Below, in pieces: positions 1 to 64,000 of a stretch of 64,000 bases of DNA (within the stretch, counting starts at the first letter, position 1; every line of letters starts with the position of its first letter). The stretch is from Macrostomum hystrix (Eukaryota > Animalia > Platyhelminthes). A program made the position numbers and the translations under genes. The stretch lies in assembly GCA_950097015.1 (NCBI GenBank), contig CATNEN010000026.1, positions 1,054,001 to 1,118,000 of the forward strand, written 5' to 3'. The notes beneath the pieces are model-generated. The model had not been told where the DNA came from. It saw only the letters and a program-made list of their open reading frames with translations, and ran no database searches.

Positions 1-3000
1 GCCTAGTCTGTCAACCAATCAGTCACCACCCAACGCTGTTAGCATTCAGGCGCTGCTTCAATCGAGCTTCGTAGTCCTACAGTTAACAAACACCCAACAT
101 TCTTAGAATTCAATAGCATTTAAATCATCGCCTTTATCCTCAAGCCTCTAATGAGCCAGTCGATCTTTTCTAGCTCCTACGCTCGTAGTTGAGTTTTATC
201 AATGTGTCTCTTCTAGGAGAGAAGCAAATTAAATTACAGCCTGCATCTGCAGCCACTGTTTCTGAGGAGAAATTTAGACAGCCGAGCAGTTCTGCTCCGC
301 CACACGCATTTCCTCACCCTTCTTCTCTCCTTTTACTGACTTCCAGGGCGTCACAGCCACATCATGGAGCGGTCCTTTCAGCAGCGGAATTTCTGCAGAA
401 GTATAACCACAAAGGAGGATGAAAAAACAAGGCCACGTTATAGGCAAGGTACAGTTTAGGCGAATAGACAGCCAAAGAAACGAATGGTTTAGCAATCCAA
501 TGCAGCTACAAAGCAGGCTTATAATCAACTTATTTACAGGCAAATAGCGACTCTCGTGCTGCAATTATGCGTAAAAAAACTCGTATCGAGGCGCAATCTA
601 TAGCTCTTCGCATTCAGCTCCCCAACTTTTCATCCTAAAGCGAACTTTAACCGAACAGGTAAAGCAACGAAACGCAGACACCGCGGCAGTTTTAAAAAAA
701 TTAGGCACGTGCAGAAACAGTCTTAAGTCCAACTCAACCCCCCGCCGACTGTATCGTCAAATCCGATTTTTTTGCACGTCTCGAATTTTATCTACAAATT
801 TTTTAGATCTCGACAAGTAGGTCCATCCCAGGAACCTACATCGAGTGTATCCGGGATAATTATCTGCAGGCGTATCCTGCTGGGGAGGGTACGCCTCATA
901 ACTAGAGGTGACAACTTGCCTGTGTGTGTCTGTGTGTGCCTGTGTGTGCCTGTGTGTGTTTGTGTGTGCCTGTGTGTGTCTGTGTGTGTTTGTGTGTGTG
1001 TGCCTGTGTGTGCCTGTGTGTGTCTGTGTGTGTCTGTGTGTGTCTGTGTGTGTGTGTCTGTGTGTGCCTGTGTGTGTCTGTGTGTGACTGTGTGTGTCTG
1101 TGTGTGCCTGTGTGTGCCTGTGTGTGTCTGTGTGTGTCTGTGTGTGTCTGTGTGTGTGTGTCTGTGTGTGCCTGTGTGTGTCTGTGTGTGACTGTGTGTG
1201 TCTGTGTGTGTCTGTGTGTGACTGTGTGTGACTGTGTGTGATTGTGTGTGACTGTGGTGACTGTGTGTGACTGTGTGTGTCTGTGTGTGCCTGTGTGTGT
1301 CTGTGTGTGCCTGTGTGTGCCTGTGTGTGTCTGTGTGTGCCTGTGTGTGACTGTGTGTGTCTGTGTGTGTCTGTGTGTGACTGTGTGTGTCTGTGTGTGT
1401 CTGTGTGTGACTGTGTGTGTCTGTGTGTGTCTGTGTGTGTCTGTGTGTGACTGTGGTGACTGTGTGTGTCTGTGTGTGTGTGTCTGTGTGTGCCTGTGTG
1501 TGTCTGTGTGTGACTGTGTGTGTCTGTGTGTGTCTGTGTGTGTCTGTGTGTGACTTTGGTGACTGTGTGTGACTGTGTGTGACTGTGTGTGACTGTGTGT
1601 GATTGTGTGTGACTGTGGTGACTGTGTGTGACTGTGTATGTCTGTGTGTGCCTGTGTGTGCCTGTGTGTGTCTGTGTGTGCCTGTGTGTGACTGTGTGTG
1701 TCTGTGTGTGTCTGTGTGTGACTGTGTGTGTCTGTGTGTGTCTGTGTGTGACTGTGTGTGACTGTGTGTGATTGTGTGTGACTGTGTGTGCCTATGTGTG
1801 ACTGTGTGTGACTGTGTGTGACTGTGTGTGACTGTGTGTGTCTGTGTGTGCCTGTGTGTGACTGTGTGTGACTGTGTGTGTCTGTGTGTGCCTGTGTGTG
1901 ACTGTGTGACTGTGTGTGTCAGTGTGTGCCTGTGTGTGACTGTGTGTGACTGTGTGTGTCTGTGTGTGCCTGTGTGTGACTGTGTGTGACTGTGTGTGAC
2001 TGTGTGTGTCTGTGTGTGCCTGTGTGTGACTGTGTGTGACTGTGTGTGTCTGTGTGTGACTGTGTGACTGTGTGTGTCAGTGTGTGCCTGTGTGTGACTG
2101 TGTGTGACTGTGTGTGTCTGTGTGTGCCTGTGTGTGACTGTGTGTGACTGTGTGTGACTGTGTGTGACTGTGTGTGTCAGTGTGTGACTGTGTGTGACTG
2201 TGTGTGTCTGTGTGTGACTGTGTGTGACTGTGTGTGACTGTGTGTGACTGTGTGTGACTGTGTGTGTCAGTGTGTGACTGTGTGTGACTGTGTGTGACTG
2301 TGTGTGTCTGTGTGTGACTGTGTGTGACTGTGTGTGACTGTGTGTGTCTGTGTGTGCCTGTGTGTGACTGTGTGACTGTGTGTGTCAGTGTGTGCCTGTG
2401 TGTGACTTAGTGTGACTGTGTGTGACTTTGTGTGTCTGTGTGTGCCTGTGTGTGACTGTGTGTGACTGTGTGTGACTGTGTGTGTCTGTGTGTGCCTGTG
2501 TGTGACTGTGTGTGACTGTGTGTGTCTGTGTGTGCCTGTTTGTGACTGTGTGTGACTGTGTGTGTCAGTGTGTGACTGTGTGTGACTGTGTGTGTCTGTG
2601 TGTGACTGTGTGTGACTGTGTGTGACTGTGTGTGATTGTGTGTGACTGTGGTGACTGTGTGTGACTGTGTATGTCTGTGTGTGCCTGTGTGTGCCTGTGT
2701 GTGTCTGTGTGTGCCTGTGTGTGACTGTGTGTGTCTGTGTGTGTCTGTGTGTGACTGTGTGTGTCTGTGTGTGTCTGTGTGTGACTGTGTGTGACTGTGT
2801 GTGACTGTGTGTGACTGTGTGTGTCTGTGTGTGCCTGTGTGTGACTGTGTGTGACTGTGTGTGTCTGTGTGTGCCTGTGTGTGACTGTGTGTGTCTGTGT
2901 GTGTCTGTGTGTGTCTGTGTGTGACTGTGGTGACTGTGTGTGTCTGTGTGTGTGTGTCTGTGTGTGCCTGTGTGTGTCTGTGTGTGACTGTGTGTGTCTG

Positions 3001-5408
3001 TGTGTGTCTGTGTGTGTCTGTGTGTGACTTTGGTGACTGTGTGTGACTGTGTGTGACTGTGTGTGACTGTGTGTGATTGTGTGTGACTGTGGTGACTGTG
3101 TGTGACTGTGTATGTCTGTGTGTGCCTGTGTGTGCCTGTGTGTGTCTGTGTGTGCCTGTGTGTGACTGTGTGTGTCTGTGTGTGTCTGTGTGTGACTGTG
3201 TGTGTCTGTGTGTGTCTGTGTGTGACTGTGTGTGACTGTGTGTGATTGTGTGTGACTGTGTGTGCCTATGTGTGACTGTGTGTGACTGTGTGTGACTGTG
3301 TGTGACTGTGTGTGTCTGTGTGTGCCTGTGTGTGACTGTGTGTGACTGTGTGTGTCTGTGTGTGCCTGTGTGTGACTGTGTGACTGTGTGTGTCAGTGTG
3401 TGCCTGTGTGTGACTGTGTGTGACTGTGTGTGTCTGTGTGTGCCTGTGTGTGACTGTGTGTGACTGTGTGTGACTGTGTGTGTCTGTGTGTGCCTGTGTG
3501 TGACTGTGTGTGACTGTGTGTGTCTGTGTGTGCCTGTGTGTGACTGTGTGACTGTGTGTGTCAGTGTGTGCCTGTGTGTGACTGTGTGTGACTGTGTGTG
3601 TCTGTGTGTGCCTGTGTGTGACTGTGTGTGACTGTGTGTGACTGTGTGTGTCTGTGTGTGCCTGTGTGTGACTGTGTGTGACTGTGTGTGACTGTGTGTG
3701 TCTGTGTGTGCCTGTGTGTGACTGTGTGTGACTGTGTGTGTCTGTGTGTGACTGTGTGTGACTGTGTGTGTCAGTGTGTGACTGTGTGTGACTGTGTGTG
3801 TCTGTGTGTGACTGTGTGTGACTGTGTGTGACTGTGTGTGACTGTGTGTGACTGTGTGTGTCAGTGTGTGACTGTGTGTGACTGTGTGTGACTGTGTGTG
3901 TCTGTGTGTGACTGTGTGTGACTGTGTGTGACTGTGTGTGTCTGTGTGTGCCTGTGTGTGACTGTGTGACTGTGTGTGTCAGTGTGTGCCTGTGTGTGAC
4001 TTAGTGTGACTGTGTGTGACTTTGTGTGTCTGTGTGTGCCTGTGTGTGACTGTGTGTGACTGTGTGTGACTGTGTGTGTCTGTGTGTGCCTGTGTGTGAC
4101 TGTGTGTGACTGTGTGTGTCTGTGTGTGCCTGTGTGTGACTGTGTGTGTCAGTGTGTGACTGTGTGTGACTGTGTGTGTCTGTGTGTGACTGTGTGTGAC
4201 TGTGTGTGACTGTGTGTGTCTGTGTGTGCCTGTTTGTGACTGTGTGTGACTGTGTGTGTCAGTGTGTGACTGTGTGTGACTGTGTGTGTCTGTGTGTGAC
4301 TGTGTGTGACTGTGTGTGACTGTGTGTGATTGTGTGTGACTGTGGTGACTGTGTGTGACTGTGTATGTCTGTGTGTGCCTGTGTGTGCCTGTGTGTGTCT
4401 GTGTGTGCCTGTGTGTGACTGTGTGTGTCTGTGTGTGTCTGTGTGTGACTGTGTGTGTCTGTGTGTGTCTGTGTGTGACTGTGTGTGACTGTGTGTGTCT
4501 GTGTGTGCCTGTGTGTGACTGTGTGTGACTGTGTGTGACTGTGTGTGTCTGTGTGTGCCTGTGTGTGACTGTGTGTGACTGTGTGTGTCTGTGTGTGACT
4601 GTGTGTGACTGTGTGTGTCAGTGTGTGACTGTGTGTGCCTGTGTGTGTCTGTGTGTGTCTGTGTGTGTCTGTGTGTGGCTGTGTGTGCCTATGTGTGTCT
4701 GTGTGTGTCTGTGTGTCTGTGTGTCTGTGTGTGTGTTTCTGTATGTGTCTGCGTGTGTCTGTGTGTCTGTGTGTGTGTGTCTGTATGTGTCTGTGTGTGT
4801 CTGTTTGTCCGCAGCTATTGAATCGAGCCAATACTCGTAGCCAGAATCGAACGAAGAGTAGAATCGCTGCTAGAAGTAAACCAAGAACTAATTAAAGATT
4901 CTAAGCTACAATCGAATTTTAGTTAAGAATCGCAGTAGGAACCGAAGCTAGAATCGAAGCTAGAATCGAAATAATAATCCTAGTTGAATAATTGCTTGAG
5001 TCGGAACTAGAATACTCGTTGGGAACGCGTTTTGAGTTGAGATCAGCTAAGATCAGTTGAAAGCAATACAAAAAAGCTGCATTCATCGTTCGCAGATAAA
5101 GCTAGAAAAGTCCAACTGCCTTTAGTTTTTTTTCAACCAGAGAACGTTCTGCTGCTTTAGAAATGACAGGTGCAAAAAACACCAAGATGGACCCGCAATT
5201 CCTGCTTCAACGCTCTGCTGCTTTAAAAAGTAACTTTTCCTCTTGCTGTCACGGGGGAGGCCAGTTGAATAATTGATTCGACAACCAGTTGTCTGCATCT
5301 GGCCTGGAAGCCGGGAGATGCTCCGCTGGCACGCCTCCTTCACGCCTAATTGAATTGAGAAACAATTGAGTGCCTGGCTGGGTCTCACGAGCCTCACTAA
5401 AGGATGAC
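1..5408 (+). repeat. Segmental duplication, copy 1 (other copy 40113-42666); runs off the window start
   Basis: Base 1 matches 40113 (identical ORFs 189..422/40301..40534 and 274..564/40386..40676, offset 40112). Unique flanks on both sides of the GT satellite match up to ...cactaaaggatgac (5408 = 42666). Confidence 0.95.
920..4806. repeat. Compound (GT)-rich satellite, ~10 bp unit CTGTGTGTG(T/C/A), with an internal higher-order duplication
   Basis: Read directly. Rare markers (actttggt, cctatgtg) recur 1474 bp apart. Confidence 0.97.
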
Positions 5409-5422
5409 TAAAGGATCACTAA

Positions 5423-6032
5423 AGTAGTAGGGCGAATTATGACACTGCCGCATTAGCACTGGGGAGATAGGAAAGCAGTGTAAAAGGATAGGAGCGGGGC
5501 CTACACAGTGGAGATATGCAGGCCAATCAGGTGGGTTTGTGCAGGAGCCCATTACTGTGCTTATGACACTGCCGCATTAGCACTGGGGAGATAGGAAAGC
5601 AATGTAAAATGATAGGAAGGAAACGAATGCACTGCAGAGATAAGAGAAATGGCTGGCCTATCTCTGTGCATTAGGGATGGATTAACACTGCAGGGATAGG
5701 AAGAGAGGCCGGCCTATCTCTTTGCGCTGGGTGATTAACACAGCAGAGATAGGAGTAGAGGGGGTGTGGGGGTGTGGGGGCGAAGCCCCCACATTTTAAT
5801 TAGCCTTTAATTTTCTTGGTCACTCTGCCTCTGACAAACGGAACTCGCTGGCGCTGGCCCATTTAACCTCCAAGCAGCTGCACTGAGAGAACGTTAAATG
5901 CTACCTTGATGTCTGTGATGCAGGTCATTGCAAGGTCCTGCCTTGCTGGTCTATCTCTCTCTTTGCATTGGGGGTGGGTTAACACTGCAGGGATAGGAAG
6001 AGAGGGTCCGCCTATCATTTGGCACTGCAAAT
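5423..6032 (+). repeat. Left terminal inverted repeat (610 bp)
   Basis: Reverse complement of 21356-22213 once two extra 124 bp units in the right TIR are removed (610+248=858). Confidence 0.93.
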
Positions 6033-6440
6033 AGTCCTCGGAAATTCCGTGGGGTCCTAGTGTGTGAACAAACGCCTATGTGTTTGCATAGTGGACTCTG
6101 TCGCAGGTAAATCTGTCTGAGAGGGAGAGAGACAGTCAGTGCAGTCTGATAAACCGATTGATTATTCAGTTCCACTCCTCCAATGGAATTTCACTTTTGC
6201 TCTGGTCTCTCATATTTTTTCATATGAAGACAACAACAAAACAACTGTTGGCCTGGGCAAAACAGTGAAACCACCATCTGTTTGCAGTGGGTATGGGCAA
6301 CACTGTAGAGATAGGACAGTGGATGCGTAGCATAGATACATAAATTCAGCCTAATGTTATTATAAGTTTTCTTAGTATTACAAGTGTATGCGCCCACAGT
6401 CTCACCCACCCCATTACGTTAACCCACCCCACTCCGCTGG

Positions 6441-6448
6441 TATATAAG
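6441..6448 (+). promoter_or_regulatory. Candidate TATA box (TATATAAG) for the first Polinton gene
   Basis: Canonical TATA motif ~80 bp upstream of ATG 6530, just inside the left TIR. Confidence 0.5.
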
Positions 6449-6529
6449 GGTGGGGATTTTTTATTATCGTTAAGAGAGGATTTCTGTTAAACTAATAGCC
6501 ATTTCGTCACGGAAGTTTGACCTGCTACC

Positions 6530-7272
6530 ATGGATCTTAGCGACGGCTTTAAAGTTCAAGTACAGGATTCATCGCTATCCGACGCTTCTACTCTTCTGAC
6601 GGGGAGCTGAAGCCTGGAATCCCTGGATTCAACTTGAACGTACACCAATGGGAGAAGCTGAAGCAGCTAAGGCGCCAACTCGTGCAGGCTGCAGTCAACC
6701 GACGAAACGTCACTGCCAAGCTGGGCTCCGACAAGCTCGTAGAAGTCAAGCGAGGAGTCATCTGGCTCAAGCGACTGCCGGAGGACTGCACGGAGGATTT
6801 CCTGAGACGGAATTCGATCGAGATGACTCCCCGTCTGTGGCGAGCGCTGTGGTGCCATGTCGACCGGATCAGTAGTGAGCTGAGAGGAAAGTCACCGGAG
6901 TGCGAGTACGAGCTGGACCCTCAGGACATCAAGACCGAGCCGGACATCGAGAATCGGGCGGGCCAACACTCTAGTGAGGATGCGGACGACGAGAAGACGC
7001 TGCTGATTTCCGAGTCAGACAACGCAACCTCCGAACCGCTTCCAGCTGCAGCCCAACTGTCGACGCCCAAAGCATTCGGCTGCATCCCACAGCAGGACAG
7101 CGACCTGTCTAAGGATCCTTACTGGTATCAGGCCCGTGCGGCTGCGGGTCTCAGTGTCAACTGCTTGATTGGAAGCCGCAAGCGCAAGCAGCCATGGCCT
7201 CTGCGTAGGAGTGATGCGATCAAGTTTCCGAAGCTGACGGATGACTCAGATGAAAACAAGGACAACGAGTGA
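6530..7272 (+). pseudogene. Tandem PC4/Sub1-like (ssDNA-binding/coactivator) protein with acidic tail; frameshift near 6560
   Basis: ATG 6530 gives MDLSDGFKVQV, then the frame of ORF 6634 gives GFIAIRRFYSSDGELKPGIPGFNLNVHQWEKLKQL (PC4 pattern IDIRExY..GEMKPGxKGISLxxEQWxxLK). A second repeat follows: LGSDKLVEV..GVIWLKR...NSIEMTPRLWRALWCHVDRI. Confidence 0.7.
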
Positions 7273-7553
7273 ATTTCCAAGTGACAGTACATGCATCAAA
7301 TAATTTCTAACTTCATTCATTTGGTCAAATGCGCACTAAGCTTATTATCTATCCAGCCATATTTCAGCAATATAGGCTACAGAGTAATTTTGCTCTGTGC
7401 TTCTCGCAATAGCTAATTTAACTGTCTTTTTTGGCTTTATTTCTCGGTATATGTATCAAGACATTTTATAAACTACATTGTGTCAATACAACTTAAGAAA
7501 GTTGCTAAAGACAAAAAATAATATTGATTCTGACATCCTCTTCATGTTGGAAA

Positions 7554-8622
7554 ATGGAAAAGCTTTACTACAACCCCGCTCAGCCGGCCAGTTTCTCAGG
7601 TGCATCAAAGTTGCAGCAGCAACTAGGGAAAAATAATGAGGTGAAATCTAGAAAATAAATTGAGCTGTGGTTAACTGAACAGCCCGTGCACACACTGCAC
7701 AGGTCGGCTAGAAGGCGCTATCCCAGAGCACCAATCATAGTGCGATCCATTGACGATCAATGGGAGCTTGACTTGGTTGAGATGATTCCATTCGCAAAGT
7801 ACAATAATGGCTACAAGTACATTCTCACATGCATTGATGCGCTGTCCAAATGTGCATGGGCCAGGCCATTGAAAAATAAATCAGCTGCAGAAGTGCAGTC
7901 CGCATTCGAGAGCATTCTGAAATACTCAAAACGCCAGCCTCGCACAGTCCGCACAGATCAGGGGAAAGAGTTTCTTAACACTACTTTTCGCCAATTCTGC
8001 ATAGAGCGGGGGATTCTGGCTTTCCCAACCAATAGTGAGCAGAAAGCAGCCATCATTGAGCGATGGAACAGAACTCTGAAGAGCAAAATGTGGCGGTATT
8101 TCACGTACAAAAGCACCCTGCACTGGGTTGACGTGCTGTCCAAGCTAGTGAAGTCCTACAACAGCACTTACCATAGAAGCATAAAAATGGCGCCAACAAG
8201 CGTCTGCAAAGAGAATGAATCTGAGGTCTGGATGAACCTGTACGATGGGAAAGCAATTGAGACAATAGAGAAGCTGAAGAAACCGAAATTCTGCGACAAT
8301 CAGTTAGTGAGAATTTCCAATGCACCCAGGGTGTTCCGAAAGGGCTACAAGGCCAACTGGAGCGAGGAAGTGTACACTGTGGTGGCCAGGGCCCCGAAGC
8401 ACTACCCGTACATGTACAAGATTAGAGACATGAAGGGGGGAAGAGATTCGAGGCCTCTTCCATGAGCAAGAGCTGCAGGCTGTTCCGGACTCACAGCGGT
8501 TGTATGTGATTGAAAAGATTTTGAAGACTGAGAAACGTCATGGAAAAATCCGATATCTTGTGAAGTGGGCCGGCTACAACTCCACCGCGTGGGTGGATGA
8601 AAAGGACTTAAGAAAAGTCTAG
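7554..8622 (+). pseudogene. INT: Polinton RVE integrase with C-terminal chromodomain; in-frame TAA 7656-7658 and +1 G frameshift at 8435-8440
   Basis: MEKLYYNPAQPASFSG N-terminus. Catalytic motifs WELDLVEM, VRTDQGKEF, AAIIERWNRTLK. The corrected tail reads YVIEKILK...YLVKWAGYNSTAW (chromodomain). Confidence 0.93.
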
Positions 8623-8659
8623 TAGTAAACCTATTTCTGTGATAAAGGTATTTTCTATT

Positions 8660-9472
8660 ATGAGAAACATTGTTATCAACAGTGAACATGCTGAAGGTAC
8701 TTCTAGTGACTTTCATTTTCACCTGCCTTCCCCTATTTACTTGGATCGAAATGTGGACTATGAGGCTGGTCTGGTTGAAATCCATCTGCCTGTTGCATGG
8801 TTCAATCTTGACGAACCTTACTGCATCACTGTCTCAGTTGGAAGAGAGCACGAGGCCCTGGTTCTTCAACCTGGACGCTTTGCTAGAGTGGAGGAGCTGG
8901 TGGAGTGCCTGAATGAGCTGCTGACCAACTCTGAGTCTCTGTTCTTTGATGCGAGAAGCGACAGAGATGCTGAAATGGAGGCAGACGAATCGGGTCTGCT
9001 GGGGCGGCGTGGTAGTGCAAGAGAGTTCGCTATAAAATTTGAAATATGCAACTCAAGAACTGTTGTGCAAAACAGTACCGCGGAAGCAGAGCTGTTTCTT
9101 CCTCCTAACAAAATTCTGCAGTGGCTTGGATTCGGAAGTCAAGCAGTTACGATCCGACCTGGTCGCTTTGTGTCAAAGCATTACATTGGCTGCCCACGCA
9201 CCAGCTTAATTAATGTCCACTGCAGCATTGTTGAATCAACTAACTGCAACTGCAGCTCCCTGCTGAGAACTGTTAGCATGAATTCTGAAATTGAATGGGG
9301 TTACTATCTGAGCAAAGTGTTTAAGAAAACGACATTCTTTCCGATTCAGAGAGTCAATTTCCTACAAAGTATTCGAATTCAACTGCGAGACATTTTTGAC
9401 TGCACATTTATCGCGCAGACTTGCAGTCCTGTTTTGCTGACCGTTCAGATTCGCGAAAAAAAAATTCAATGA
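8660..9472 (+). CDS. PX: Minor capsid protein (penton, single jelly-roll)
   Basis: Motif DFHFHLPSPIYL...YEAGLVEIHLP and C-terminal IRIQLRD, typical of Polinton pentons. Lies upstream of the MCP. Confidence 0.82.
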   Translation: MRNIVINSEHAEGTSSDFHFHLPSPIYLDRNVDYEAGLVEIHLPVAWFNLDEPYCITVSVGREHEALVLQPGRFARVEELVECLNELLTNSESLFFDARSDRDAEMEADESGLLGRRGSAREFAIKFEICNSRTVVQNSTAEAELFLPPNKILQWLGFGSQAVTIRPGRFVSKHYIGCPRTSLINVHCSIVESTNCNCSSLLRTVSMNSEIEWGYYLSKVFKKTTFFPIQRVNFLQSIRIQLRDIFDCTFIAQTCSPVLLTVQIREKKIQ

Positions 9473-9839
9473 ATTATCAGCAGCTGATTAGGCAATACTC
9501 GGGAGCTCAAACAGGAGCTCAAAAGTCAGTACTTTATGGCTGCGGGAGTTCTCCAGGGCTTATGACGTACCAGCCTCCACCAGATGCTTCATCATCATCA
9601 TTAACAGGGCTGATCAATAGCAGCCGTGGCAAAACAAAAAGTCCTAAGAAATCGAAACGAAAGCAGAAAAAATGAAAGAAGAATCAACTAGCCGGAACAC
9701 TAGTCGCAAGAGAGGAAGGAAGACAAAGACTGGCAAGAAAAAGCTTAAGAAAAGGACTGACAAGAAAAGGAAAGCAACTGGAAGAAAGCGCAAAGTCAAC
9801 AGAAAAACTGTGAAACGGGTGCTCGACTCTCTGTCCTAG
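9469..9839 (+). CDS. Lys/Arg-rich putative virion core protein; split by a probable 1-nt deletion in the A6 run at 9667-9672
   Basis: 9469-9675 (MNYQQLIR...KKSKRKQKK) plus 9672-9839 (MKEESTSRNTSRKRGRK...RKTVKRVLDSLS) join in frame with one extra A. Sits between penton and hexon. Confidence 0.6.
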
Positions 9840-9842
9840 GCG

Positions 9843-11126
9843 ATGGCTTACGGATTTAACCCAAGGCTCGATCTGTTCAAGGCGCCTGTGCTACAGACTT
9901 GTATTGAGAAATCTGCTTACGTTGACATTCATCCTGTGAATTCTATTGTTGCAAACTCACCCATTGAATTTGACTGCCACCAATCAGCTGATGAGTACAC
10001 TGATTTAGTTAATTCATTTCTATACATTCGGTGTCGCATTGTGAGACTGAATGGTGCATTGATGAGGGAGGATGAGCTGGGTGAGGATGGAGTTGTTGCA
10101 GACCGCAGAGACAGCAATGTGCATCCGGAAAATTTTGTTCTGTCTACAGCCTTCTCAGATGTAATTGTTAGCATTAACCAGCGAATCGTCTCTGGGGGTG
10201 ACCAGCTGTACCCGTACCATGCCTACTTCAAAGCACTGATGAGCTCATCCGATGCCCAGCAACTCAAATTTCACCCTGCCGGTTTCTTGGAACCCGACTC
10301 AGCTGATGAGGACCACACTGAGAACCACAGGACCTCCCAATGGAGGGAATATGCGGGACCACTCCTTAGCGACATTTTCCAGTGCCCTGTGTTTCTGCTG
10401 AACAATTTGCACCTGCACATCAAACTGGTGCCCAGTGACGGAGCATTTGGAATCAGAGCTCCAGCCGCCAACAACACCGCCTACAGGATGGAAATATCGC
10501 ACTGCATCCTCTATCTCCGCCGAGTCAAAGTTCTGCCCCACATCAGCTTGGCTCACGAGCAGGGGCTGACTAATCAGAATGCGCTCTACCCAATTGAGCG
10601 AACTGAAATGCAAAACTTCATCCTGCCCCAGGGAATTCAGTCAAAGAATATTGAAGGATTCACGCACGGAAAGCTCCCGAAATTCATCATGCTGGCCTTC
10701 GTCAACCACCGAGCCTTCAATGGGCACCATCATTCCAGCCCGTTCCAGTTCCAAAACTTCAACCTGAGTCAGCTTGCTCTCAAGAAAGGGGGTGAATCCA
10801 TGTGCCACGGGGCATTTACACCTGAGAACAATTCGTTTGTGAGAGAATATTTGCACTACCTGAAAAGCTGTCAATCTGCGAGCCACACCAACTCGGTTCC
10901 ATCGATTCCCTACCAGCTCTTCTCAAACGAGAACACTGTGTTCGCATTCGATCTGACACCCGAGGGAGCGGCTCTGTGGTACGGGCAGAAGGAGGGAAAC
11001 CTGCGGCTGGAGATTCGGTTCCGACAGGCCTTGGATGAAGCCGTGTCCCTGATTGTCATGTGTGTGTATGACTCACTGATTGAGGTCACCAAGCACAGGG
11101 AGCTATTGCTGGACTATTCATCTTAA
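9843..11126 (+). CDS. PY: Major capsid protein (double jelly-roll, hexon-like), 427 aa, intact
   Basis: LDLFKAPVLQTCIE..YVDIHP...PIEF...EYTDL..SFLY, plus PFQFQNFNL and C-terminal GNLRLEIRF...LIEVT motifs of the Polinton MCP. Confidence 0.93.
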   Translation: MAYGFNPRLDLFKAPVLQTCIEKSAYVDIHPVNSIVANSPIEFDCHQSADEYTDLVNSFLYIRCRIVRLNGALMREDELGEDGVVADRRDSNVHPENFVLSTAFSDVIVSINQRIVSGGDQLYPYHAYFKALMSSSDAQQLKFHPAGFLEPDSADEDHTENHRTSQWREYAGPLLSDIFQCPVFLLNNLHLHIKLVPSDGAFGIRAPAANNTAYRMEISHCILYLRRVKVLPHISLAHEQGLTNQNALYPIERTEMQNFILPQGIQSKNIEGFTHGKLPKFIMLAFVNHRAFNGHHHSSPFQFQNFNLSQLALKKGGESMCHGAFTPENNSFVREYLHYLKSCQSASHTNSVPSIPYQLFSNENTVFAFDLTPEGAALWYGQKEGNLRLEIRFRQALDEAVSLIVMCVYDSLIEVTKHRELLLDYSS

Positions 11127-11672
11127 TGAAAGTTGATATGGATGCCCTTCAGCTGCGTTGTCTTGCTAGATCCTTCCTGCCCAGCAATCGAATCTTGATA
11201 ATCACCCTTTGCTTAAAGCAAAAGACCTGGATAATAAACTGGGATGAAGGAAGAATGCGTGAGAAAATTCCCAATCACAACAGAATCATCAGCTTCTTCT
11301 TGATAAAACACAGCGTCTCGTTTGGACACTGGGTTGCATGTTTTGTTGGCAATGGAAATGTAGTTGAATTATTTGATTCTCTCGGTTGGAATGCACAGAC
11401 TCTGAGTGCCATCCACCAATTTTTTGCTAATAAATTCAAGTTTTCTTTTCCGCATGCTTTGCAATGTTAACCGAATCCAATGCAGTCAGTCGGACAAGTG
11501 CGGACTTTTCTGTCTCTATTTTGCATATCAAAGATTTCTTTTGAAGCGATCATTCGAATGGATTCTGCGAAATCTACACGTGAAAGAAAACTGCCCGTTG
11601 AATGACAGAATGCTTTGTCAGTTTGAAGCCAGCTTAAGAAAAAGAGGTTTATGGCGAAAAAGAAATAGTTGA
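11126..11672 (+). pseudogene. PRO: Adenain-like cysteine protease, frameshifted around 11430-11460
   Basis: GHWVACF...ELFDSLG (His/Asp) in one frame; RIQCSQSDKCGLFCLYF (Gln/Cys) in the next. Confidence 0.88.
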
Positions 11673-11689
11673 AATAAAGCCTAAGTGAG

Positions 11690-12337
11690 ATGGAGTCAGA
11701 AAGAGTGTACTATGATGTCCGCCTGCGACAGGGCAGCTGCATGATGGTCTGCGGACCCACCAATGCTGGAAAGACAACCTTCGTGAAGCATCTAATACAG
11801 TACAGGGATGTATTATTCGACATCCAGCCTGGGAGAGTGCTCTGGTACTATGGAATCGCACAGCCAGCGCATGCTGAGTTGAGCAGTCTTGGTGTGCAAT
11901 TGTATCAGGGATTACCCACTAACTTTGAGAGCTCATTGATGAGCAATGATCTGGTCATTTTTGATGACATGATTGATGAAACTTCTAACTCTGCCTCAAT
12001 GCGAAATATTTTCACTGGACTCGCCCATCACCTGCCATGCTTTCTTGTAATGCTCACTCAGAATATGTTTTTCAAGGGCAAGGAGTTGCGGACCATGAGC
12101 TTGAACGCGATGTACTATGTGATCCTAAAAAACCCCAGAGACCAGCTGCAGATCGCTGCATTGGGCAGGCAGTGCTTTCCATAGAAGCCTGGCTTCCTGC
12201 TTGAGGTCTTCAAGCATGTCACAGCGCAGGGCAGGGGGAGCTACCTGTTTCTGGACTTTCACCCTTGCACTCCCGATGAGCTGCGAGTGCGAGCCAGAAT
12301 TTTGCCCAATCAGAGGCCACATCTGGTTTATGCTTAA
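11690..12337 (+). pseudogene. ATP: A32/FtsK-like packaging ATPase with in-frame TAG at 12182-12184
   Basis: Walker A GPTNAGKT, Walker B LVIFDD, HH motif. Reading through the stop gives SYLFLDFHP...LRVR to TAA 12337. Confidence 0.92.
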
Positions 12338-12380
12338 GAATATAGGTTGAAAAATGCTATTAGCCTGAATTATTGCAACT

Positions 12381-12704
12381 ATGGAAGTGTTCGAAGCTCA
12401 TCAAAGTTTATTTGAAGTCCTTGCCTCACACAAATATACAATTAGCCTCAAGCGCGCAATAATACAGCTGAGTCCGAAAGAAGCTTGCACTTTTCTTGTC
12501 GAGGCCTGCCACAACCTATTGGAAGAGAATTTGCCATTTTCTCTTGTTGAAAAGACAGCGCTATTGAAATCTAAAAATATAATCCGCAAGATTGCCCGGC
12601 AAAGAAAACAGAGTGACTTACTCAAAGCTTCTTTTATCAGAATCCTCCCCACTCTGCTGAAACTTGTGAAAAAGAAGAGGAAAAGAGATGCACAAATTCA
12701 ATGA
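12381..12704 (+). CDS. Small conserved Polinton protein (basic, amphipathic C-terminus)
   Basis: Pattern EACHNLL..NLP......LLKSKNIIRKIA resembles the small protein commonly found downstream of the Polinton ATPase (recalled pattern, not searched). Confidence 0.6.
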   Translation: MEVFEAHQSLFEVLASHKYTISLKRAIIQLSPKEACTFLVEACHNLLEENLPFSLVEKTALLKSKNIIRKIARQRKQSDLLKASFIRILPTLLKLVKKKRKRDAQIQ

Positions 12705-13365
12705 GATGGTTCTGATCTCAAGGTCCGAGTATGAAATGCTGAGGAGGAGTGCCAAGCCCATTGAGTCTGTGAGTGACACGGCCATAAAGCAGGCACAGAT
12801 GAAATGCGATGATATCCTGTTGGCCCAAGACTGCCCAGATGATATGAAGACAGCCCTGTACCAGAGTGCAATGCAAAGCTTGCTGGCAAAGCGAAAGCAG
12901 ACAGGAAAGGAAGCTGCATCAGAAGAGAAGAAAGCGAAGTTGATGAAGGCTGAGATGCCTCAAAGAAGCTGGGAGGAAAAGATCTACCAGTCAGTGCCAC
13001 AGAAGCTCAAACCGAGGGCTCGGAGTCTATGGGCCATCCTATCTGACAGCCAGTCTGCTATCCGGGTGTCCGATAATGGAGAGGTGAACATTTCTGGGAA
13101 CTCGATTCCTAACTCAAACATTGTCGATTTGATTCTGCACACAGTGAAGGACTCAAAAAGTTCTGGTCAGCCTGTTGGATGGCCCGCTTTCAGTGACTTG
13201 CTTCGCCAAAAAAATCTCAATGTGCCTATGTCAGCTGTTGGAAAATCTGTACATCAAGAAATTTTTGATACAATTGAAGATGCACAGCCTTCACTCAAAG
13301 GATTGGGCAACAGGTCTGCATGGCTGAGGTTGAACAGGGGGAGAAAACAGTATTTAAGAAAGTAA
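12688..13365 (+). CDS. Conserved Polinton protein of unknown function (possibly PZ-class)
   Basis: MVLIS..EY, DDIL...PDDMK.ALY and GEV.I.G..IPNSNIVDLI...P.GW..F...L..NVP motifs, recalled from Polinton ORFs. The label is uncertain. Confidence 0.65.
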   Translation: MHKFNEMVLISRSEYEMLRRSAKPIESVSDTAIKQAQMKCDDILLAQDCPDDMKTALYQSAMQSLLAKRKQTGKEAASEEKKAKLMKAEMPQRSWEEKIYQSVPQKLKPRARSLWAILSDSQSAIRVSDNGEVNISGNSIPNSNIVDLILHTVKDSKSSGQPVGWPAFSDLLRQKNLNVPMSAVGKSVHQEIFDTIEDAQPSLKGLGNRSAWLRLNRGRKQYLRK

Positions 13366-13406
13366 CGATCATCGAATTATGCCGGTTTCGAGGCACTCGC
13401 TTGAGC

Positions 13407-14258
13407 ATGAACTACATAGACATTCAGGGCTTCCCGTGCGATGGAGAGAAGGATGACTTCATCGTGAAGGAGTTGGCGATCCTTGAAGTCAGGAAAGGAA
13501 GCTATCACCTTTCACACCACGTGTACGCTCCACCGTATGATTGGCAGAGAGTTTCACCTGACATGCGAATGTACTACAAACAGCTTTCGAAAAATCTACA
13601 TAAATTCAAGTGGACCGATGGAACCCGGCCATATTTGCAATTAGCTGACGACATTGTGAGCATTGGTAGCGGCGTCAACTGGACAAGCGGAGAGAAAAAA
13701 TCGATTTTTCTAACTGAGTTGTTGGGCAGACTGGTCTACAACTTAGACGATTTGGTCTCACATTCTAACAAAGACTCTGATACCGCATGTGCAGTGAGCA
13801 ACTCATTGCTGTACTACAGCTGGCTGAAACCAACAGCTTGCATCAACTTAAGAAGCGACAAGTGCTCATGGCATAGAAGCTCAAGCAATTGCAGTAGCAG
13901 CAGCAGCCAGACTTGCAATCAGAATGATGATCAAAGGCGCTGCAACCTTGAGAATCACCAACCTGGTTGGTGGAGTGGATCTGAGACTGACTGGAGGCAG
14001 AGGCGCCCAGCTTCCTCTAAGGGAGCTGGCTCTCAGCATGGCTCATGTGATCTACCGACCCGTGTGGCCCAGAGTGCTCATCAAGCAGATGCGGAATCCC
14101 AGAGTTACCCTACTGCTCTACCCTACTGGGCAACTGAGCATCTGTGGCGCAAAGAGCTACGCCGACTCGGTCAGGGCTGCCCGGCGCTTCGTCGCTATGC
14201 TGCATCGCCGAGTGCCGGCTCAGCTGCTGCCTCGTCAAGCTTTCGGTGTGAGGATTAA
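13407..14258 (+). CDS. DEDD/RNase H-fold exonuclease-like protein (domain ~13407-13830; tail overlaps the TBP gene)
   Basis: YIDIQGF...FIVKELA...YAPP...HKFKWTDG...VYNLDDL...CAVSN...W, a family recalled from invertebrate Polintons. Nuclease function is inferred. Confidence 0.6.
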   Translation: MNYIDIQGFPCDGEKDDFIVKELAILEVRKGSYHLSHHVYAPPYDWQRVSPDMRMYYKQLSKNLHKFKWTDGTRPYLQLADDIVSIGSGVNWTSGEKKSIFLTELLGRLVYNLDDLVSHSNKDSDTACAVSNSLLYYSWLKPTACINLRSDKCSWHRSSSNCSSSSSQTCNQNDDQRRCNLENHQPGWWSGSETDWRQRRPASSKGAGSQHGSCDLPTRVAQSAHQADAESQSYPTALPYWATEHLWRKELRRLGQGCPALRRYAASPSAGSAAASSSFRCED

Positions 14259-14499
14259 GACTATCACTGCGCATGGAAAACTTGCAATTCAAAATGTGCT
14301 AAATCTAACAAGTTTGTCACATCTGCTACCAAATGCTGAATATGAACCCGAATCATTTTCTGCTTTAATTTTCAAATTACGATTTTGCAAGTGTCTGCTT
14401 TTTCACAGTGGGTCATTTGTTCTAAGCGGTGCTCGATCTTTGAATCAGCTACGAACCGACAGCATCCGTCTGCGCGAATTAGTTTTTTCTCTATTGTAA
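13924..14499 (+). CDS. Divergent TATA-binding-protein-like protein, 191 aa, intact
   Basis: Two TBP repeats: ITNLV..VDL...YRPVWPRV...NPRVTLLLYPTGQLSICGAKS...AARRF and AEYEPESFSALIFK...LLFHSGSFVLSGA. Confidence 0.9.
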   Translation: MMIKGAATLRITNLVGGVDLRLTGGRGAQLPLRELALSMAHVIYRPVWPRVLIKQMRNPRVTLLLYPTGQLSICGAKSYADSVRAARRFVAMLHRRVPAQLLPRQAFGVRIKTITAHGKLAIQNVLNLTSLSHLLPNAEYEPESFSALIFKLRFCKCLLFHSGSFVLSGARSLNQLRTDSIRLRELVFSLL

Positions 14500-15179
14500 A
14501 ATATAATCGGAAAATAATTTATCACGCACTTTGTTTGTCACCATACGGTTGACAAAAACAACGTTAACTGGAGCTCAAACTTCTTCAAGATGTATTTATT
14601 ACATTTATTATCCTCAACAAGTTGAATATGAAACAAAAAGATTGAAAACCCAACCGTAATGTAACCGAACATGAAATTAATAAAAAAACATTATAATACA
14701 CAATTAAAGAAGCAAATGACGCTGAAAATGCGAAACCCCGGATGCAAACATTAAGCGCATACTAAAAAAAAAAACTGTCTATGACAACGCAGATAAAAAA
14801 GCAACTAATTTGCATCCTTATCGAGATGAGGAAGGATGATCACTAAGTTGATTTTACTTTAACGAGAGAATTAAAATTGTTACAGAGAAACGAGATTTTA
14901 ATTAAAAAAAGTAAAAATTAAAAAATAAGTTCAATTTATTTGTATCACGCGTTCTTCAAATGGAAACATTTGAAACAATTACTATTCAGATGCAACGCTG
15001 GCATGAATGAAAAAAGTAGTATTAGTAGTCTCCGAAACAAGATCCAACATACTGAGCATGCTAGCAAATCTGAGCATTCCAGAAACAGAAAACTGTTTAA
15101 AATTTAAAAGTAAAAACGACAATTTAAAAAAGCAACAATTGTCCACGACAACTTCTAGCCGTCACTACTTTTTATGAAG

Positions 15180-18100
15180 TTAACCAAACCTGATGCGCTT
15201 CTGCTGGCCATGGAAATCCTGGGTCAGAGCATAGTGGCCATAGGGAAGACTTCGATTGCTGCTCAGCCATACTCGCTTGTCTTCCCAAACTGAGAGGCTT
15301 CGCTTCTCCAATACTGATGTGTAAACGCTGTGCTTCTTTGAGACAATTGTGGTCATGGCAACCGTCTGCTCCTGTTTCGAATTGAGCGCGGCAGCGTAGT
15401 CAGCATGAGTGATTTGAAGTTTCACAACAGATTGTTTCACGCCCTTGGCAGTTTTTTTGGCTTTCGCAGTTGAACTCTCAGCGGGAAGAAATGAATACAG
15501 CTTTGGCCGCAGCAGGACCCATTCTTGGTAGGTACCACCGCAGGATTCATCTTTGACGCAGCCAAGCTTGCCTTTCAGTTCCTCGGAGTAGTGCGGATGG
15601 TCTCGGGGATAGTTCGACGAATCAAGGATATTTTCCTCTCTGAGCTTCGGGATCACATGCGATGTGAGCTCGTGATTTCTGAAGGCGAGAAAAAACGAGT
15701 CCGTGTCGCCACCGCATACCATCATGTCCTTGGAGCCGTCTGGTTCACAGAAAAGCGGCCGGAGCTTATCATACAGCAGGCTGTACATGCACATCTTCGA
15801 CAAGTCGAGCACTGCCTGGCCGACGAAAATGGCCTTGTCAAGCTTTACTTTGTCTTTCCTGAACTGAAAGATGGATAGATTTTCATTTACAATAAAAACT
15901 CCGGTGCAATTTGTTCGAGAGGAATAAGTTTCAACTTGAGTAGCGCTTGTGCAGATGCGCACATCACACCGCTTGCGCACGTTCTCCATCGTCTTTCCGA
16001 ACAAAGAATTGTTCTTTAGTTTGTAGAAATCCTTGCTAAAATCGGATGTTGCAAGTGCCCTCTTGCTATTATTGCTTGCAATGTACGAAGCAAAGATTTT
16101 CTTCTGGTTGAATTCAATCATCTTGAGAATTGACTTGATCTTCATTCCGTGCTGCAGGTAGAAGCGCAAGATGGTGCTGTGGACAATATAGCCATCCTTG
16201 TCCGAACAGGTCAGCAGAAGTTTCTCTGTTGCAGAGAACTTAAAATCGACATTGCCTGAGCGCTGCTCCGCGATTTGCTTCCACAATTCCAGCATAAACG
16301 GTGAAAACTGGTCAACCTGCGGCTTAGATTTCTCTGGCGCAAAAGGTAATTCCTCTGTCACATCATGAATATCGGCTGGATATTCAAGGTCAACCTGCAC
16401 GAGATAGGCTACTTCAGCTTCAGGATCGAGAGATATGAACTTTTTGGCGTCCCAAGACTGCAGTTCCTTTTCTGTCACCCACCTGAATCCGCTGCATGAG
16501 ACTCACGCAGTCCTGCTGCTCATCATAGTCAGGCAAACTTTGGTTGTTTGCTTTAACATGGTGCACATTAACGAAAGACATGCCACCTCTAATGCCTTGT
16601 TCGAATAAATGGTACATGTCAGGGTCTGTTAGCTGTTCGAGCACAACACCAGTTGATTTGAGAGCAGAGTCGTAAGACAGACCAGGTGTAGTTAGATAGT
16701 GCACTGGATCGAGCCCATATTCAGATAGACTGGCGTGACGAAATGCCTCAAAAATGTCTGCTAACTGGCGCACATCCATTTCCAGGTAGGCTAGCATGTA
16801 GTCTCGCAGACTACGACATTCGAATGCGGCCCATGCTGCCTTTGCTCGATGGTATTCCTCATCAGAAATCGCACAGTCGGTAAGACGGTTGAAAAATGCA
16901 TTTTTCGGTGGCAGACTAGTCTGTTCAAGAATGTTGAACTCGGTCAGGAAATCATACGGAAAGACTCCCTTTTGGCGAATAATGTCTTTTGAAAGCAGAG
17001 GCCTAGACTCTAGCAGCTGCAGAGTCAGTTTACAGTCGTTCTCTGAAAGATTGGAAAACAAATTTGCCAAACTTCCCTTTAGAAAGCAAAGAGAATCGAT
17101 GAACTGAATGGTAAACATTAGTGGCAGTGTCTTCCCGTTTTTTGTGTAGGTGCCAACAGGAAACTCCACCCGAAGTGATAGATAGCGCTCCGAAGTCTGT
17201 GGGACAACATTGAGTTTCCAATTTGGCATGCTACCAAGTGCGGTAGAAAGAAGAAGATGCAAATCGTAACCGCCCAAATTGTGAAAAATGACAGGCAAAA
17301 ACCTGCGACGAAGCTGAGCCCGCATGTTGCACTCCTGGCACGCGGCTCCTTTGAACTGCCCCGTCAGGTGATCATGGTCAAAATGTTTGTCAGCGGAACT
17401 GCTGAACTCAGATTGACAGTAGTGGCATGATGTGGCGTCATTGAAATCTTTCATGTCCGTTAGAGAAGATTTATCCGCTGCTTGGTGACTGTGCACCCGG
17501 TTCCACTGAAAGATTTCCCTGGAAAGCTTTTCAAGGGAACTGAGAAAAGCAAGGATGCACTCCTTGGGATCAGCATTGCAAAATGATTGGTACATGTCTG
17601 CTTTAGGACGAAGTTCAGGCCCCTTCATGTACGCTCTGGAAACCACTAAGTAGGCTGCTGCACATGGCTCATGTTGAGCGATCAGATCGGCAGAGTCTGG
17701 TTTTTGTTTCAAAATGGCTTCCAGGTCGGCATAGGTCACAAATGGTGGACTGATTGTCTTCTGAAATTCCTTGAACTTGATTTCGTTTGCTCCAGGAACA
17801 GGAAGGACTTCCTTGATGGGATTTTCAGAAGCGATTTGGCATTCTCTGCTGTGCTCTAGAAGTCTCTCGCTGCAGTAGAATGAGGTCAAGCATCTGGTGC
17901 ACCACTTTCTCATGGCAAGGCCGGCGCGGCTGTTCATCAGCCTGTCAAAGTTTTTAATTGCACACCAGTGCTCTAATCCATAGCTGCCGCTGACCAACAG
18001 AAGCATTAGATGAGTTCGACCTCCTGGCTCATGCTTGAGACGACGGAGCAAGCTCACGTTACCTCGCTGCCATAGAAATGCAGAAATGCAAATTCCTGGA

Positions 18101-18816
18101 TTGCTAGACTCAACGAGATCAATGTCAGCGACACTGACGGGCATGGAGATTCCAGCGAAGTCAAGCTCGTTCAACCATTCATCGTAAGACGACAGTCTGC
18201 CAGGCGATTTTTTTATCTTTGGATCGGCACTGTGCAATGCGGCAAGACAGGCGTACATGAAGCAGTCGTTGCCGGTACTTGGCGGATTGACGACAGCTTT
18301 CTTGTTTTTCAGACTGGCTGGGAGGTTAAATCTGGATGTTCTACCCTGGCGGAATCGAATCGGATTGTACCTAGCTAGATGTATATCCAGGAAGTTTATC
18401 TGAGTTAGTGTCCAACCACTACCATTCGTGTTCAACATGCTGCAAATCCTTTCCAACTCTTGCTCCTGTGCAACCAGCCAATCATGCAGATATTGATAGG
18501 TGGCAGTGGCATCCACACTCTTGTCAATGGTCTGCAGTTTGCAGCTGACCCACTTGTCTTCTTCTGTTAGAATCTGTCCATCCTTTATTCGCGCCATACG
18601 GATATTCGACCTTGGCTGAACTTTATAATGGTGAATACCGATTCTTCGCTGCACTTCATCAATGACTATGCTTCCAGCCTGGACAAAAAACTCGGATGGC
18701 AGAGTGCCTGCATTATCTGGCCTCAGTCTTAATATTTCTAGCGATTCATTGAATGCTTGGGAAACTGTGCTGAGATGAACTGCCTGACCTAGAAACGGGA
18801 GTTGCAAAAAAAACAT
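15180..18816 (-). pseudogene. POLB: Protein-primed DNA polymerase B, with a frameshifting deletion that removes motif A (~16490)
   Basis: Exo I/II/III motifs (YADLEA, FHNLGGYD, YLEMDV), EndoVII-like HFDHDHLTG..AACQECN, motif B KLKNNSLFGK, motif C GGDTDS. DxNNLYG is missing at the junction of the two ORFs. Confidence 0.95.
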
Positions 18817-18906
18817 CAGTTTTTTTCTCCCTTCACCTTGTCAATTTCTAAAACAAAACGGTAACTACCTACAGTAATCACACATTAAGTTTTAATATCC
18901 CTTTGC

Positions 18907-19215
18907 TCAAGCTAACTGCACTTTGCGAAACTTAAAATATTTTACCAACTTATTAATTTCCGGCTTACCATCATTTTCACCTTGCTCCGAGTGACCAGTG
19001 ACCGAGCTTCTAGCGCCGCTGCTTCCTGGACTGCCACCATTCAAACTGAAACCGCTGGAGCCATTGCCATGGCCGCTGCTTGACTCAAAATCTGACAGAC
19101 TTCCTTCCAATGATTCCGACAGATTTGTGCACGAAGACTCAGAAAGGTCCTCCTCCGACTCGGAATAGTCAGATTCATCTGACTCGGACAAGTGTGATAG
19201 AGTAAAACTTAGCAC
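18907..19215 (-). CDS. Ser/Asp/Glu-rich low-complexity ORF, possibly a 5' exon of PolB
   Basis: Open acidic frame upstream of PolB with a GTAAGC donor at 18968 and a TTTTAG acceptor at 18848. Confidence 0.3.
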   Translation of the reverse strand: MLSFTLSHLSESDESDYSESEEDLSESSCTNLSESLEGSLSDFESSSGHGNGSSGFSLNGGSPGSSGARSSVTGHSEQGENDGKPEINKLVKYFKFRKVQLA

Positions 19216-19709
19216 AAAGAAGAAGCAAGTATGCTTTGTTATTTATTTTTCCAAAGATGTAAGCTTAATTGGATCGTTTATTTTAACAAGTTGCATTAAT
19301 ACAGAACGAGCAATCATAGCCAGAAAACCAATTCAGTAACGCATGCATAACGAGCAGGATGTTTTTAAGCCATACTGAAAGTCAGGGGAAAATGCAACTG
19401 AAGATAAAGCAGTACAGTTATAGAGCAGAATTAGCTGACAATTCGGTTGCACATTCCTTCACCAGTCATGATCTAACCACATCTAACCTTTATATTGACA
19501 TATTTTGTCATGCCCCCTCTCTTCATCTTTTCTAAAAGCCTTTTTGAAATTCAAAAATTTTAAAAAGCTTTAAAACGCATTTTCTTTCATTCTTCGCAGT
19601 CTACGCTGGCGCAGGCTCAGGTGTGAAAGATTGACATTGAGAAACAGATTGCGCAAGTGGCGCGAGATCAAGTTTAAAGTCGAAATAAAGACAAAAAATG
19701 GCATTCAAT

Positions 19710-20582
19710 TTAGACTGGTGTGACAGTAATTTTGTTGCCATCAAGCACAACAACGTAGCCAGCCCCGGTTACGTATGGTAGCAGCAGATTTACAGTAAGA
19801 GCACTTGAAATCGCATTACCACCGTTGATAATGTTGTCTTCTGGAATGCTGACTGTCGGCACTTCTATTTCCGCTAGCAGTTCGGCCAGCTCGTCCCGTG
19901 CAACCGAGCCAGCTTCAGCGGTGGAGACGGCTGGAACCGCAGCCAAAGCAGCTGGAGCATCAGGAGTCAAGGCTTCGGCGAGCGGAGTGGCAATAGCATT
20001 GCCGACAGACTCAATGTCCATATCGCTGCCTTCTTCTTCGATCATTGGACTGTCAGGCTGAACTAACATCTGCTTTCCTCTGATTGCCGGCACGCGAGCA
20101 GTGACTGCTGCAGCAGCTCCAGTCACCACGTCAAGGTCTCCGCTGGTGCTAGGGCCGTCCCTGTCAGGTGGACGCTGACTCGTCGTCATGGCGGGCGCAA
20201 CGAAGTCCTCCCCAGAGCTAACACTCTCACTTCTGGGTGCCCTTGGTCTAATAATGCCATTGATCACCTGACTCAGTACATTGGACCGTTGCTTAGCAGC
20301 GACCACCTCAGTAGCCTGTTGCTTTGCCGCAGCCATAACTAATCGGCGGAAAGAGCGCGCTGCTTCTTCGTTGCCAGGCAGCAGCTGATGCCCGCGGTGC
20401 CGATTGATCTTGGAGTTTTTTGAGCATTTGCCAAGTCCACGGAAAGGAGCTATTTCGGAGCACTGCCAGCAGACTGTCCATCTTGAAAGATTGGTGCATC
20501 TTGAATGCCGGTCGGCCTGCAGTCCTCCTTGCTTGCACTTCTTGCAGTCAGTGCACACCTCATAGTGCCAAGTGGATGCCAT
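19710..20582 (-). CDS. Accessory protein: Cys/His-rich N-terminus plus disordered acidic region
   Basis: 290-aa ORF from ATG 20582 with CxxCxxC, CxxC and HxxH (HRGH). It is the first gene inside the right end. Confidence 0.6.
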   Translation of the reverse strand: MASTWHYEVCTDCKKCKQGGLQADRHSRCTNLSRWTVCWQCSEIAPFRGLGKCSKNSKINRHRGHQLLPGNEEAARSFRRLVMAAAKQQATEVVAAKQRSNVLSQVINGIIRPRAPRSESVSSGEDFVAPAMTTSQRPPDRDGPSTSGDLDVVTGAAAAVTARVPAIRGKQMLVQPDSPMIEEEGSDMDIESVGNAIATPLAEALTPDAPAALAAVPAVSTAEAGSVARDELAELLAEIEVPTVSIPEDNIINGGNAISSALTVNLLLPYVTGAGYVVVLDGNKITVTPV

Positions 20583-21187
20583 TATATTTATTTTCAAAAA
20601 TTAATTTTTGCTTGTTAAACTAGACTAATAAATCGCAGCAGAAGCGTTGGATTTGGGTGCTTATGTACCCAGACCACTGCCCTGGTTTGCAATACAGACC
20701 CATTTCCCATGCAGCATTTTGATCAACGATCAGCGTTATCTATTCCCGGCTTCCATATTATTGAGCGGTCAGTGTGAGCATGGGGTTTGTGGATTTTATG
20801 ACTGTCTCGCGCAGACCTCGACCTCTAATTCAGTTTACAACTTAATTGGGGCGCACAAGCAGGTAGGCAACCACGGCTGAACCTAGCAACAGCTCCTTAA
20901 CTTGGAGGTGTGGGCTTATTGTTCAGTTTCCTTTTCACAAATAGCAGGCCTTGTTTTCAATTAGGCTAAATAGATCCAACCTTATGCAGAAGCGTAGCAA
21001 ATGCTATTTGTTAAGAATTCGCGAACAAATGCATAATAGAGATTAGTAAAAACTTTGCAGCACTATTTCCAATAGCTTTTGTGAGCATATTCTACCCACT
21101 CTGTTCACTTTTTCTCTGAATACGACCCATATATTCCCAGTGACAATAAGTTATGTTAGTCTGCCTCCCTTCACTCTTTAATATCTC

Positions 21188-21305
21188 TGCAAGTGCGGCA
21201 GTGTCATAGGCACAGCAATGGGCTCCTGCACTTTCTGTGCAAGTGCGGCAGTGTCATAGGCACAGCAATGGGCTCCTGCACTTTCTGTGCAAGTGCGGCA
21301 GTGTC
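21188..21305. repeat. Subterminal 50 bp tandem repeat (~2.4 copies) related to the TIR 124 bp unit
   Basis: tgcaagtgcggcagtgtcataggcacagcaatgggctcctgcac at 21188, 21238 and (partial) 21288. Confidence 0.9.
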
Positions 21306-21355
21306 GTAACATCCCATACATCTGATTATGATTCGGTAAGCCTTAACCATTTAGC

Positions 21356-22213
21356 ATTTGCTGTGCCTAGTGATAGGCGGACCCTCTCTTCCTATCCCTG
21401 CAGTGTTAACCCACCCCCAATGCAAAGAGAGAGATAGACCAGCAAGGCAGGACCTTGCAATGACCTGCATCACAGACATCAAGGTAGCATTTAACGTTCT
21501 CTCAGTGCAGCTGCTTGGAGGTTAAATGGGCCAGCGCCAGCGAGTTCCATTTGTCAGAGGCAGAGTGACCAAGAAAATTAAAGGCTAATTAAAATGTGGG
21601 GGCTTCGCCCCCACACCCCCACACCCCCTCTACTCCTATCTCTGCTGTGTTAATCACCCAGCGCAAAGAGATAGGCCGGCCTCTCTTCCTATCCCTGCAG
21701 TGTTAATCCATCCCTAATGCACAGAGATAGGCCAGCCATTTCTCTTATCTCTGCAGTGCATTCGTTTCCTTCCTATCATTTTACATTGCTTTCCTATCTC
21801 CCCAGTGCTAATGCGGCAGTGTCATAAGCACAGTAATGGGCTCCTGCACAAACCCACCTGATTGGCCTGCATATCTCCACTGTGTAGGCCCCGCTCCTAT
21901 CCTTTTACACTGCTTTCCTATCTCCCCAGTGCTAATGCGGCAGTGTCATAAGCACAGTAATGGGCTCCTGCACAAACCCACCTGATTGGCCTGCATATCT
22001 CCACTGTGTAGGCCCCGCTCCTATCCTTTTACATTGCTTTCCTATCTCCCCAGTGCTAATGCGGCAGTGTCATAAGCACAGTAATGGGCTCCTGCACAAA
22101 CCCACCTGATTGGCCTGCATATCTCCACTGTGTAGGCCCCGCTCCTATCCTTTTACATTGCTTTCCTATCTCCCCAGTGCTAATGCGGCAGTGTCATAAT
22201 TCGCCCTACTACT
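21356..22213 (-). repeat. Right terminal inverted repeat (858 bp, three 124 bp units)
   Basis: Unit starts at 21813, 21937, 22061 and 22185; ends ...tcgccctactact. Confidence 0.93.
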
Positions 22214-22328
22214 CAGAAATATACAGGGGAAATCCCGCTCAAAGAAGGGATCTAATAAAAATTGAAAAATTGAATTAAAAATTGAAATAAAAAGGCATGC
22301 ATGCAGGCCACACCGAGCTGCTTTCTCT

Positions 22329-22790
22329 GGCTGAGAGCATTGGCATGCCGGCCAGTTTGTGAAGGTATTCGGTGCTCAGGTAAGAAGGCTGAGAGCATTG
22401 GCATGCCGGCCAGTTTGTGAAGGTATTCGGTGCTCAGGTAAGAAGGCTGAGAGCATTGGCATGCCGGCCAGTTTGTGAAGGTATTCGGTGCTCAGGTAAG
22501 AAGGCTGAGAGCATTGGCATGCCGGCCAGTTTGTGAAGGTATTCGGTGCTCAGGTAAGAAGGCACACCATAGCAGATGCGCAGAGCAAGGGTTTAGATCT
22601 TTTGCAGCTTGATCTGGTTGGTGACGCAGATCAGAGTCAATTAAGATTGGGGCGCCGTAGGTGAGAGCACTCTCACCGTAGGCCCTGTACAGCATCCTGA
22701 GAGTGACGCTGCTCAGTTGGGTGATCTTGGCGATGCGGCACAGGAACATGACAATGGCCCGACAACGTGTTCGCAACGTTGCCCATGTGT
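22329..22790 (-). mobile_element. Non-LTR retrotransposon RT C-terminal remnant, part of it amplified into a 58 bp x4 tandem array (22329-22563)
   Basis: Minus strand reads LRMLYRAYGESALTYGAPI...KLQKI*TLALRICYGVPSYLSTEYLHKLAG, a LINE thumb-region pattern. Confidence 0.7.
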
Positions 22791-23194
22791 TTGTTCAAGC
22801 AGAGATTGCAATCTTAGATAAGATGGAGCATGCTCCGCAGCTCTGCTTTATAAAGGACTAGACGTGTTCTCAGTACTTTTGCCATTTTGATTTGATCAAA
22901 ATGACTAGCTTACTTTTAAATCAGCTAACTAGTTGCAACTGTTGCGAAAAAGCTGCACTGAGAACCTAAAGAACCTAAAGAGCCTAAACCGAAAGGAACT
23001 AAGATAATGGTATAGCGAATACTATGGCCATGGCACTAGGTCTAGAACAGTCCGAAAGAATTGCCGTCACTTGAGGACAGGTTAAACTAGCTACATCTTT
23101 TTCTTGATGCGGCCTCCTATTTTAACTTCACAAATATTATAAATCGGCCAATAAATTGCCGATTGGCCGAAAGGGTCAAAAGGGTCGTTGTTGC

Positions 23195-24057
23195 TGTTGT
23201 GAGCTGCGTCTCACAATGACCTTGCCCCTGCGTCTCTAACCCTTCCACCCCTGCCACCTGCTCAAACCAGTTCTGGCCGGCCCCGGCTTAGGCCACCCTC
23301 CTTTTTCGTTGGTTGTCGTTCGCCCATTGGCTGCCCCATGCGCCGTCCTCGCTAGTCCAATCAGGCCTCTCGCCAAGGAGACTTCTGATTGGCTAGCCGG
23401 TCTCCTTCTCTCTCTCTCTCTTTGCTCTCAGCCTTGTGTGTTTGCCCCCCCAGCCCTGCGTGGCTTAGCCCTACCCCGTCCAGCCCTATGCCCTCGCCCC
23501 CACCCCACGCTGTTATTTATTAGCGCGCGCTGCCCGTGGCCAGCCCCGCGCCTCCCGAGTACTATTGCGAGAACGCTGCCCTCAGTTAGAGCGAACTTAA
23601 GAGTAAACGATCAATAATAAACTACGCAGCCTGAACTACAATACTTGCCATGAGTGCCACGTTCAATCCCTCCCGGTAAAAAAGCATTCACGAGTTATTT
23701 ATTTGTCCGTGCTGAAACCTTGTTCCTCTGCCCGACCTCTGCTAGTGTCAGAAGCTCATCATCATCCTTCTCCTCCAGAGTCTTCCCTCGAGTATGCGAA
23801 GTGTCGGTACGCCTCCAGACCGTCATCCACCTCTCTCTGGGGCTGTCGAGTGGCTACCCGCTCGCAGTCAAAGTATTCAGTCCGGGCTTAGCGAGTGTCG
23901 GTACGCTCCAAGTCCACCCCGTCTCTCCTCGGAGTGTCTGGACGCCTCGAGGGTCGCTGCTTCCCCTCCCTCCACCCCCGGCAAGCTTTGGGCGGTCCGT
24001 ACCCGAACCCCTACTACCGCGTTGGCGAACTGCCGATCATACCGAGGAATTACAACA
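23195..24057. mobile_element. Probable solo LTR (863 bp)
   Basis: TGTTGT...ACAACA ends; 5 bp TSD gttgc/gctgc (1 mismatch); an empty-site paralog exists at 25716-25898. Confidence 0.65.
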
Positions 24058-24199
24058 GCTGCCATCAGAAGCATTAAAAACAGACACTGCAATAATAACT
24101 TAAGCCCAAATATTTAAGAAACGTATAATTAGAATACAGTGAAATGTGGAGTTGCCACAAAATCTCTGAATCCACCATTGCTAGAGCGATGAACTCCAT

Positions 24200-24770
24200 G
24201 CTTATCTCACTGAAAGTCGCCACCAAGGATGCCGACGTGAGGCTTGCTGCGAATACAGGATGTGATACAAGCGAGGCGCGACAATGCTATGATGATGACG
24301 GGACTGCCTGTGAATGACCTGGCTGTGTTTATCCTGAGACTGGCTACAACCTATGGACGAGAAGGACGCAGGGTCGAGCAAGAGTTGGCCAGCCTGTGCG
24401 ACGAACGGTGGTAACGCAGAGGGGTCCCAACAGGACGATGCGCTTGGCAGTGTCATCTGACCTGGGTCTTGTCCACTGTACGCTGCAGCGAGGTGGTCAG
24501 ACACGAGAGAGATTTCAGCAGTTTATTTTGGAACTGGCTAACATCATACAGGCCGATGCTCCTGGCAGACGAGTTATTCTCATTTTCGATGGTCCAAATT
24601 TTCACCAAGGGATTGAGATACCTGAGCAGTTTGAGGATCTCATTCGTCTGCAAATTTTACCGGCGTACTCGCCGTTTTTGAATCCCGTGGAGATGGCGCA
24701 CAGCGCTCTTAAGATGAGATCAAGCGGCGCCTTGTAGAGCCCGCAATCGTGTGACTGAGGAAAACGTTTG
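24200..24770 (+). pseudogene. Tc1/mariner-IS630 superfamily (DDE_3) transposase remnant
   Basis: VFI(D)ETGYNLWTRR (frameshifted), VILIFDGPNFH and LPAYSPFLNPVE. Confidence 0.8.
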
Positions 24771-25715
24771 CCCACCAGGCATGACACGAGATGATTGGCG
24801 ATACATGCTGATGGATCGGCTTGGAAGAGAATCGCTGCATGTCATTACTCCGCACAAGATCGCAGGCTGGGAGCTCCACTGCACTCGAAAGTTTGCTCAG
24901 TGTATCAACATGTAACCCTTTATTTGAACGCTTATAACATTATCAAAAAATTTTGCACCGCTTGTTTTGTTGTGTTCCTGCGTATCCTTTTCCAAATATA
25001 TAGTTTCCGACAGTACATTATTTTGTAATTTCGTAAAACCACCACTTTGTTTTCAATATGGTTCTCACTTAGCGTTAAAAAATTCTCACTTTGCTTGCAA
25101 GGCGCGTGCCCAAAAAGCTGGGCTGCAGCGAGGGGTGGCCATAGACAATTGTGTTTTTGCTACTCAGTCTCAGATTGCTTGAAAAAAGTCTCACTTAGAA
25201 TGCAAAAACCAATACTTACTTGTGCAATGCTTATAAAGAAACGGATCAAAAGCCTACCCTGTACTACAAAGTTCAATGTACAAACAAACAATACCAAAAT
25301 ATAGACCTACATCTAGTCTATAGTATACCTTTTTGCGTTCTATTTGGGCTTTCTTGCGAGCCATTTGGGCAGCGCAGGCAGTGGTGAGCGAGACTGGATA
25401 GTCACTTGGCGACACCATAAAATGCCGAGAGAAGCGCCGAGAGACCAATTTTTGTAATGTCCAAAAAATCTTGTCTTTGGTTGCCATGGCAACGCTTTTC
25501 ACTTCAGTACATAGACGGCCAAGTCTTTTACATGTTTTGCAAAAAACCGCATCCAACTGGGCAAAAGCGGCAATCGTTAAAAGTTGAAAAACGTGCTTTC
25601 CTATCCCGACACGTTGGTTACATCTTATCAAGATTAGATATCGCATCCGTAATGACCAAGAGAAAGACTCGCTTACGCTCGGCTTCCTCTTGGCCATTAC
25701 TGGCTCACTCATCCC

Positions 25716-25898
25716 AACTAGCTACAGCTTTTTCTTGATGCGGCCTCCTATTTTAACTTCACAAATATTATAAATCGGCCAATAAATTAACAGATGCACA
25801 AAAGGGTCGTTGCTGCCATCAGAAGCATTAATAACAGACACTACAATAATAACTTAAGCCCAAATATTTAAGGAACGTATAATTAGAATAGTGAAATT
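25716..25898 (+). repeat. ~185 bp direct repeat of 23085-23194 joined to 24058-24140 (uninterrupted version)
   Basis: Near-identical blocks aactagctaca...aataaatt and gctgccatcagaagc...gtgaaat. Confidence 0.85.
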
Positions 25899-26764
25899 AA
25901 AGACAGGTATTGCTTCCATTTTTTTGCTGCAGAAAAATTACTACAATCAATTACAAAACAATCTAACAACTAACAAACAATCACAAAACGGTATTAAGGA
26001 TGGAGAATTATATCCTAACCTCCAACTAATGATAATAATAACCACACAAATAGATAGACTGCTTCCTCTCGCATCCTTACTTTAATTCGATATGTAGCAA
26101 GTCAAGTTAACCAATTAATGATCCCGGGATGGGGGATTTTGAATCATAGGAATCCGGGGAAAAGGATTCTATGTTTGGGAAACATAAATTAAATTGCGGA
26201 ACCTTATCAATATATCATTAGCTCCATCACCAATTACTACTAAACAGAGAAATAAAACATGGGAATACAGGAACTGGGTCGCGGGGATCGCAATTACAAA
26301 CTAGATACGCGCACGCGCGGGGGTTCGAAAGGTCGACTGACAATGGGGCACTTCTGCTTCTTCAGCATGCATTACCGATTATTTTAGATTTCAAATGAAA
26401 ACAGAAAAAAGACAATTCCGGTTTTTCTTCCTTCGCAGACCGGAAATAAGCGATCGTAAAAACATTTCTGTCTTTAAAAACAAAACTAAATTAAGCAACG
26501 CTGTTAGCCAATGAGTATTATGACAAAATTATGAGTAAAATCGCCCACCAAACAGACTTCAGTAAAGTGTCTTCGACATTGTCCACAGTCAAGCCGACAC
26601 TCTTAGCCACAGCGTTTCTATCGCTTTTGAAATCCCAAGTGTTCGTCCCCAGTAGCGGCTTCAGGCCTTTTTCTCCTTCTGATTACCCTGCAGTGGCGGC
26701 TCGTCCCCATTAGTTGATGGCGGCTGCTGTCCTCTTTGACGACAAAAGTAGACAACGACACCGA

Positions 26765-29162
26765 TCACAATAGCCACGATGATAACAAGGGCAACAACAA
26801 AATCAATAATAATGATAGTATTGCCGCTGACGGCACTGCTCTGATTGGTGGCGGCGCTGTAGTTGTCGTTGGTTCCGGAGTCGTAGTCGTTGTTGGCGGC
26901 GCTGTAGTTGTCGTTGGTTCCGGAGTTGAAGTCGTTGTTGGCGGCGCTGTAGTTGTCGTTGGTTCCGGAGTCGTAGTCGTTGTTGGCGGCGCTGTAGTTG
27001 TCGCTGGTTCCGGAGTCGTAGTCGTTGTTGGCGGCGCTGTAGTTGTCGTTGGTTCCGGAGTCGTAGTCGTTGTTGGCGGCGCTGTAGTTGTCGCTGGTTC
27101 CGGAGTCGTAGTCGTTGTTGGCGGCGCTGTAGTTGTCGTTGGTTCCGGAGTCGTAGTCGTTGTTGGCGGCGCTGTAGTTGTCGCTGGTTCCGGAGTCGTA
27201 GTCGTTGTTGGCGGCGCTGTAGTTGTCGTTGGTTCCGGAGTCGTAGTCGTTGTTGGCGGCGCTGTAGTTGTCGTTGGTTCCGGAGTCGTAGTCGTTGTTG
27301 GCGGCGCTGTAGTTGTCGTTGGTTCCGGAGTCGTAGTCGTTGTTGGCGGCGCTGTAGTTGTCGTTGGTTCCGGAGTCGTAGTCGTTGTTGGCGGCGCTGT
27401 AGTTGTCGTTGGTTCCGGAGTCGTAGTCGTTGTTGGCGGCGCTGTAGTTGTCGTTGGTTCCGGAGTCGTAGTCGTTGTTGGCGGCGCTGTAGTTGTCGTT
27501 GGTTCCGGAGTCGTAGTCGTTGTTGGCGGCGCTGTAGTTGTCGTTGGTTCCGGAGTCGTAGTCGTTGTTGGCGGCGCTGTAGTTGTCGTTGGTTCCGGAG
27601 TCGTAGTCGTTGTTGGCGGCGCTGTAGTTGTCGTTGGTTCCGGAGTCGTAGTCGTTGTTGGCAGCGCGATGTCGCAGGTGCGGAACAGCTGCGGGTGCAG
27701 GTCGCCCTTGGTTTTAGGAATCTGGCTGAACTGGATCAGAGCTGGCATCGAATCGCTGCCTGGCACACAGGAAAAATGCACGCTGCCGTTGCTAAGCCAA
27801 TTAAGGGCTACAGGCGCTGGGTTTTTATTACAGCCGGTCAAAATCTCACGAGTCCTGAAATCGAATAATTGACATTCTAAACCATATGATATTTACAATA
27901 TCCTTTAGACTAGACTCGGGATAGAGAAGCAGCACTCACACTTTCACTTGCTTGACAATGCAGTCGTCTATCGGATCTGAGTAAAACATGACCGGGTCTT
28001 CCTCGCTGAAGGAGGATTCGTTCACAAAGTAGCCGGTCCACAGTCTGAGATTAGTCAGGGCCAGTGGCGACTCGTAAGGATACTCGTCTTTCCTGGCTTT
28101 GTCTGAGGGAAGCGCAAAGAGGTGACAAGATTGAGCCCAATTGAGCAAAAATATCCTCATTAGAAATTCAAAAAAGAAATTCGTACTTCTCTCAGAGAAT
28201 CTGCGCAGAAAGTCTAAGATATCCCGGCCAGAAGAGGCGTTTCGGACAGTGAAAAAGTTGCCGAGTAAGAGTTTTCCAACCTGATTGGATTGAGCTGGCG
28301 ACACATTCTCAGGAGTGACCAGGTAGCAGTAGTTATCGAGATCCATCATTTTCAAGTGGCAAAATTTTGGGTGCAGCACCCACGCATCCATCTGCAATCC
28401 CTTGGCATCGGAGCGGACTTGCTCATAGTCAGACTGGAATTCCAAAGTCAAGTAGTACGACCTGCAGAGTGAAGTGGGTAGTGAAGCAGCAGGGTCTCAA
28501 CTCGCATTCTCATAAGAGAGCTCAGTAAGAAGCTGCAGTGCTACTCACGAGTCCCACAAGTTGAATATTTGCTGCCTGAACGGCAAGAATTGGAAACTGC
28601 GTGACACGGACGATTCACTGCACCAGTACTCCTTCCGCCAAGCAGCTGAAATGTGTGCAGTCGGCTGATAGCAGCTGTTGTGAATACTCAATAATAATTA
28701 AACAGAGATGTTCGCAATATTTATAGAGTAACGAAATTACACTCGTAAAGCCAAAACGAAAGCACCACATTTTCCTTAATAAAAAGCCACACAATGCCGG
28801 CTTGTACTTCCACATTAGAGTTTAATTTCGTCGGCTTTCGATGCAAATTAACTCTGTGACTCGGAGTTTTAGTTGAATTACTATAAATGATTTCTCCTTG
28901 ATAGAAGTGTTGAATTGTCGAGGGTTGAGAGGAAACTTAGAGGAAACTTTTGTCTTAAGCCAAGCCACTCACTCTCGTTGTACTTATGCCAGAAGCTGAA
29001 CACGTCGGTTTTGTTGCAAAACGGGTCAGTATTGTTGTCAAAGTCCACCACGGGCACGTCAATGTACATCTGTCTGGGCTGGTCATAGTTGATCGCCTTT
29101 AGAACCCAGTCGCACTTCAGGTTCTTCGTATAGCCCGGATCATCTCGGACATACGTCATCAC
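26765..29162 (-). CDS. Spliced host gene, 5' end not found: CUB domain + C-type-lectin-like region + 15-aa mucin repeats + hydrophobic C-terminus (GPI/TM). Exons 29162-28973, 28645-28549, 28461-27940, 27854-26765
   Basis: All three introns are GT-AG and phase-compatible. CUB pattern PGY..NLKCDW...FC...C...LTLEFQSD. (PTTTTTPEPTTTTAP) x ~18 encoded by a 45 bp unit. Tail AILSLLLILLLPLLSSWLL. Confidence 0.8.
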
Positions 29163-29387
29163 CTGAAATAGACGCAGCTTTCTTTTATCCAGGCTCTAAG
29201 TGTGTCTTGGAGGTTGAGCAAGTCGTTTAAATAGCATTTTCTTCACACTTAGCCATCTATATAACTATTGCCAGCATTAGCTCGGATAAATACTTTTGTG
29301 GGGAGTCGCGGCCTCCTCAGTCCACGTACAGGCACACAGCCTTTGGAAGCGCAGTCTATAAATTGTCATTGGCTGCAAATCTGACCC

Positions 29388-29694
29388 AACTGGGTGCTAA
29401 TAAAACTCGCTTTACTTGGCTATTCTTAAGGCATGGCTTACGTACTCAGTACATAAGTATCCTCTAATCTAAGGATTTCTTATCTTCTGGTCGATAAAGG
29501 CCGTTTGCAACATACTACTCACCCTCTGTGGGTTGAGATCACCAATTAAGACTCTAGTGACTTTGTAAACGGACATAACGTATGCGCCTCTGGTGTCCTG
29601 CATGCAGTGCTGATCTTCAGACCTGGCAGTAGCTGAAAATGTTTAATAAATAATTAATAGCACAGATGTGAGCAGAACTCATTTCAAATAAAAT
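29388..29694 (+). repeat. ~300 bp repeat, inverted partner of 35570-35851
   Basis: Reverse-complement match, roughly 85-90% identical by eye. Confidence 0.85.
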
Positions 29695-29706
29695 TCTATT
29701 AAATCA

Positions 29707-29990
29707 GGGTTTGTAGCCTAGTGGTTTTCTCAAACTAATCGACTTGAAGGTCGGGGGTTCGACTCCGACTTCACTGGAACAACTTGTGTCCATTAGCAGG
29801 ACAACTCACTCAGCATTGCTTCAGTTCACCCAGCTGTAAAACGGGTACTGGCTGGTAATTGAGGGTAGGTGTGGCCCCCGGTCCATGGACTGAACAGCTG
29901 CATGCTGCCTTCAGATGAGCCGCGCAATAGCTACGACTGTGCTGTGTTGCACATGTAGCCCCAACGGGCAATTGTAATCAGCGAATATAA
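29707..29990 (+). mobile_element. tRNA-derived SINE
   Basis: A-box gtagcctagtggt, B-box ggttcgactcc, then a SINE core-like ttgcttcagttcacccagctgtaaaacgggtac. The 3' end is approximate. Confidence 0.6.
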
Positions 29991-30494
29991 TTAATAACCA
30001 ATATCATTATATAACCTCCACGAACAAGCCACTTCACTTACCGATCAGCAGCAGAGAAATAACGAGTAATGAGCTCAGCTTTGTAGTCATGTTAAGCTTT
30101 CAGTTCTGAAACAGAGTTCAAAAATTAGATTTATGATGTTAGGATGCAAAAGTTTGTGCCTCATAAAAGCACATCTTGTATTGCTCCTAGTAAGCCTACT
30201 TCGATATTACTTCGATACTACTACGCAACAGTAGTAATAATAAAAAAACCACCTATCCATCCATCCATCCACCTTTACTAAATCTCTAATTAGTAAATGT
30301 AAGTGATACTAGTAAGAAATAATTCATCTTTAGCAGAAAACCAATGCCCCCAATAGCAGAGAACCAACAATGCCCCTCTTAAGAATAGAACCAATGTCCC
30401 CTTAAGCAAGGTTCGCCCCCATTTCAGCGAAGAACAATTCATAAATCGTCCTGCTTGCCATTTAAATGTTAGCTGCTTCAGGGCAGCTGTTATC

Positions 30495-30827
30495 TTATTT
30501 TCCATGTTTCTTGTCGATGTAGTTTGCCAGTGCTTCAGAGGTTTCCCTGTCGTCTTGTGCCGCCAATATGTGGTTAGATTTTTCTTCTGCTGTTAGGGAC
30601 GTGAAATTAGGAGTTTCACGCCCTGAAATTTTCTTATCGAAATTCGAACGTGATGAGCTATAACTATTCCAACTGCACTTAAATAAGAACTGGAACTCGT
30701 TTTCCACTTCAATTTTGCACTTACTACATAATATATTCTCATAAGGAACTTTCTGTCTGGCAGCTCGCAATGTTTCGCAAGCTAGCTTGTGGTTTCCTAG
30801 TCTAAACGAGGATAGAGTACGACTCAA
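30495..30827 (-). mobile_element. LINE ORF2 3' remnant (C-terminal zinc-finger region, CR1/L2-group-like)
   Basis: FRLGNHKLACET...LCSKC...ENEFQFLFKC pattern. Confidence 0.7.
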
Positions 30828-33799
30828 CTCCGGGTAACATTTCTTTTACATATTATTCGGCTGAATAATATAGCTAAAAATAATAAGAGATAAGAGTTGG
30901 GTCTGCTAATAGCTTAAAAATGATGGAGTCCGGGCGGGTCCTCGCTGGCTGCGATCTAGTGTCACTAAATGAAACCATGAAAATAGTTTTGATGTGTTTA
31001 TTAGCGTACTTTATGCATAACTTGAAAAAGGAGGGGAATTTATAGATCCCAAAATTCGGTTTCTGCTCCCCAGAGGGGGCTAAAATTTCTAGTCCATCCA
31101 ACCACCTATACTAAATCTCTAAAGTCTGTCTGTCTGTCTGTCGAACGACGCTCCACAGGCTGAATGTCTCAACCAAAATTGATCGTGTTTTTTTTAAACA
31201 GTCCAAATGTTACTCGCAGGACACCGTGAAATTTTTGACAATTTTTTTGCTTTGATTCGAAAGGTATTAAATATTCGAAAAACTAGTTTTCCTAATGCAT
31301 TTAATGAGAGGCCAAATAAGGTTAAATTCTTTGCTGACTGAATGGTAATTGCAATAATGATTGCATTATGATTTCTAGCGAAAAGGCTCGGCTACTCAGC
31401 TGTGTGAATAATGGAATTTTGAATAAATTTGAATTTGAATAATGGTCTTTAATATAAAAGCACTATTAAAGACTTGCATTTTTTAATTATCCTAGGCCTG
31501 TTGTAATGGTTGAAATGGATAAATGAAAACAACTCAATTAACTAGGTATTTCAAATAGTTTAAAGTCTACCTTATGAAAACTGTATATTGTACATATAGG
31601 TCTTTGATGGTTCTTAGTATGCTTCTCAGTATAGTTCTTAGTATGGTTCTTAGTATGGTTCTCAGTATATCTCTCAGTATCTTCTCACAAATGACTAACA
31701 CAATGACTTCTTTTCCTCAAACCACTTTTTTATATCTCGAACACACTTAAAGCTTCAACAATGACTTGACTTTCGGCCAACAATTTTACTCACACACTCT
31801 CTCACTCTCTTACACGCACAGCGAATTTATTTTTCTGTCTAAAAAAACTGAGGCTATATATACAAGAGTTTTTTAGCATTTGTTTAAATGGTGAATTTTC
31901 ACAAAATAATATTTGCATGGTAATCATTAAAACAAAAATATTCATTCAGTATTACTTTCAATATAGTAAAGAGTAAAACATAATGTTGTTTTTTGGCGCG
32001 TATTTAATTTTTAGATTTTTTATAAAACATATTACAACAAAAAAATGAAACATATTTAAACTAAAACTGATCATGTATTTACAACGTTACACTAAGCTAA
32101 AAATGATTTTTTCTGGTTATCTCTTCTGACGAAATAAGTGTGTATATTTCACTTTCAAATATTTCAAAAAAATTTAGATTTCCTTTTGAATTCAGGAAAA
32201 TGGTTGGATAGCTTTATTAGCAACTGCTTTTTATTTGCACTAGTAATTGCTTCCTGAGATCAATGCATAAAATAATTTCAGTTTCTACTTTGTGTATTCT
32301 TTGAAGAGTTAAAATTAATGAAACTAAATATCTAAATTTCTTACTACAAATCTTACTAATTTTTTTTAAATACTTAAATTTAAATAAATAAAAAGAATCA
32401 TACAACTAACTGGAAATATTTTTAAGGGAACTGATTTGTATATTAGCTTAGCTAGTTGAAATGTATATTCTGATTTTTAAAAAACCCTGCAAAGTGCTTT
32501 GATTGACCAGCTAAATAGCTATATTAGCACTACCTACAACATCATATTGTACATAATTGCTGTAGCGAAATAAGTAATAATTAAAAAGTACAAAATGAGA
32601 AACACAACAGTTGTAAACGTTCTGTTGGAGGTTTTAACATTTCCGTAAATTGGTAATTTCCACAAAAAAATCGAGACATAGGAACTAGTCAAATCTATAC
32701 TACAAAAGTAGGCTTGCTTTTAGTCGGTGCGCGAGAACACAAGAAAAGTTAAAAAAATGGGACTGTACCAATAGGAAGACATTATAATTTTTTATATTAA
32801 TTTCATAATTAACTAAAAGATCGCTATTTTACAACTCAGACTTTGTTTCGCGTAAGAACAAAAAGATCATTGTAAGGTTTTGTTATTCTGTAATCTGAAA
32901 TACGACAGATTTCTCGAAAAACGACAGACACTATATAGCTAGAATATAACTAGAATTATTCTTGCTATTTTTTAGTTAAACTTTTATTTGGCGATTTTCC
33001 TGAAACAATTAGTTTTATTTTTGGTGCATGTTTTTGATGCAAAAAGCATCTTTGGTGCACTAAAAAGAAAATTCAAGCCTGTCCTAAAAACTAAAATTAC
33101 ATTCACCTAGATTCGAGGTAGGCTTTCCGATGGGTTTTTTTTGAGTAGTCCATTTTTCTAGTTCATCATACTCTGTTACAATAGGGATTCAGCGACCTGT
33201 CCGCAGGCTTTAGATTTTTCTTATTTGTTAAATTCTTCATTGATTTAGTCAAATCCGTAAGTTTTTCATCTCTTTTCATTTTTAATTTGCTAGGAAAAAT
33301 TTTGACTATACCACGGACTCTTCCAGCGAAGAATTCCAGAAGAAGAATTCCAGTGAAGAACGTGCAGACGCTAGACTGGAGGGGTCAGAGTGTAAAGGGA
33401 CACGGGAGAAAATCAATAATAGAGATCAAAGGGTGGAGCTGGCAAATAACCGGGGTTAGAAAAGGAGATTACCACAAGGGTGTAAAGTGAACAGGATTGG
33501 TTCATAATAACTCGCGATTTCCCGACACTCCCCCAAAAATGGAAGCCATTTTTTATGAAATCATTTGGAAGGCATGACAGGGGTTGGGAAAGTTAATTGG
33601 GATAATTACGAGTCGCTAAACGCAATTTAACTTCAGAAGCATTTATAAGAAAAAGAGATGTAGCTCAAAAGCAGGGATGACAGTTTAAAGAGATTAATTG
33701 TAGTTTATTCGATGGAGATTATGTGAAAAATACACCAACACCAAAGGCGAAATGAATTAATACGAATACCAGTTGAACTCGGATAAGAGAGTGGATAAG

Positions 33800-35490
33800 C
33801 GAATGAAATCTCAATCTACTGGAGCGACTAGGCATTTTGTCTTTAAGTTTCACTGGTCCACAGAGAACGAATCCCAGATTGGACGACGCAGCCGCCGGTC
33901 CCTCACACCCACGAACGACTTTACCACCGACAATATCGTAGTAGTGATCAGCGCCAATTAGGATTGAGATCGGTGCTTGCATCACGAGGGTCGTACGGAT
34001 CCGCTAAGTCCAAGCCGTTCAGGTGAGGGAATTCGTTCACTAAGACTGAGCGCTGAGGCTCGCAGATCTCTTTGACAACATTAGCACGCAATTTCAGAAC
34101 TTAGTGTGAATCGATTTTTCGAATTGAGACTGAGACGCTACGATGCAATTGTGGTATTGATACCTGTAAAGGTCGACACCTTCAATGATTCAGTTGTGGC
34201 GGACTCGATGTTTAAGAGTTCACACACATCCTTCCTGATGTATGACCTATTGCTAGCCGTGTCCAACAAGACTCGGACTAGAAGTTCTCGTTGACCGTCA
34301 GTACTGAGCGAAATAGCCTTGGCGACAGGAAGGGCAACAGATGGGTTACTACTAACAAACATTGTCGCTGTAAAGCTGTGGGACAAGCTCGCCGATGAAT
34401 CGGACACATTCCATCCATCTCGAGTGGCACACGCCGTGACCGTGGAGCCAGTATAGCTGACGCTGGATTTGAGTCGTTGAGCGTAGACGTAAACTGTCTT
34501 TTGAAGTGATGCATCTGTCTGCTCTGCGGAGGTCGGCAGACACTGGTCACGTGACATGGGTCTTTTCCCCTTTTCCCGCCTTCATTTTGAGCCACATGTA
34601 TGTGCCGATCGCCAGTTTTAGGTTTATGAGCGGCAGGGATGCAAATGCTTACTTGATGAGCTCCTCCACAGTTTCTGCACTTTCGTGAGTCATTGCACAT
34701 GCGAAGCCCATGGCCTGTGCGCAAGCAACGAAAACAGCGATTCTCTTGTTGCAGGAAGGTCCGGCGGCTATTGGCCGTGGCAACCTTTTTTCAAGCTTCT
34801 GACCTGTGCCCTAATCCACAGTAGGCGCAGTACACCTTGCCCGCAGGCCCTTTCTAGAAATTGTTTCGAGATTGGACTGCCAAGGTCGAAATCAAAGGTT
34901 TTGGCAGACTGACAAGCCGTTCACAATCTTGTACCGCCTTTTTGCCAATGCGGTAGCTCCCTTGCCAACCTCAATGTCTGCACTCGGAAGACGCAAGAAC
35001 TATTTCACAGAATTTTTCACAGAGTAATTTCGGCAGCAATAGACTTTCATACGAGGTGGTTTTCATGCCTCGAGGTTCAAGGCTGCGAACCGCAGCCGAA
35101 ACATCATCATGAAACCGTTGAAGACTGGATAGAGAAATGTCCGTCAGCTGGTTCATAAGTTGGTTCATAAGGTCTCTAATGATTAGATCTGGTTAGCCAA
35201 AACGACCGGTGAGAATCTCGATCGCGGCCTGGTAATTGGCACCAGTTACCGCGAGGCCTCGAATGCAAGTCTTTGCTGATTCGGAAAGAGATGCGAGCAG
35301 ATAGTTGAACTTGTCAACCTCAGCAAGAGCCGAATCGACAGAAGAAGAGAATTGATCCCAAAAGAGCTGCCAACCGGCGATTGTGCCGTTGTATGTGGGC
35401 AGCTGACGCTGGGAAGTTTGACATGAGGAAGGGCTTGAGCTTGAGCTTGCGTGCAATACTCAGGTTGCGAAGGAGCATCCGGCAAAGGCG
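33800..35490 (-). mobile_element. BEL/Pao LTR retrotransposon gag-protease remnant
   Basis: KLP..YNG...WQLFWDQF...KFNYL...NYQAAIEILTGRFG (gag), zinc knuckles GH..RMC...CRNCGGAH...C, protease LLDTASNRSYI, and ILIGADHY. Multiple frameshifts. Confidence 0.88.
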
Positions 35491-35569
35491 ATTTCCAAGT
35501 TGACGCTAACCTGCTTTCTAAGAGTTTAATGTACTTGCGACAACGAAATGATTTCTGCTCGTGACCATC

Positions 35570-35851
35570 ATTTTATTTAAAATGAGTTTTGCTAACATCT
35601 GTACTATTAATTATTTATTAAACATTTTCAGCTACTGCCAGGTCTGAATGTCAGCAATGCATGCACGACCTAGTCCGTAAACTGCCCGTTGAAATTGGAG
35701 ACCCAAACGCGCAGAGGCTGAGTAGTATCTTGCAAACGGCATTTATCGACCAGAAGATAAGAAATCCTTAGATTAAAAGTGACTTATGTACTGAGTACGT
35801 AAGCGATGCCTTAATAATAGCCAAGTTAGCGAGTTTTATTAGCACCCAGTT
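35570..35851 (-). repeat. Inverted partner of 29388-29694
   Basis: See partner. Confidence 0.85.
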
Positions 35852-36329
35852 AGCACCCAGGGGCGTGTCGTGCAATTTACGCCCTTGAGGGCCAACCTCC
35901 AAGGCACAGTGAGAGTGTACACTGTCTCAAGATGAGAAAGTTAGCGCAGCTGCATACACCTGTGTGAGTGTGTGCTCAGGAGTCAGTGAAATGGGCAGAA
36001 TTGCCTCCTCGGTGGCTGCGAATTTCAGATAAGGTAAAAATGCATTTCACTGTTTAAAAGAAAACATTTTTACCCTTTCCTTACATAACTCAGGTACACA
36101 TCATCATTCCTTAGTGACAGAAACTTTAAGTTATTTATGAATTCTACGATAATTTATGAAAGAATTGTTTTCTCGCTCGTCTACTTCTAGTAGAATTGTT
36201 GCCATTACAATTCCAAAACACTTTTACTATATACTAAACATAGATTTACTGCTCTGATAAAAGTGCCCCATTAAAAATTAGTTCCGAGATATGAGAGTAA
36301 GTATGAGATAGCAGGAAAGGATTGGGAGA

Positions 36330-38953
36330 GTTGGTTTGAGGTTAAGTGCGGCATTGGGAAGGGGTTGGTTTGAGGTTGAGAGCGGCATTGGGAAGGGGTT
36401 GGTTTGAGGTTAAGTGCGGCATTGGGAAGGGGTTGGTTTGAGGATAAGAGCGGCATTGGGAAGGGGTTGGTTTGAGGTTGAGTGTGGCATTGGGAAGGGG
36501 TTGGTTTGAGGATAAGAGCGGCATTGGGAAGGGGTTGGTTTGAGGTTGAGTGCGGCATTGGGAAGGGGTTGGTTTGAGGTTGAGTGCGGCATTGGGAAGG
36601 GGTTGGTTTGAGGTTGAGTGCGGCATTGGGAAGGGGTTGGTTTGAGGTTGAGAGCGGCATTGGGAAGGGGTTGGTTTGAGGTTGAGTGTGGCATTGGGAA
36701 GGGGTTGGTTTGAGGATAAGAGCGGCATTGGGAAGGGGTTGGTTTGAGGTTGAGTGCGGCATTGGGAAGGGGTTGGTTTGAGGTTGAGTGCGGCATTGGG
36801 AAGGGGTTGGTTTGAGGTTGAGAGCGGCATTGGGAAGGGGTTGGTTTGAGGTTGAGTGCGACATTGGGAAGGGGTTGGTTTGAGGATAAGAGCGGCATTG
36901 GGAAGGGGTTGGTTTGAGGATAAGTGCGGCATTGGGAAGGGGTTGGTTTGAGGTTGAGAGCGGCATTGGGAAGGGGTTGGTTTGAGGTTGAGTGTGGCAT
37001 TGGGAAGGGGTTGGTTTGAGGATAAGAGCGGCATTGGGAAGGGGTTGGTTTGAGGTTGAGTGCGGCATTGGGAAGGGGTTGGTTTGAGGTTGAGTGCGGC
37101 ATTGGGAAGGGGTTGGTTTGAGGTTGAGTGCGGCATTGGGAAGGGGTTGGTTTGAGGTTGAGAGCGGCATTAGGAAGGGGTTGGTTTGAGGTTGAGTGTG
37201 GCATTGGGAAGGGGTTGGTTTGAGGATAAGAGCGGCATTGGGAAGGGGTTGGTTTGAGGTTGAGTGCGGCATTGGGAAGGGGTTGGTTTGAGGTTGAGTG
37301 CGGCATTGGGAAGGGGTTGGTTTGAGGTTGAGAGCGGCATTGGGAAGGGGTTGGTTTGAGGTTGAGTGCGACATTGGGAAGGGGTTGGTTTGAGGATAAG
37401 AGCGGCATTGGGAAGGGGTTGGTTTGAGGTTGAGAGCGGCATTGGGAAGGGGTTGGTTTGAGGTTGAGTGCGGCATTGGGAAGGGTTGGTTTGAGGATAA
37501 GAGCGGCATTGGGAAGGGGTTGGTTTGAGGTTGAGTGCGGCATTGGGAAGGGGTTGGTTTGAGGTTGAGTGCGGCATTGGGAAGGGGTTGGTTTGAGGAT
37601 AAGAGCGGCATTGGGAAGGGGTTGGTTTGAGGTTGAGTGCGGCATTGGGAAGGGGTTGGTTTGAGGATAAGAGCGGCATTGGGAAGGGGTTGGTTTGAGG
37701 TTGAGTGCGGCATTGGGAAGGGGTTGGTTTGAGGTTGAGTGCGGCATTGGGAAGGGGTTGGTTTGAGGTTGAGAGCGGCATTGGGAAGGGGTTGGTTTGA
37801 GGTTGAGTGCGACATTGGGAAGGGGTTGGTTTGAGGATAAGAGCGGCATTGGGAAGGGGTTGGTTTGAGGTTGAGAGCGGCATTGGGAAGGGGTTGGTTT
37901 GAGGTTGAGTGCGACATTGGGAAGGGGTTGGTTTGAGGATAAGAGCGGCATTGGGAAGGGGTTGGTTTGAGGTTGAGTGCGGCATTGGGAAGGGGTTGGT
38001 TTGAGGTTGAGTGCGGCATTGGGAAGGGGTTGGTTTGAGGTTGAGTGCGGCATTGGGAAGGGGTTGGTTTGAGGTTGAGTGCGGCATTGGGAAGGGGTTG
38101 GTTTGAGGTTGAGAGCGGCATTGGGAAGGGGTTGGTTTGAGGTTGAGTGCGACATTGGGAAGGGGTTGGTTTGAGGATAAGAGCGGCATTGGGAAGGGGT
38201 TGGTTTGAGGTTGAGAGCGGCATTGGGAAGGGGTTGGTTTGAGGTTGAGTGCGGCATTGGGAAGGGTTGGTTTGAGGATAAGAGCGGCATTGGGAAGGGG
38301 TTGGTTTGAGGTTGAGTGCGGCATTGGGAAGGGGTTGGTTTGAGGTTGAGTGCGGCATTGGGAAGGGGTTGGTTTGAGGTTGAGTGCGGCATTGGGAAGG
38401 GGTTGGTTTGAGGTTGAGTGCGGCATTGGGAAGGGGTTGGTTTGAGGTTGAGTGCGGCATTGGGAAGGGTTGGTTTGAGGATAAGAGCGGCATTGGGAAG
38501 GGGTTGGTTTGAGGTTGAGTGCGGCATTGGGAAGGGGTTGGTTTGAGGATAAGAGCGGCATTGGGAAGGGGTTGGTTTGAGGTTGAGTGCGGCATTGGGA
38601 AGGGGTTGGTTTGAGGTTGAGTGCGGCATTGGGAAGGGGTTGGTTTGAGGTTGAGTGCGGCATTGGGAAGGGGTTGGTTTGAGGTTGAGTGCGGCATTGG
38701 GAAGGGGTTGGTTTGAGGTTGAGTGCGGCATTGGGAAGGGTTGGTTTGAGGATAAGAGCGGCATTGGGAAGGGGTTGGTTTGAGGTTGAGTGCGGCATTG
38801 GGAAGGGGTTGGTTTGAGGATAAGAGCGGCATTGGGAAGGGGTTGGTTTGAGGTTGAGTGCGGCATTGGGAAGGGGTTGGTTTGAGGTTGAGTGCGGCAT
38901 TGGGAAGGGGTTGGTTTGAGGTTGAGTGCGGCATTGGGAAGGGGTTGGTTTGG
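36330..38953. repeat. 34 bp G-rich minisatellite (~77 copies)
   Basis: Unit gcggcattgggaaggggttggtttgaggttgagt with a few recurring variants. Confidence 0.97.
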
Positions 38954-40112
38954 GATGGGGTGGATGTGGGGTTGGGGAGGGATGGAGCAGGCACTGATGC
39001 CCCAACAAATCGATTGCAAACAGTTGTATGGGGTCCCATTGTAACTCTGATAAAAAGAAGGCGATAGAACAAGGAATAAAGACAGGAGGCGGTGCAGGAT
39101 AAAATTCAGAGCAAGAAATGAAGACAAAGGAAGCGTCGTATCCGTTTGGGCTGGCGACTCGCTTTAGCATCCTGGAGGAGCCGGCCATTTTGAGTAGATA
39201 ATGATGTCCCCAGGGTGGTTAGGGAGAGCTTGGCCAAAGCCGTGACAACCGAGGTCCCTCCTAACTTGATTTGCTATAGTGCGGCCCGGCCATGAGAGGA
39301 CGGGGACTATCTGTAGATGAGATCCCAGGGATCTGGGAGCTGAGGTGCAGCGGTGGTATCATCTGCAGCGTCCCGCCGGCCACGCCTGGCCAAAAGCAGT
39401 TTTGACCAACTCACGAACTAATTCGACTTATCTTTCCCCAATTTTCCTATTCAGTTCTGCCCACAAGATCCCGCTGGGCTGGTCTCGATTGAAAATTAGC
39501 CTCAGAAATGCCGGGAAAGTGAATCTTCCTATATTGGATTACACGGCCAGAAATTGGAGCGGTGCAATTGGGATTTGGAAGATTGAGAGAGACCTGCGTA
39601 GCTGCTCAGATCCGCCTGTAGATTAAGCAGGGATGTGAATTTGATCAGGCCCGCGAGATACCCCTATTGCCCCAGTTTCATTGCCACCTGTTTCTATAAT
39701 TTAGAAATAATAAGTAGAACTGGTAGTGGAACTACCAGAGACTCAAGAACTCGGGCCAATTTTTTGTTGCGCATCTTCTGAAACAAGAATCAAGTTGCCA
39801 GCCTTTCAGACCGTCGAGATATTCAATGGTTCTGGCCGAAAGTCAGATTTTTACCATAAGCGCTAGTGTATTTCATACACCTCTATACACGAATTAGCAC
39901 TGCGCCTCAGTGCGGCCTTGCCAGGCCTTCGATATTTATCAGCATGTCACCCGAATGTGCTTGCATCATCTCCGTCTTCGGTGGTCACCTACCTTTATCT
40001 AGACGGACTGCTGGACCTTCAAGGGCGAAACTATAGACACCCTGACGCGAATTTCTCCAATTTCACTGATCAAGCCAAAATATTAGGGGCAGTTCAAGCG
40101 CAGGACACCACC

Positions 40113-42666
40113 GCCTAGTCTGTCAACCAATCAGTCACCACCCAACGCTGTTAGCATTCAGGCGCTGCTTCAATCGAGCTTCGTAGTCCTACAGTTAACA
40201 AACACCCAACATTCTTAGAATTCAATAGCATTTAAATCATCGCCTTTATCCTCAAGCCTCTAATGAGCCAGTCGATCTTTTCTAGCTCCTACGCTCGTAG
40301 TTGAGTTTTATCAATGTGTCTCTTCTAGGAGAGAAGCAAATTAAATTACAGCCTGCATCTGCAGCCACTGTTTCTGAGGAGAAATTTAGACAGCCGAGCA
40401 GTTCTGCTCCGCCACACGCATTTCCTCACCCTTCTTCTCTCCTTTTACTGACTTCCAGGGCGTCACAGCCACATCATGGAGCGGTCCTTTCAGCAGCGGA
40501 ATTTCTGCAGAAGTATAACCACAAAGGAGGATGAAAAAACAAGGCCACGTTATAGGCAAGGTACAGTTTAGGCGAATAGACAGCCAAAGAAACGAATGGT
40601 TTAGCAATCCAATGCAGCTACAAAGCAGGCTTATAATCAACTTATTTACAGGCAAATAGCGACTCTCGTGCTGCAATTATGCGTAAAAAAACTCGTATCG
40701 AGGCGCAATCTATAGCTCTTCGCATTCAGCTCCCCAACTTTTCATCCTAAAGCGAACTTTAACCGAACAGGTAAAGCAACGAAACGCAGACACCGCGGTA
40801 GTTTAAAAAAAATTAAGTACGTGCAGAAACAGTCTTAAGTCCAACTCAACCCCCCCGCCGACTGTATCGTCAAATCCGATTTTTTTGCACGTCTCGAATT
40901 TTATCTACAATTTTTTAGATCTCGACAAGTAGGTCCATCCCAGGAACCTACATCGAGTGTATCCGGGATAATTATCTGCTGGCGATTCCTGCTGGGGAGG
41001 GTACGCCTCATAACCAGAGGTGACAACTTGCCTGTGTGTGTCTGTGTGTGCCTGTGTGTGTCTGTGTGTGTTTGTGTGTGCCTGTGTGTGCCTGTGTGTG
41101 TCTGTGTGTGTTTGTGTGTGTCTGTGTGTGCCTGTGTGTGTCTGTGTGTGCCTGTGTGTGTATGTGTGTGCCTGTGTGTGTCTGTGTGTGTCTGTGTGTG
41201 TCTGTGTGTGTCTGTGTGTGTCTGTGTGTGACTGTGTGTGTCTGTGTGTGTTTGTGTGTGCCTGTGTGTGCCTGTGTGTGTCTGTGTGTGCCTGTGTGTG
41301 TCTGTGTGTGTCTGTGTGTGTCTGTGTGTGTCTGTGTGTGTCTGTGTGTGTCTGTGTGTGCCTGTGTGTGTCTGTGTGTGACTGTGTGTCTGTGTGTGTC
41401 TGTGTGTGTCTGTGTGTGTCTGTGTGTGCCTGTGTGTGTCTGTGTGTGTCTTTGTGTGTCTTTGTGTGCCTGTGTGTGACTGTGTGTGACTGTGTGTGTC
41501 TGTGTGTGCCTGTGTGTGCCTGTGTGTGACTGTGTGTGTCTGTGTGTGCCTGTGTGTGACTGTGTGTGACTGTGTGTGACTGTGTGTGCCTGTGTGTGAC
41601 TGTGTGTGACTGTGTGTGTCTGTGTGTGTGTGTGTGTCTGTGTGTGTCTGTGTGTGCCTGTGTGTGACTGTGTGTGTCTGTGTGTGACTGTGTGTGCCTG
41701 TGTGTGTCTGTGTGTGTCTGTGTGTGTCTGTGTGTGACTGTGTGTGGCTGTGTGTGCCTATGTGTGTCTGTGTGTGTCTGTGTGTGTCTGTGTGTCTGTG
41801 TGTGTGTTTCTGTATGTGTCTGCGTGTGTCTGTGTGTCTGTGTGTGTGTGTCTGTATGCGTCTGTGTGTGTGTTTCTGTATGTGTCTGCGTGTGTCTGTG
41901 TGTCTGTGTGTGTGTGTCTGTATGTGTCTGTGTGTGTCTGTGTGTCTGTGTGTGTGTGTCTGTGTGTGTGTGTCTGTATGTGTCTGTGTGTGTGTTTCTG
42001 TATGTGTCTGCGTGTGTCTGTGTGTCTGTGTGTGTGTGTCTGTATGTGTCTGTGTGTGTCTGTTTGTCCGCAGCTATTGAATCGAGCCAATACTCGTAGC
42101 CAGAATCGAACGAAGAGTAGAATCGCAGCTAGAAGTAAACCAAGAACTCATTAAAGATTCTAAGCTACAATCGAATTTTAGTTAAGAATCGCAGTAGGAA
42201 CCGAAGCTAGAATCGAAGCTAGAATCGAAATAATAATCCTAGTTGAATAATTGCTTGAGTCGGAGCTAGAATACTCGTTGGGAACGCGTTTTGAGTTGAG
42301 ATCAGCTAATATCAGTTCAAAGCAATACAAAAAAGCTGCATTCATCGTTCGCAGATAAAGCTAGAAAAGTCCAACTGCCTTTAGTTTTTTTCAACCAGAG
42401 AACGTTCTGCTGCTTTAGAAATGACAGGTGCAAAAAACACCAAGATGGACCCGCAATTCCTGCTTCAACGCTCTGCTGCTTTAAAAAGTAACTTTTCCTC
42501 TTGCTGTCACGGGGGAGGCCAGTTGAATAATTGATTCGACAAGCAGTTGTCTGCTTCTGGCCTGGAAGCCGGGAGATGCTCCGCTGGCACGCCTCCTTCA
42601 CGCCTAATTGAATTGAGAAACAATTGAGTGCCTGGCTGGATCTCACGAGCCTCACTAAAGGATGAC
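40113..42666 (+). repeat. Segmental duplication, copy 2 (GT satellite only ~1 kb, 41031-42066)
   Basis: Matches 1-5408; continues into accaagtctg... instead of the Polinton. Confidence 0.95.
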
Positions 42667-42923
42667 ACCAAGTCTGTGTGTTTTTCTCTAAATACACAAG
42701 TGGAATGACAGGCCAGGAACTATTGAAAGTAAATCTGTGAGCTCCGTCTTTGTCCTTCAGGGACACTTTTCACTGAAGCGTCAATAGCCACTGGAAGGCA
42801 GTGCTGGCAGTTCAACAGACTGACCTGGGTGCATGGATACTACGGTACACTATCTACTTATAGGCCAGTGGTTCAAATCTCAGCAAGACTTGAGAATGAC
42901 GCTTAACTAAAATTGCTTTAGCT

Positions 42924-43230
42924 CAGGGGTAGACAAACTTATTTGCTGGCGGGCCAAAGAGAGAGCCTAAAAGACGACAGCGGGCCGCATTGACTGTATA
43001 AATATGAGATAGGGGAGAGATGAGACACGGGAAAGATGGGACACGAAAGAGATGAGACGCGGGAGAGATAAGACAGGGAAGAGGTTAGACACGGGAGAGA
43101 TTAGACACGGGAGAGATTAGACACGAGAGAGATGAAACAGGACACTGTAGATTTCAGAAGGGGCAACGGGCCGGATTTGGGAGCTTCGAGGGCCGCATCT
43201 GGCCCGCGGGCCGGAGTTTGCCTACCCCTG
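42924..43230. mobile_element. hAT-type MITE (307 bp)
   Basis: TIRs CAGGGGTAGACAAACT / AGTTTGCCTACCCCTG, internal gggccg motifs, near-TSD ctttagct / cttagctg. Confidence 0.8.
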
Positions 43231-44362
43231 CTTAGCTGATCCAACTGTAAAAATGGGATATAACTTGAGAGGATGTTGTAACCTTCCCAGTACGCTGACT
43301 GAACAGAGCTGTGCACTGGTAAAATCGGTGCTAAAGCCTCGTAGATGGTTCCTCCTTCCTCATCCTGCCAGTTTCATTTCTCAGTCGTATCACTGGGATA
43401 AATACTGTCTCGGGAGCCATGAAACCAGAACCAATCCGCTATACTGGGCCGTTTTGCTAGATGCGCCAGTTTATCTGCACTGTTCACTCTGCTGGAAGTG
43501 TCGCCTCAGACGCCTTAGCTGGCAATGTTTCTGCGGCTGAAGTTAAAGTTAGCCATGTCTGCCACCATCGATGAGGCACCCGGGGCCGGATCATTTCGAT
43601 GGGACCAACAGTCTGGGCTTGGTGTGTTTGGCGCCAGGCAGTCTGGGCGTGGAGTTGGAGAGCAGTTGAAATGCAGGCCATTTTACAGCGGGCGAGACCC
43701 GGGCTTGGCGGCTGTCAAGTTTTTTTGTCGGCACAATGAGAGCCGCGGCTCTGACAACACCGGCTTTGATACAATGCTCAGGCGATGCTTCCACTACCCC
43801 TCCCCCGCCTCCTGTGAGCGCAGCCATTTAATTCCAGCATCCGCCTTGGCACTTCCCAACCAACTCGCTCTGGCTCTTCTTTCATGGGACAATTTTATGA
43901 CTCCCCCCCCATACCAGAGCTGGTGGCTAGCGACGCCCAGCCTACCCGACACGCAGATGATGTCTTTCATTGTTTTCTGCTTCGACTGAGTAAGAAAAGG
44001 GAAAGTGCATTGTCGGCAACGTTAAAAAAGATGAGTTTAGCAGGTCGCGACAGTGCATAAAATTTCAGCCATTTTTTAAGTGAACAGCTCATATAAAACA
44101 GGTGTTCGCCTAAAAGCTGGTATTTTATTAGACTGGGAGAGACGGTACAAAAGACAGTCAGAAGAATTACTCCATTTCTTGACCCGGAATAGAGATAGAG
44201 TTCTGGGCTTGTTGCAGTCTTCCTAGCTTCTTTGCTATTGGTCCTCGCGACCCAACCAATGGCTGTCCGTGCGACAGAGCCCCAAAGCTAGCCCCAGTCG
44301 AGCAGCCTTTATGATTAGCCTTGCTAGTTCTCGGGATTGTTCGGGACTCACAGAGAGCACTG

Positions 44363-47300
44363 ATGTTGCTGCTGCTTGTGCTATCAGTGGCGTTAGGGCC
44401 GGCGGCAGCAATTTCTTCGGCTGCCAGTGTCGATCCCTTGACCTTTGAAATCGACGAAGAGGTGCCGCATGGTACGCAAATCGCCAACCTCAATCGTCGT
44501 CTCAGATTGATGGACGGTACCAAATTCGAGACCGTCTTCTGGACCGAGAAGCAGAAGCAGCTGCTGAGCCTGGACGCTGCCAGCGGCCTTATCGTAACCT
44601 CCGGCCGGCTGGACAGCGAGGCCCTCTGCCCAATGCGGCGCGATCCCTGCGAGCTGCAGTTCTCAATACTCGCGCATCCGCCTCCAAACACAGCGGGCAG
44701 CTCCGGCAGCTCTGGCAGCTACCATTCGTTCCGCCTTCTGCTGCGTGACATTAACGACAACCGTCCGCGCTTCAAGACTCAACAGCTTAAAATCAATATC
44801 AGCGAGTCGGCTTCCGTTGGCGCACTGTATTCTCTCCCGCCAGCTGAGGATATTGATGGCATTGAAGAGCACAGGCGCACAATCTACGACCTGAAACCCG
44901 AGGACGCGGAGGCGGCGGCGCACTTTCGACTGACCGTGCAGGACTCGAGCGACCAAACCGGAGCTCACAAAAAATTACCAAAGCTGGAGCTGGTGAAGTC
45001 TCTGGACAGGGAGACGCGAGACCATTATCGCTATCGGCTGATTGCTAGCGAAGCCCAGCACCAGAACCTGAACGAGACCGACCAACTAGTCATTGATGTT
45101 CTTGTGCAGGATGCCAACGACAATCCGCCCAGCTGGCCAGAAAAGCCAGCTCCGGTGACACTGGCGGAGTGCGACTCGCTGCACCGGAGCCTCCTGCTTC
45201 TGCGCGCTCATGACCCCGACTTGAACGAGCGAATAACTTACTCAATTGCGCCAACAGCAGCGAAAGAGGTAGCCACGGCCTTTTACATCTCTGGCGCCCA
45301 CCTCATGCAAAACCGATCCCTTGACTACGAGAACCCAGCTGAGCGGGCACTGGTTATCCCGGTGGTCGCCGAGGACTCCGGGCGGCTGCGATCCGAGACC
45401 GAGGTATCGATCCAACTGACAGACTGCAACGACAACTACCCGACTATCGAGCTCAGCGGTGCCAAGAATGATGAGGTCAGTCTGACTGAGAATGACAGTT
45501 CTGAGCGCACTCTGGCGCAGGTGATGGCGTCGGATGCTGACTCAGGCAACAATGGCAGCGTCGATTGCAGGGCGGAGCCGGACAACCACTTCCGGCTGGT
45601 CCGCGTGCCGCTGCCGGTGAGCGATCAGTCGCGCCGGTCGGTCATCTATGAACTGCGCAAACCGGCCGGGGTCAGCTTCGATAGGGAGGCCGCGCTCGGT
45701 CGGCAAACCTCGCTAGTGGTTCTCTGCAGCGACCAAGGCTCTCCGCCGAAAGAAAGGCGACGCCGGCTAACTGTACGCATAATCGACGTGAACGACAACG
45801 AACCCCGGCTAGAGCGGACATTCTACCAGTTTATTCTGCCCGAGAACAGCCCAGTAAATACATTAGTAGGCGTCCTATCCGCCGAAGATCCAGACGACCC
45901 TTCAACGCCATTACACTTCGAGTTGGACACCACTGGGCGTCAGTATTTCATCATCAGCTCAACTAGCCGAGGCCGAGCTGAGATTCGAGCGCGGATAATA
46001 TTCGATCGCGAGGAGCATAGCGTGTACAACTTTGCCGTCATAGTCAGTGACAACGACGGTGGCCCAGTTTCGTTATCGGCCACCGCAACAGTGAAGGTAG
46101 TCATAGATGACGTCGACGACTCGCCGCCAGTCTTCCAGCCTACCGAGTACCACTTTCGCGTTGTTGAAGACTTTGGCGCGAACATCAGCCAACCCCTCAT
46201 CGGCACTGTGTCTGCCACCGATGCCGACTTGGGAGCCAATGCTGAGATTCGCTACCGAGTTGGTAGCGGCCACTCAACTGCCATTAACTTTTACTTCAAG
46301 GGCGATCGCCTGTATGGCAAGGGAAACTTTGACCGTGAGCGACACGAGACGCTGTCCTTGGAGGTTCTTGCCGTTGGTTCCAAGATGTCCACTTCGGCCC
46401 AGGTGACCATCACGCTGCTGGATGTCAATGACAATCGTCCTATTTTGGAGGGCCTCAGGCAAGTTTACAATCTGTCTGCCGCGAGTCCCGCAGGCACGCA
46501 GCTCCTGCCTCAGGTGCGCGGACGCGATGACGACTTTGGCGAAAACGGAACAATAGTCTTTGGCCTGGAAGAGGCGGAGATGGTCAGCAGCAACGGCGTC
46601 ATCGAAGGCGGCGGGCCGTATTTCAGTGTTGACAAAACGCATGGCATGGTGACACTGATTCAGACGTTTAAACGGGGCATCGGGCGGCGCTTCCGCCTCA
46701 CCCTGCTGGCGAAGGACCGCGGCCTACCACCAATGGAGAGTCGCCACGTCACCTTTGTGCACATTGTTGACGCGGTGCATGCAACGCGCGTTGGTGTCGA
46801 TGGCGTCGGCATGCGCGACGACGATGGACGCGGCAGCGGAGCTGCTGGCGGCCGTGCGCAGAGATCTCAGACTGACCGGAACCTGCTGCTGCTGCTGTGT
46901 CTGGCTGCTGTGGTGTTTGTGATATTTGTGGCCCTCCTAGCTGTGCTGCTGTACATGCACGCCTGGGGTGAGTTCTTGCTTCTTCCTGCAGCTTCAATTA
47001 CTTTTTACTTCCACACTTTCACATTAGCGGAGGAATTTTCGCGACGAATTTGGAAGTGTAGGTCTAAGTGAATCCTACTATAAAATTAACATCTATTGAC
47101 TGAATAGAACAGTCCAAGTTCTCGATCTATCAATCACCCAGCTGGCTCCTCAAACCTCTCCCCTGTCTATTCGAATTCGGCCGCAGGTCGCCGAGAGACG
47201 TCACGCACGGCTGTTAGATCGAACCGAAGCGCCGCCCTGTACGATAGGGCCAATACGGAACCGGTGAGTTTCCCGGTGGCACAAGAGGAAGTGCGTGTTG

Positions 47301-48117
47301 TAAAGTAGCCCGGACAGGTTCTAAGAAAGATTTATCGTCAGTTCAATCTGACGGATGTGTTTATGCCACCCCGGCTGCTTCATTTCACAGACTTTAGCAT
47401 AAAGAAATGAAAGCTGATCTAAATAGGCTTAAGGGAAGCTTATTTAGCAAAATTTCTTCTGTGAAATAAAATTTGCGCGAATGAATTAGCACATTAAAGG
47501 ATTTGATGTATCAAATCAATCAGCCGCAGATGGCAAACGATCACTGCGCCGATTTGTCTGACGCCGCCCCCGACATCCTGCCTGACGGAGCCGGCTGGCG
47601 CTCGGCCACGCTGGTCATAGACAACGCCGGTGCCCGCATGCCCGGCACTGGGATGACACGGCTTCGAAAGTTTTCCAGCTCCGGCTACCTCACGGTGCCA
47701 GCGCACCAGCATCAGCAGCAGCAGCAGCCTTCGCGGACGTCTAATTCCTCATCGACTTCCACGCCCGACGGTGGAAGGCAGCGTCAGCAGCGGAGTCTCG
47801 CATTGAAGTCATTCAACGGCTACGAGCAAACGATCGCGACGTCAAAAAACGCATCAATTGCGTCGGCTTCGACATCGGACAGAAGCTCGCGGAAATTCTA
47901 CGGGACAATGGCAGGTGGCGATGCCGGCGTCGAGTCAACGCCCAGGCAGCTGACGGCGGATGAGAGTCGGTACGCTTCCGCCGCCAGGTTTCCAGCCATA
48001 GACAGGCAGGGCTACGCGGTGCTAGCCGGCGATACGCCGATGGGCGCGGCAGGCCTGGCCGCCTCTCTGGGCAGCCCGGTGTGCCGGACGCCCTACACGA
48101 CGTCAAGCTTTGTGTGA
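44363..48117 (+). CDS. Protocadherin, 7 cadherin repeats. Exons 44363-46967, 47187-47263, 47500-48117
   Basis: Signal peptide, six DxNDNxP-type linkers, LDRE/FDRE motifs, one TM helix. The whole ectodomain is in one exon. Junctions are phase-compatible GT-AG. Ends ...TSSFV. Confidence 0.9.
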
Positions 48118-48237
48118 CAGCTCCTGACCTACCCGAACTAATCTTGAGAACTTCTGCTTAGAAGCAAAAAGTTTTTTTTTTTTTAATTCGTTTCTGGTAG
48201 TTTCCGAGCTATCCTTTATTCCCCTTCGATTTCTCTA

Positions 48238-48962
48238 TTCACCAATTTCAGTTCCTCTGTTCACCAATCTCAGTTCCTCTATTTACCAATCTGAATTACA
48301 CTATTCACCAATCTCGGTCTCTCTATTCACCAATCTCAGTTCCTCTGATCACCAATCTCAGTCTCTCTATTCACCAATCTCAGTTCCTCTATTTACCAAT
48401 CTGAATTACACTATTCACCAATCTCAGTCTCTCTATTCACCAATCTCAGTTCCTCTGATCACCAATCTCAGTCTCTTTATTCACCAATCTCAGTCTCTTT
48501 ATTCACCAATCTCAGTCTCTTTATTCACCAATCTCAGTCTCTATATTCACCAATCTCAGTCTCTTTATTCACCAATCTCAGTCTCTCTATTCACCAATCT
48601 CAGTCTCTATATTCACCAATCTCAGTCTCTTTATTCACCAATCTCAGTCTCTTTATTCACCAATCTCAGTCTCTATATTCACCAATCTCAGTCTCTATAT
48701 TCACCAATCTCAGTCTCTATATTCACCAATCTCAGTCTCTTTATTCACCAATCTCAGTCTCTATATTCACCAATCTCAGTCTCTATATTCACCAATCTCA
48801 GTCTCTTTATTCACCAATCTCAGTCTCTTTATTCACCAATCTCAGTCTCTTTATTCACCAATCTCAGTCTCTATATTCACCAATCTCAGTCTCTTTATTC
48901 ACCAATCTCAGTCTCTATATTCACCAATCTCAGTCTCTCTATTCACCAATCTCAGTCTCTTC
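48238..48962. repeat. 22 bp minisatellite (caccaatctcagtctctttatt)
   Basis: Read directly. Confidence 0.95.
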
Positions 48963-49587
48963 CAAGTTGTGAATGCCATCCTGAATTGCTCACAGCTGCC
49001 CATATCATATTTGCCAACTGTTTTGTATTCAATGAAAACTATTCCTTTGTACTGATGTATAGTGTAAAACTTGTCTATTTTTCAAAATTTGCCTCATTTG
49101 CTACGCGCTGAAAAGCTTCATTTTTTTGGAAACTCCCGTTCTGTAATATCCAGTGACGTCAGTTTCAAACAATATATTTTTTATCGATTTTGTTTTTATT
49201 TTAATTGCTGCTTAAATGTTTTCACCATAAAGCTAAAAAAAGCTTTAAATTAGCTTATCAGGACCAACGAATATTAACTGACAATAGGTATTGTCTTCTT
49301 ATTTTGATTGGTTTGGCAAGTCACATGATACGTCGGTTCGCTAGAAGCTGCTTTGCTAGGCAATTTCAAACGCTGCCCAGCTGCTTAAATAATTGATGCT
49401 GAACTTTCGAGTGGGCGGGAGGCGGGCGCAGACCCCAGGATTAATCTCGGAATCGCTTTCAATTCAGCTCCAAACTCTTAAACAACAAATGAGCTCTGCG
49501 TGAGAAGCTTTGTCTATCTTCCCCTGACAAAATCAGTTCGCCTGATAGTGGGCTTTTTAGATTAGCCTGGCCTTGTGTGCTCAGGCT

Positions 49588-49857
<270 letters not shown>

Positions 49858-50334
49858 CTCGCTCATAGATTCTTGCTCACAGCCTCATAGCATAAAAGTT
49901 CGCAGCCCTCCGACTTTTCCTACTGAATGGATTTCAATGCGGGTTTGCAGTTTGGAGACCCAAGAAAGAAGTTGGGATAAAAATGGAATGAAAAAAGGTT
50001 GACTTCTAATGCTGCGCGAAACACTTGAGATTTTTGCGCTTGCCTGCCTGCAAGGAGGCTGGAAGTCCTTCTGCATGACTTCATCGGTTAGTCTACAGCC
50101 AACAGAAACAGCTCTCTGTGTGCCGCAAAGCTTTGAGAGAGGATGTAAAGGAGTTTTTTGTCCCTGAGTTTGGAAGAACTTCATATCTCTGGATAGGTGT
50201 CGACAAGCTTGCTCACGGTGACACGTGTCAAAGGCTGCTATTATAGTTGCTGACAGCACTGCCGCCTTATATGATCTCCACCCCAGATCTCTATGATGTG
50301 TACTGATTCTAGTGCATGATTTATCTCACCCCAA

Positions 50335-50600
50335 TATGTGTCTATTCTCCCCATCTCTATTGGATCTATCTCATCTCAGTATGTGTCTAATCTCCCCATC
50401 TCTATTAGATCTAATCGCACCCGAGTATGTGTCTATTCTCCCCATCTCTATTAGATCTATCTCATATCAATATGTGTCTATTCTCCCCATCTCTATTAGA
50501 TCTATCTCATATCAATATGTGTCTATTCTCCCCATCTCTATTAGATCTAATCTCATCTCAGTATGTGTCTAATCTCCCCATCTCTACTAGGTCGATCCCA
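50335..50600. repeat. ~45 bp degenerate tandem repeat (~6 copies)
   Basis: tatgtgtctattctccccatctctattagatct... recurring every 45-46 bp. Confidence 0.9.
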
Positions 50601-51635
50601 CACCAAGATGTGTAAACTCTTTAATATGTGTTAAGAGTTAAGTTTTCTATCACAGATCGAATCCGTCTCCAAGCCGCATTTCTAGTCGGCTGGTTTTCTG
50701 ACTGAGGCATCGCAGCAGCAGCAGCAGCAAAAATAAACGGAAATTGCCTCACACTAACTTTCGTCACCTCCAGTTTAATGCCGGGTGTCGATAATTTGGT
50801 TGCAGTCTTCGCATTGCAGATGCTACATTCTAGTTAAAGTACTGAGAGTCGAATCGTGCTGTCCCGCAGCCAAACACCCATTTTCCGGACTAGTTTAGGC
50901 TGACTGGCTGGAATAACAGTGATAACTACCGAATTGTGCAACCTATTTTTTTAATGTTTGTTTTTCATTTGGTAAATAAATTCCCTACATTTTAGCTGAA
51001 GCCTGTGTGAGTCTACCTGTTTCATCTAGTGAGCCGTGCTTAAATAAAGTTTGAGGAATGCGAAATTGTCATCTCTAAGACAAATATTCGAAAAGTTTAT
51101 TAGTTCATTCGATAGGTATTGATTCTTTTCTCCAAGTGGTGCATTAGAATTTCCTATCTGCTTTGAGTATTTTCGGGACTTTGTGTATTCGCCAGTTACT
51201 AAAAAATGTTTTTAATTGGATGATGGAGAAGCTGATATGGCAAGTGGCGGTGTTTCTGTCCACGGCAGAAGACAAATCCTTCCGTTCTCCCTCTCTCTCC
51301 CTTTGACAAAGTCTGTAATTGCGTGCTTTGCTCTTCCGATCGCCCAGTAAGATGAGCGAAATTCAGGAAATGACTGTTAGGTAGGTCAGGTTACTCTCAG
51401 GCGATTAATTTTATATAGTCTGCCCTACACCCTACACAACTTATTACATAAAAAAGTGTTATCCAATCATCTGTAGCTCGTATCTTTGAAAAAGCGAAAT
51501 GGCAATTTTCCTCAGAAAACTGCGCCGATAGCTCTCATTGTCTTGAAAGTGGAACAACAAGTTTCTGGGTCTCTCTGGGTCTTTTTGCTAACAGCTTCTG
51601 TAAAGCAAAGTTTCACGATTAGACGCTGAAGCTTA

Positions 51636-52551
51636 ATGTTCAGTTGTGTTAATGTTGCCTTCATGTTCAGTTGTGTTAATGTTGCCTTCATGTTCAGTTG
51701 TGTTAATGTTGCCTTCATGTTCAGTTGTGTTAATGTTGCCTTCATGTTCAGTTGTGTTAATGTTGCCTTCATGTTCAGTTGTGTTAATGTTGCCTTCATG
51801 TTCAGGTGTGTTAATGTTGCCTTCATGTTCAAGTGTGTTAATGTTGCCTTCATGTTCAGGTGTGTTAATGTTGCCTTCATGTTCAGGTGTGTTAATGTTG
51901 CACTGCAATCATGTTCAGATATGTTAATGTTGCACTGCAATCATGTTCAGATGTGTTAATGTTGCACTGCAATCATGTTCAGATGTGTTAATGTTGCACT
52001 GCAATCATGTTCAGATGTGTTAATGTTGCACTGCAATCATGTTCAGATGTGTTAATGTTGCACTGCAATCATGTTCAGATGTGTTAATGTTGCACTGCAA
52101 TCATGTTCAGATGTGTTAATGTTGCACTGCAATCATGTTCAGATGTGTTAATGTTGCACTGCAATCATGTTCAGATGTGTTAATGTTGCACTGCAATCAT
52201 GTTCAGATGTGTTAATGTTGCACTGCAATCATGTTCAGATGTGTTAATGTTGCACTGCAATCATGTTCAGATGTGTTAATGTTGCACTGCAATCATGTTC
52301 AGATGTGTTAATGTTGCACTGCAATCATGTTCAGGTGTGTTAATGTTGCACTGCAATCATGTTCAGATGTGTTAATGTTGCACTGCAATCGTGTTCAGAT
52401 GTGTTAATGTTGCACTGCAATCATGTTCAGGTGTGTTAATGTTGCACTGCAATCATGTTCAGATATGTTAATGTTGCACTGCAATCATGTTCAGATATGT
52501 TAATGTTGCACTGCAATCATGTTCAGATGTGTTAATGTTGCACTGCAATCA
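51636..52551. repeat. Bipartite minisatellite: 27 bp unit switching to a related 32 bp unit near 51900
   Basis: atgttcagttgtgttaatgttgccttc, then atgttcagatgtgttaatgttgcactgcaatc. Confidence 0.95.
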
Positions 52552-53085
52552 TTTTTAGATACCCCCAGTACTTGCCGGAGTAGCGGGTCTATAGCTTTAC
52601 TCTGCAATGTTTGACAGCTGCAATGTCCAAATTTCCTTACCATTTTGATATATTCCTCAAGTTTCTTATGTCTCCTGCTCTTTCCCAGCACAGAACTGAC
52701 TCCTTCTGTTGAATATATATTTCTAAAATGTCTTCCTTTCTTCAACCCAACCCGTTCGCTTGTTCTATAAGCTTGTGCAATTGCCAAGGACCTCTGAATA
52801 CAAGCATCTTATGATCAGATGCTATTTATAGTCCTTGGCAATTGCAAAGCTCTAAAACCAGCTGCAAATTGTGGACCCACAGCCACCTCTTTAACTTCCC
52901 TTCGAAGTTGAAGACATTCAGCTGAAAGCCTTAACACACTATATTAGTATTTCAATTTAATAGCTTGTATGTTGGCTGTGGTGGCCACGCGTTGCATTGT
53001 GCATTTTTAATGCTTTGATCATGACTCATTAGCCAGTTGGGAATTTTATTTAGAGAATTCACAAAGTCTAGTCATCCGAATGAAA

Positions 53086-53324
53086 AATTCACCGAATCCC
53101 AATTCACCGAATCCCAATTCACCGAATCCCAATTCACCGAATCCAAATTCACCGAATCCCAATTCACCGAATCCCAATTCACCGAATCCCAATTCACCGA
53201 ATCCCAATTCACCGAATCCCAATTCACCGAATCCCAATTTACCGAATCACAATTCACCGAATCACAATTCACCGAATCCCAATTCACCGAATCACAATTC
53301 ACCGAATCCCAATTCACCGAATCC
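53086..53324. repeat. 15 bp minisatellite (aattcaccgaatccc)
   Basis: Read directly. Confidence 0.95.
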
Positions 53325-53477
53325 AGAATCGTCTAGCCGAATTAACGTGACATTGTGCTATTATTATGGCATAATTTTTTTAAATGCCTTGCGTAAATAC
53401 CGTTGAATAAACAATAGTGCACTAAGTTTTCTATCTGGCTTGGTAAGCAGAGCTTCGGTCTAAGACTATGTGAAAGT

Positions 53478-53529
<52 letters not shown>

Positions 53530-53651
53530 CGTGTGTGTTTGCTCACTTTGCTCAGGCACTGTGTAGGTAAATGCAAGCCAAATATTTCAAGGCTCCAGCA
53601 TAAGAGCACAGTCCCAAAACATTGTCCGACCTTCTCAATGATGATTTCAAC

Positions 53652-56600
53652 ATGAGCCAAAGCAGAAAGTCGAGGAGGACTGAAGGCGACGGCGGCCATG
53701 GCGGCAAACCCGGCAAAGCTGGTGGCGGCACCACGCTGGAAGAGGACCTACTCAGAGAGCTGAGCCGCGAACAGATGATAGAATACTTCGAAGCGTTTCA
53801 ACGCTACGATCACGACAGTAGCGGCACCATCGACACAGCTGAGCTGGCCGACATCATGACCTCCATGGGGCTGCACGTCCGGGAGGACGACCTTGACGTG
53901 CTCATCAGGCAGGTGGATGAGGACGGTGAGTCGCTGCGGCCTGTGTGACAGTGTCTGTGTGACAGTGTCTGTGTGACAGTGTCTGTGTGACAGTGACTGT
54001 GTGACAGCATCTGTGTGACAGCATCTGTGTGACAGAGTCTGTGTGACAGTGTGTGTGACAGTGTGTGTGACAGTGTCTGTGTGACAGTGTGTGTGTGACA
54101 GTGACTGTGTGACAGCATCTGTGTGACAGTGTCTGTGTGACAGTGACTGTGTGACAGCATCTGTGTGACAGGGACTGTGTGACAGTGTGTGTGACAGTGT
54201 GTGTGACAGTCTGTGTGACAGTCTGTGTGACAGTCTGTGTGACAGTGTATGGTGATATTGTGTGTGACAGTGTCTGTGTGACAGTCTGTGTGACAGTCTA
54301 TGTGACAGTGTATGGTGATAGTGTGTGTGTGACAGTGTATGGTGATAGTGTGTGTGACAGTGTATGTGACAGTGTATGGTGATAGTGTGTGTGACAGTGC
54401 ATGTGACAGTGTATGGTGATAGTGTGTGTGTGACAGTGTATGGTGATAGTGTGTGTGTGACAGTGTGTGTTTGACAGTGTGTGGGACAGTGTCTGTGTAA
54501 CAGTGTGCGTGAGACTCACTAAAATGAGGATATTTTCATTGGAATCAGTTGCTAATCTAAATCTGCCCAATTAGCTTAAAAGCGCCGGCCGGGTGCTTCC
54601 TTCCTGGAAATGTTCATCGCAAAAATCGTCAAAGAAATGAAAGAAATTTGAGTCGGGTTTGGGATTGGAAAATCCTGATGCTGCTGTTGCATTTGCATCC
54701 GATTCTCTCCCAGTCTGCTCAGCTTTTATACCTTGCTCCCCAAATTGATAATCCCCATGTTGCCATTTTTTGCTCAGTCGGTATTTTTTGCTGGGGCTGA
54801 AGACGATACAAAGCTATTAGTGATGGGCGGACAAAAGACCCGTTCTGGGATTGGCATCTCGGGTTTTCATCCCAACCTGACTCCGAGTGCATTTTGTAAC
54901 GCAGAGTAGACAGGGTAGGAGACGAACTGCAAGGCTGACTAGTCCATTGAACTGCGTTCCATTAGAGCGTGAGCCGGTGCACTGAGTGAGCTCATGAGTT
55001 AATGTATGTGTTTGTGAGCTCATGAGTTAATGTATGTGTTTGTGAGCTCATGAGTTAATGTATGTGTTTGTGAGCTCATGAGTTAATGTATGTGTTTGTG
55101 AGCTCATGAGTTAATGTATGTGTTTGTGAGCTCATGAGTTAATGTATGTGTTTGTGAGCTCATGAGTTAATGTATGTGTTTGTGAGCTCATGAGTTAATG
55201 TATGTGTTTGTGAGCTCATGAGTTAATGTATGTGTTTGTGAGCTCATGAGTTAATGTATGTGTTTGTGAGCTCATGAGTTAATGTATGTGTTTGTGAGCT
55301 CATGAGTTAATGTATGTGTTTGTGAGCTCATGAGTTAATGTATGTGTTTGTGAGCTCATGAGTTAATGTATGTGTTTGTGAGCTCATGAGTTAATGTATG
55401 TGTTTGTGAGCTCATGAGTTAATGTATGTGTTTGTGAGCTCATGAGTTAATGTATGTGTTTGTGAGCTCATGAGTTAATGTATGTGTTTGTGAGCTCATG
55501 AGTTAATGTGTTCGTTTGTGAGCTCATGAGGTAATGTGTTTGTTTGTGAGCTCGTGAGTTAATGTGTTCGTTTGTGAGCTCATGAGTTCATGTGTTTGTT
55601 TGTGAGCTGATGAGTTTATTTTGAGTTCATGGGTTTTTGCGACCCCGTGAGTTACATTATGAGTTCATGAATTTATTAGTTTATTTGGGACTGAATGAGA
55701 CATGAAGCTCAGTTGTGTTGAGTACTCAAGCTACAATAGGCACTTGTCGTCTCATTAGAGTGGATGAGCACAAGCGGCTCACTAGAGTAGGTGTCAGGAG
55801 AAACTCAGAGGAACTATTCACATTGTATTCATCTGTAAAGGCGGGCAAATTAATTATCAATGACTTAACCATCGCTAGCTCCTGTCTCAAGTTGAGAGGA
55901 CATCGTGTTGGATTAGCCTATATTTCTAGATTTGTTGTTTGGGGTGCGAAATTTGGCAATGAAGCTGTGACGGGATTAACACTTGAAGCTTTCAATTCGA
56001 TTCTAAAAATGCTCTAAGAATTCGATTCTAAGAATGCTCTAAGAATTCGATTCTAAAAATGCTCTAAGAATTCGATTCTAAGAATGCTCTAAGAATTCGA
56101 TTCTAAGAATGCTCTAAGAATTCGATTCTAAGAATGCTCTAAGAATTCGATTCTAAGAATGCTCTAAGAATTCGATTCTAAGAATGCTCTAAGAATTCGA
56201 TTCTAAGAATGCTCTAAGAATTCAATTCTAAGAATGCTCTAAGAATTCGATTCTAAGAATGCTCTAAGAATTCGATTCTAAGAATGCTCTAAGAATTCGA
56301 TTTTAAGAATGCTCTAAGAATTCGATTCTAAGAATGCTCTAAGAATTCGATTTTAAGAATGCTCTAAGAATTCGATTCTAAGAATGCTCTAAGAATTCGA
56401 TTCTAAGAATGCTCTAAGAATTCGATTCTAAGAATGCTCTAAGAATTCAATTCTAAGAATGCACTTAGATCCACACAGTTTGCCAAAATCAAATTCTTTT
56501 TTCACCCCTGGGATTACAGGCAGCGGCAACCTAGACTTCATGGAGTTCCTGAACCTGATGGTGCGACACATCAACAAGCCGGTGACCAAGGATGAGATCC

Positions 56601-57587
56601 GCAGCGCCTTCATGGTGTTCGACACACAGAAGCGGGGTTACATCACCGTCGAGGAGCTGCGGTGACTTGCTCATTTCGCGAATTCTAAGAATTTCTTAAT
56701 TTTTGATTTTCCTGATCCTCAATGAATTTACGAGCTTTCATCATTTCAATTCCAGAAATTCAGGAGCTTAAGAACTCATATTCCTAGATTTCGGAGTCTT
56801 CAACATTCCTGATTTCCGAATTTCAGAGTCTTCAACATTCCTGACTACCGAATTTCGGAGTCTTCAACATGATCCTGATTCCCGAATTTCGGAGTCATCG
56901 CCATTCCTGATTCCCGAATTTCGGAGTCTTCACCATTCCTGATTCCCGAATTTCGGAGTCATCGCCATTCCCGATTCCGAATTTCGGAGTCATCGCCATT
57001 CCCGATTCCCGAATTTCGGAATCATCGCCATTCCCGATTCCCGAATTTCGGAATCATCGCCATTCCTGATTCCCGAATTTCGGAATCATCGCCATTCCTG
57101 ATTCCCGAATTTCGGAATCATCGCCATTCCCGATTCCCGAATTTCGGAATCATCGCCATTCCTGATTCCCGAATTTCGGAATCATCGCCATTCCTGATTC
57201 CCGAATTTCGGAATCATCGCCATTCCTGATTCCCGAATTTCGGAATCATCGCCATTCCCGATTCCCGAATTTCGGAGTCATCGCCATTCCCGATTCCCGA
57301 ATTTCGGAATCATCGCCATTCCTGATTCCCGAATTTCGGAGTCATCGCCATTCCCGATTCCCGAATTTCGGAGTCATCCATTCCGGATCCCCGAGTCCCC
57401 ATATGGATACAGATTTTATATGTTTAATTATTTCAGCAATCAAATCTTAACTTTCAGCACCATTCTGACAACCCGCGGCGACCGCATGACCCTGGAGGAG
57501 GCCAATGAGATGATAGCCGCCGCTGACATCAACGGCGACGGCATGATCAACTACGAGGAGTTCTCGGCCGCTCTGGTGGACAAATAG
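53652..57587 (+). CDS. Calmodulin-like 4-EF-hand protein, 181 aa. Exons 53652-53925, 56520-56661, 57458-57587
   Basis: EF loops DHDSSGTIDTAE, DEDGSGNLDFME, DTQKRGYITVEE and DINGDGMINYEE. Junctions are phase-compatible GT-AG; 546 nt in total. Confidence 0.92.
53941..54510. repeat. Intronic gtgtgaca-type degenerate satellite
   Basis: Read directly. Confidence 0.9.
54989..55610. repeat. Intronic 28 bp minisatellite (gagctcatgagttaatgtatgtgtttgt)
   Basis: Read directly. Confidence 0.95.
55995..56462. repeat. Intronic 25 bp minisatellite (ttcgattctaagaatgctctaagaa)
   Basis: Read directly. Confidence 0.95.
56790..57390. repeat. Intronic 32 bp minisatellite with an internal quasi-palindrome (gattcccgaatttcggaatc)
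   Basis: Read directly. Confidence 0.92.
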
Positions 57588-57859
57588 CAGTTAGCATATA
57601 GAATTTTCTGATCAAGTTATCAATTCGGACTACTATGAGTAGACTGATACAAACTCAACCGAAAGCAGTAAACATAGAAAAACTGTGTGCTGTAAATACA
57701 CGCCCAGCGTCTAATATAAAGTTGAAAAATGCTAATACTCTTGAAGTGGTGGCTTCAAATATATTATCGACTGAATTTAATCGAATTCGATCATTTTCTG
57801 ATAGTGCTGATTTGGTGAAGTGGTGCTGCCATAGGCTCTTCACTGTCTTATACTCGTAT

Positions 57860-59150
57860 CTCTTCCTTGTCTTATCTCTCTTTTCTCATCACTCTCACCT
57901 CTCTGCCGTGTCTCATCTCTCTCTCGCCTCACCTCTCTGCCGTGTCTCACCTCTCTGCCTCATCTCTGTCTCATCTGTCTCATCTCTGTCTCATCTCTCT
58001 CTCTCATCTGTCTCATCTCTCTCTCGCCTCACCTCTCTGCCTCATCTCTCTCTCATCTCTGTCTCATCTCTCTCTCTCACCTCACCTCTGTCCCATCTCT
58101 CTCTCATCTCTGTCTCATCTCTCTCTCTCTCGCCTCATCTCTGTCTCATCTCTCTCTCTCGCCTCATCTCTGTCTCATCTCTCTCTCTCGCCTCACCTCT
58201 GCCTCATCTGTCTCATCTCTCTCTCTCGCCTCATCTCTCTCTCATCTGTCTCATCTCTCTCTCGCCTCACCTCTCTGCCTCATCTGTCTCATCTTTCTCT
58301 CATCTCTCTCTCATCTGTCTCATCTCTCTCTCTGCCTCATCTCTCTCTCATCTCTGTCTCATCTCTCTCTCGCCTCACCTCTCTGCCTCATCTCTCTCTC
58401 ATCTCTGTCTCATCTCTCTCTCTCGCCTCATCTCTGTCTCATCTCTCTCTCGCCTCACCTCTCTGCCTCATCTGTCTCATATCTCTCTCTCATCTCTGTC
58501 TCATCTCTCTCTCATCTGTCTCATCTCTCTCTCGCCTCACCTCTCTGCCTCATCTGTCTCATCTCTCTCTCTTCTCTCTCTCGCCTCACCTCTCTGCCTC
58601 ATCTGTCTCATCTCTCTCTCTCTCGCTTTATCTCTGTCTCATCTCTCTCTCACCTCACCTCTCTGCCTCATCTCTGTCTCATCTCTCTCTCTCGCCTCAC
58701 CTCTCTGCCTCATCTCTCTCTCATCTCTCTCTCACCTCACCTCTCTGCCTCATCTCTGTCTCATCTCTCTCTCTCGCCTCACCTCTCTGCCTCATCTCTC
58801 TCTCTCGCCTCACCTCTCTGCCTCATCTCTGTCTCATCTCTTTCTCTCGCCTCACCTCTCTGTCTCATCTCTCTCTCGCCTCACCTCTCTGCCTCATCTC
58901 TGTCTCATCTCTCTCTCGCCTCACCTCTCTGCCTCATCTCTGTCTCATCTCTCTCTCTCGCCTCACCTCTCTGCCTCATCTCTGTCTCATCTCTCTCTCG
59001 CCTCACCTCTCTGCCTCATCTTTGTCTAATCTCTCTCTCTCGCCTCACCTCTCTGCCTCATCTCTGTCTCATCTCTCTCTCTCGCCTCACCTCTCTGCCG
59101 TGTCTCATTTCTCTGCCGTGTCTCATCTCTCTGCCGTGTCTCATTTCTGC
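57860..59150. repeat. Pyrimidine-rich (CT/CA) low-complexity satellite
   Basis: Read directly. Confidence 0.95.
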
Positions 59151-59872
59151 TTGTCCTATCTCTTTCGTGTCTCATCTTTACTGTCAACCAAACCCAATGC
59201 GGTCAAATGAGACTAAACACACAACTCACTAAAAATTAGCTGAACTGACTGAGCTCAAACAAAAGTTTTTTGACAGCATTTACAAATATTGTGAGCACAT
59301 TCAATGTAAATACTATATATTAGAAGTTATAAAAAAACTCTACATATTTGTACTTCGTTTCTAACAGGCAGCAGCAAAGGGGCAGTTGAAAACATTATCC
59401 TGCGCATTATTCAACAATTCAATTGCACCAGTTCAAAGTATTCAGCAGTATATGCGATTCGATTGTTTATAAAAAACAAAATGGGCTGCAAAATAGACTA
59501 ATTGAGCTAAATTGTGACCCGCACACTTCCCAACCAAGTGTTATCAAGTGACAAATTTTAGCAAATTGAAAATCTATTATATTGACACAAGAAAATCCGT
59601 TGCATTGCAGGCCTCCTCAGTTTGACGCGACACAAAACTCAGGGGACTAAAAAACCGAATAAACAATGTGCCTGGGATTAAAATGGTTAGCATCTTAACA
59701 ATGGGATTAGGGAAGACACGGAAATCAAGCAAACAAGAAATTATTTATAACAGATTAGAGGACTGTGTGCTGCATCGGTCATTTCGTATATTGCAAACTA
59801 GCGCTATGACAGACTAATATGCAAAACAAAATCAAAGCAGCAGCAGCAGCAGCAGCAGTAGCAGCAGCAGCA

Positions 59873-62800
59873 TCAGCACACAGGGGATGCGCTAAAAGAC
59901 GACCAGAGTAAAATCAATGTAGAAATAGGTGGCTTTGAATCGACTTCAACTGGAGTAACTGGGCATGATATTGCTGCTTCTTAACTAGCCAATTATGGTA
60001 GCTAGGTTTAGACAGCGTCATTTTTTTCTAATCCGGGAATAAAATCAATCGAACTACAGAAATACAAGCAAGCAGCTGACTAAGCTATTCAGCAAAACTG
60101 TTTGCGTTTTATATATTACATCCAGTGTCGCTATAGGTAGTATATAGCTAATTGGCAATCGATTAAATAGCTATGTGCAGTCTCTAGGGGCGCAGCTTTA
60201 GAAAATAGTTGTCCGAATCTTCATTGCAGAAGTGGCGCTTTATCTGATTGGCTAGCCAACCAACAAGTTATTATCGATTCTGGCCGTTCGGGTGCAGATT
60301 ATGCAATAGGTGCCTCAGATTGCCAAGCTTCTCCTGTAGGCCGCCCAGCGTTTCTACAATGCCGCCAAGCCTGTGGTTTAAATGCTGCACTTCTGATTGG
60401 CTGCGGGAAGTTGGCGAGGGTAGATGATATTTTAGTCCACGCTAGTTTTTTATTGGCTCGGACGCTTCATTGAGAATTTCGGGCGCATCCTGGTCTCTGA
60501 TTGGCTAGGGGTCCTAGCACAGAGGTGGTAGAAATTCGGACGCATCCTGAACTCCCATTGGCTACGGGTCAAGTGTAGAGGGGTAGACATTTTGGTGCAT
60601 CCTAAAGTCTGATTCGCTACGAATCCTAGTGAAGAGGGGTAGAAATTTCGCGCGTCAACATTGTGAATTTACAAGCAAAGAGAACAAAGAAAAGTAGCAT
60701 TGCCACTAACCCGTGACCGGATCGCATGGAAATAATCAACAGCAATTGTTGTTGCAACGAATTCAATCTGTAGCTAAGGTAAACAATGACAATGGCGCAA
60801 AGGAGGACACTGAAATTATGAAACACAAGTTCTGTCTGACATATTTGGAGTACACAGTGTAAAGTTCTGGACTTATTTATTAAACCACTGTAAAAAATGC
60901 AAGTCCTTACAGGCAGGCAATGACTGTCAAGGCGTGCCTGTTTGGCAGCCTGTCCCAGTCATTCAGGAAGGATCGCCAGACGCTGCTGTTACCGGACCGT
61001 TGAGCATGCCTGCTGGCGGCTGCGACTGGCATTTGCTGCTCAGCGACTGTTGAAAGTTTCGAGTAAAATTGCAAAACATTTTTGTTATAATTATTAAAGT
61101 AAGATATCATGCGTCATTAAAATAAATAAATTGCAGTCCAACTTACAGGCACTGCCATTAGCATCGCATCCCATTGTGGAAGACTCCTCGCCGCCGCTAG
61201 CCGCATCGTCCGACGGTCCGGATACCGACGTGGAGTCAGCCGAAGCCGAGCTTGGAAGGGCGGTCAATGCCGCCGCAGTAACGGAATTCGACACCGATGG
61301 AGCCACCAGGATGCCGCTGTCTTCGTCATTTAACACGGATGCTTCTCGACTGCTCGCTTGCCCGTTATCCTGGAGGGAACCGGTTTGAATGGATGGGTGA
61401 ACAGTGGAGCCAGGTTGTGGATGGGTGAATGGTGGAGCCAGGTTGTGGATGGGTGAATAGTGGAGCCAGGTTGTGGATGGGTGAATAGTGGAGCCAGGTT
61501 GTGGATGGGTGAATGGTAGAGCCAGGTTGTGGATGGGTGAACAGTGGAGCCAGGTTGTGGATGGGTGAATGGTGGAGCCAGGTTGTGGATGGGTGAACAG
61601 TGGAGCCAGGTTGTGGATGGGTGAATGGTGAAGCTAGGTTGTGGATGGGTCAACAGTGGAGCCAGGTTGTGGATGGGTGAATGGTGAAGCTAGGTTGTGG
61701 ATGGGTCAACAGTGGAGCCAGGTTGTGGATGGGTGAATGGTGAAGCTAGGTTGTGGATGGGTCAACAGTGGAGCCAGGTTGTGGATGGGTGAATGGTGAA
61801 GCTAGGTTGTGGATGGGTCAACAGTGGAGCCAGGTTGTGGATGGGTGAACAGTGGAGCCAGGTTGTGGATGGGTGAATGGTGAAGCTAGGTTGTGGATGG
61901 GTCAACAGTGGAGCCAGGTTGTGGATGGGTGAATGGTGAAGCTAGGTTGTGGATGGGTCAACAGTGGAGCCAGGTTGTGGATGGGTGAACAGTGGAGCCA
62001 GGTTGTGGATGGGTGAATGGTGGAGCCAGGTTGTGGATGGGTGAATAGTGGAGCCAGGTTGTGGATGGGTGAATGGTGGAGCCAGGTTGTGGATGGGTGA
62101 ATGGTGGAGCCAGGTTGTGGATGGGTGAATAGTGGAGCCAGGTTGTGGATGGGTGAATGGTGAAGCCAGGTTGTGGATGGGTGAACAGTGGAGCCAGGTT
62201 GTGGATGGGTGAATGGTGGAGCCAGGTTGTGGATGGGTGAACAGTGGAGCCAGGTTGTGGATGGGTGAACAGTGGAGCCAGGTTGTGGATGGGTGAACAG
62301 TGGAGCCAGGTTGTGGATGGGTGAATGGTGGAGCCAGGTTGTGGATGGGTGAATGGTGGAGGCATGTTGCAGTTTAGCTAGCTATTGGATGCCCTTTTCG
62401 TGTCACTGGTCTGAAAAATAAAAGCAACTCACTGACCAGTCAAACACTGGGTAAGCACAAACAGCAAGTCAGAGTCATCCAGTGCTCAAATATAACTTCA
62501 CTGCACATACTTTTTTGTGGCCTTGTACCACTAAACTTTAGAGTAAGTAGAGAGAGAAAGCACAAAACCAAACAGCAGACACTTCAATGAGCAAGGCTGA
62601 AGGGCAAAGGTTGGAGTTCAGTACTCAGTCTTGAGGCATACATCTGTGACTGAAGCTAGATTGCTAACCTGTTAACAGTCGATAAAACAACCTTAAAGAA
62701 CGATATTACAAGCCCAGAGTTAGATAGCTAGCGACATTGGCACACTCGGTTGACTGCTTTTCCAATTGATAATTAGATTTCCCACCCTCCCTCGGTGCCC

Positions 62801-63552
62801 AGTTACCCAAAACCAACTGCTTTAAACCTGATCGGACTCCGATAAATTTGTTTTTTTCGCCCTAGCATAGGGGAAAATGGTGCGACAGCGAGGTGGGGCT
62901 GTAATAGTGCACGGTAAGTGTGTAGCTATAGGGAAGATTGGAATTGTATTACTTGGCTGGAGAGGAATGAACTGGCCAAGTATGACTGTTTAAGCTATGA
63001 GGATATAGACTTTTCAGTCAGCCCGCCCACACAGTGGCGGACAGCGTATACCCTAGCTAACAGTATTTTTCAAGCAAGGGATTTCGTCGGAGAAGTTGAG
63101 TAGAGAATTTTTTCAATCGCGGGCATTTCAGTTGCTTTCAGTTCTCTTTTCTTTCCTGTGTGAAATTTTAGGCAAAATTTTTCATTCAAAACAGCAACTT
63201 GAACAGAAACCCAATCTTCACTTCCTGATTGCTAAGACTCCGAGAATGCTTTAAACAACAGAGGCTTAATAACGAACCAGTTGGGACAGGATTCTAGATT
63301 AAATATTTCCCAAATCGATTCCGCAGTATCTATAGAGCGCAAAAATTGATAACTCTGATTTCCTTACCATTTGGCCCTCGTCGATGCTGGAGCCGCGAAC
63401 AGACGAGCAGAAGTCATCGTCTACTTCCGAATAGCTCTCCCAGTGATTGCGCAAAAACTGGATGAGCTTGTCCCGCGAGGTGACGTAAGAGAACACAGTC
63501 TGCGAAGGTAGTGGTGATACGGCCAAACTCTTTAGAATGTAGCCATTCAAAT
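59873..63552 (-). CDS. 3' part of a GRAMD2-like gene (end of GRAM domain, disordered linker, TM, coiled coil). Exons 63552-63368, 61369-61147, 61046-60911, 60809-60711, and tentatively 59891-59873
   Basis: Phase-compatible GT-AG chain. VFSYVTSRDKLIQFLRNHW resembles the end of a GRAM domain. TM ALTVIACLVLLCAIVIVYLSY is followed by RLNSLQQQL (compare YRINTLEEQL, as recalled for GRAMD2B). Confidence 0.6.
61386..62362. repeat. Intronic 28 bp minisatellite (ggatgggtgaacagtggagccaggttgt)
   Basis: Read directly. Confidence 0.95.
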
Positions 63553-63599
63553 CTTAAAGAACAGAGGGCTGAGTGGGAACAAGATAGGGGATGCAGCGA

Positions 63600-64000
63600 A
63601 TAGAGGAAAGAATGGAGAGGGTAAGGGGGAAGGGAAAAGAGGAAAGAGTGGGGAATGGAAAGATAGGAAGAGGGGATAGATGAGAAGAAGGAAAAGAGGG
63701 GAAGAGGGGGAGATTGGAAGAAGGGAAATAGGGGAAGAGGGGGAGATTGGAAGAAGGGAAATAGGGGAAGAGGGGGAAGATGGGAAGAAGGGAAATAGGG
63801 GAAGAGGGGGAAGATGGGAAGAAGGGAAATAGGGGAAGAGGGGGAAGATGGGAAGAAGGGAAATAGGGGAAGAGGGGGGAGATGGGAAGACGGGAAATAG
63901 GGGTAGAGGGGGGAAATATGAAGAAGGGAAACCGGGGTAGACGGGACAGATAGGAAAAAGGGAAAGAGGGGAGAGATGAGAAGAAGGGAAGAAAGGAAGA
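63600..64000. repeat. Purine-rich (GA) degenerate repeat
   Basis: Read directly. Confidence 0.85.

What the first reader, a model, noticed from the sequence alone, without database searches (positions are those of the whole stretch)
13924..14499. Polinton-encoded divergent TBP: candidate mobile basal-transcription module (with PC4-like and Zn/acidic ORFs)
Seen: an intact, intronless, core-only TBP homolog with asymmetric divergence. Repeat 2 keeps both intercalating Phe residues and the YEPE acidic stirrup. Repeat 1 has Phe->Trp (RPVWP) and Phe->Tyr (LLLYPTG), and the second conserved QN Asn is replaced (IKTIT). Established: the YEPE glutamates contact TFIIB; the Phe pairs kink TATA DNA; TRF2-like paralogs with such changes lose TATA binding; TBP homologs are known from much larger DNA viruses. 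Inference: a 17 kb element may redirect Pol II to its own (late/capsid) promoters or act as a TFIIB-sequestering decoy. Its co-occurrence with a PC4-like protein and a putative activator makes this the best candidate for an undescribed system here. Novelty cannot be verified without searches.
Basis: partly seen in the sequence, partly recalled or inferred. Interest (0 to 1): 0.88.

Follow-up and report, generated by a model that had tools for sequence, protein, structure and literature searches.

The report
Flatworm Polinton carries its own TBP
A 16.8 kb virus-like mobile element in a flatworm genome carries an intact, selectively maintained and very divergent copy of the TATA-binding protein, so a small element may direct the host transcription machinery to its own unusual promoters.

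Summary
The ORF at 13924-14499 is a real, intact, core-only TBP: Pfam E 1.7e-24 with two repeats, AlphaFold pLDDT 95.9, TM about 0.8 to solved TBPs. It lies in a 16.8 kb Polinton/Maverick with 596-nt TIRs, rve integrase, double-jelly-roll capsid protein, packaging ATPase, protease and pPolB. The host is an animal, most likely a Macrostomum flatworm. A copy about 72% identical in nucleotides has the TBP at the same position. dN/dS is 0.19, and protein divergence equals that of the polymerase. The family is small, and everything outside it is at most 33% identical, so this is not a recent host capture. One reader detail is off by one column: Pro49 fills the canonical repeat-1 Phe position and Trp48 precedes it. 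Tyr66, Thr113, Phe145, Phe160 and the two TFIIB-contact glutamates are confirmed and invariant in the family. No PC4-like ORF was found. New here: the 8-mer CTTAAGAA lies 48-99 nt before the first ATG of six plus-strand gene units, including capsid genes and the TBP (6 seen, 0.155 expected). No gene has a canonical TATA box upstream. Most likely this is an element-specific promoter-recognition factor using host TFIIB and Pol II. One figure legend (2021) records a TBP in a non-animal relative. Three compliance slips are declared.

The parts
5423..22213 (.). Whole Polinton/Maverick-type element, about 16.8 kb
   Evidence: Bounded by inverted repeats. The two ends become identical at about 5423 and 22213. 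No other fragment of it lies in the window.
5423..6032 (.). Left terminal inverted repeat
   Evidence: 596-nt arm, 99% complementary to 21356-21951.
21356..22213 (.). Right terminal inverted repeat, lengthened by 3.5 tandem copies of a 124-nt unit (21771-22199)
7686..8465 (+). Integrase, rve core ORF. The true 5' bound is unresolved and the N-terminal part is not in this ORF.
   Evidence: Pfam rve PF00665, E 1.8e-14.
8639..9472 (+). ORF of 277 aa in the position of a minor capsid (penton) protein; not tested
   Evidence: ORF list; no Pfam or NCBIfam match. The assignment rests on position only.
9843..11126 (+). Major capsid protein, double jelly roll, 427 aa, intact
   Evidence: 26 homologues, full-length relatives also 427 aa. 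AF2 pTM 0.88. Foldseek matches the PBCV-1, iridovirus, Sputnik and mavirus MCPs at E 1.6e-15 to 1e-11.
11126..11672 (+). Adenain-like cysteine protease, apparently broken once (frame change)
   Evidence: Weak Pfam Peptidase_C5 match, E 0.0042, below the cut-off. The gene lies in two overlapping ORFs.
11690..12184 (+). Packaging ATPase (A32/FtsK-like), 164 aa, possibly short
   Evidence: Weak Pfam matches to Pox_A32 (E 0.0097) and AAA families, below cut-offs. P-loop and Walker B-like stretches are visible in the translation.
12381..13365 (+). Two overlapping ORFs of unknown function (12381-12704 and 12688-13365)
   Evidence: ORF list. No family or solved-structure match. The second is collinear with the relative copy.
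13320..14258 (+). ORF of unknown function just upstream of the TBP. Its frame stays open across the first third of the TBP gene, and its real 3' end is unknown.
   Evidence: No Pfam, NCBIfam, solved-structure or word-indexed homologue. Collinear with the relative copy.
13924..14499 (+). TBP homologue, 191 aa, intact, core-only
   Evidence: dN/dS 0.19.
13948..14211 (+). TBP repeat 1 (residues 9-96): Asn13 kept; Trp48-Pro49 at the stirrup Phe position; Tyr66 at the N-lobe L5.1 Phe position
   Evidence: Secondary structure; column shares; position names from PMC7221094.
14251..14493 (+). TBP repeat 2 (residues 110-190): Thr113 for Asn, Thr115 for Val; Glu141 and Glu143 (TFIIB contacts), Phe145 and Phe160 kept
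   Evidence: PMC7221094.
15180..18816 (-). Protein-primed family B DNA polymerase with an Endonuclease_7 domain; broken once (frame change) in this copy
   Evidence: Pfam DNA_pol_B_2 on both ORF pieces and Endonuclease_7. The relative copy has one intact ORF of 1152 aa. The pieces were compared separately.
18907..19215 (-). Ser/Asp/Glu-rich ORF, 102 aa, unknown function
   Evidence: no Pfam or solved-structure match.
19710..20597 (-).
   Evidence: No family match. The region is not alignable with the relative copy at DNA level.
7492..7499 (+). CTTAAGAA motif, 52 nt before the first in-frame ATG of the ORF leading to the integrase
8607..8614 (+). CTTAAGAA motif, 53 nt before the first ATG of ORF 8639-9472
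9744..9751 (+). CTTAAGAA motif, 99 nt before the MCP start codon
11633..11640 (+). CTTAAGAA motif, 57 nt before the ATPase start codon
12333..12340 (+). CTTAAGAA motif, 48 nt before the start codon of ORF 12381
13847..13854 (+). CTTAAGAA motif, 77 nt before the TBP start codon

Best explanation
The gene is a fixed, selectively maintained TBP paralogue of one Polinton/Maverick lineage of Macrostomum-type flatworms.

Shown: it is a complete two-repeat TBP saddle; it sits at the same place, upstream of and convergent with pPolB, in two element copies about 72% identical; it evolves under purifying selection; and it is far from every cellular TBP.

Inferred mechanism: the protein binds DNA through its very basic concave face with altered specificity. 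In repeat 1 both kink-inducing Phe positions are changed (Trp48-Pro49 and Tyr66). In repeat 2 the central Asn and Val are both Thr. It keeps the two C-lobe glutamates that contact TFIIB, so it would recruit host TFIIB and Pol II, because the element has no TFIIB or RNA polymerase gene of its own. It would thereby nucleate initiation complexes on element promoters that host TBP reads poorly.

The candidate target is the motif CTTAAGAA, which lies 48-99 nt before the first ATG of each non-overlapping plus-strand gene unit: integrase, penton candidate, MCP plus protease, ATPase, the ORF chain 12381-13320, and the TBP itself. The minus-strand block (pPolB and two acidic ORFs) lacks it. That would make the morphogenesis block depend on the element's own factor, with positive feedback on the TBP gene.
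For: TBP identity and fold. Element identity. Same position in a diverged copy. Selection: dN/dS 0.19 with dS 0.77, and pN 0.135 against 0.125-0.14 for pPolB.

Isolation of the family: only 5 representatives below E 1e-30 among 1.84 billion proteins. The next best is 99 bits against 379, and outsiders are at most 33% identical.

Residues: E141 and E143 are invariant in the family, and these positions (C.L3.2, C.L3.4) contact TFIIB Arg/Thr (PMC7221094). The DNA-contact changes are invariant in the family. No TFIIB-like ORF was found in any Pfam scan. Basic charge: pI 9.9-11.5.

Motif: 6 exact plus-strand copies in 6.5 kb against 0.155 expected, 0 of 2000 shuffles, and 9 in the window against 2.5 expected, 0 of 100 shuffles. 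Distances to the first ATG are tight, 48-99 nt, whereas distances from the previous ORF end range from -39 to 272 nt. No TATAWA lies within 150 nt upstream of any of 13 ORFs, and TATAWA density is 0.42 per kb in the element against 1.02 per kb outside.

Precedents: herpesvirus TBP-like proteins on TATT late promoters (PMC4893493) and per-gene promoter motifs in virophages and polinton-like viruses.
Against: There is no expression or binding evidence of any kind. The link between motif and TBP is pure inference, and motif conservation in other copies was not tested. The motif could be an RNA-processing signal; flatworms use spliced-leader trans-splicing (my own knowledge).

The gene is known only from a narrow lineage, whereas the capsid protein family is much wider, so the element type as a whole does not need a TBP. 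This copy has broken polymerase and protease genes, so it may be inactive, although assembly indel errors cannot be excluded. Only one pairwise dN/dS could be computed.
Confidence: 0.5

Rival explanations
1. Decoy or general modulator. The protein keeps the TFIIB-binding stirrup but has lost sequence-specific promoter binding. It would titrate host TFIIB or other TBP partners, damping or re-programming host transcription rather than reading element promoters.
For: Two of the four Phe positions and one of the two central Asn positions are changed. TBPL1-type changes at N.L5.1 are linked to altered promoter use (PMC7221094). E141 and E143 are kept.
Against: The DNA-facing strands are invariant in the family and the protein is more basic than almost all other TBPs. 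That is unexpected if DNA binding were dispensable. The substitutions are aromatic or hydrogen-bonding residues rather than random ones. A shared motif exists before the element's genes.
Confidence: 0.15
2. Architectural DNA-binding role outside transcription. A TBP-fold protein would bend or coat element DNA, for example at the terminal repeats during protein-primed replication or during packaging.
For: Extreme basicity, pI up to 11.45. The gene lies next to pPolB. [quoted passage not shown]
Against: The two TFIIB-contact glutamates are invariant, which has no obvious reason in a purely architectural protein. The CTTAAGAA motif is absent from the TIRs.
Confidence: 0.15
3. Neutral passenger: a host TBP paralogue recently captured by one copy and now decaying.
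For: This copy has broken polymerase and protease genes. The family is confined to one host lineage.
Against: dN/dS is 0.19. The gene has the same position in a copy about 72% identical. Several diverged family members are 48-79% identical with invariant signature residues. Identity is only 24-32% to any animal, protist or archaeal TBP, while those are 34-59% identical to each other.
Confidence: 0.03
4. The CTTAAGAA motif is an RNA-processing signal (trans-splice acceptor, intercistronic or 3'-end signal) of a polycistronic transcript and has nothing to do with the TBP.
For: The motif contains AG. Gene units are densely packed on one strand. Flatworms trans-splice (my own knowledge).
Against: No pyrimidine tract precedes the sites; the flanks are purine-rich. 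The distance to the previous ORF end is highly variable, and one site lies inside the preceding ORF.
Confidence: 0.25

Closest known systems
TBP-like proteins of Nucleocytoviricota (giant viruses, phycodnaviruses, asfarviruses, iridoviruses)
   Same: A virus-encoded two-lobe TBP fold. These are the only viral matches in BFVD, at E 1e-11 to 1e-4.
   Different: Those genomes are ten to a hundred times larger. They carry their own RNA polymerase and usually their own TFIIB, and their C.L3.2/C.L3.4 positions are variable, kept in about 40% (PMC7221094). Here the element is 16.8 kb, has no TFIIB or polymerase-subunit gene, and keeps both glutamates. Sequence identity to them is only 8-21%.
Beta/gamma-herpesvirus late-gene TBP mimics (EBV BcRF1, KSHV ORF24, HCMV UL87) acting on TATT boxes
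   Same: The closest functional analogue. A nuclear DNA virus supplies its own TBP-like factor that reads a variant box in late or capsid promoters and uses host Pol II (PMC4893493).
   Different: The herpesvirus proteins are large and only about 10% identical to TBP. They work within a six-protein viral complex and bind Pol II directly. The flatworm protein is a compact bona fide TBP core. No homology beyond the fold was found; the best herpesvirus match in BFVD has TM 0.52 and E 2e-4.
Metazoan TBP paralogue TBPL1/TRF2
   Same: A TBP paralogue with an aromatic replacement of the N-lobe Phe (Trp at N.L5.1) that is thought to act on non-TATA promoters (PMC7221094).
   Different: Here N.L5.1 is Tyr, and the Trp sits next to the other (stirrup) Phe position. 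The family is no closer to animal TBPs than to archaeal ones. No labelled TBPL1 sequence was available for direct comparison.
'TBP' gene labelled in a figure of non-animal MELD/polinton-related elements (Starrett et al. 2021, PMC8502044)
   Same: A TBP homologue noted in a mid-size polinton-related element.
   Different: It appears only in a figure legend. It comes from non-animal data sets and has no analysis of residues, selection, distribution or promoters. Whether it is related to this family is unknown.
Virophage and polinton-like-virus per-gene promoter motifs
   Same: A short conserved motif before each gene of a small polinton-related genome (papers listed).
   Different: There the motif matches the late promoter of a helper giant virus that supplies the transcription machinery. 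Here no helper is known, and the element encodes a candidate reader itself.

Membership tests
TBP superfamily (Pfam PF00352, two-lobe TBP) | Two tandem TBP repeats forming a saddle | tested here: met
   Pfam shows two stretches, 85.9 bits against a cut-off of 22.9. AF2 gives S1-H1-S2-S5-H2 twice, pLDDT 95.9. TM is 0.75-0.83 to solved TBPs.
TBP superfamily (canonical TATA-binding type) | Four DNA-kinking Phe residues, two per lobe | tested here: not met
   Only the C-lobe pair (F145, F160) is kept. The N lobe has Pro49 (with Trp48 adjacent) and Tyr66, where 45/49 other TBPs have Phe.
TBP superfamily (canonical TATA-binding type) | Central Asn in strand S1 of each lobe | tested here: not met
   Asn13 is kept. 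The C-lobe position is Thr113, where 44/49 others have Asn.
TBP superfamily | C-lobe stirrup glutamates that contact TFB/TFIIB (C.L3.2, C.L3.4) | tested here: met
   E141 and E143 are invariant in 6/6 family members and are Glu in 41/49 and 47/49 other TBPs. Their role is taken from PMC7221094.
TBP superfamily | Binding to TATA or other promoter DNA, and to TFIIB | not testable with these tools
   No binding data and no complex prediction were available.
Animal TBP / TBPL1 / TBPL2 orthologue (host gene or recent capture) | Sequence closeness to animal TBP paralogues | tested here: not met
   27-31% identity to the animal (rotifer and Seison) TBP-domain proteins and 25% to the human TBP core, while cellular TBPs are 34-59% identical to each other. 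No intermediate was found among 1.84 billion representatives. A labelled TBPL1 was not available.
Archaeal TBP (NCBIfam equivalogs NF001592 and others) | Score above the curated cut-off | tested here: not met
   Best score is 72.2 bits against a cut-off of 270. Real archaeal-type neighbours score 300-560 bits.
Polinton/Maverick | Long terminal inverted repeats | tested here: met
   596 nt, 99% complementary.
Polinton/Maverick | Protein-primed family B DNA polymerase | tested here: met
   Pfam DNA_pol_B_2 at E 1.5e-8 and 6.3e-8 on the two pieces. The gene is broken once in this copy.
Polinton/Maverick | Retrovirus-like (rve) integrase | tested here: met
   PF00665, E 1.8e-14.
Polinton/Maverick | Double-jelly-roll major capsid protein | tested here: met
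   AF2 plus Foldseek match the PBCV-1, Sputnik and mavirus MCPs, E down to 1.6e-15.
Polinton/Maverick | Packaging ATPase and adenain-like protease | tested here: inconclusive
   Only sub-threshold Pfam matches: Pox_A32 E 0.0097 and Peptidase_C5 E 0.0042.
Polinton/Maverick | Short target-site duplication | tested here: inconclusive
   No matching flanking hexamer is evident in the end alignment. Both flanks are tandem repeats.
   No Pfam PC4 hit at E up to 0.1-1 in 32 ORFs. No solved-structure sequence hit for four candidate ORFs. Fold-level similarity was not tested.
Giant-virus orthogonal TBP-TFIIB system | A virus-encoded TFIIB partner | tested here: not met
   No TFIIB-family Pfam match in any ORF of the element.

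The most novel reading that the evidence does not exclude
A 16.8 kb animal Polinton carries a self-contained, orthogonal core-promoter system. Its own TBP would have a re-tuned DNA face and an intact TFIIB-docking stirrup. It would read a private non-TATA box (CTTAAGAA, with a central G) placed before each morphogenesis gene and before its own gene. This would act as a built-in switch that couples capsid-block expression to the element's factor while using host TFIIB and Pol II. It would be the smallest known eukaryotic virus-like element with its own general transcription factor.
Probability: 0.28. Interest if true: 0.88.

Novelty: new variant of a known kind. Interest (0 to 1): 0.72.

Why it matters
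Virus-encoded TBPs are known from giant viruses, which bring their own polymerase and TFIIB, and as distant mimics in herpesviruses. A compact bona fide TBP, kept under purifying selection in a 17 kb Polinton that must rely on host Pol II, would show that small integrating elements of animals can also own a piece of the basal transcription machinery.

Its natural substitutions sit at exactly the positions that set TATA recognition, while the TFIIB contacts are kept. Together with a candidate cognate motif, this offers a natural experiment on how TBP specificity can be re-tuned. It also gives a sequence marker for following this element lineage. How Polintons/Mavericks regulate their genes is almost unknown.

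Tried and rejected
1. The Blastocystis hit P0015, a possible link to the TBP in Starrett's figure, is the protist's own spliced TBP among housekeeping genes. Rejected.
2. PC4-like neighbour: no support.
3. The upstream ORF 13320 has no homologue in the word-indexed search, so its function is still unknown.
4. Archaeal origin: archaeal TBPs are the best outside hits, but the family scores far below the archaeal cut-offs and is equidistant from all cellular TBPs. I read this as similarity to the least-derived TBPs, not as evidence of origin.
5. Canonical TATA boxes upstream of element genes: none.
6. Target-site duplication: not found.
7. Additional TBP or element fragments in the window: none.
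8. The length window of the word-indexed search was covered by the exhaustive search without a length limit, which did find fused gene models of 359-1733 aa.
9. Literature searches for Polinton or Maverick with TBP or TATA-binding protein, and for Macrostomum with Polinton or Maverick, found nothing beyond one figure legend.
10. Side-chain orientation of Trp48 against Pro49 in the model could not be read, because model coordinates are not exposed to scripts.
Full report
OBSERVATION. The ORF at 13924-14499 (+) exists and encodes 191 residues. It matches Pfam TBP (PF00352) at E 1.7e-24 with both repeats, 85.9 bits against a cut-off of 22.9. By sequence it matches 35 distinct solved TBP chains, with archaeal ones first (E 5.8e-17) and eukaryotic cores next (about 7e-12). 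With a 55-sequence alignment, AlphaFold2 gives a canonical saddle, S1-H1-S2-S3-S4-S5-H2 twice, at pLDDT 95.9 and pTM 0.87. Foldseek places the model at TM 0.75-0.83 and 22-30% identity to archaeal, plant, yeast and human TBPs. Only about eight residues precede strand S1, so 'intact, intronless, core-only' is correct.

RESIDUE CLAIMS. I took column shares across 49 non-family TBPs and 6 family members. Position names follow Ravarani et al. 2020 (PMC7221094).
- N.L5.1 (yeast F116) is Tyr66. It is Phe in 45/49 others.
- The C-lobe central Asn is Thr113 (Asn in 44/49), and the neighbouring Val is Thr115 (Val in 42/49).
- The N-lobe Asn13 is kept.
- The C-lobe Phe145 and Phe160 are kept.
- Glu141 and Glu143, the C.L3.2 and C.L3.4 contacts to TFIIB Arg/Thr, are kept.
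- One claim needs correcting. In both the HMMER and MAFFT alignments, the canonical N-lobe stirrup Phe column holds Pro49, and Trp48 lies one column earlier. It is therefore not a simple Phe-to-Trp change.
All of these residues are invariant in the six family members, including one only 48-54% identical to the window protein.
The proteins are very basic, with pI 9.9-11.5 and net charge +11 to +19, against a median pI of 9.46 for the others.

THE ELEMENT. Inverted repeats of 596 nt, 99% complementary, bound a 16.8 kb unit at 5423-22213. The right repeat carries 3.5 tandem copies of a 124-nt unit.
- The plus-strand block holds an rve integrase (E 1.8e-14), a 277-aa ORF, a 427-aa protein, a protease (weak adenain match), an A32/FtsK-like ATPase (weak match), three ORFs without matches, and the TBP.
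- The minus-strand block holds a pPolB with an Endonuclease_7 domain, a Ser/acidic ORF and a Cys-rich/acidic ORF.
- The 427-aa protein has 26 homologues and folds at pTM 0.88. It matches the double-jelly-roll capsid proteins of PBCV-1, an iridovirus, Sputnik and mavirus at E down to 1.6e-15.
This is a Polinton/Maverick with a capsid module. The host is an animal: a cadherin ORF lies at 44321-47071, and the nearest protein relatives are from Macrostomum lignano. I do not take the contig for human.

BREAKS IN THIS COPY (counts only).
- pPolB: one frame change.
- Protease: apparently one frame change.
- Integrase: at least one frame change or an intron, unresolved.
- ATPase: possibly short, unresolved.
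- MCP and TBP: intact.
Assembly indel errors cannot be excluded.

RELATIVES AND SELECTION. The word-indexed search found five relatives at 72-87% identity, from M. lignano or unnamed assemblies. The exhaustive profile search of 1.84 billion representatives has no length window. It gave 1739 TBP-superfamily hits, but only five below E 1e-30. Three of these are long fused gene models from M. lignano, and one is a 183-aa protein from a metagenome. The score then drops from 379 to 99 bits. By BLASTP, family members are at least 48% identical to the window protein and everything else is at most 33%.

The nearest outsiders are mostly archaeal-type TBPs, which pass or approach the NCBIfam cut-offs. 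The family itself scores 39-72 bits against cut-offs of 181-347. Labelled cellular TBPs (two animals, Theileria, Blastocystis, three archaeal types) are 34-59% identical to each other, but the family is only 24-32% identical to any of them. A recent capture of a host TBP, TBPL1 or TBPL2 is therefore excluded as far as the available sequences allow.

One related copy, L001 from an M. lignano contig, is collinear with window 12689-18773 at about 72% nucleotide identity and shares TIR sequence. It has the TBP at the same place next to an intact 1152-aa pPolB. Between the two copies the TBP has dN/dS 0.19, with dS 0.77 and pN 0.135. The pPolB pieces, compared separately, have pN 0.125-0.14 with saturated synonymous sites. 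The TBP is thus as constrained as the element's own replicase.

NEIGHBOURS. No ORF matches PC4, in Pfam scans of 32 ORFs or in sequence searches of solved structures. The ORF just upstream has no detectable homologue. The Cys-rich/acidic ORF lies in the stretch between pPolB and the right TIR, which does not align with the related copy. The proposed three-gene 'module' is not supported.

A NEW OBSERVATION. None of 13 ORFs has TATAWA within 150 nt upstream, and TATAWA is rarer in the element than outside, 0.42 against 1.02 per kb. Instead, the exact 8-mer CTTAAGAA occurs six times on the plus strand between 7492 and 13854. That is six of the nine hits in the whole window, against 2.5 expected on both strands, with 0 of 100 shuffles reaching nine. 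Within that region and strand the expectation is 0.155, and 0 of 2000 shuffles reached six.

Each site lies 48-99 nt before the first in-frame ATG of a gene unit that does not overlap its predecessor. These units are the ORF leading to the integrase, the penton candidate, MCP (with the protease following), the ATPase, the 12381 chain, and the TBP. Distances from the preceding ORF end range from -39 to 272 nt. The minus-strand block has no exact copy.

MECHANISM. Steps shown: TBP fold, element residence, conserved position, purifying selection, retained TFIIB-contact residues, altered DNA-contact residues, absence of a TFIIB gene, and a shared upstream motif.

Steps inferred: the protein binds a non-TATA box, possibly this motif, whose central G would suit the changed central residues. 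It then recruits host TFIIB and Pol II, so that expression of the morphogenesis block depends on the element's own factor.

The best functional precedent is the TBP-like protein of beta- and gamma-herpesviruses, which reads TATT boxes in late promoters (PMC4893493). Per-gene motifs are known from virophages and polinton-like viruses. Giant-virus TBPs differ in that most have variable TFIIB-contact positions and a TFIIB of their own (PMC7221094).

Rivals are a TFIIB decoy, an architectural DNA-binding role, and, for the motif alone, an RNA-processing signal.

NOVELTY. The searchable literature contains no analysis of a TBP in Polintons or Mavericks. [quoted passage not shown] I rate this as a new variant of a known kind (virus-encoded TBP).

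1. In one search I looked up the contig encoding relative P0001. This fetched L001, DNA of a related copy of this virus-like element from an animal genome. I used it for ORF listing, Pfam, coordinates and substitution counts only. From that point I did no further work on L001 and made no further look-ups, pattern scans or accession fetches for element copies from animals or from samples of unknown host.
3. In my reasoning I also wrote the bounds of the broken genes' ORF pieces. This report gives counts only.
ORF pieces were always searched and compared separately.

Noticed in passing
window 7492, 8607, 9744, 11633, 12333, 13847 (+): The exact 8-mer CTTAAGAA lies 48-99 nt before the first ATG of six plus-strand gene units of the element and is absent before the minus-strand block. 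It is strongly enriched over chance.
   Followed up: partly
window 13924-14258: Synonymous divergence from the related copy is lower in the first half of the TBP gene (pS 0.37) than in the second half (0.61). An alternative frame, the tail of ORF 13320-14258, stays open over that half. This could be overlap constraint, recombination or chance.
   Followed up: no
window 15180-18816 (-): The pPolB carries an Endonuclease_7 (PF02945) domain just upstream of the polymerase domain, both here and in the related copy.
   Followed up: partly
window 21771-22199 against 5423-5617: The right TIR carries 3.5 tandem copies of a 124-nt terminal unit, whereas the left end has one, so the termini are unequal in length.
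   Followed up: no
window 22329-22563 and 5394-5424: Perfect 58-nt tandem repeats (4.1 copies) lie just outside the right end, and an 11-nt repeat abuts the left end. No target-site duplication was recognisable.
   Followed up: partly
window 29414-35826: A second unit of about 6.4 kb, AT-rich (GC 0.33-0.36), is bounded by inverted repeats of 100-134 nt (89-92% complementary). It is probably another DNA transposon.
   Followed up: no
window 36330-38952 and 41032-42067: A 34-nt satellite array of 77 copies with extreme GC skew, and a (CTGTGTGTGT)n array of about 104 copies. The long 'ORFs' listed there are artefacts of the repeats.
   Followed up: partly
window 44321-47071 (+): A long ORF with six cadherin domains (Pfam E 9.2e-49). 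It is a host gene and shows that the host is an animal.
   Followed up: partly
proteins P0176-P0200 against P0009: The capsid protein family reaches down to 24% identity and is common in environmental metagenomes. The TBP family has only one metagenomic member (48-54% identical). The TBP therefore seems confined to a narrow sub-lineage of a wider element group.
   Followed up: partly
protein P0010: A protein annotated from the plant Penstemon davidsonii passes the archaeal TBP equivalog cut-off (366 bits against 270) and contains two TBP units. This may be contamination or a mis-assembly in that genome.
   Followed up: no
proteins P0006 and P0008: M. lignano gene models named 'Ig-like domain-containing' (1733 aa) and 'Parvo_NS1 domain-containing' (586 aa) contain fragments of this TBP. 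P0008 also contains a piece of the capsid protein. These are chimeric gene predictions across element copies.
   Followed up: no
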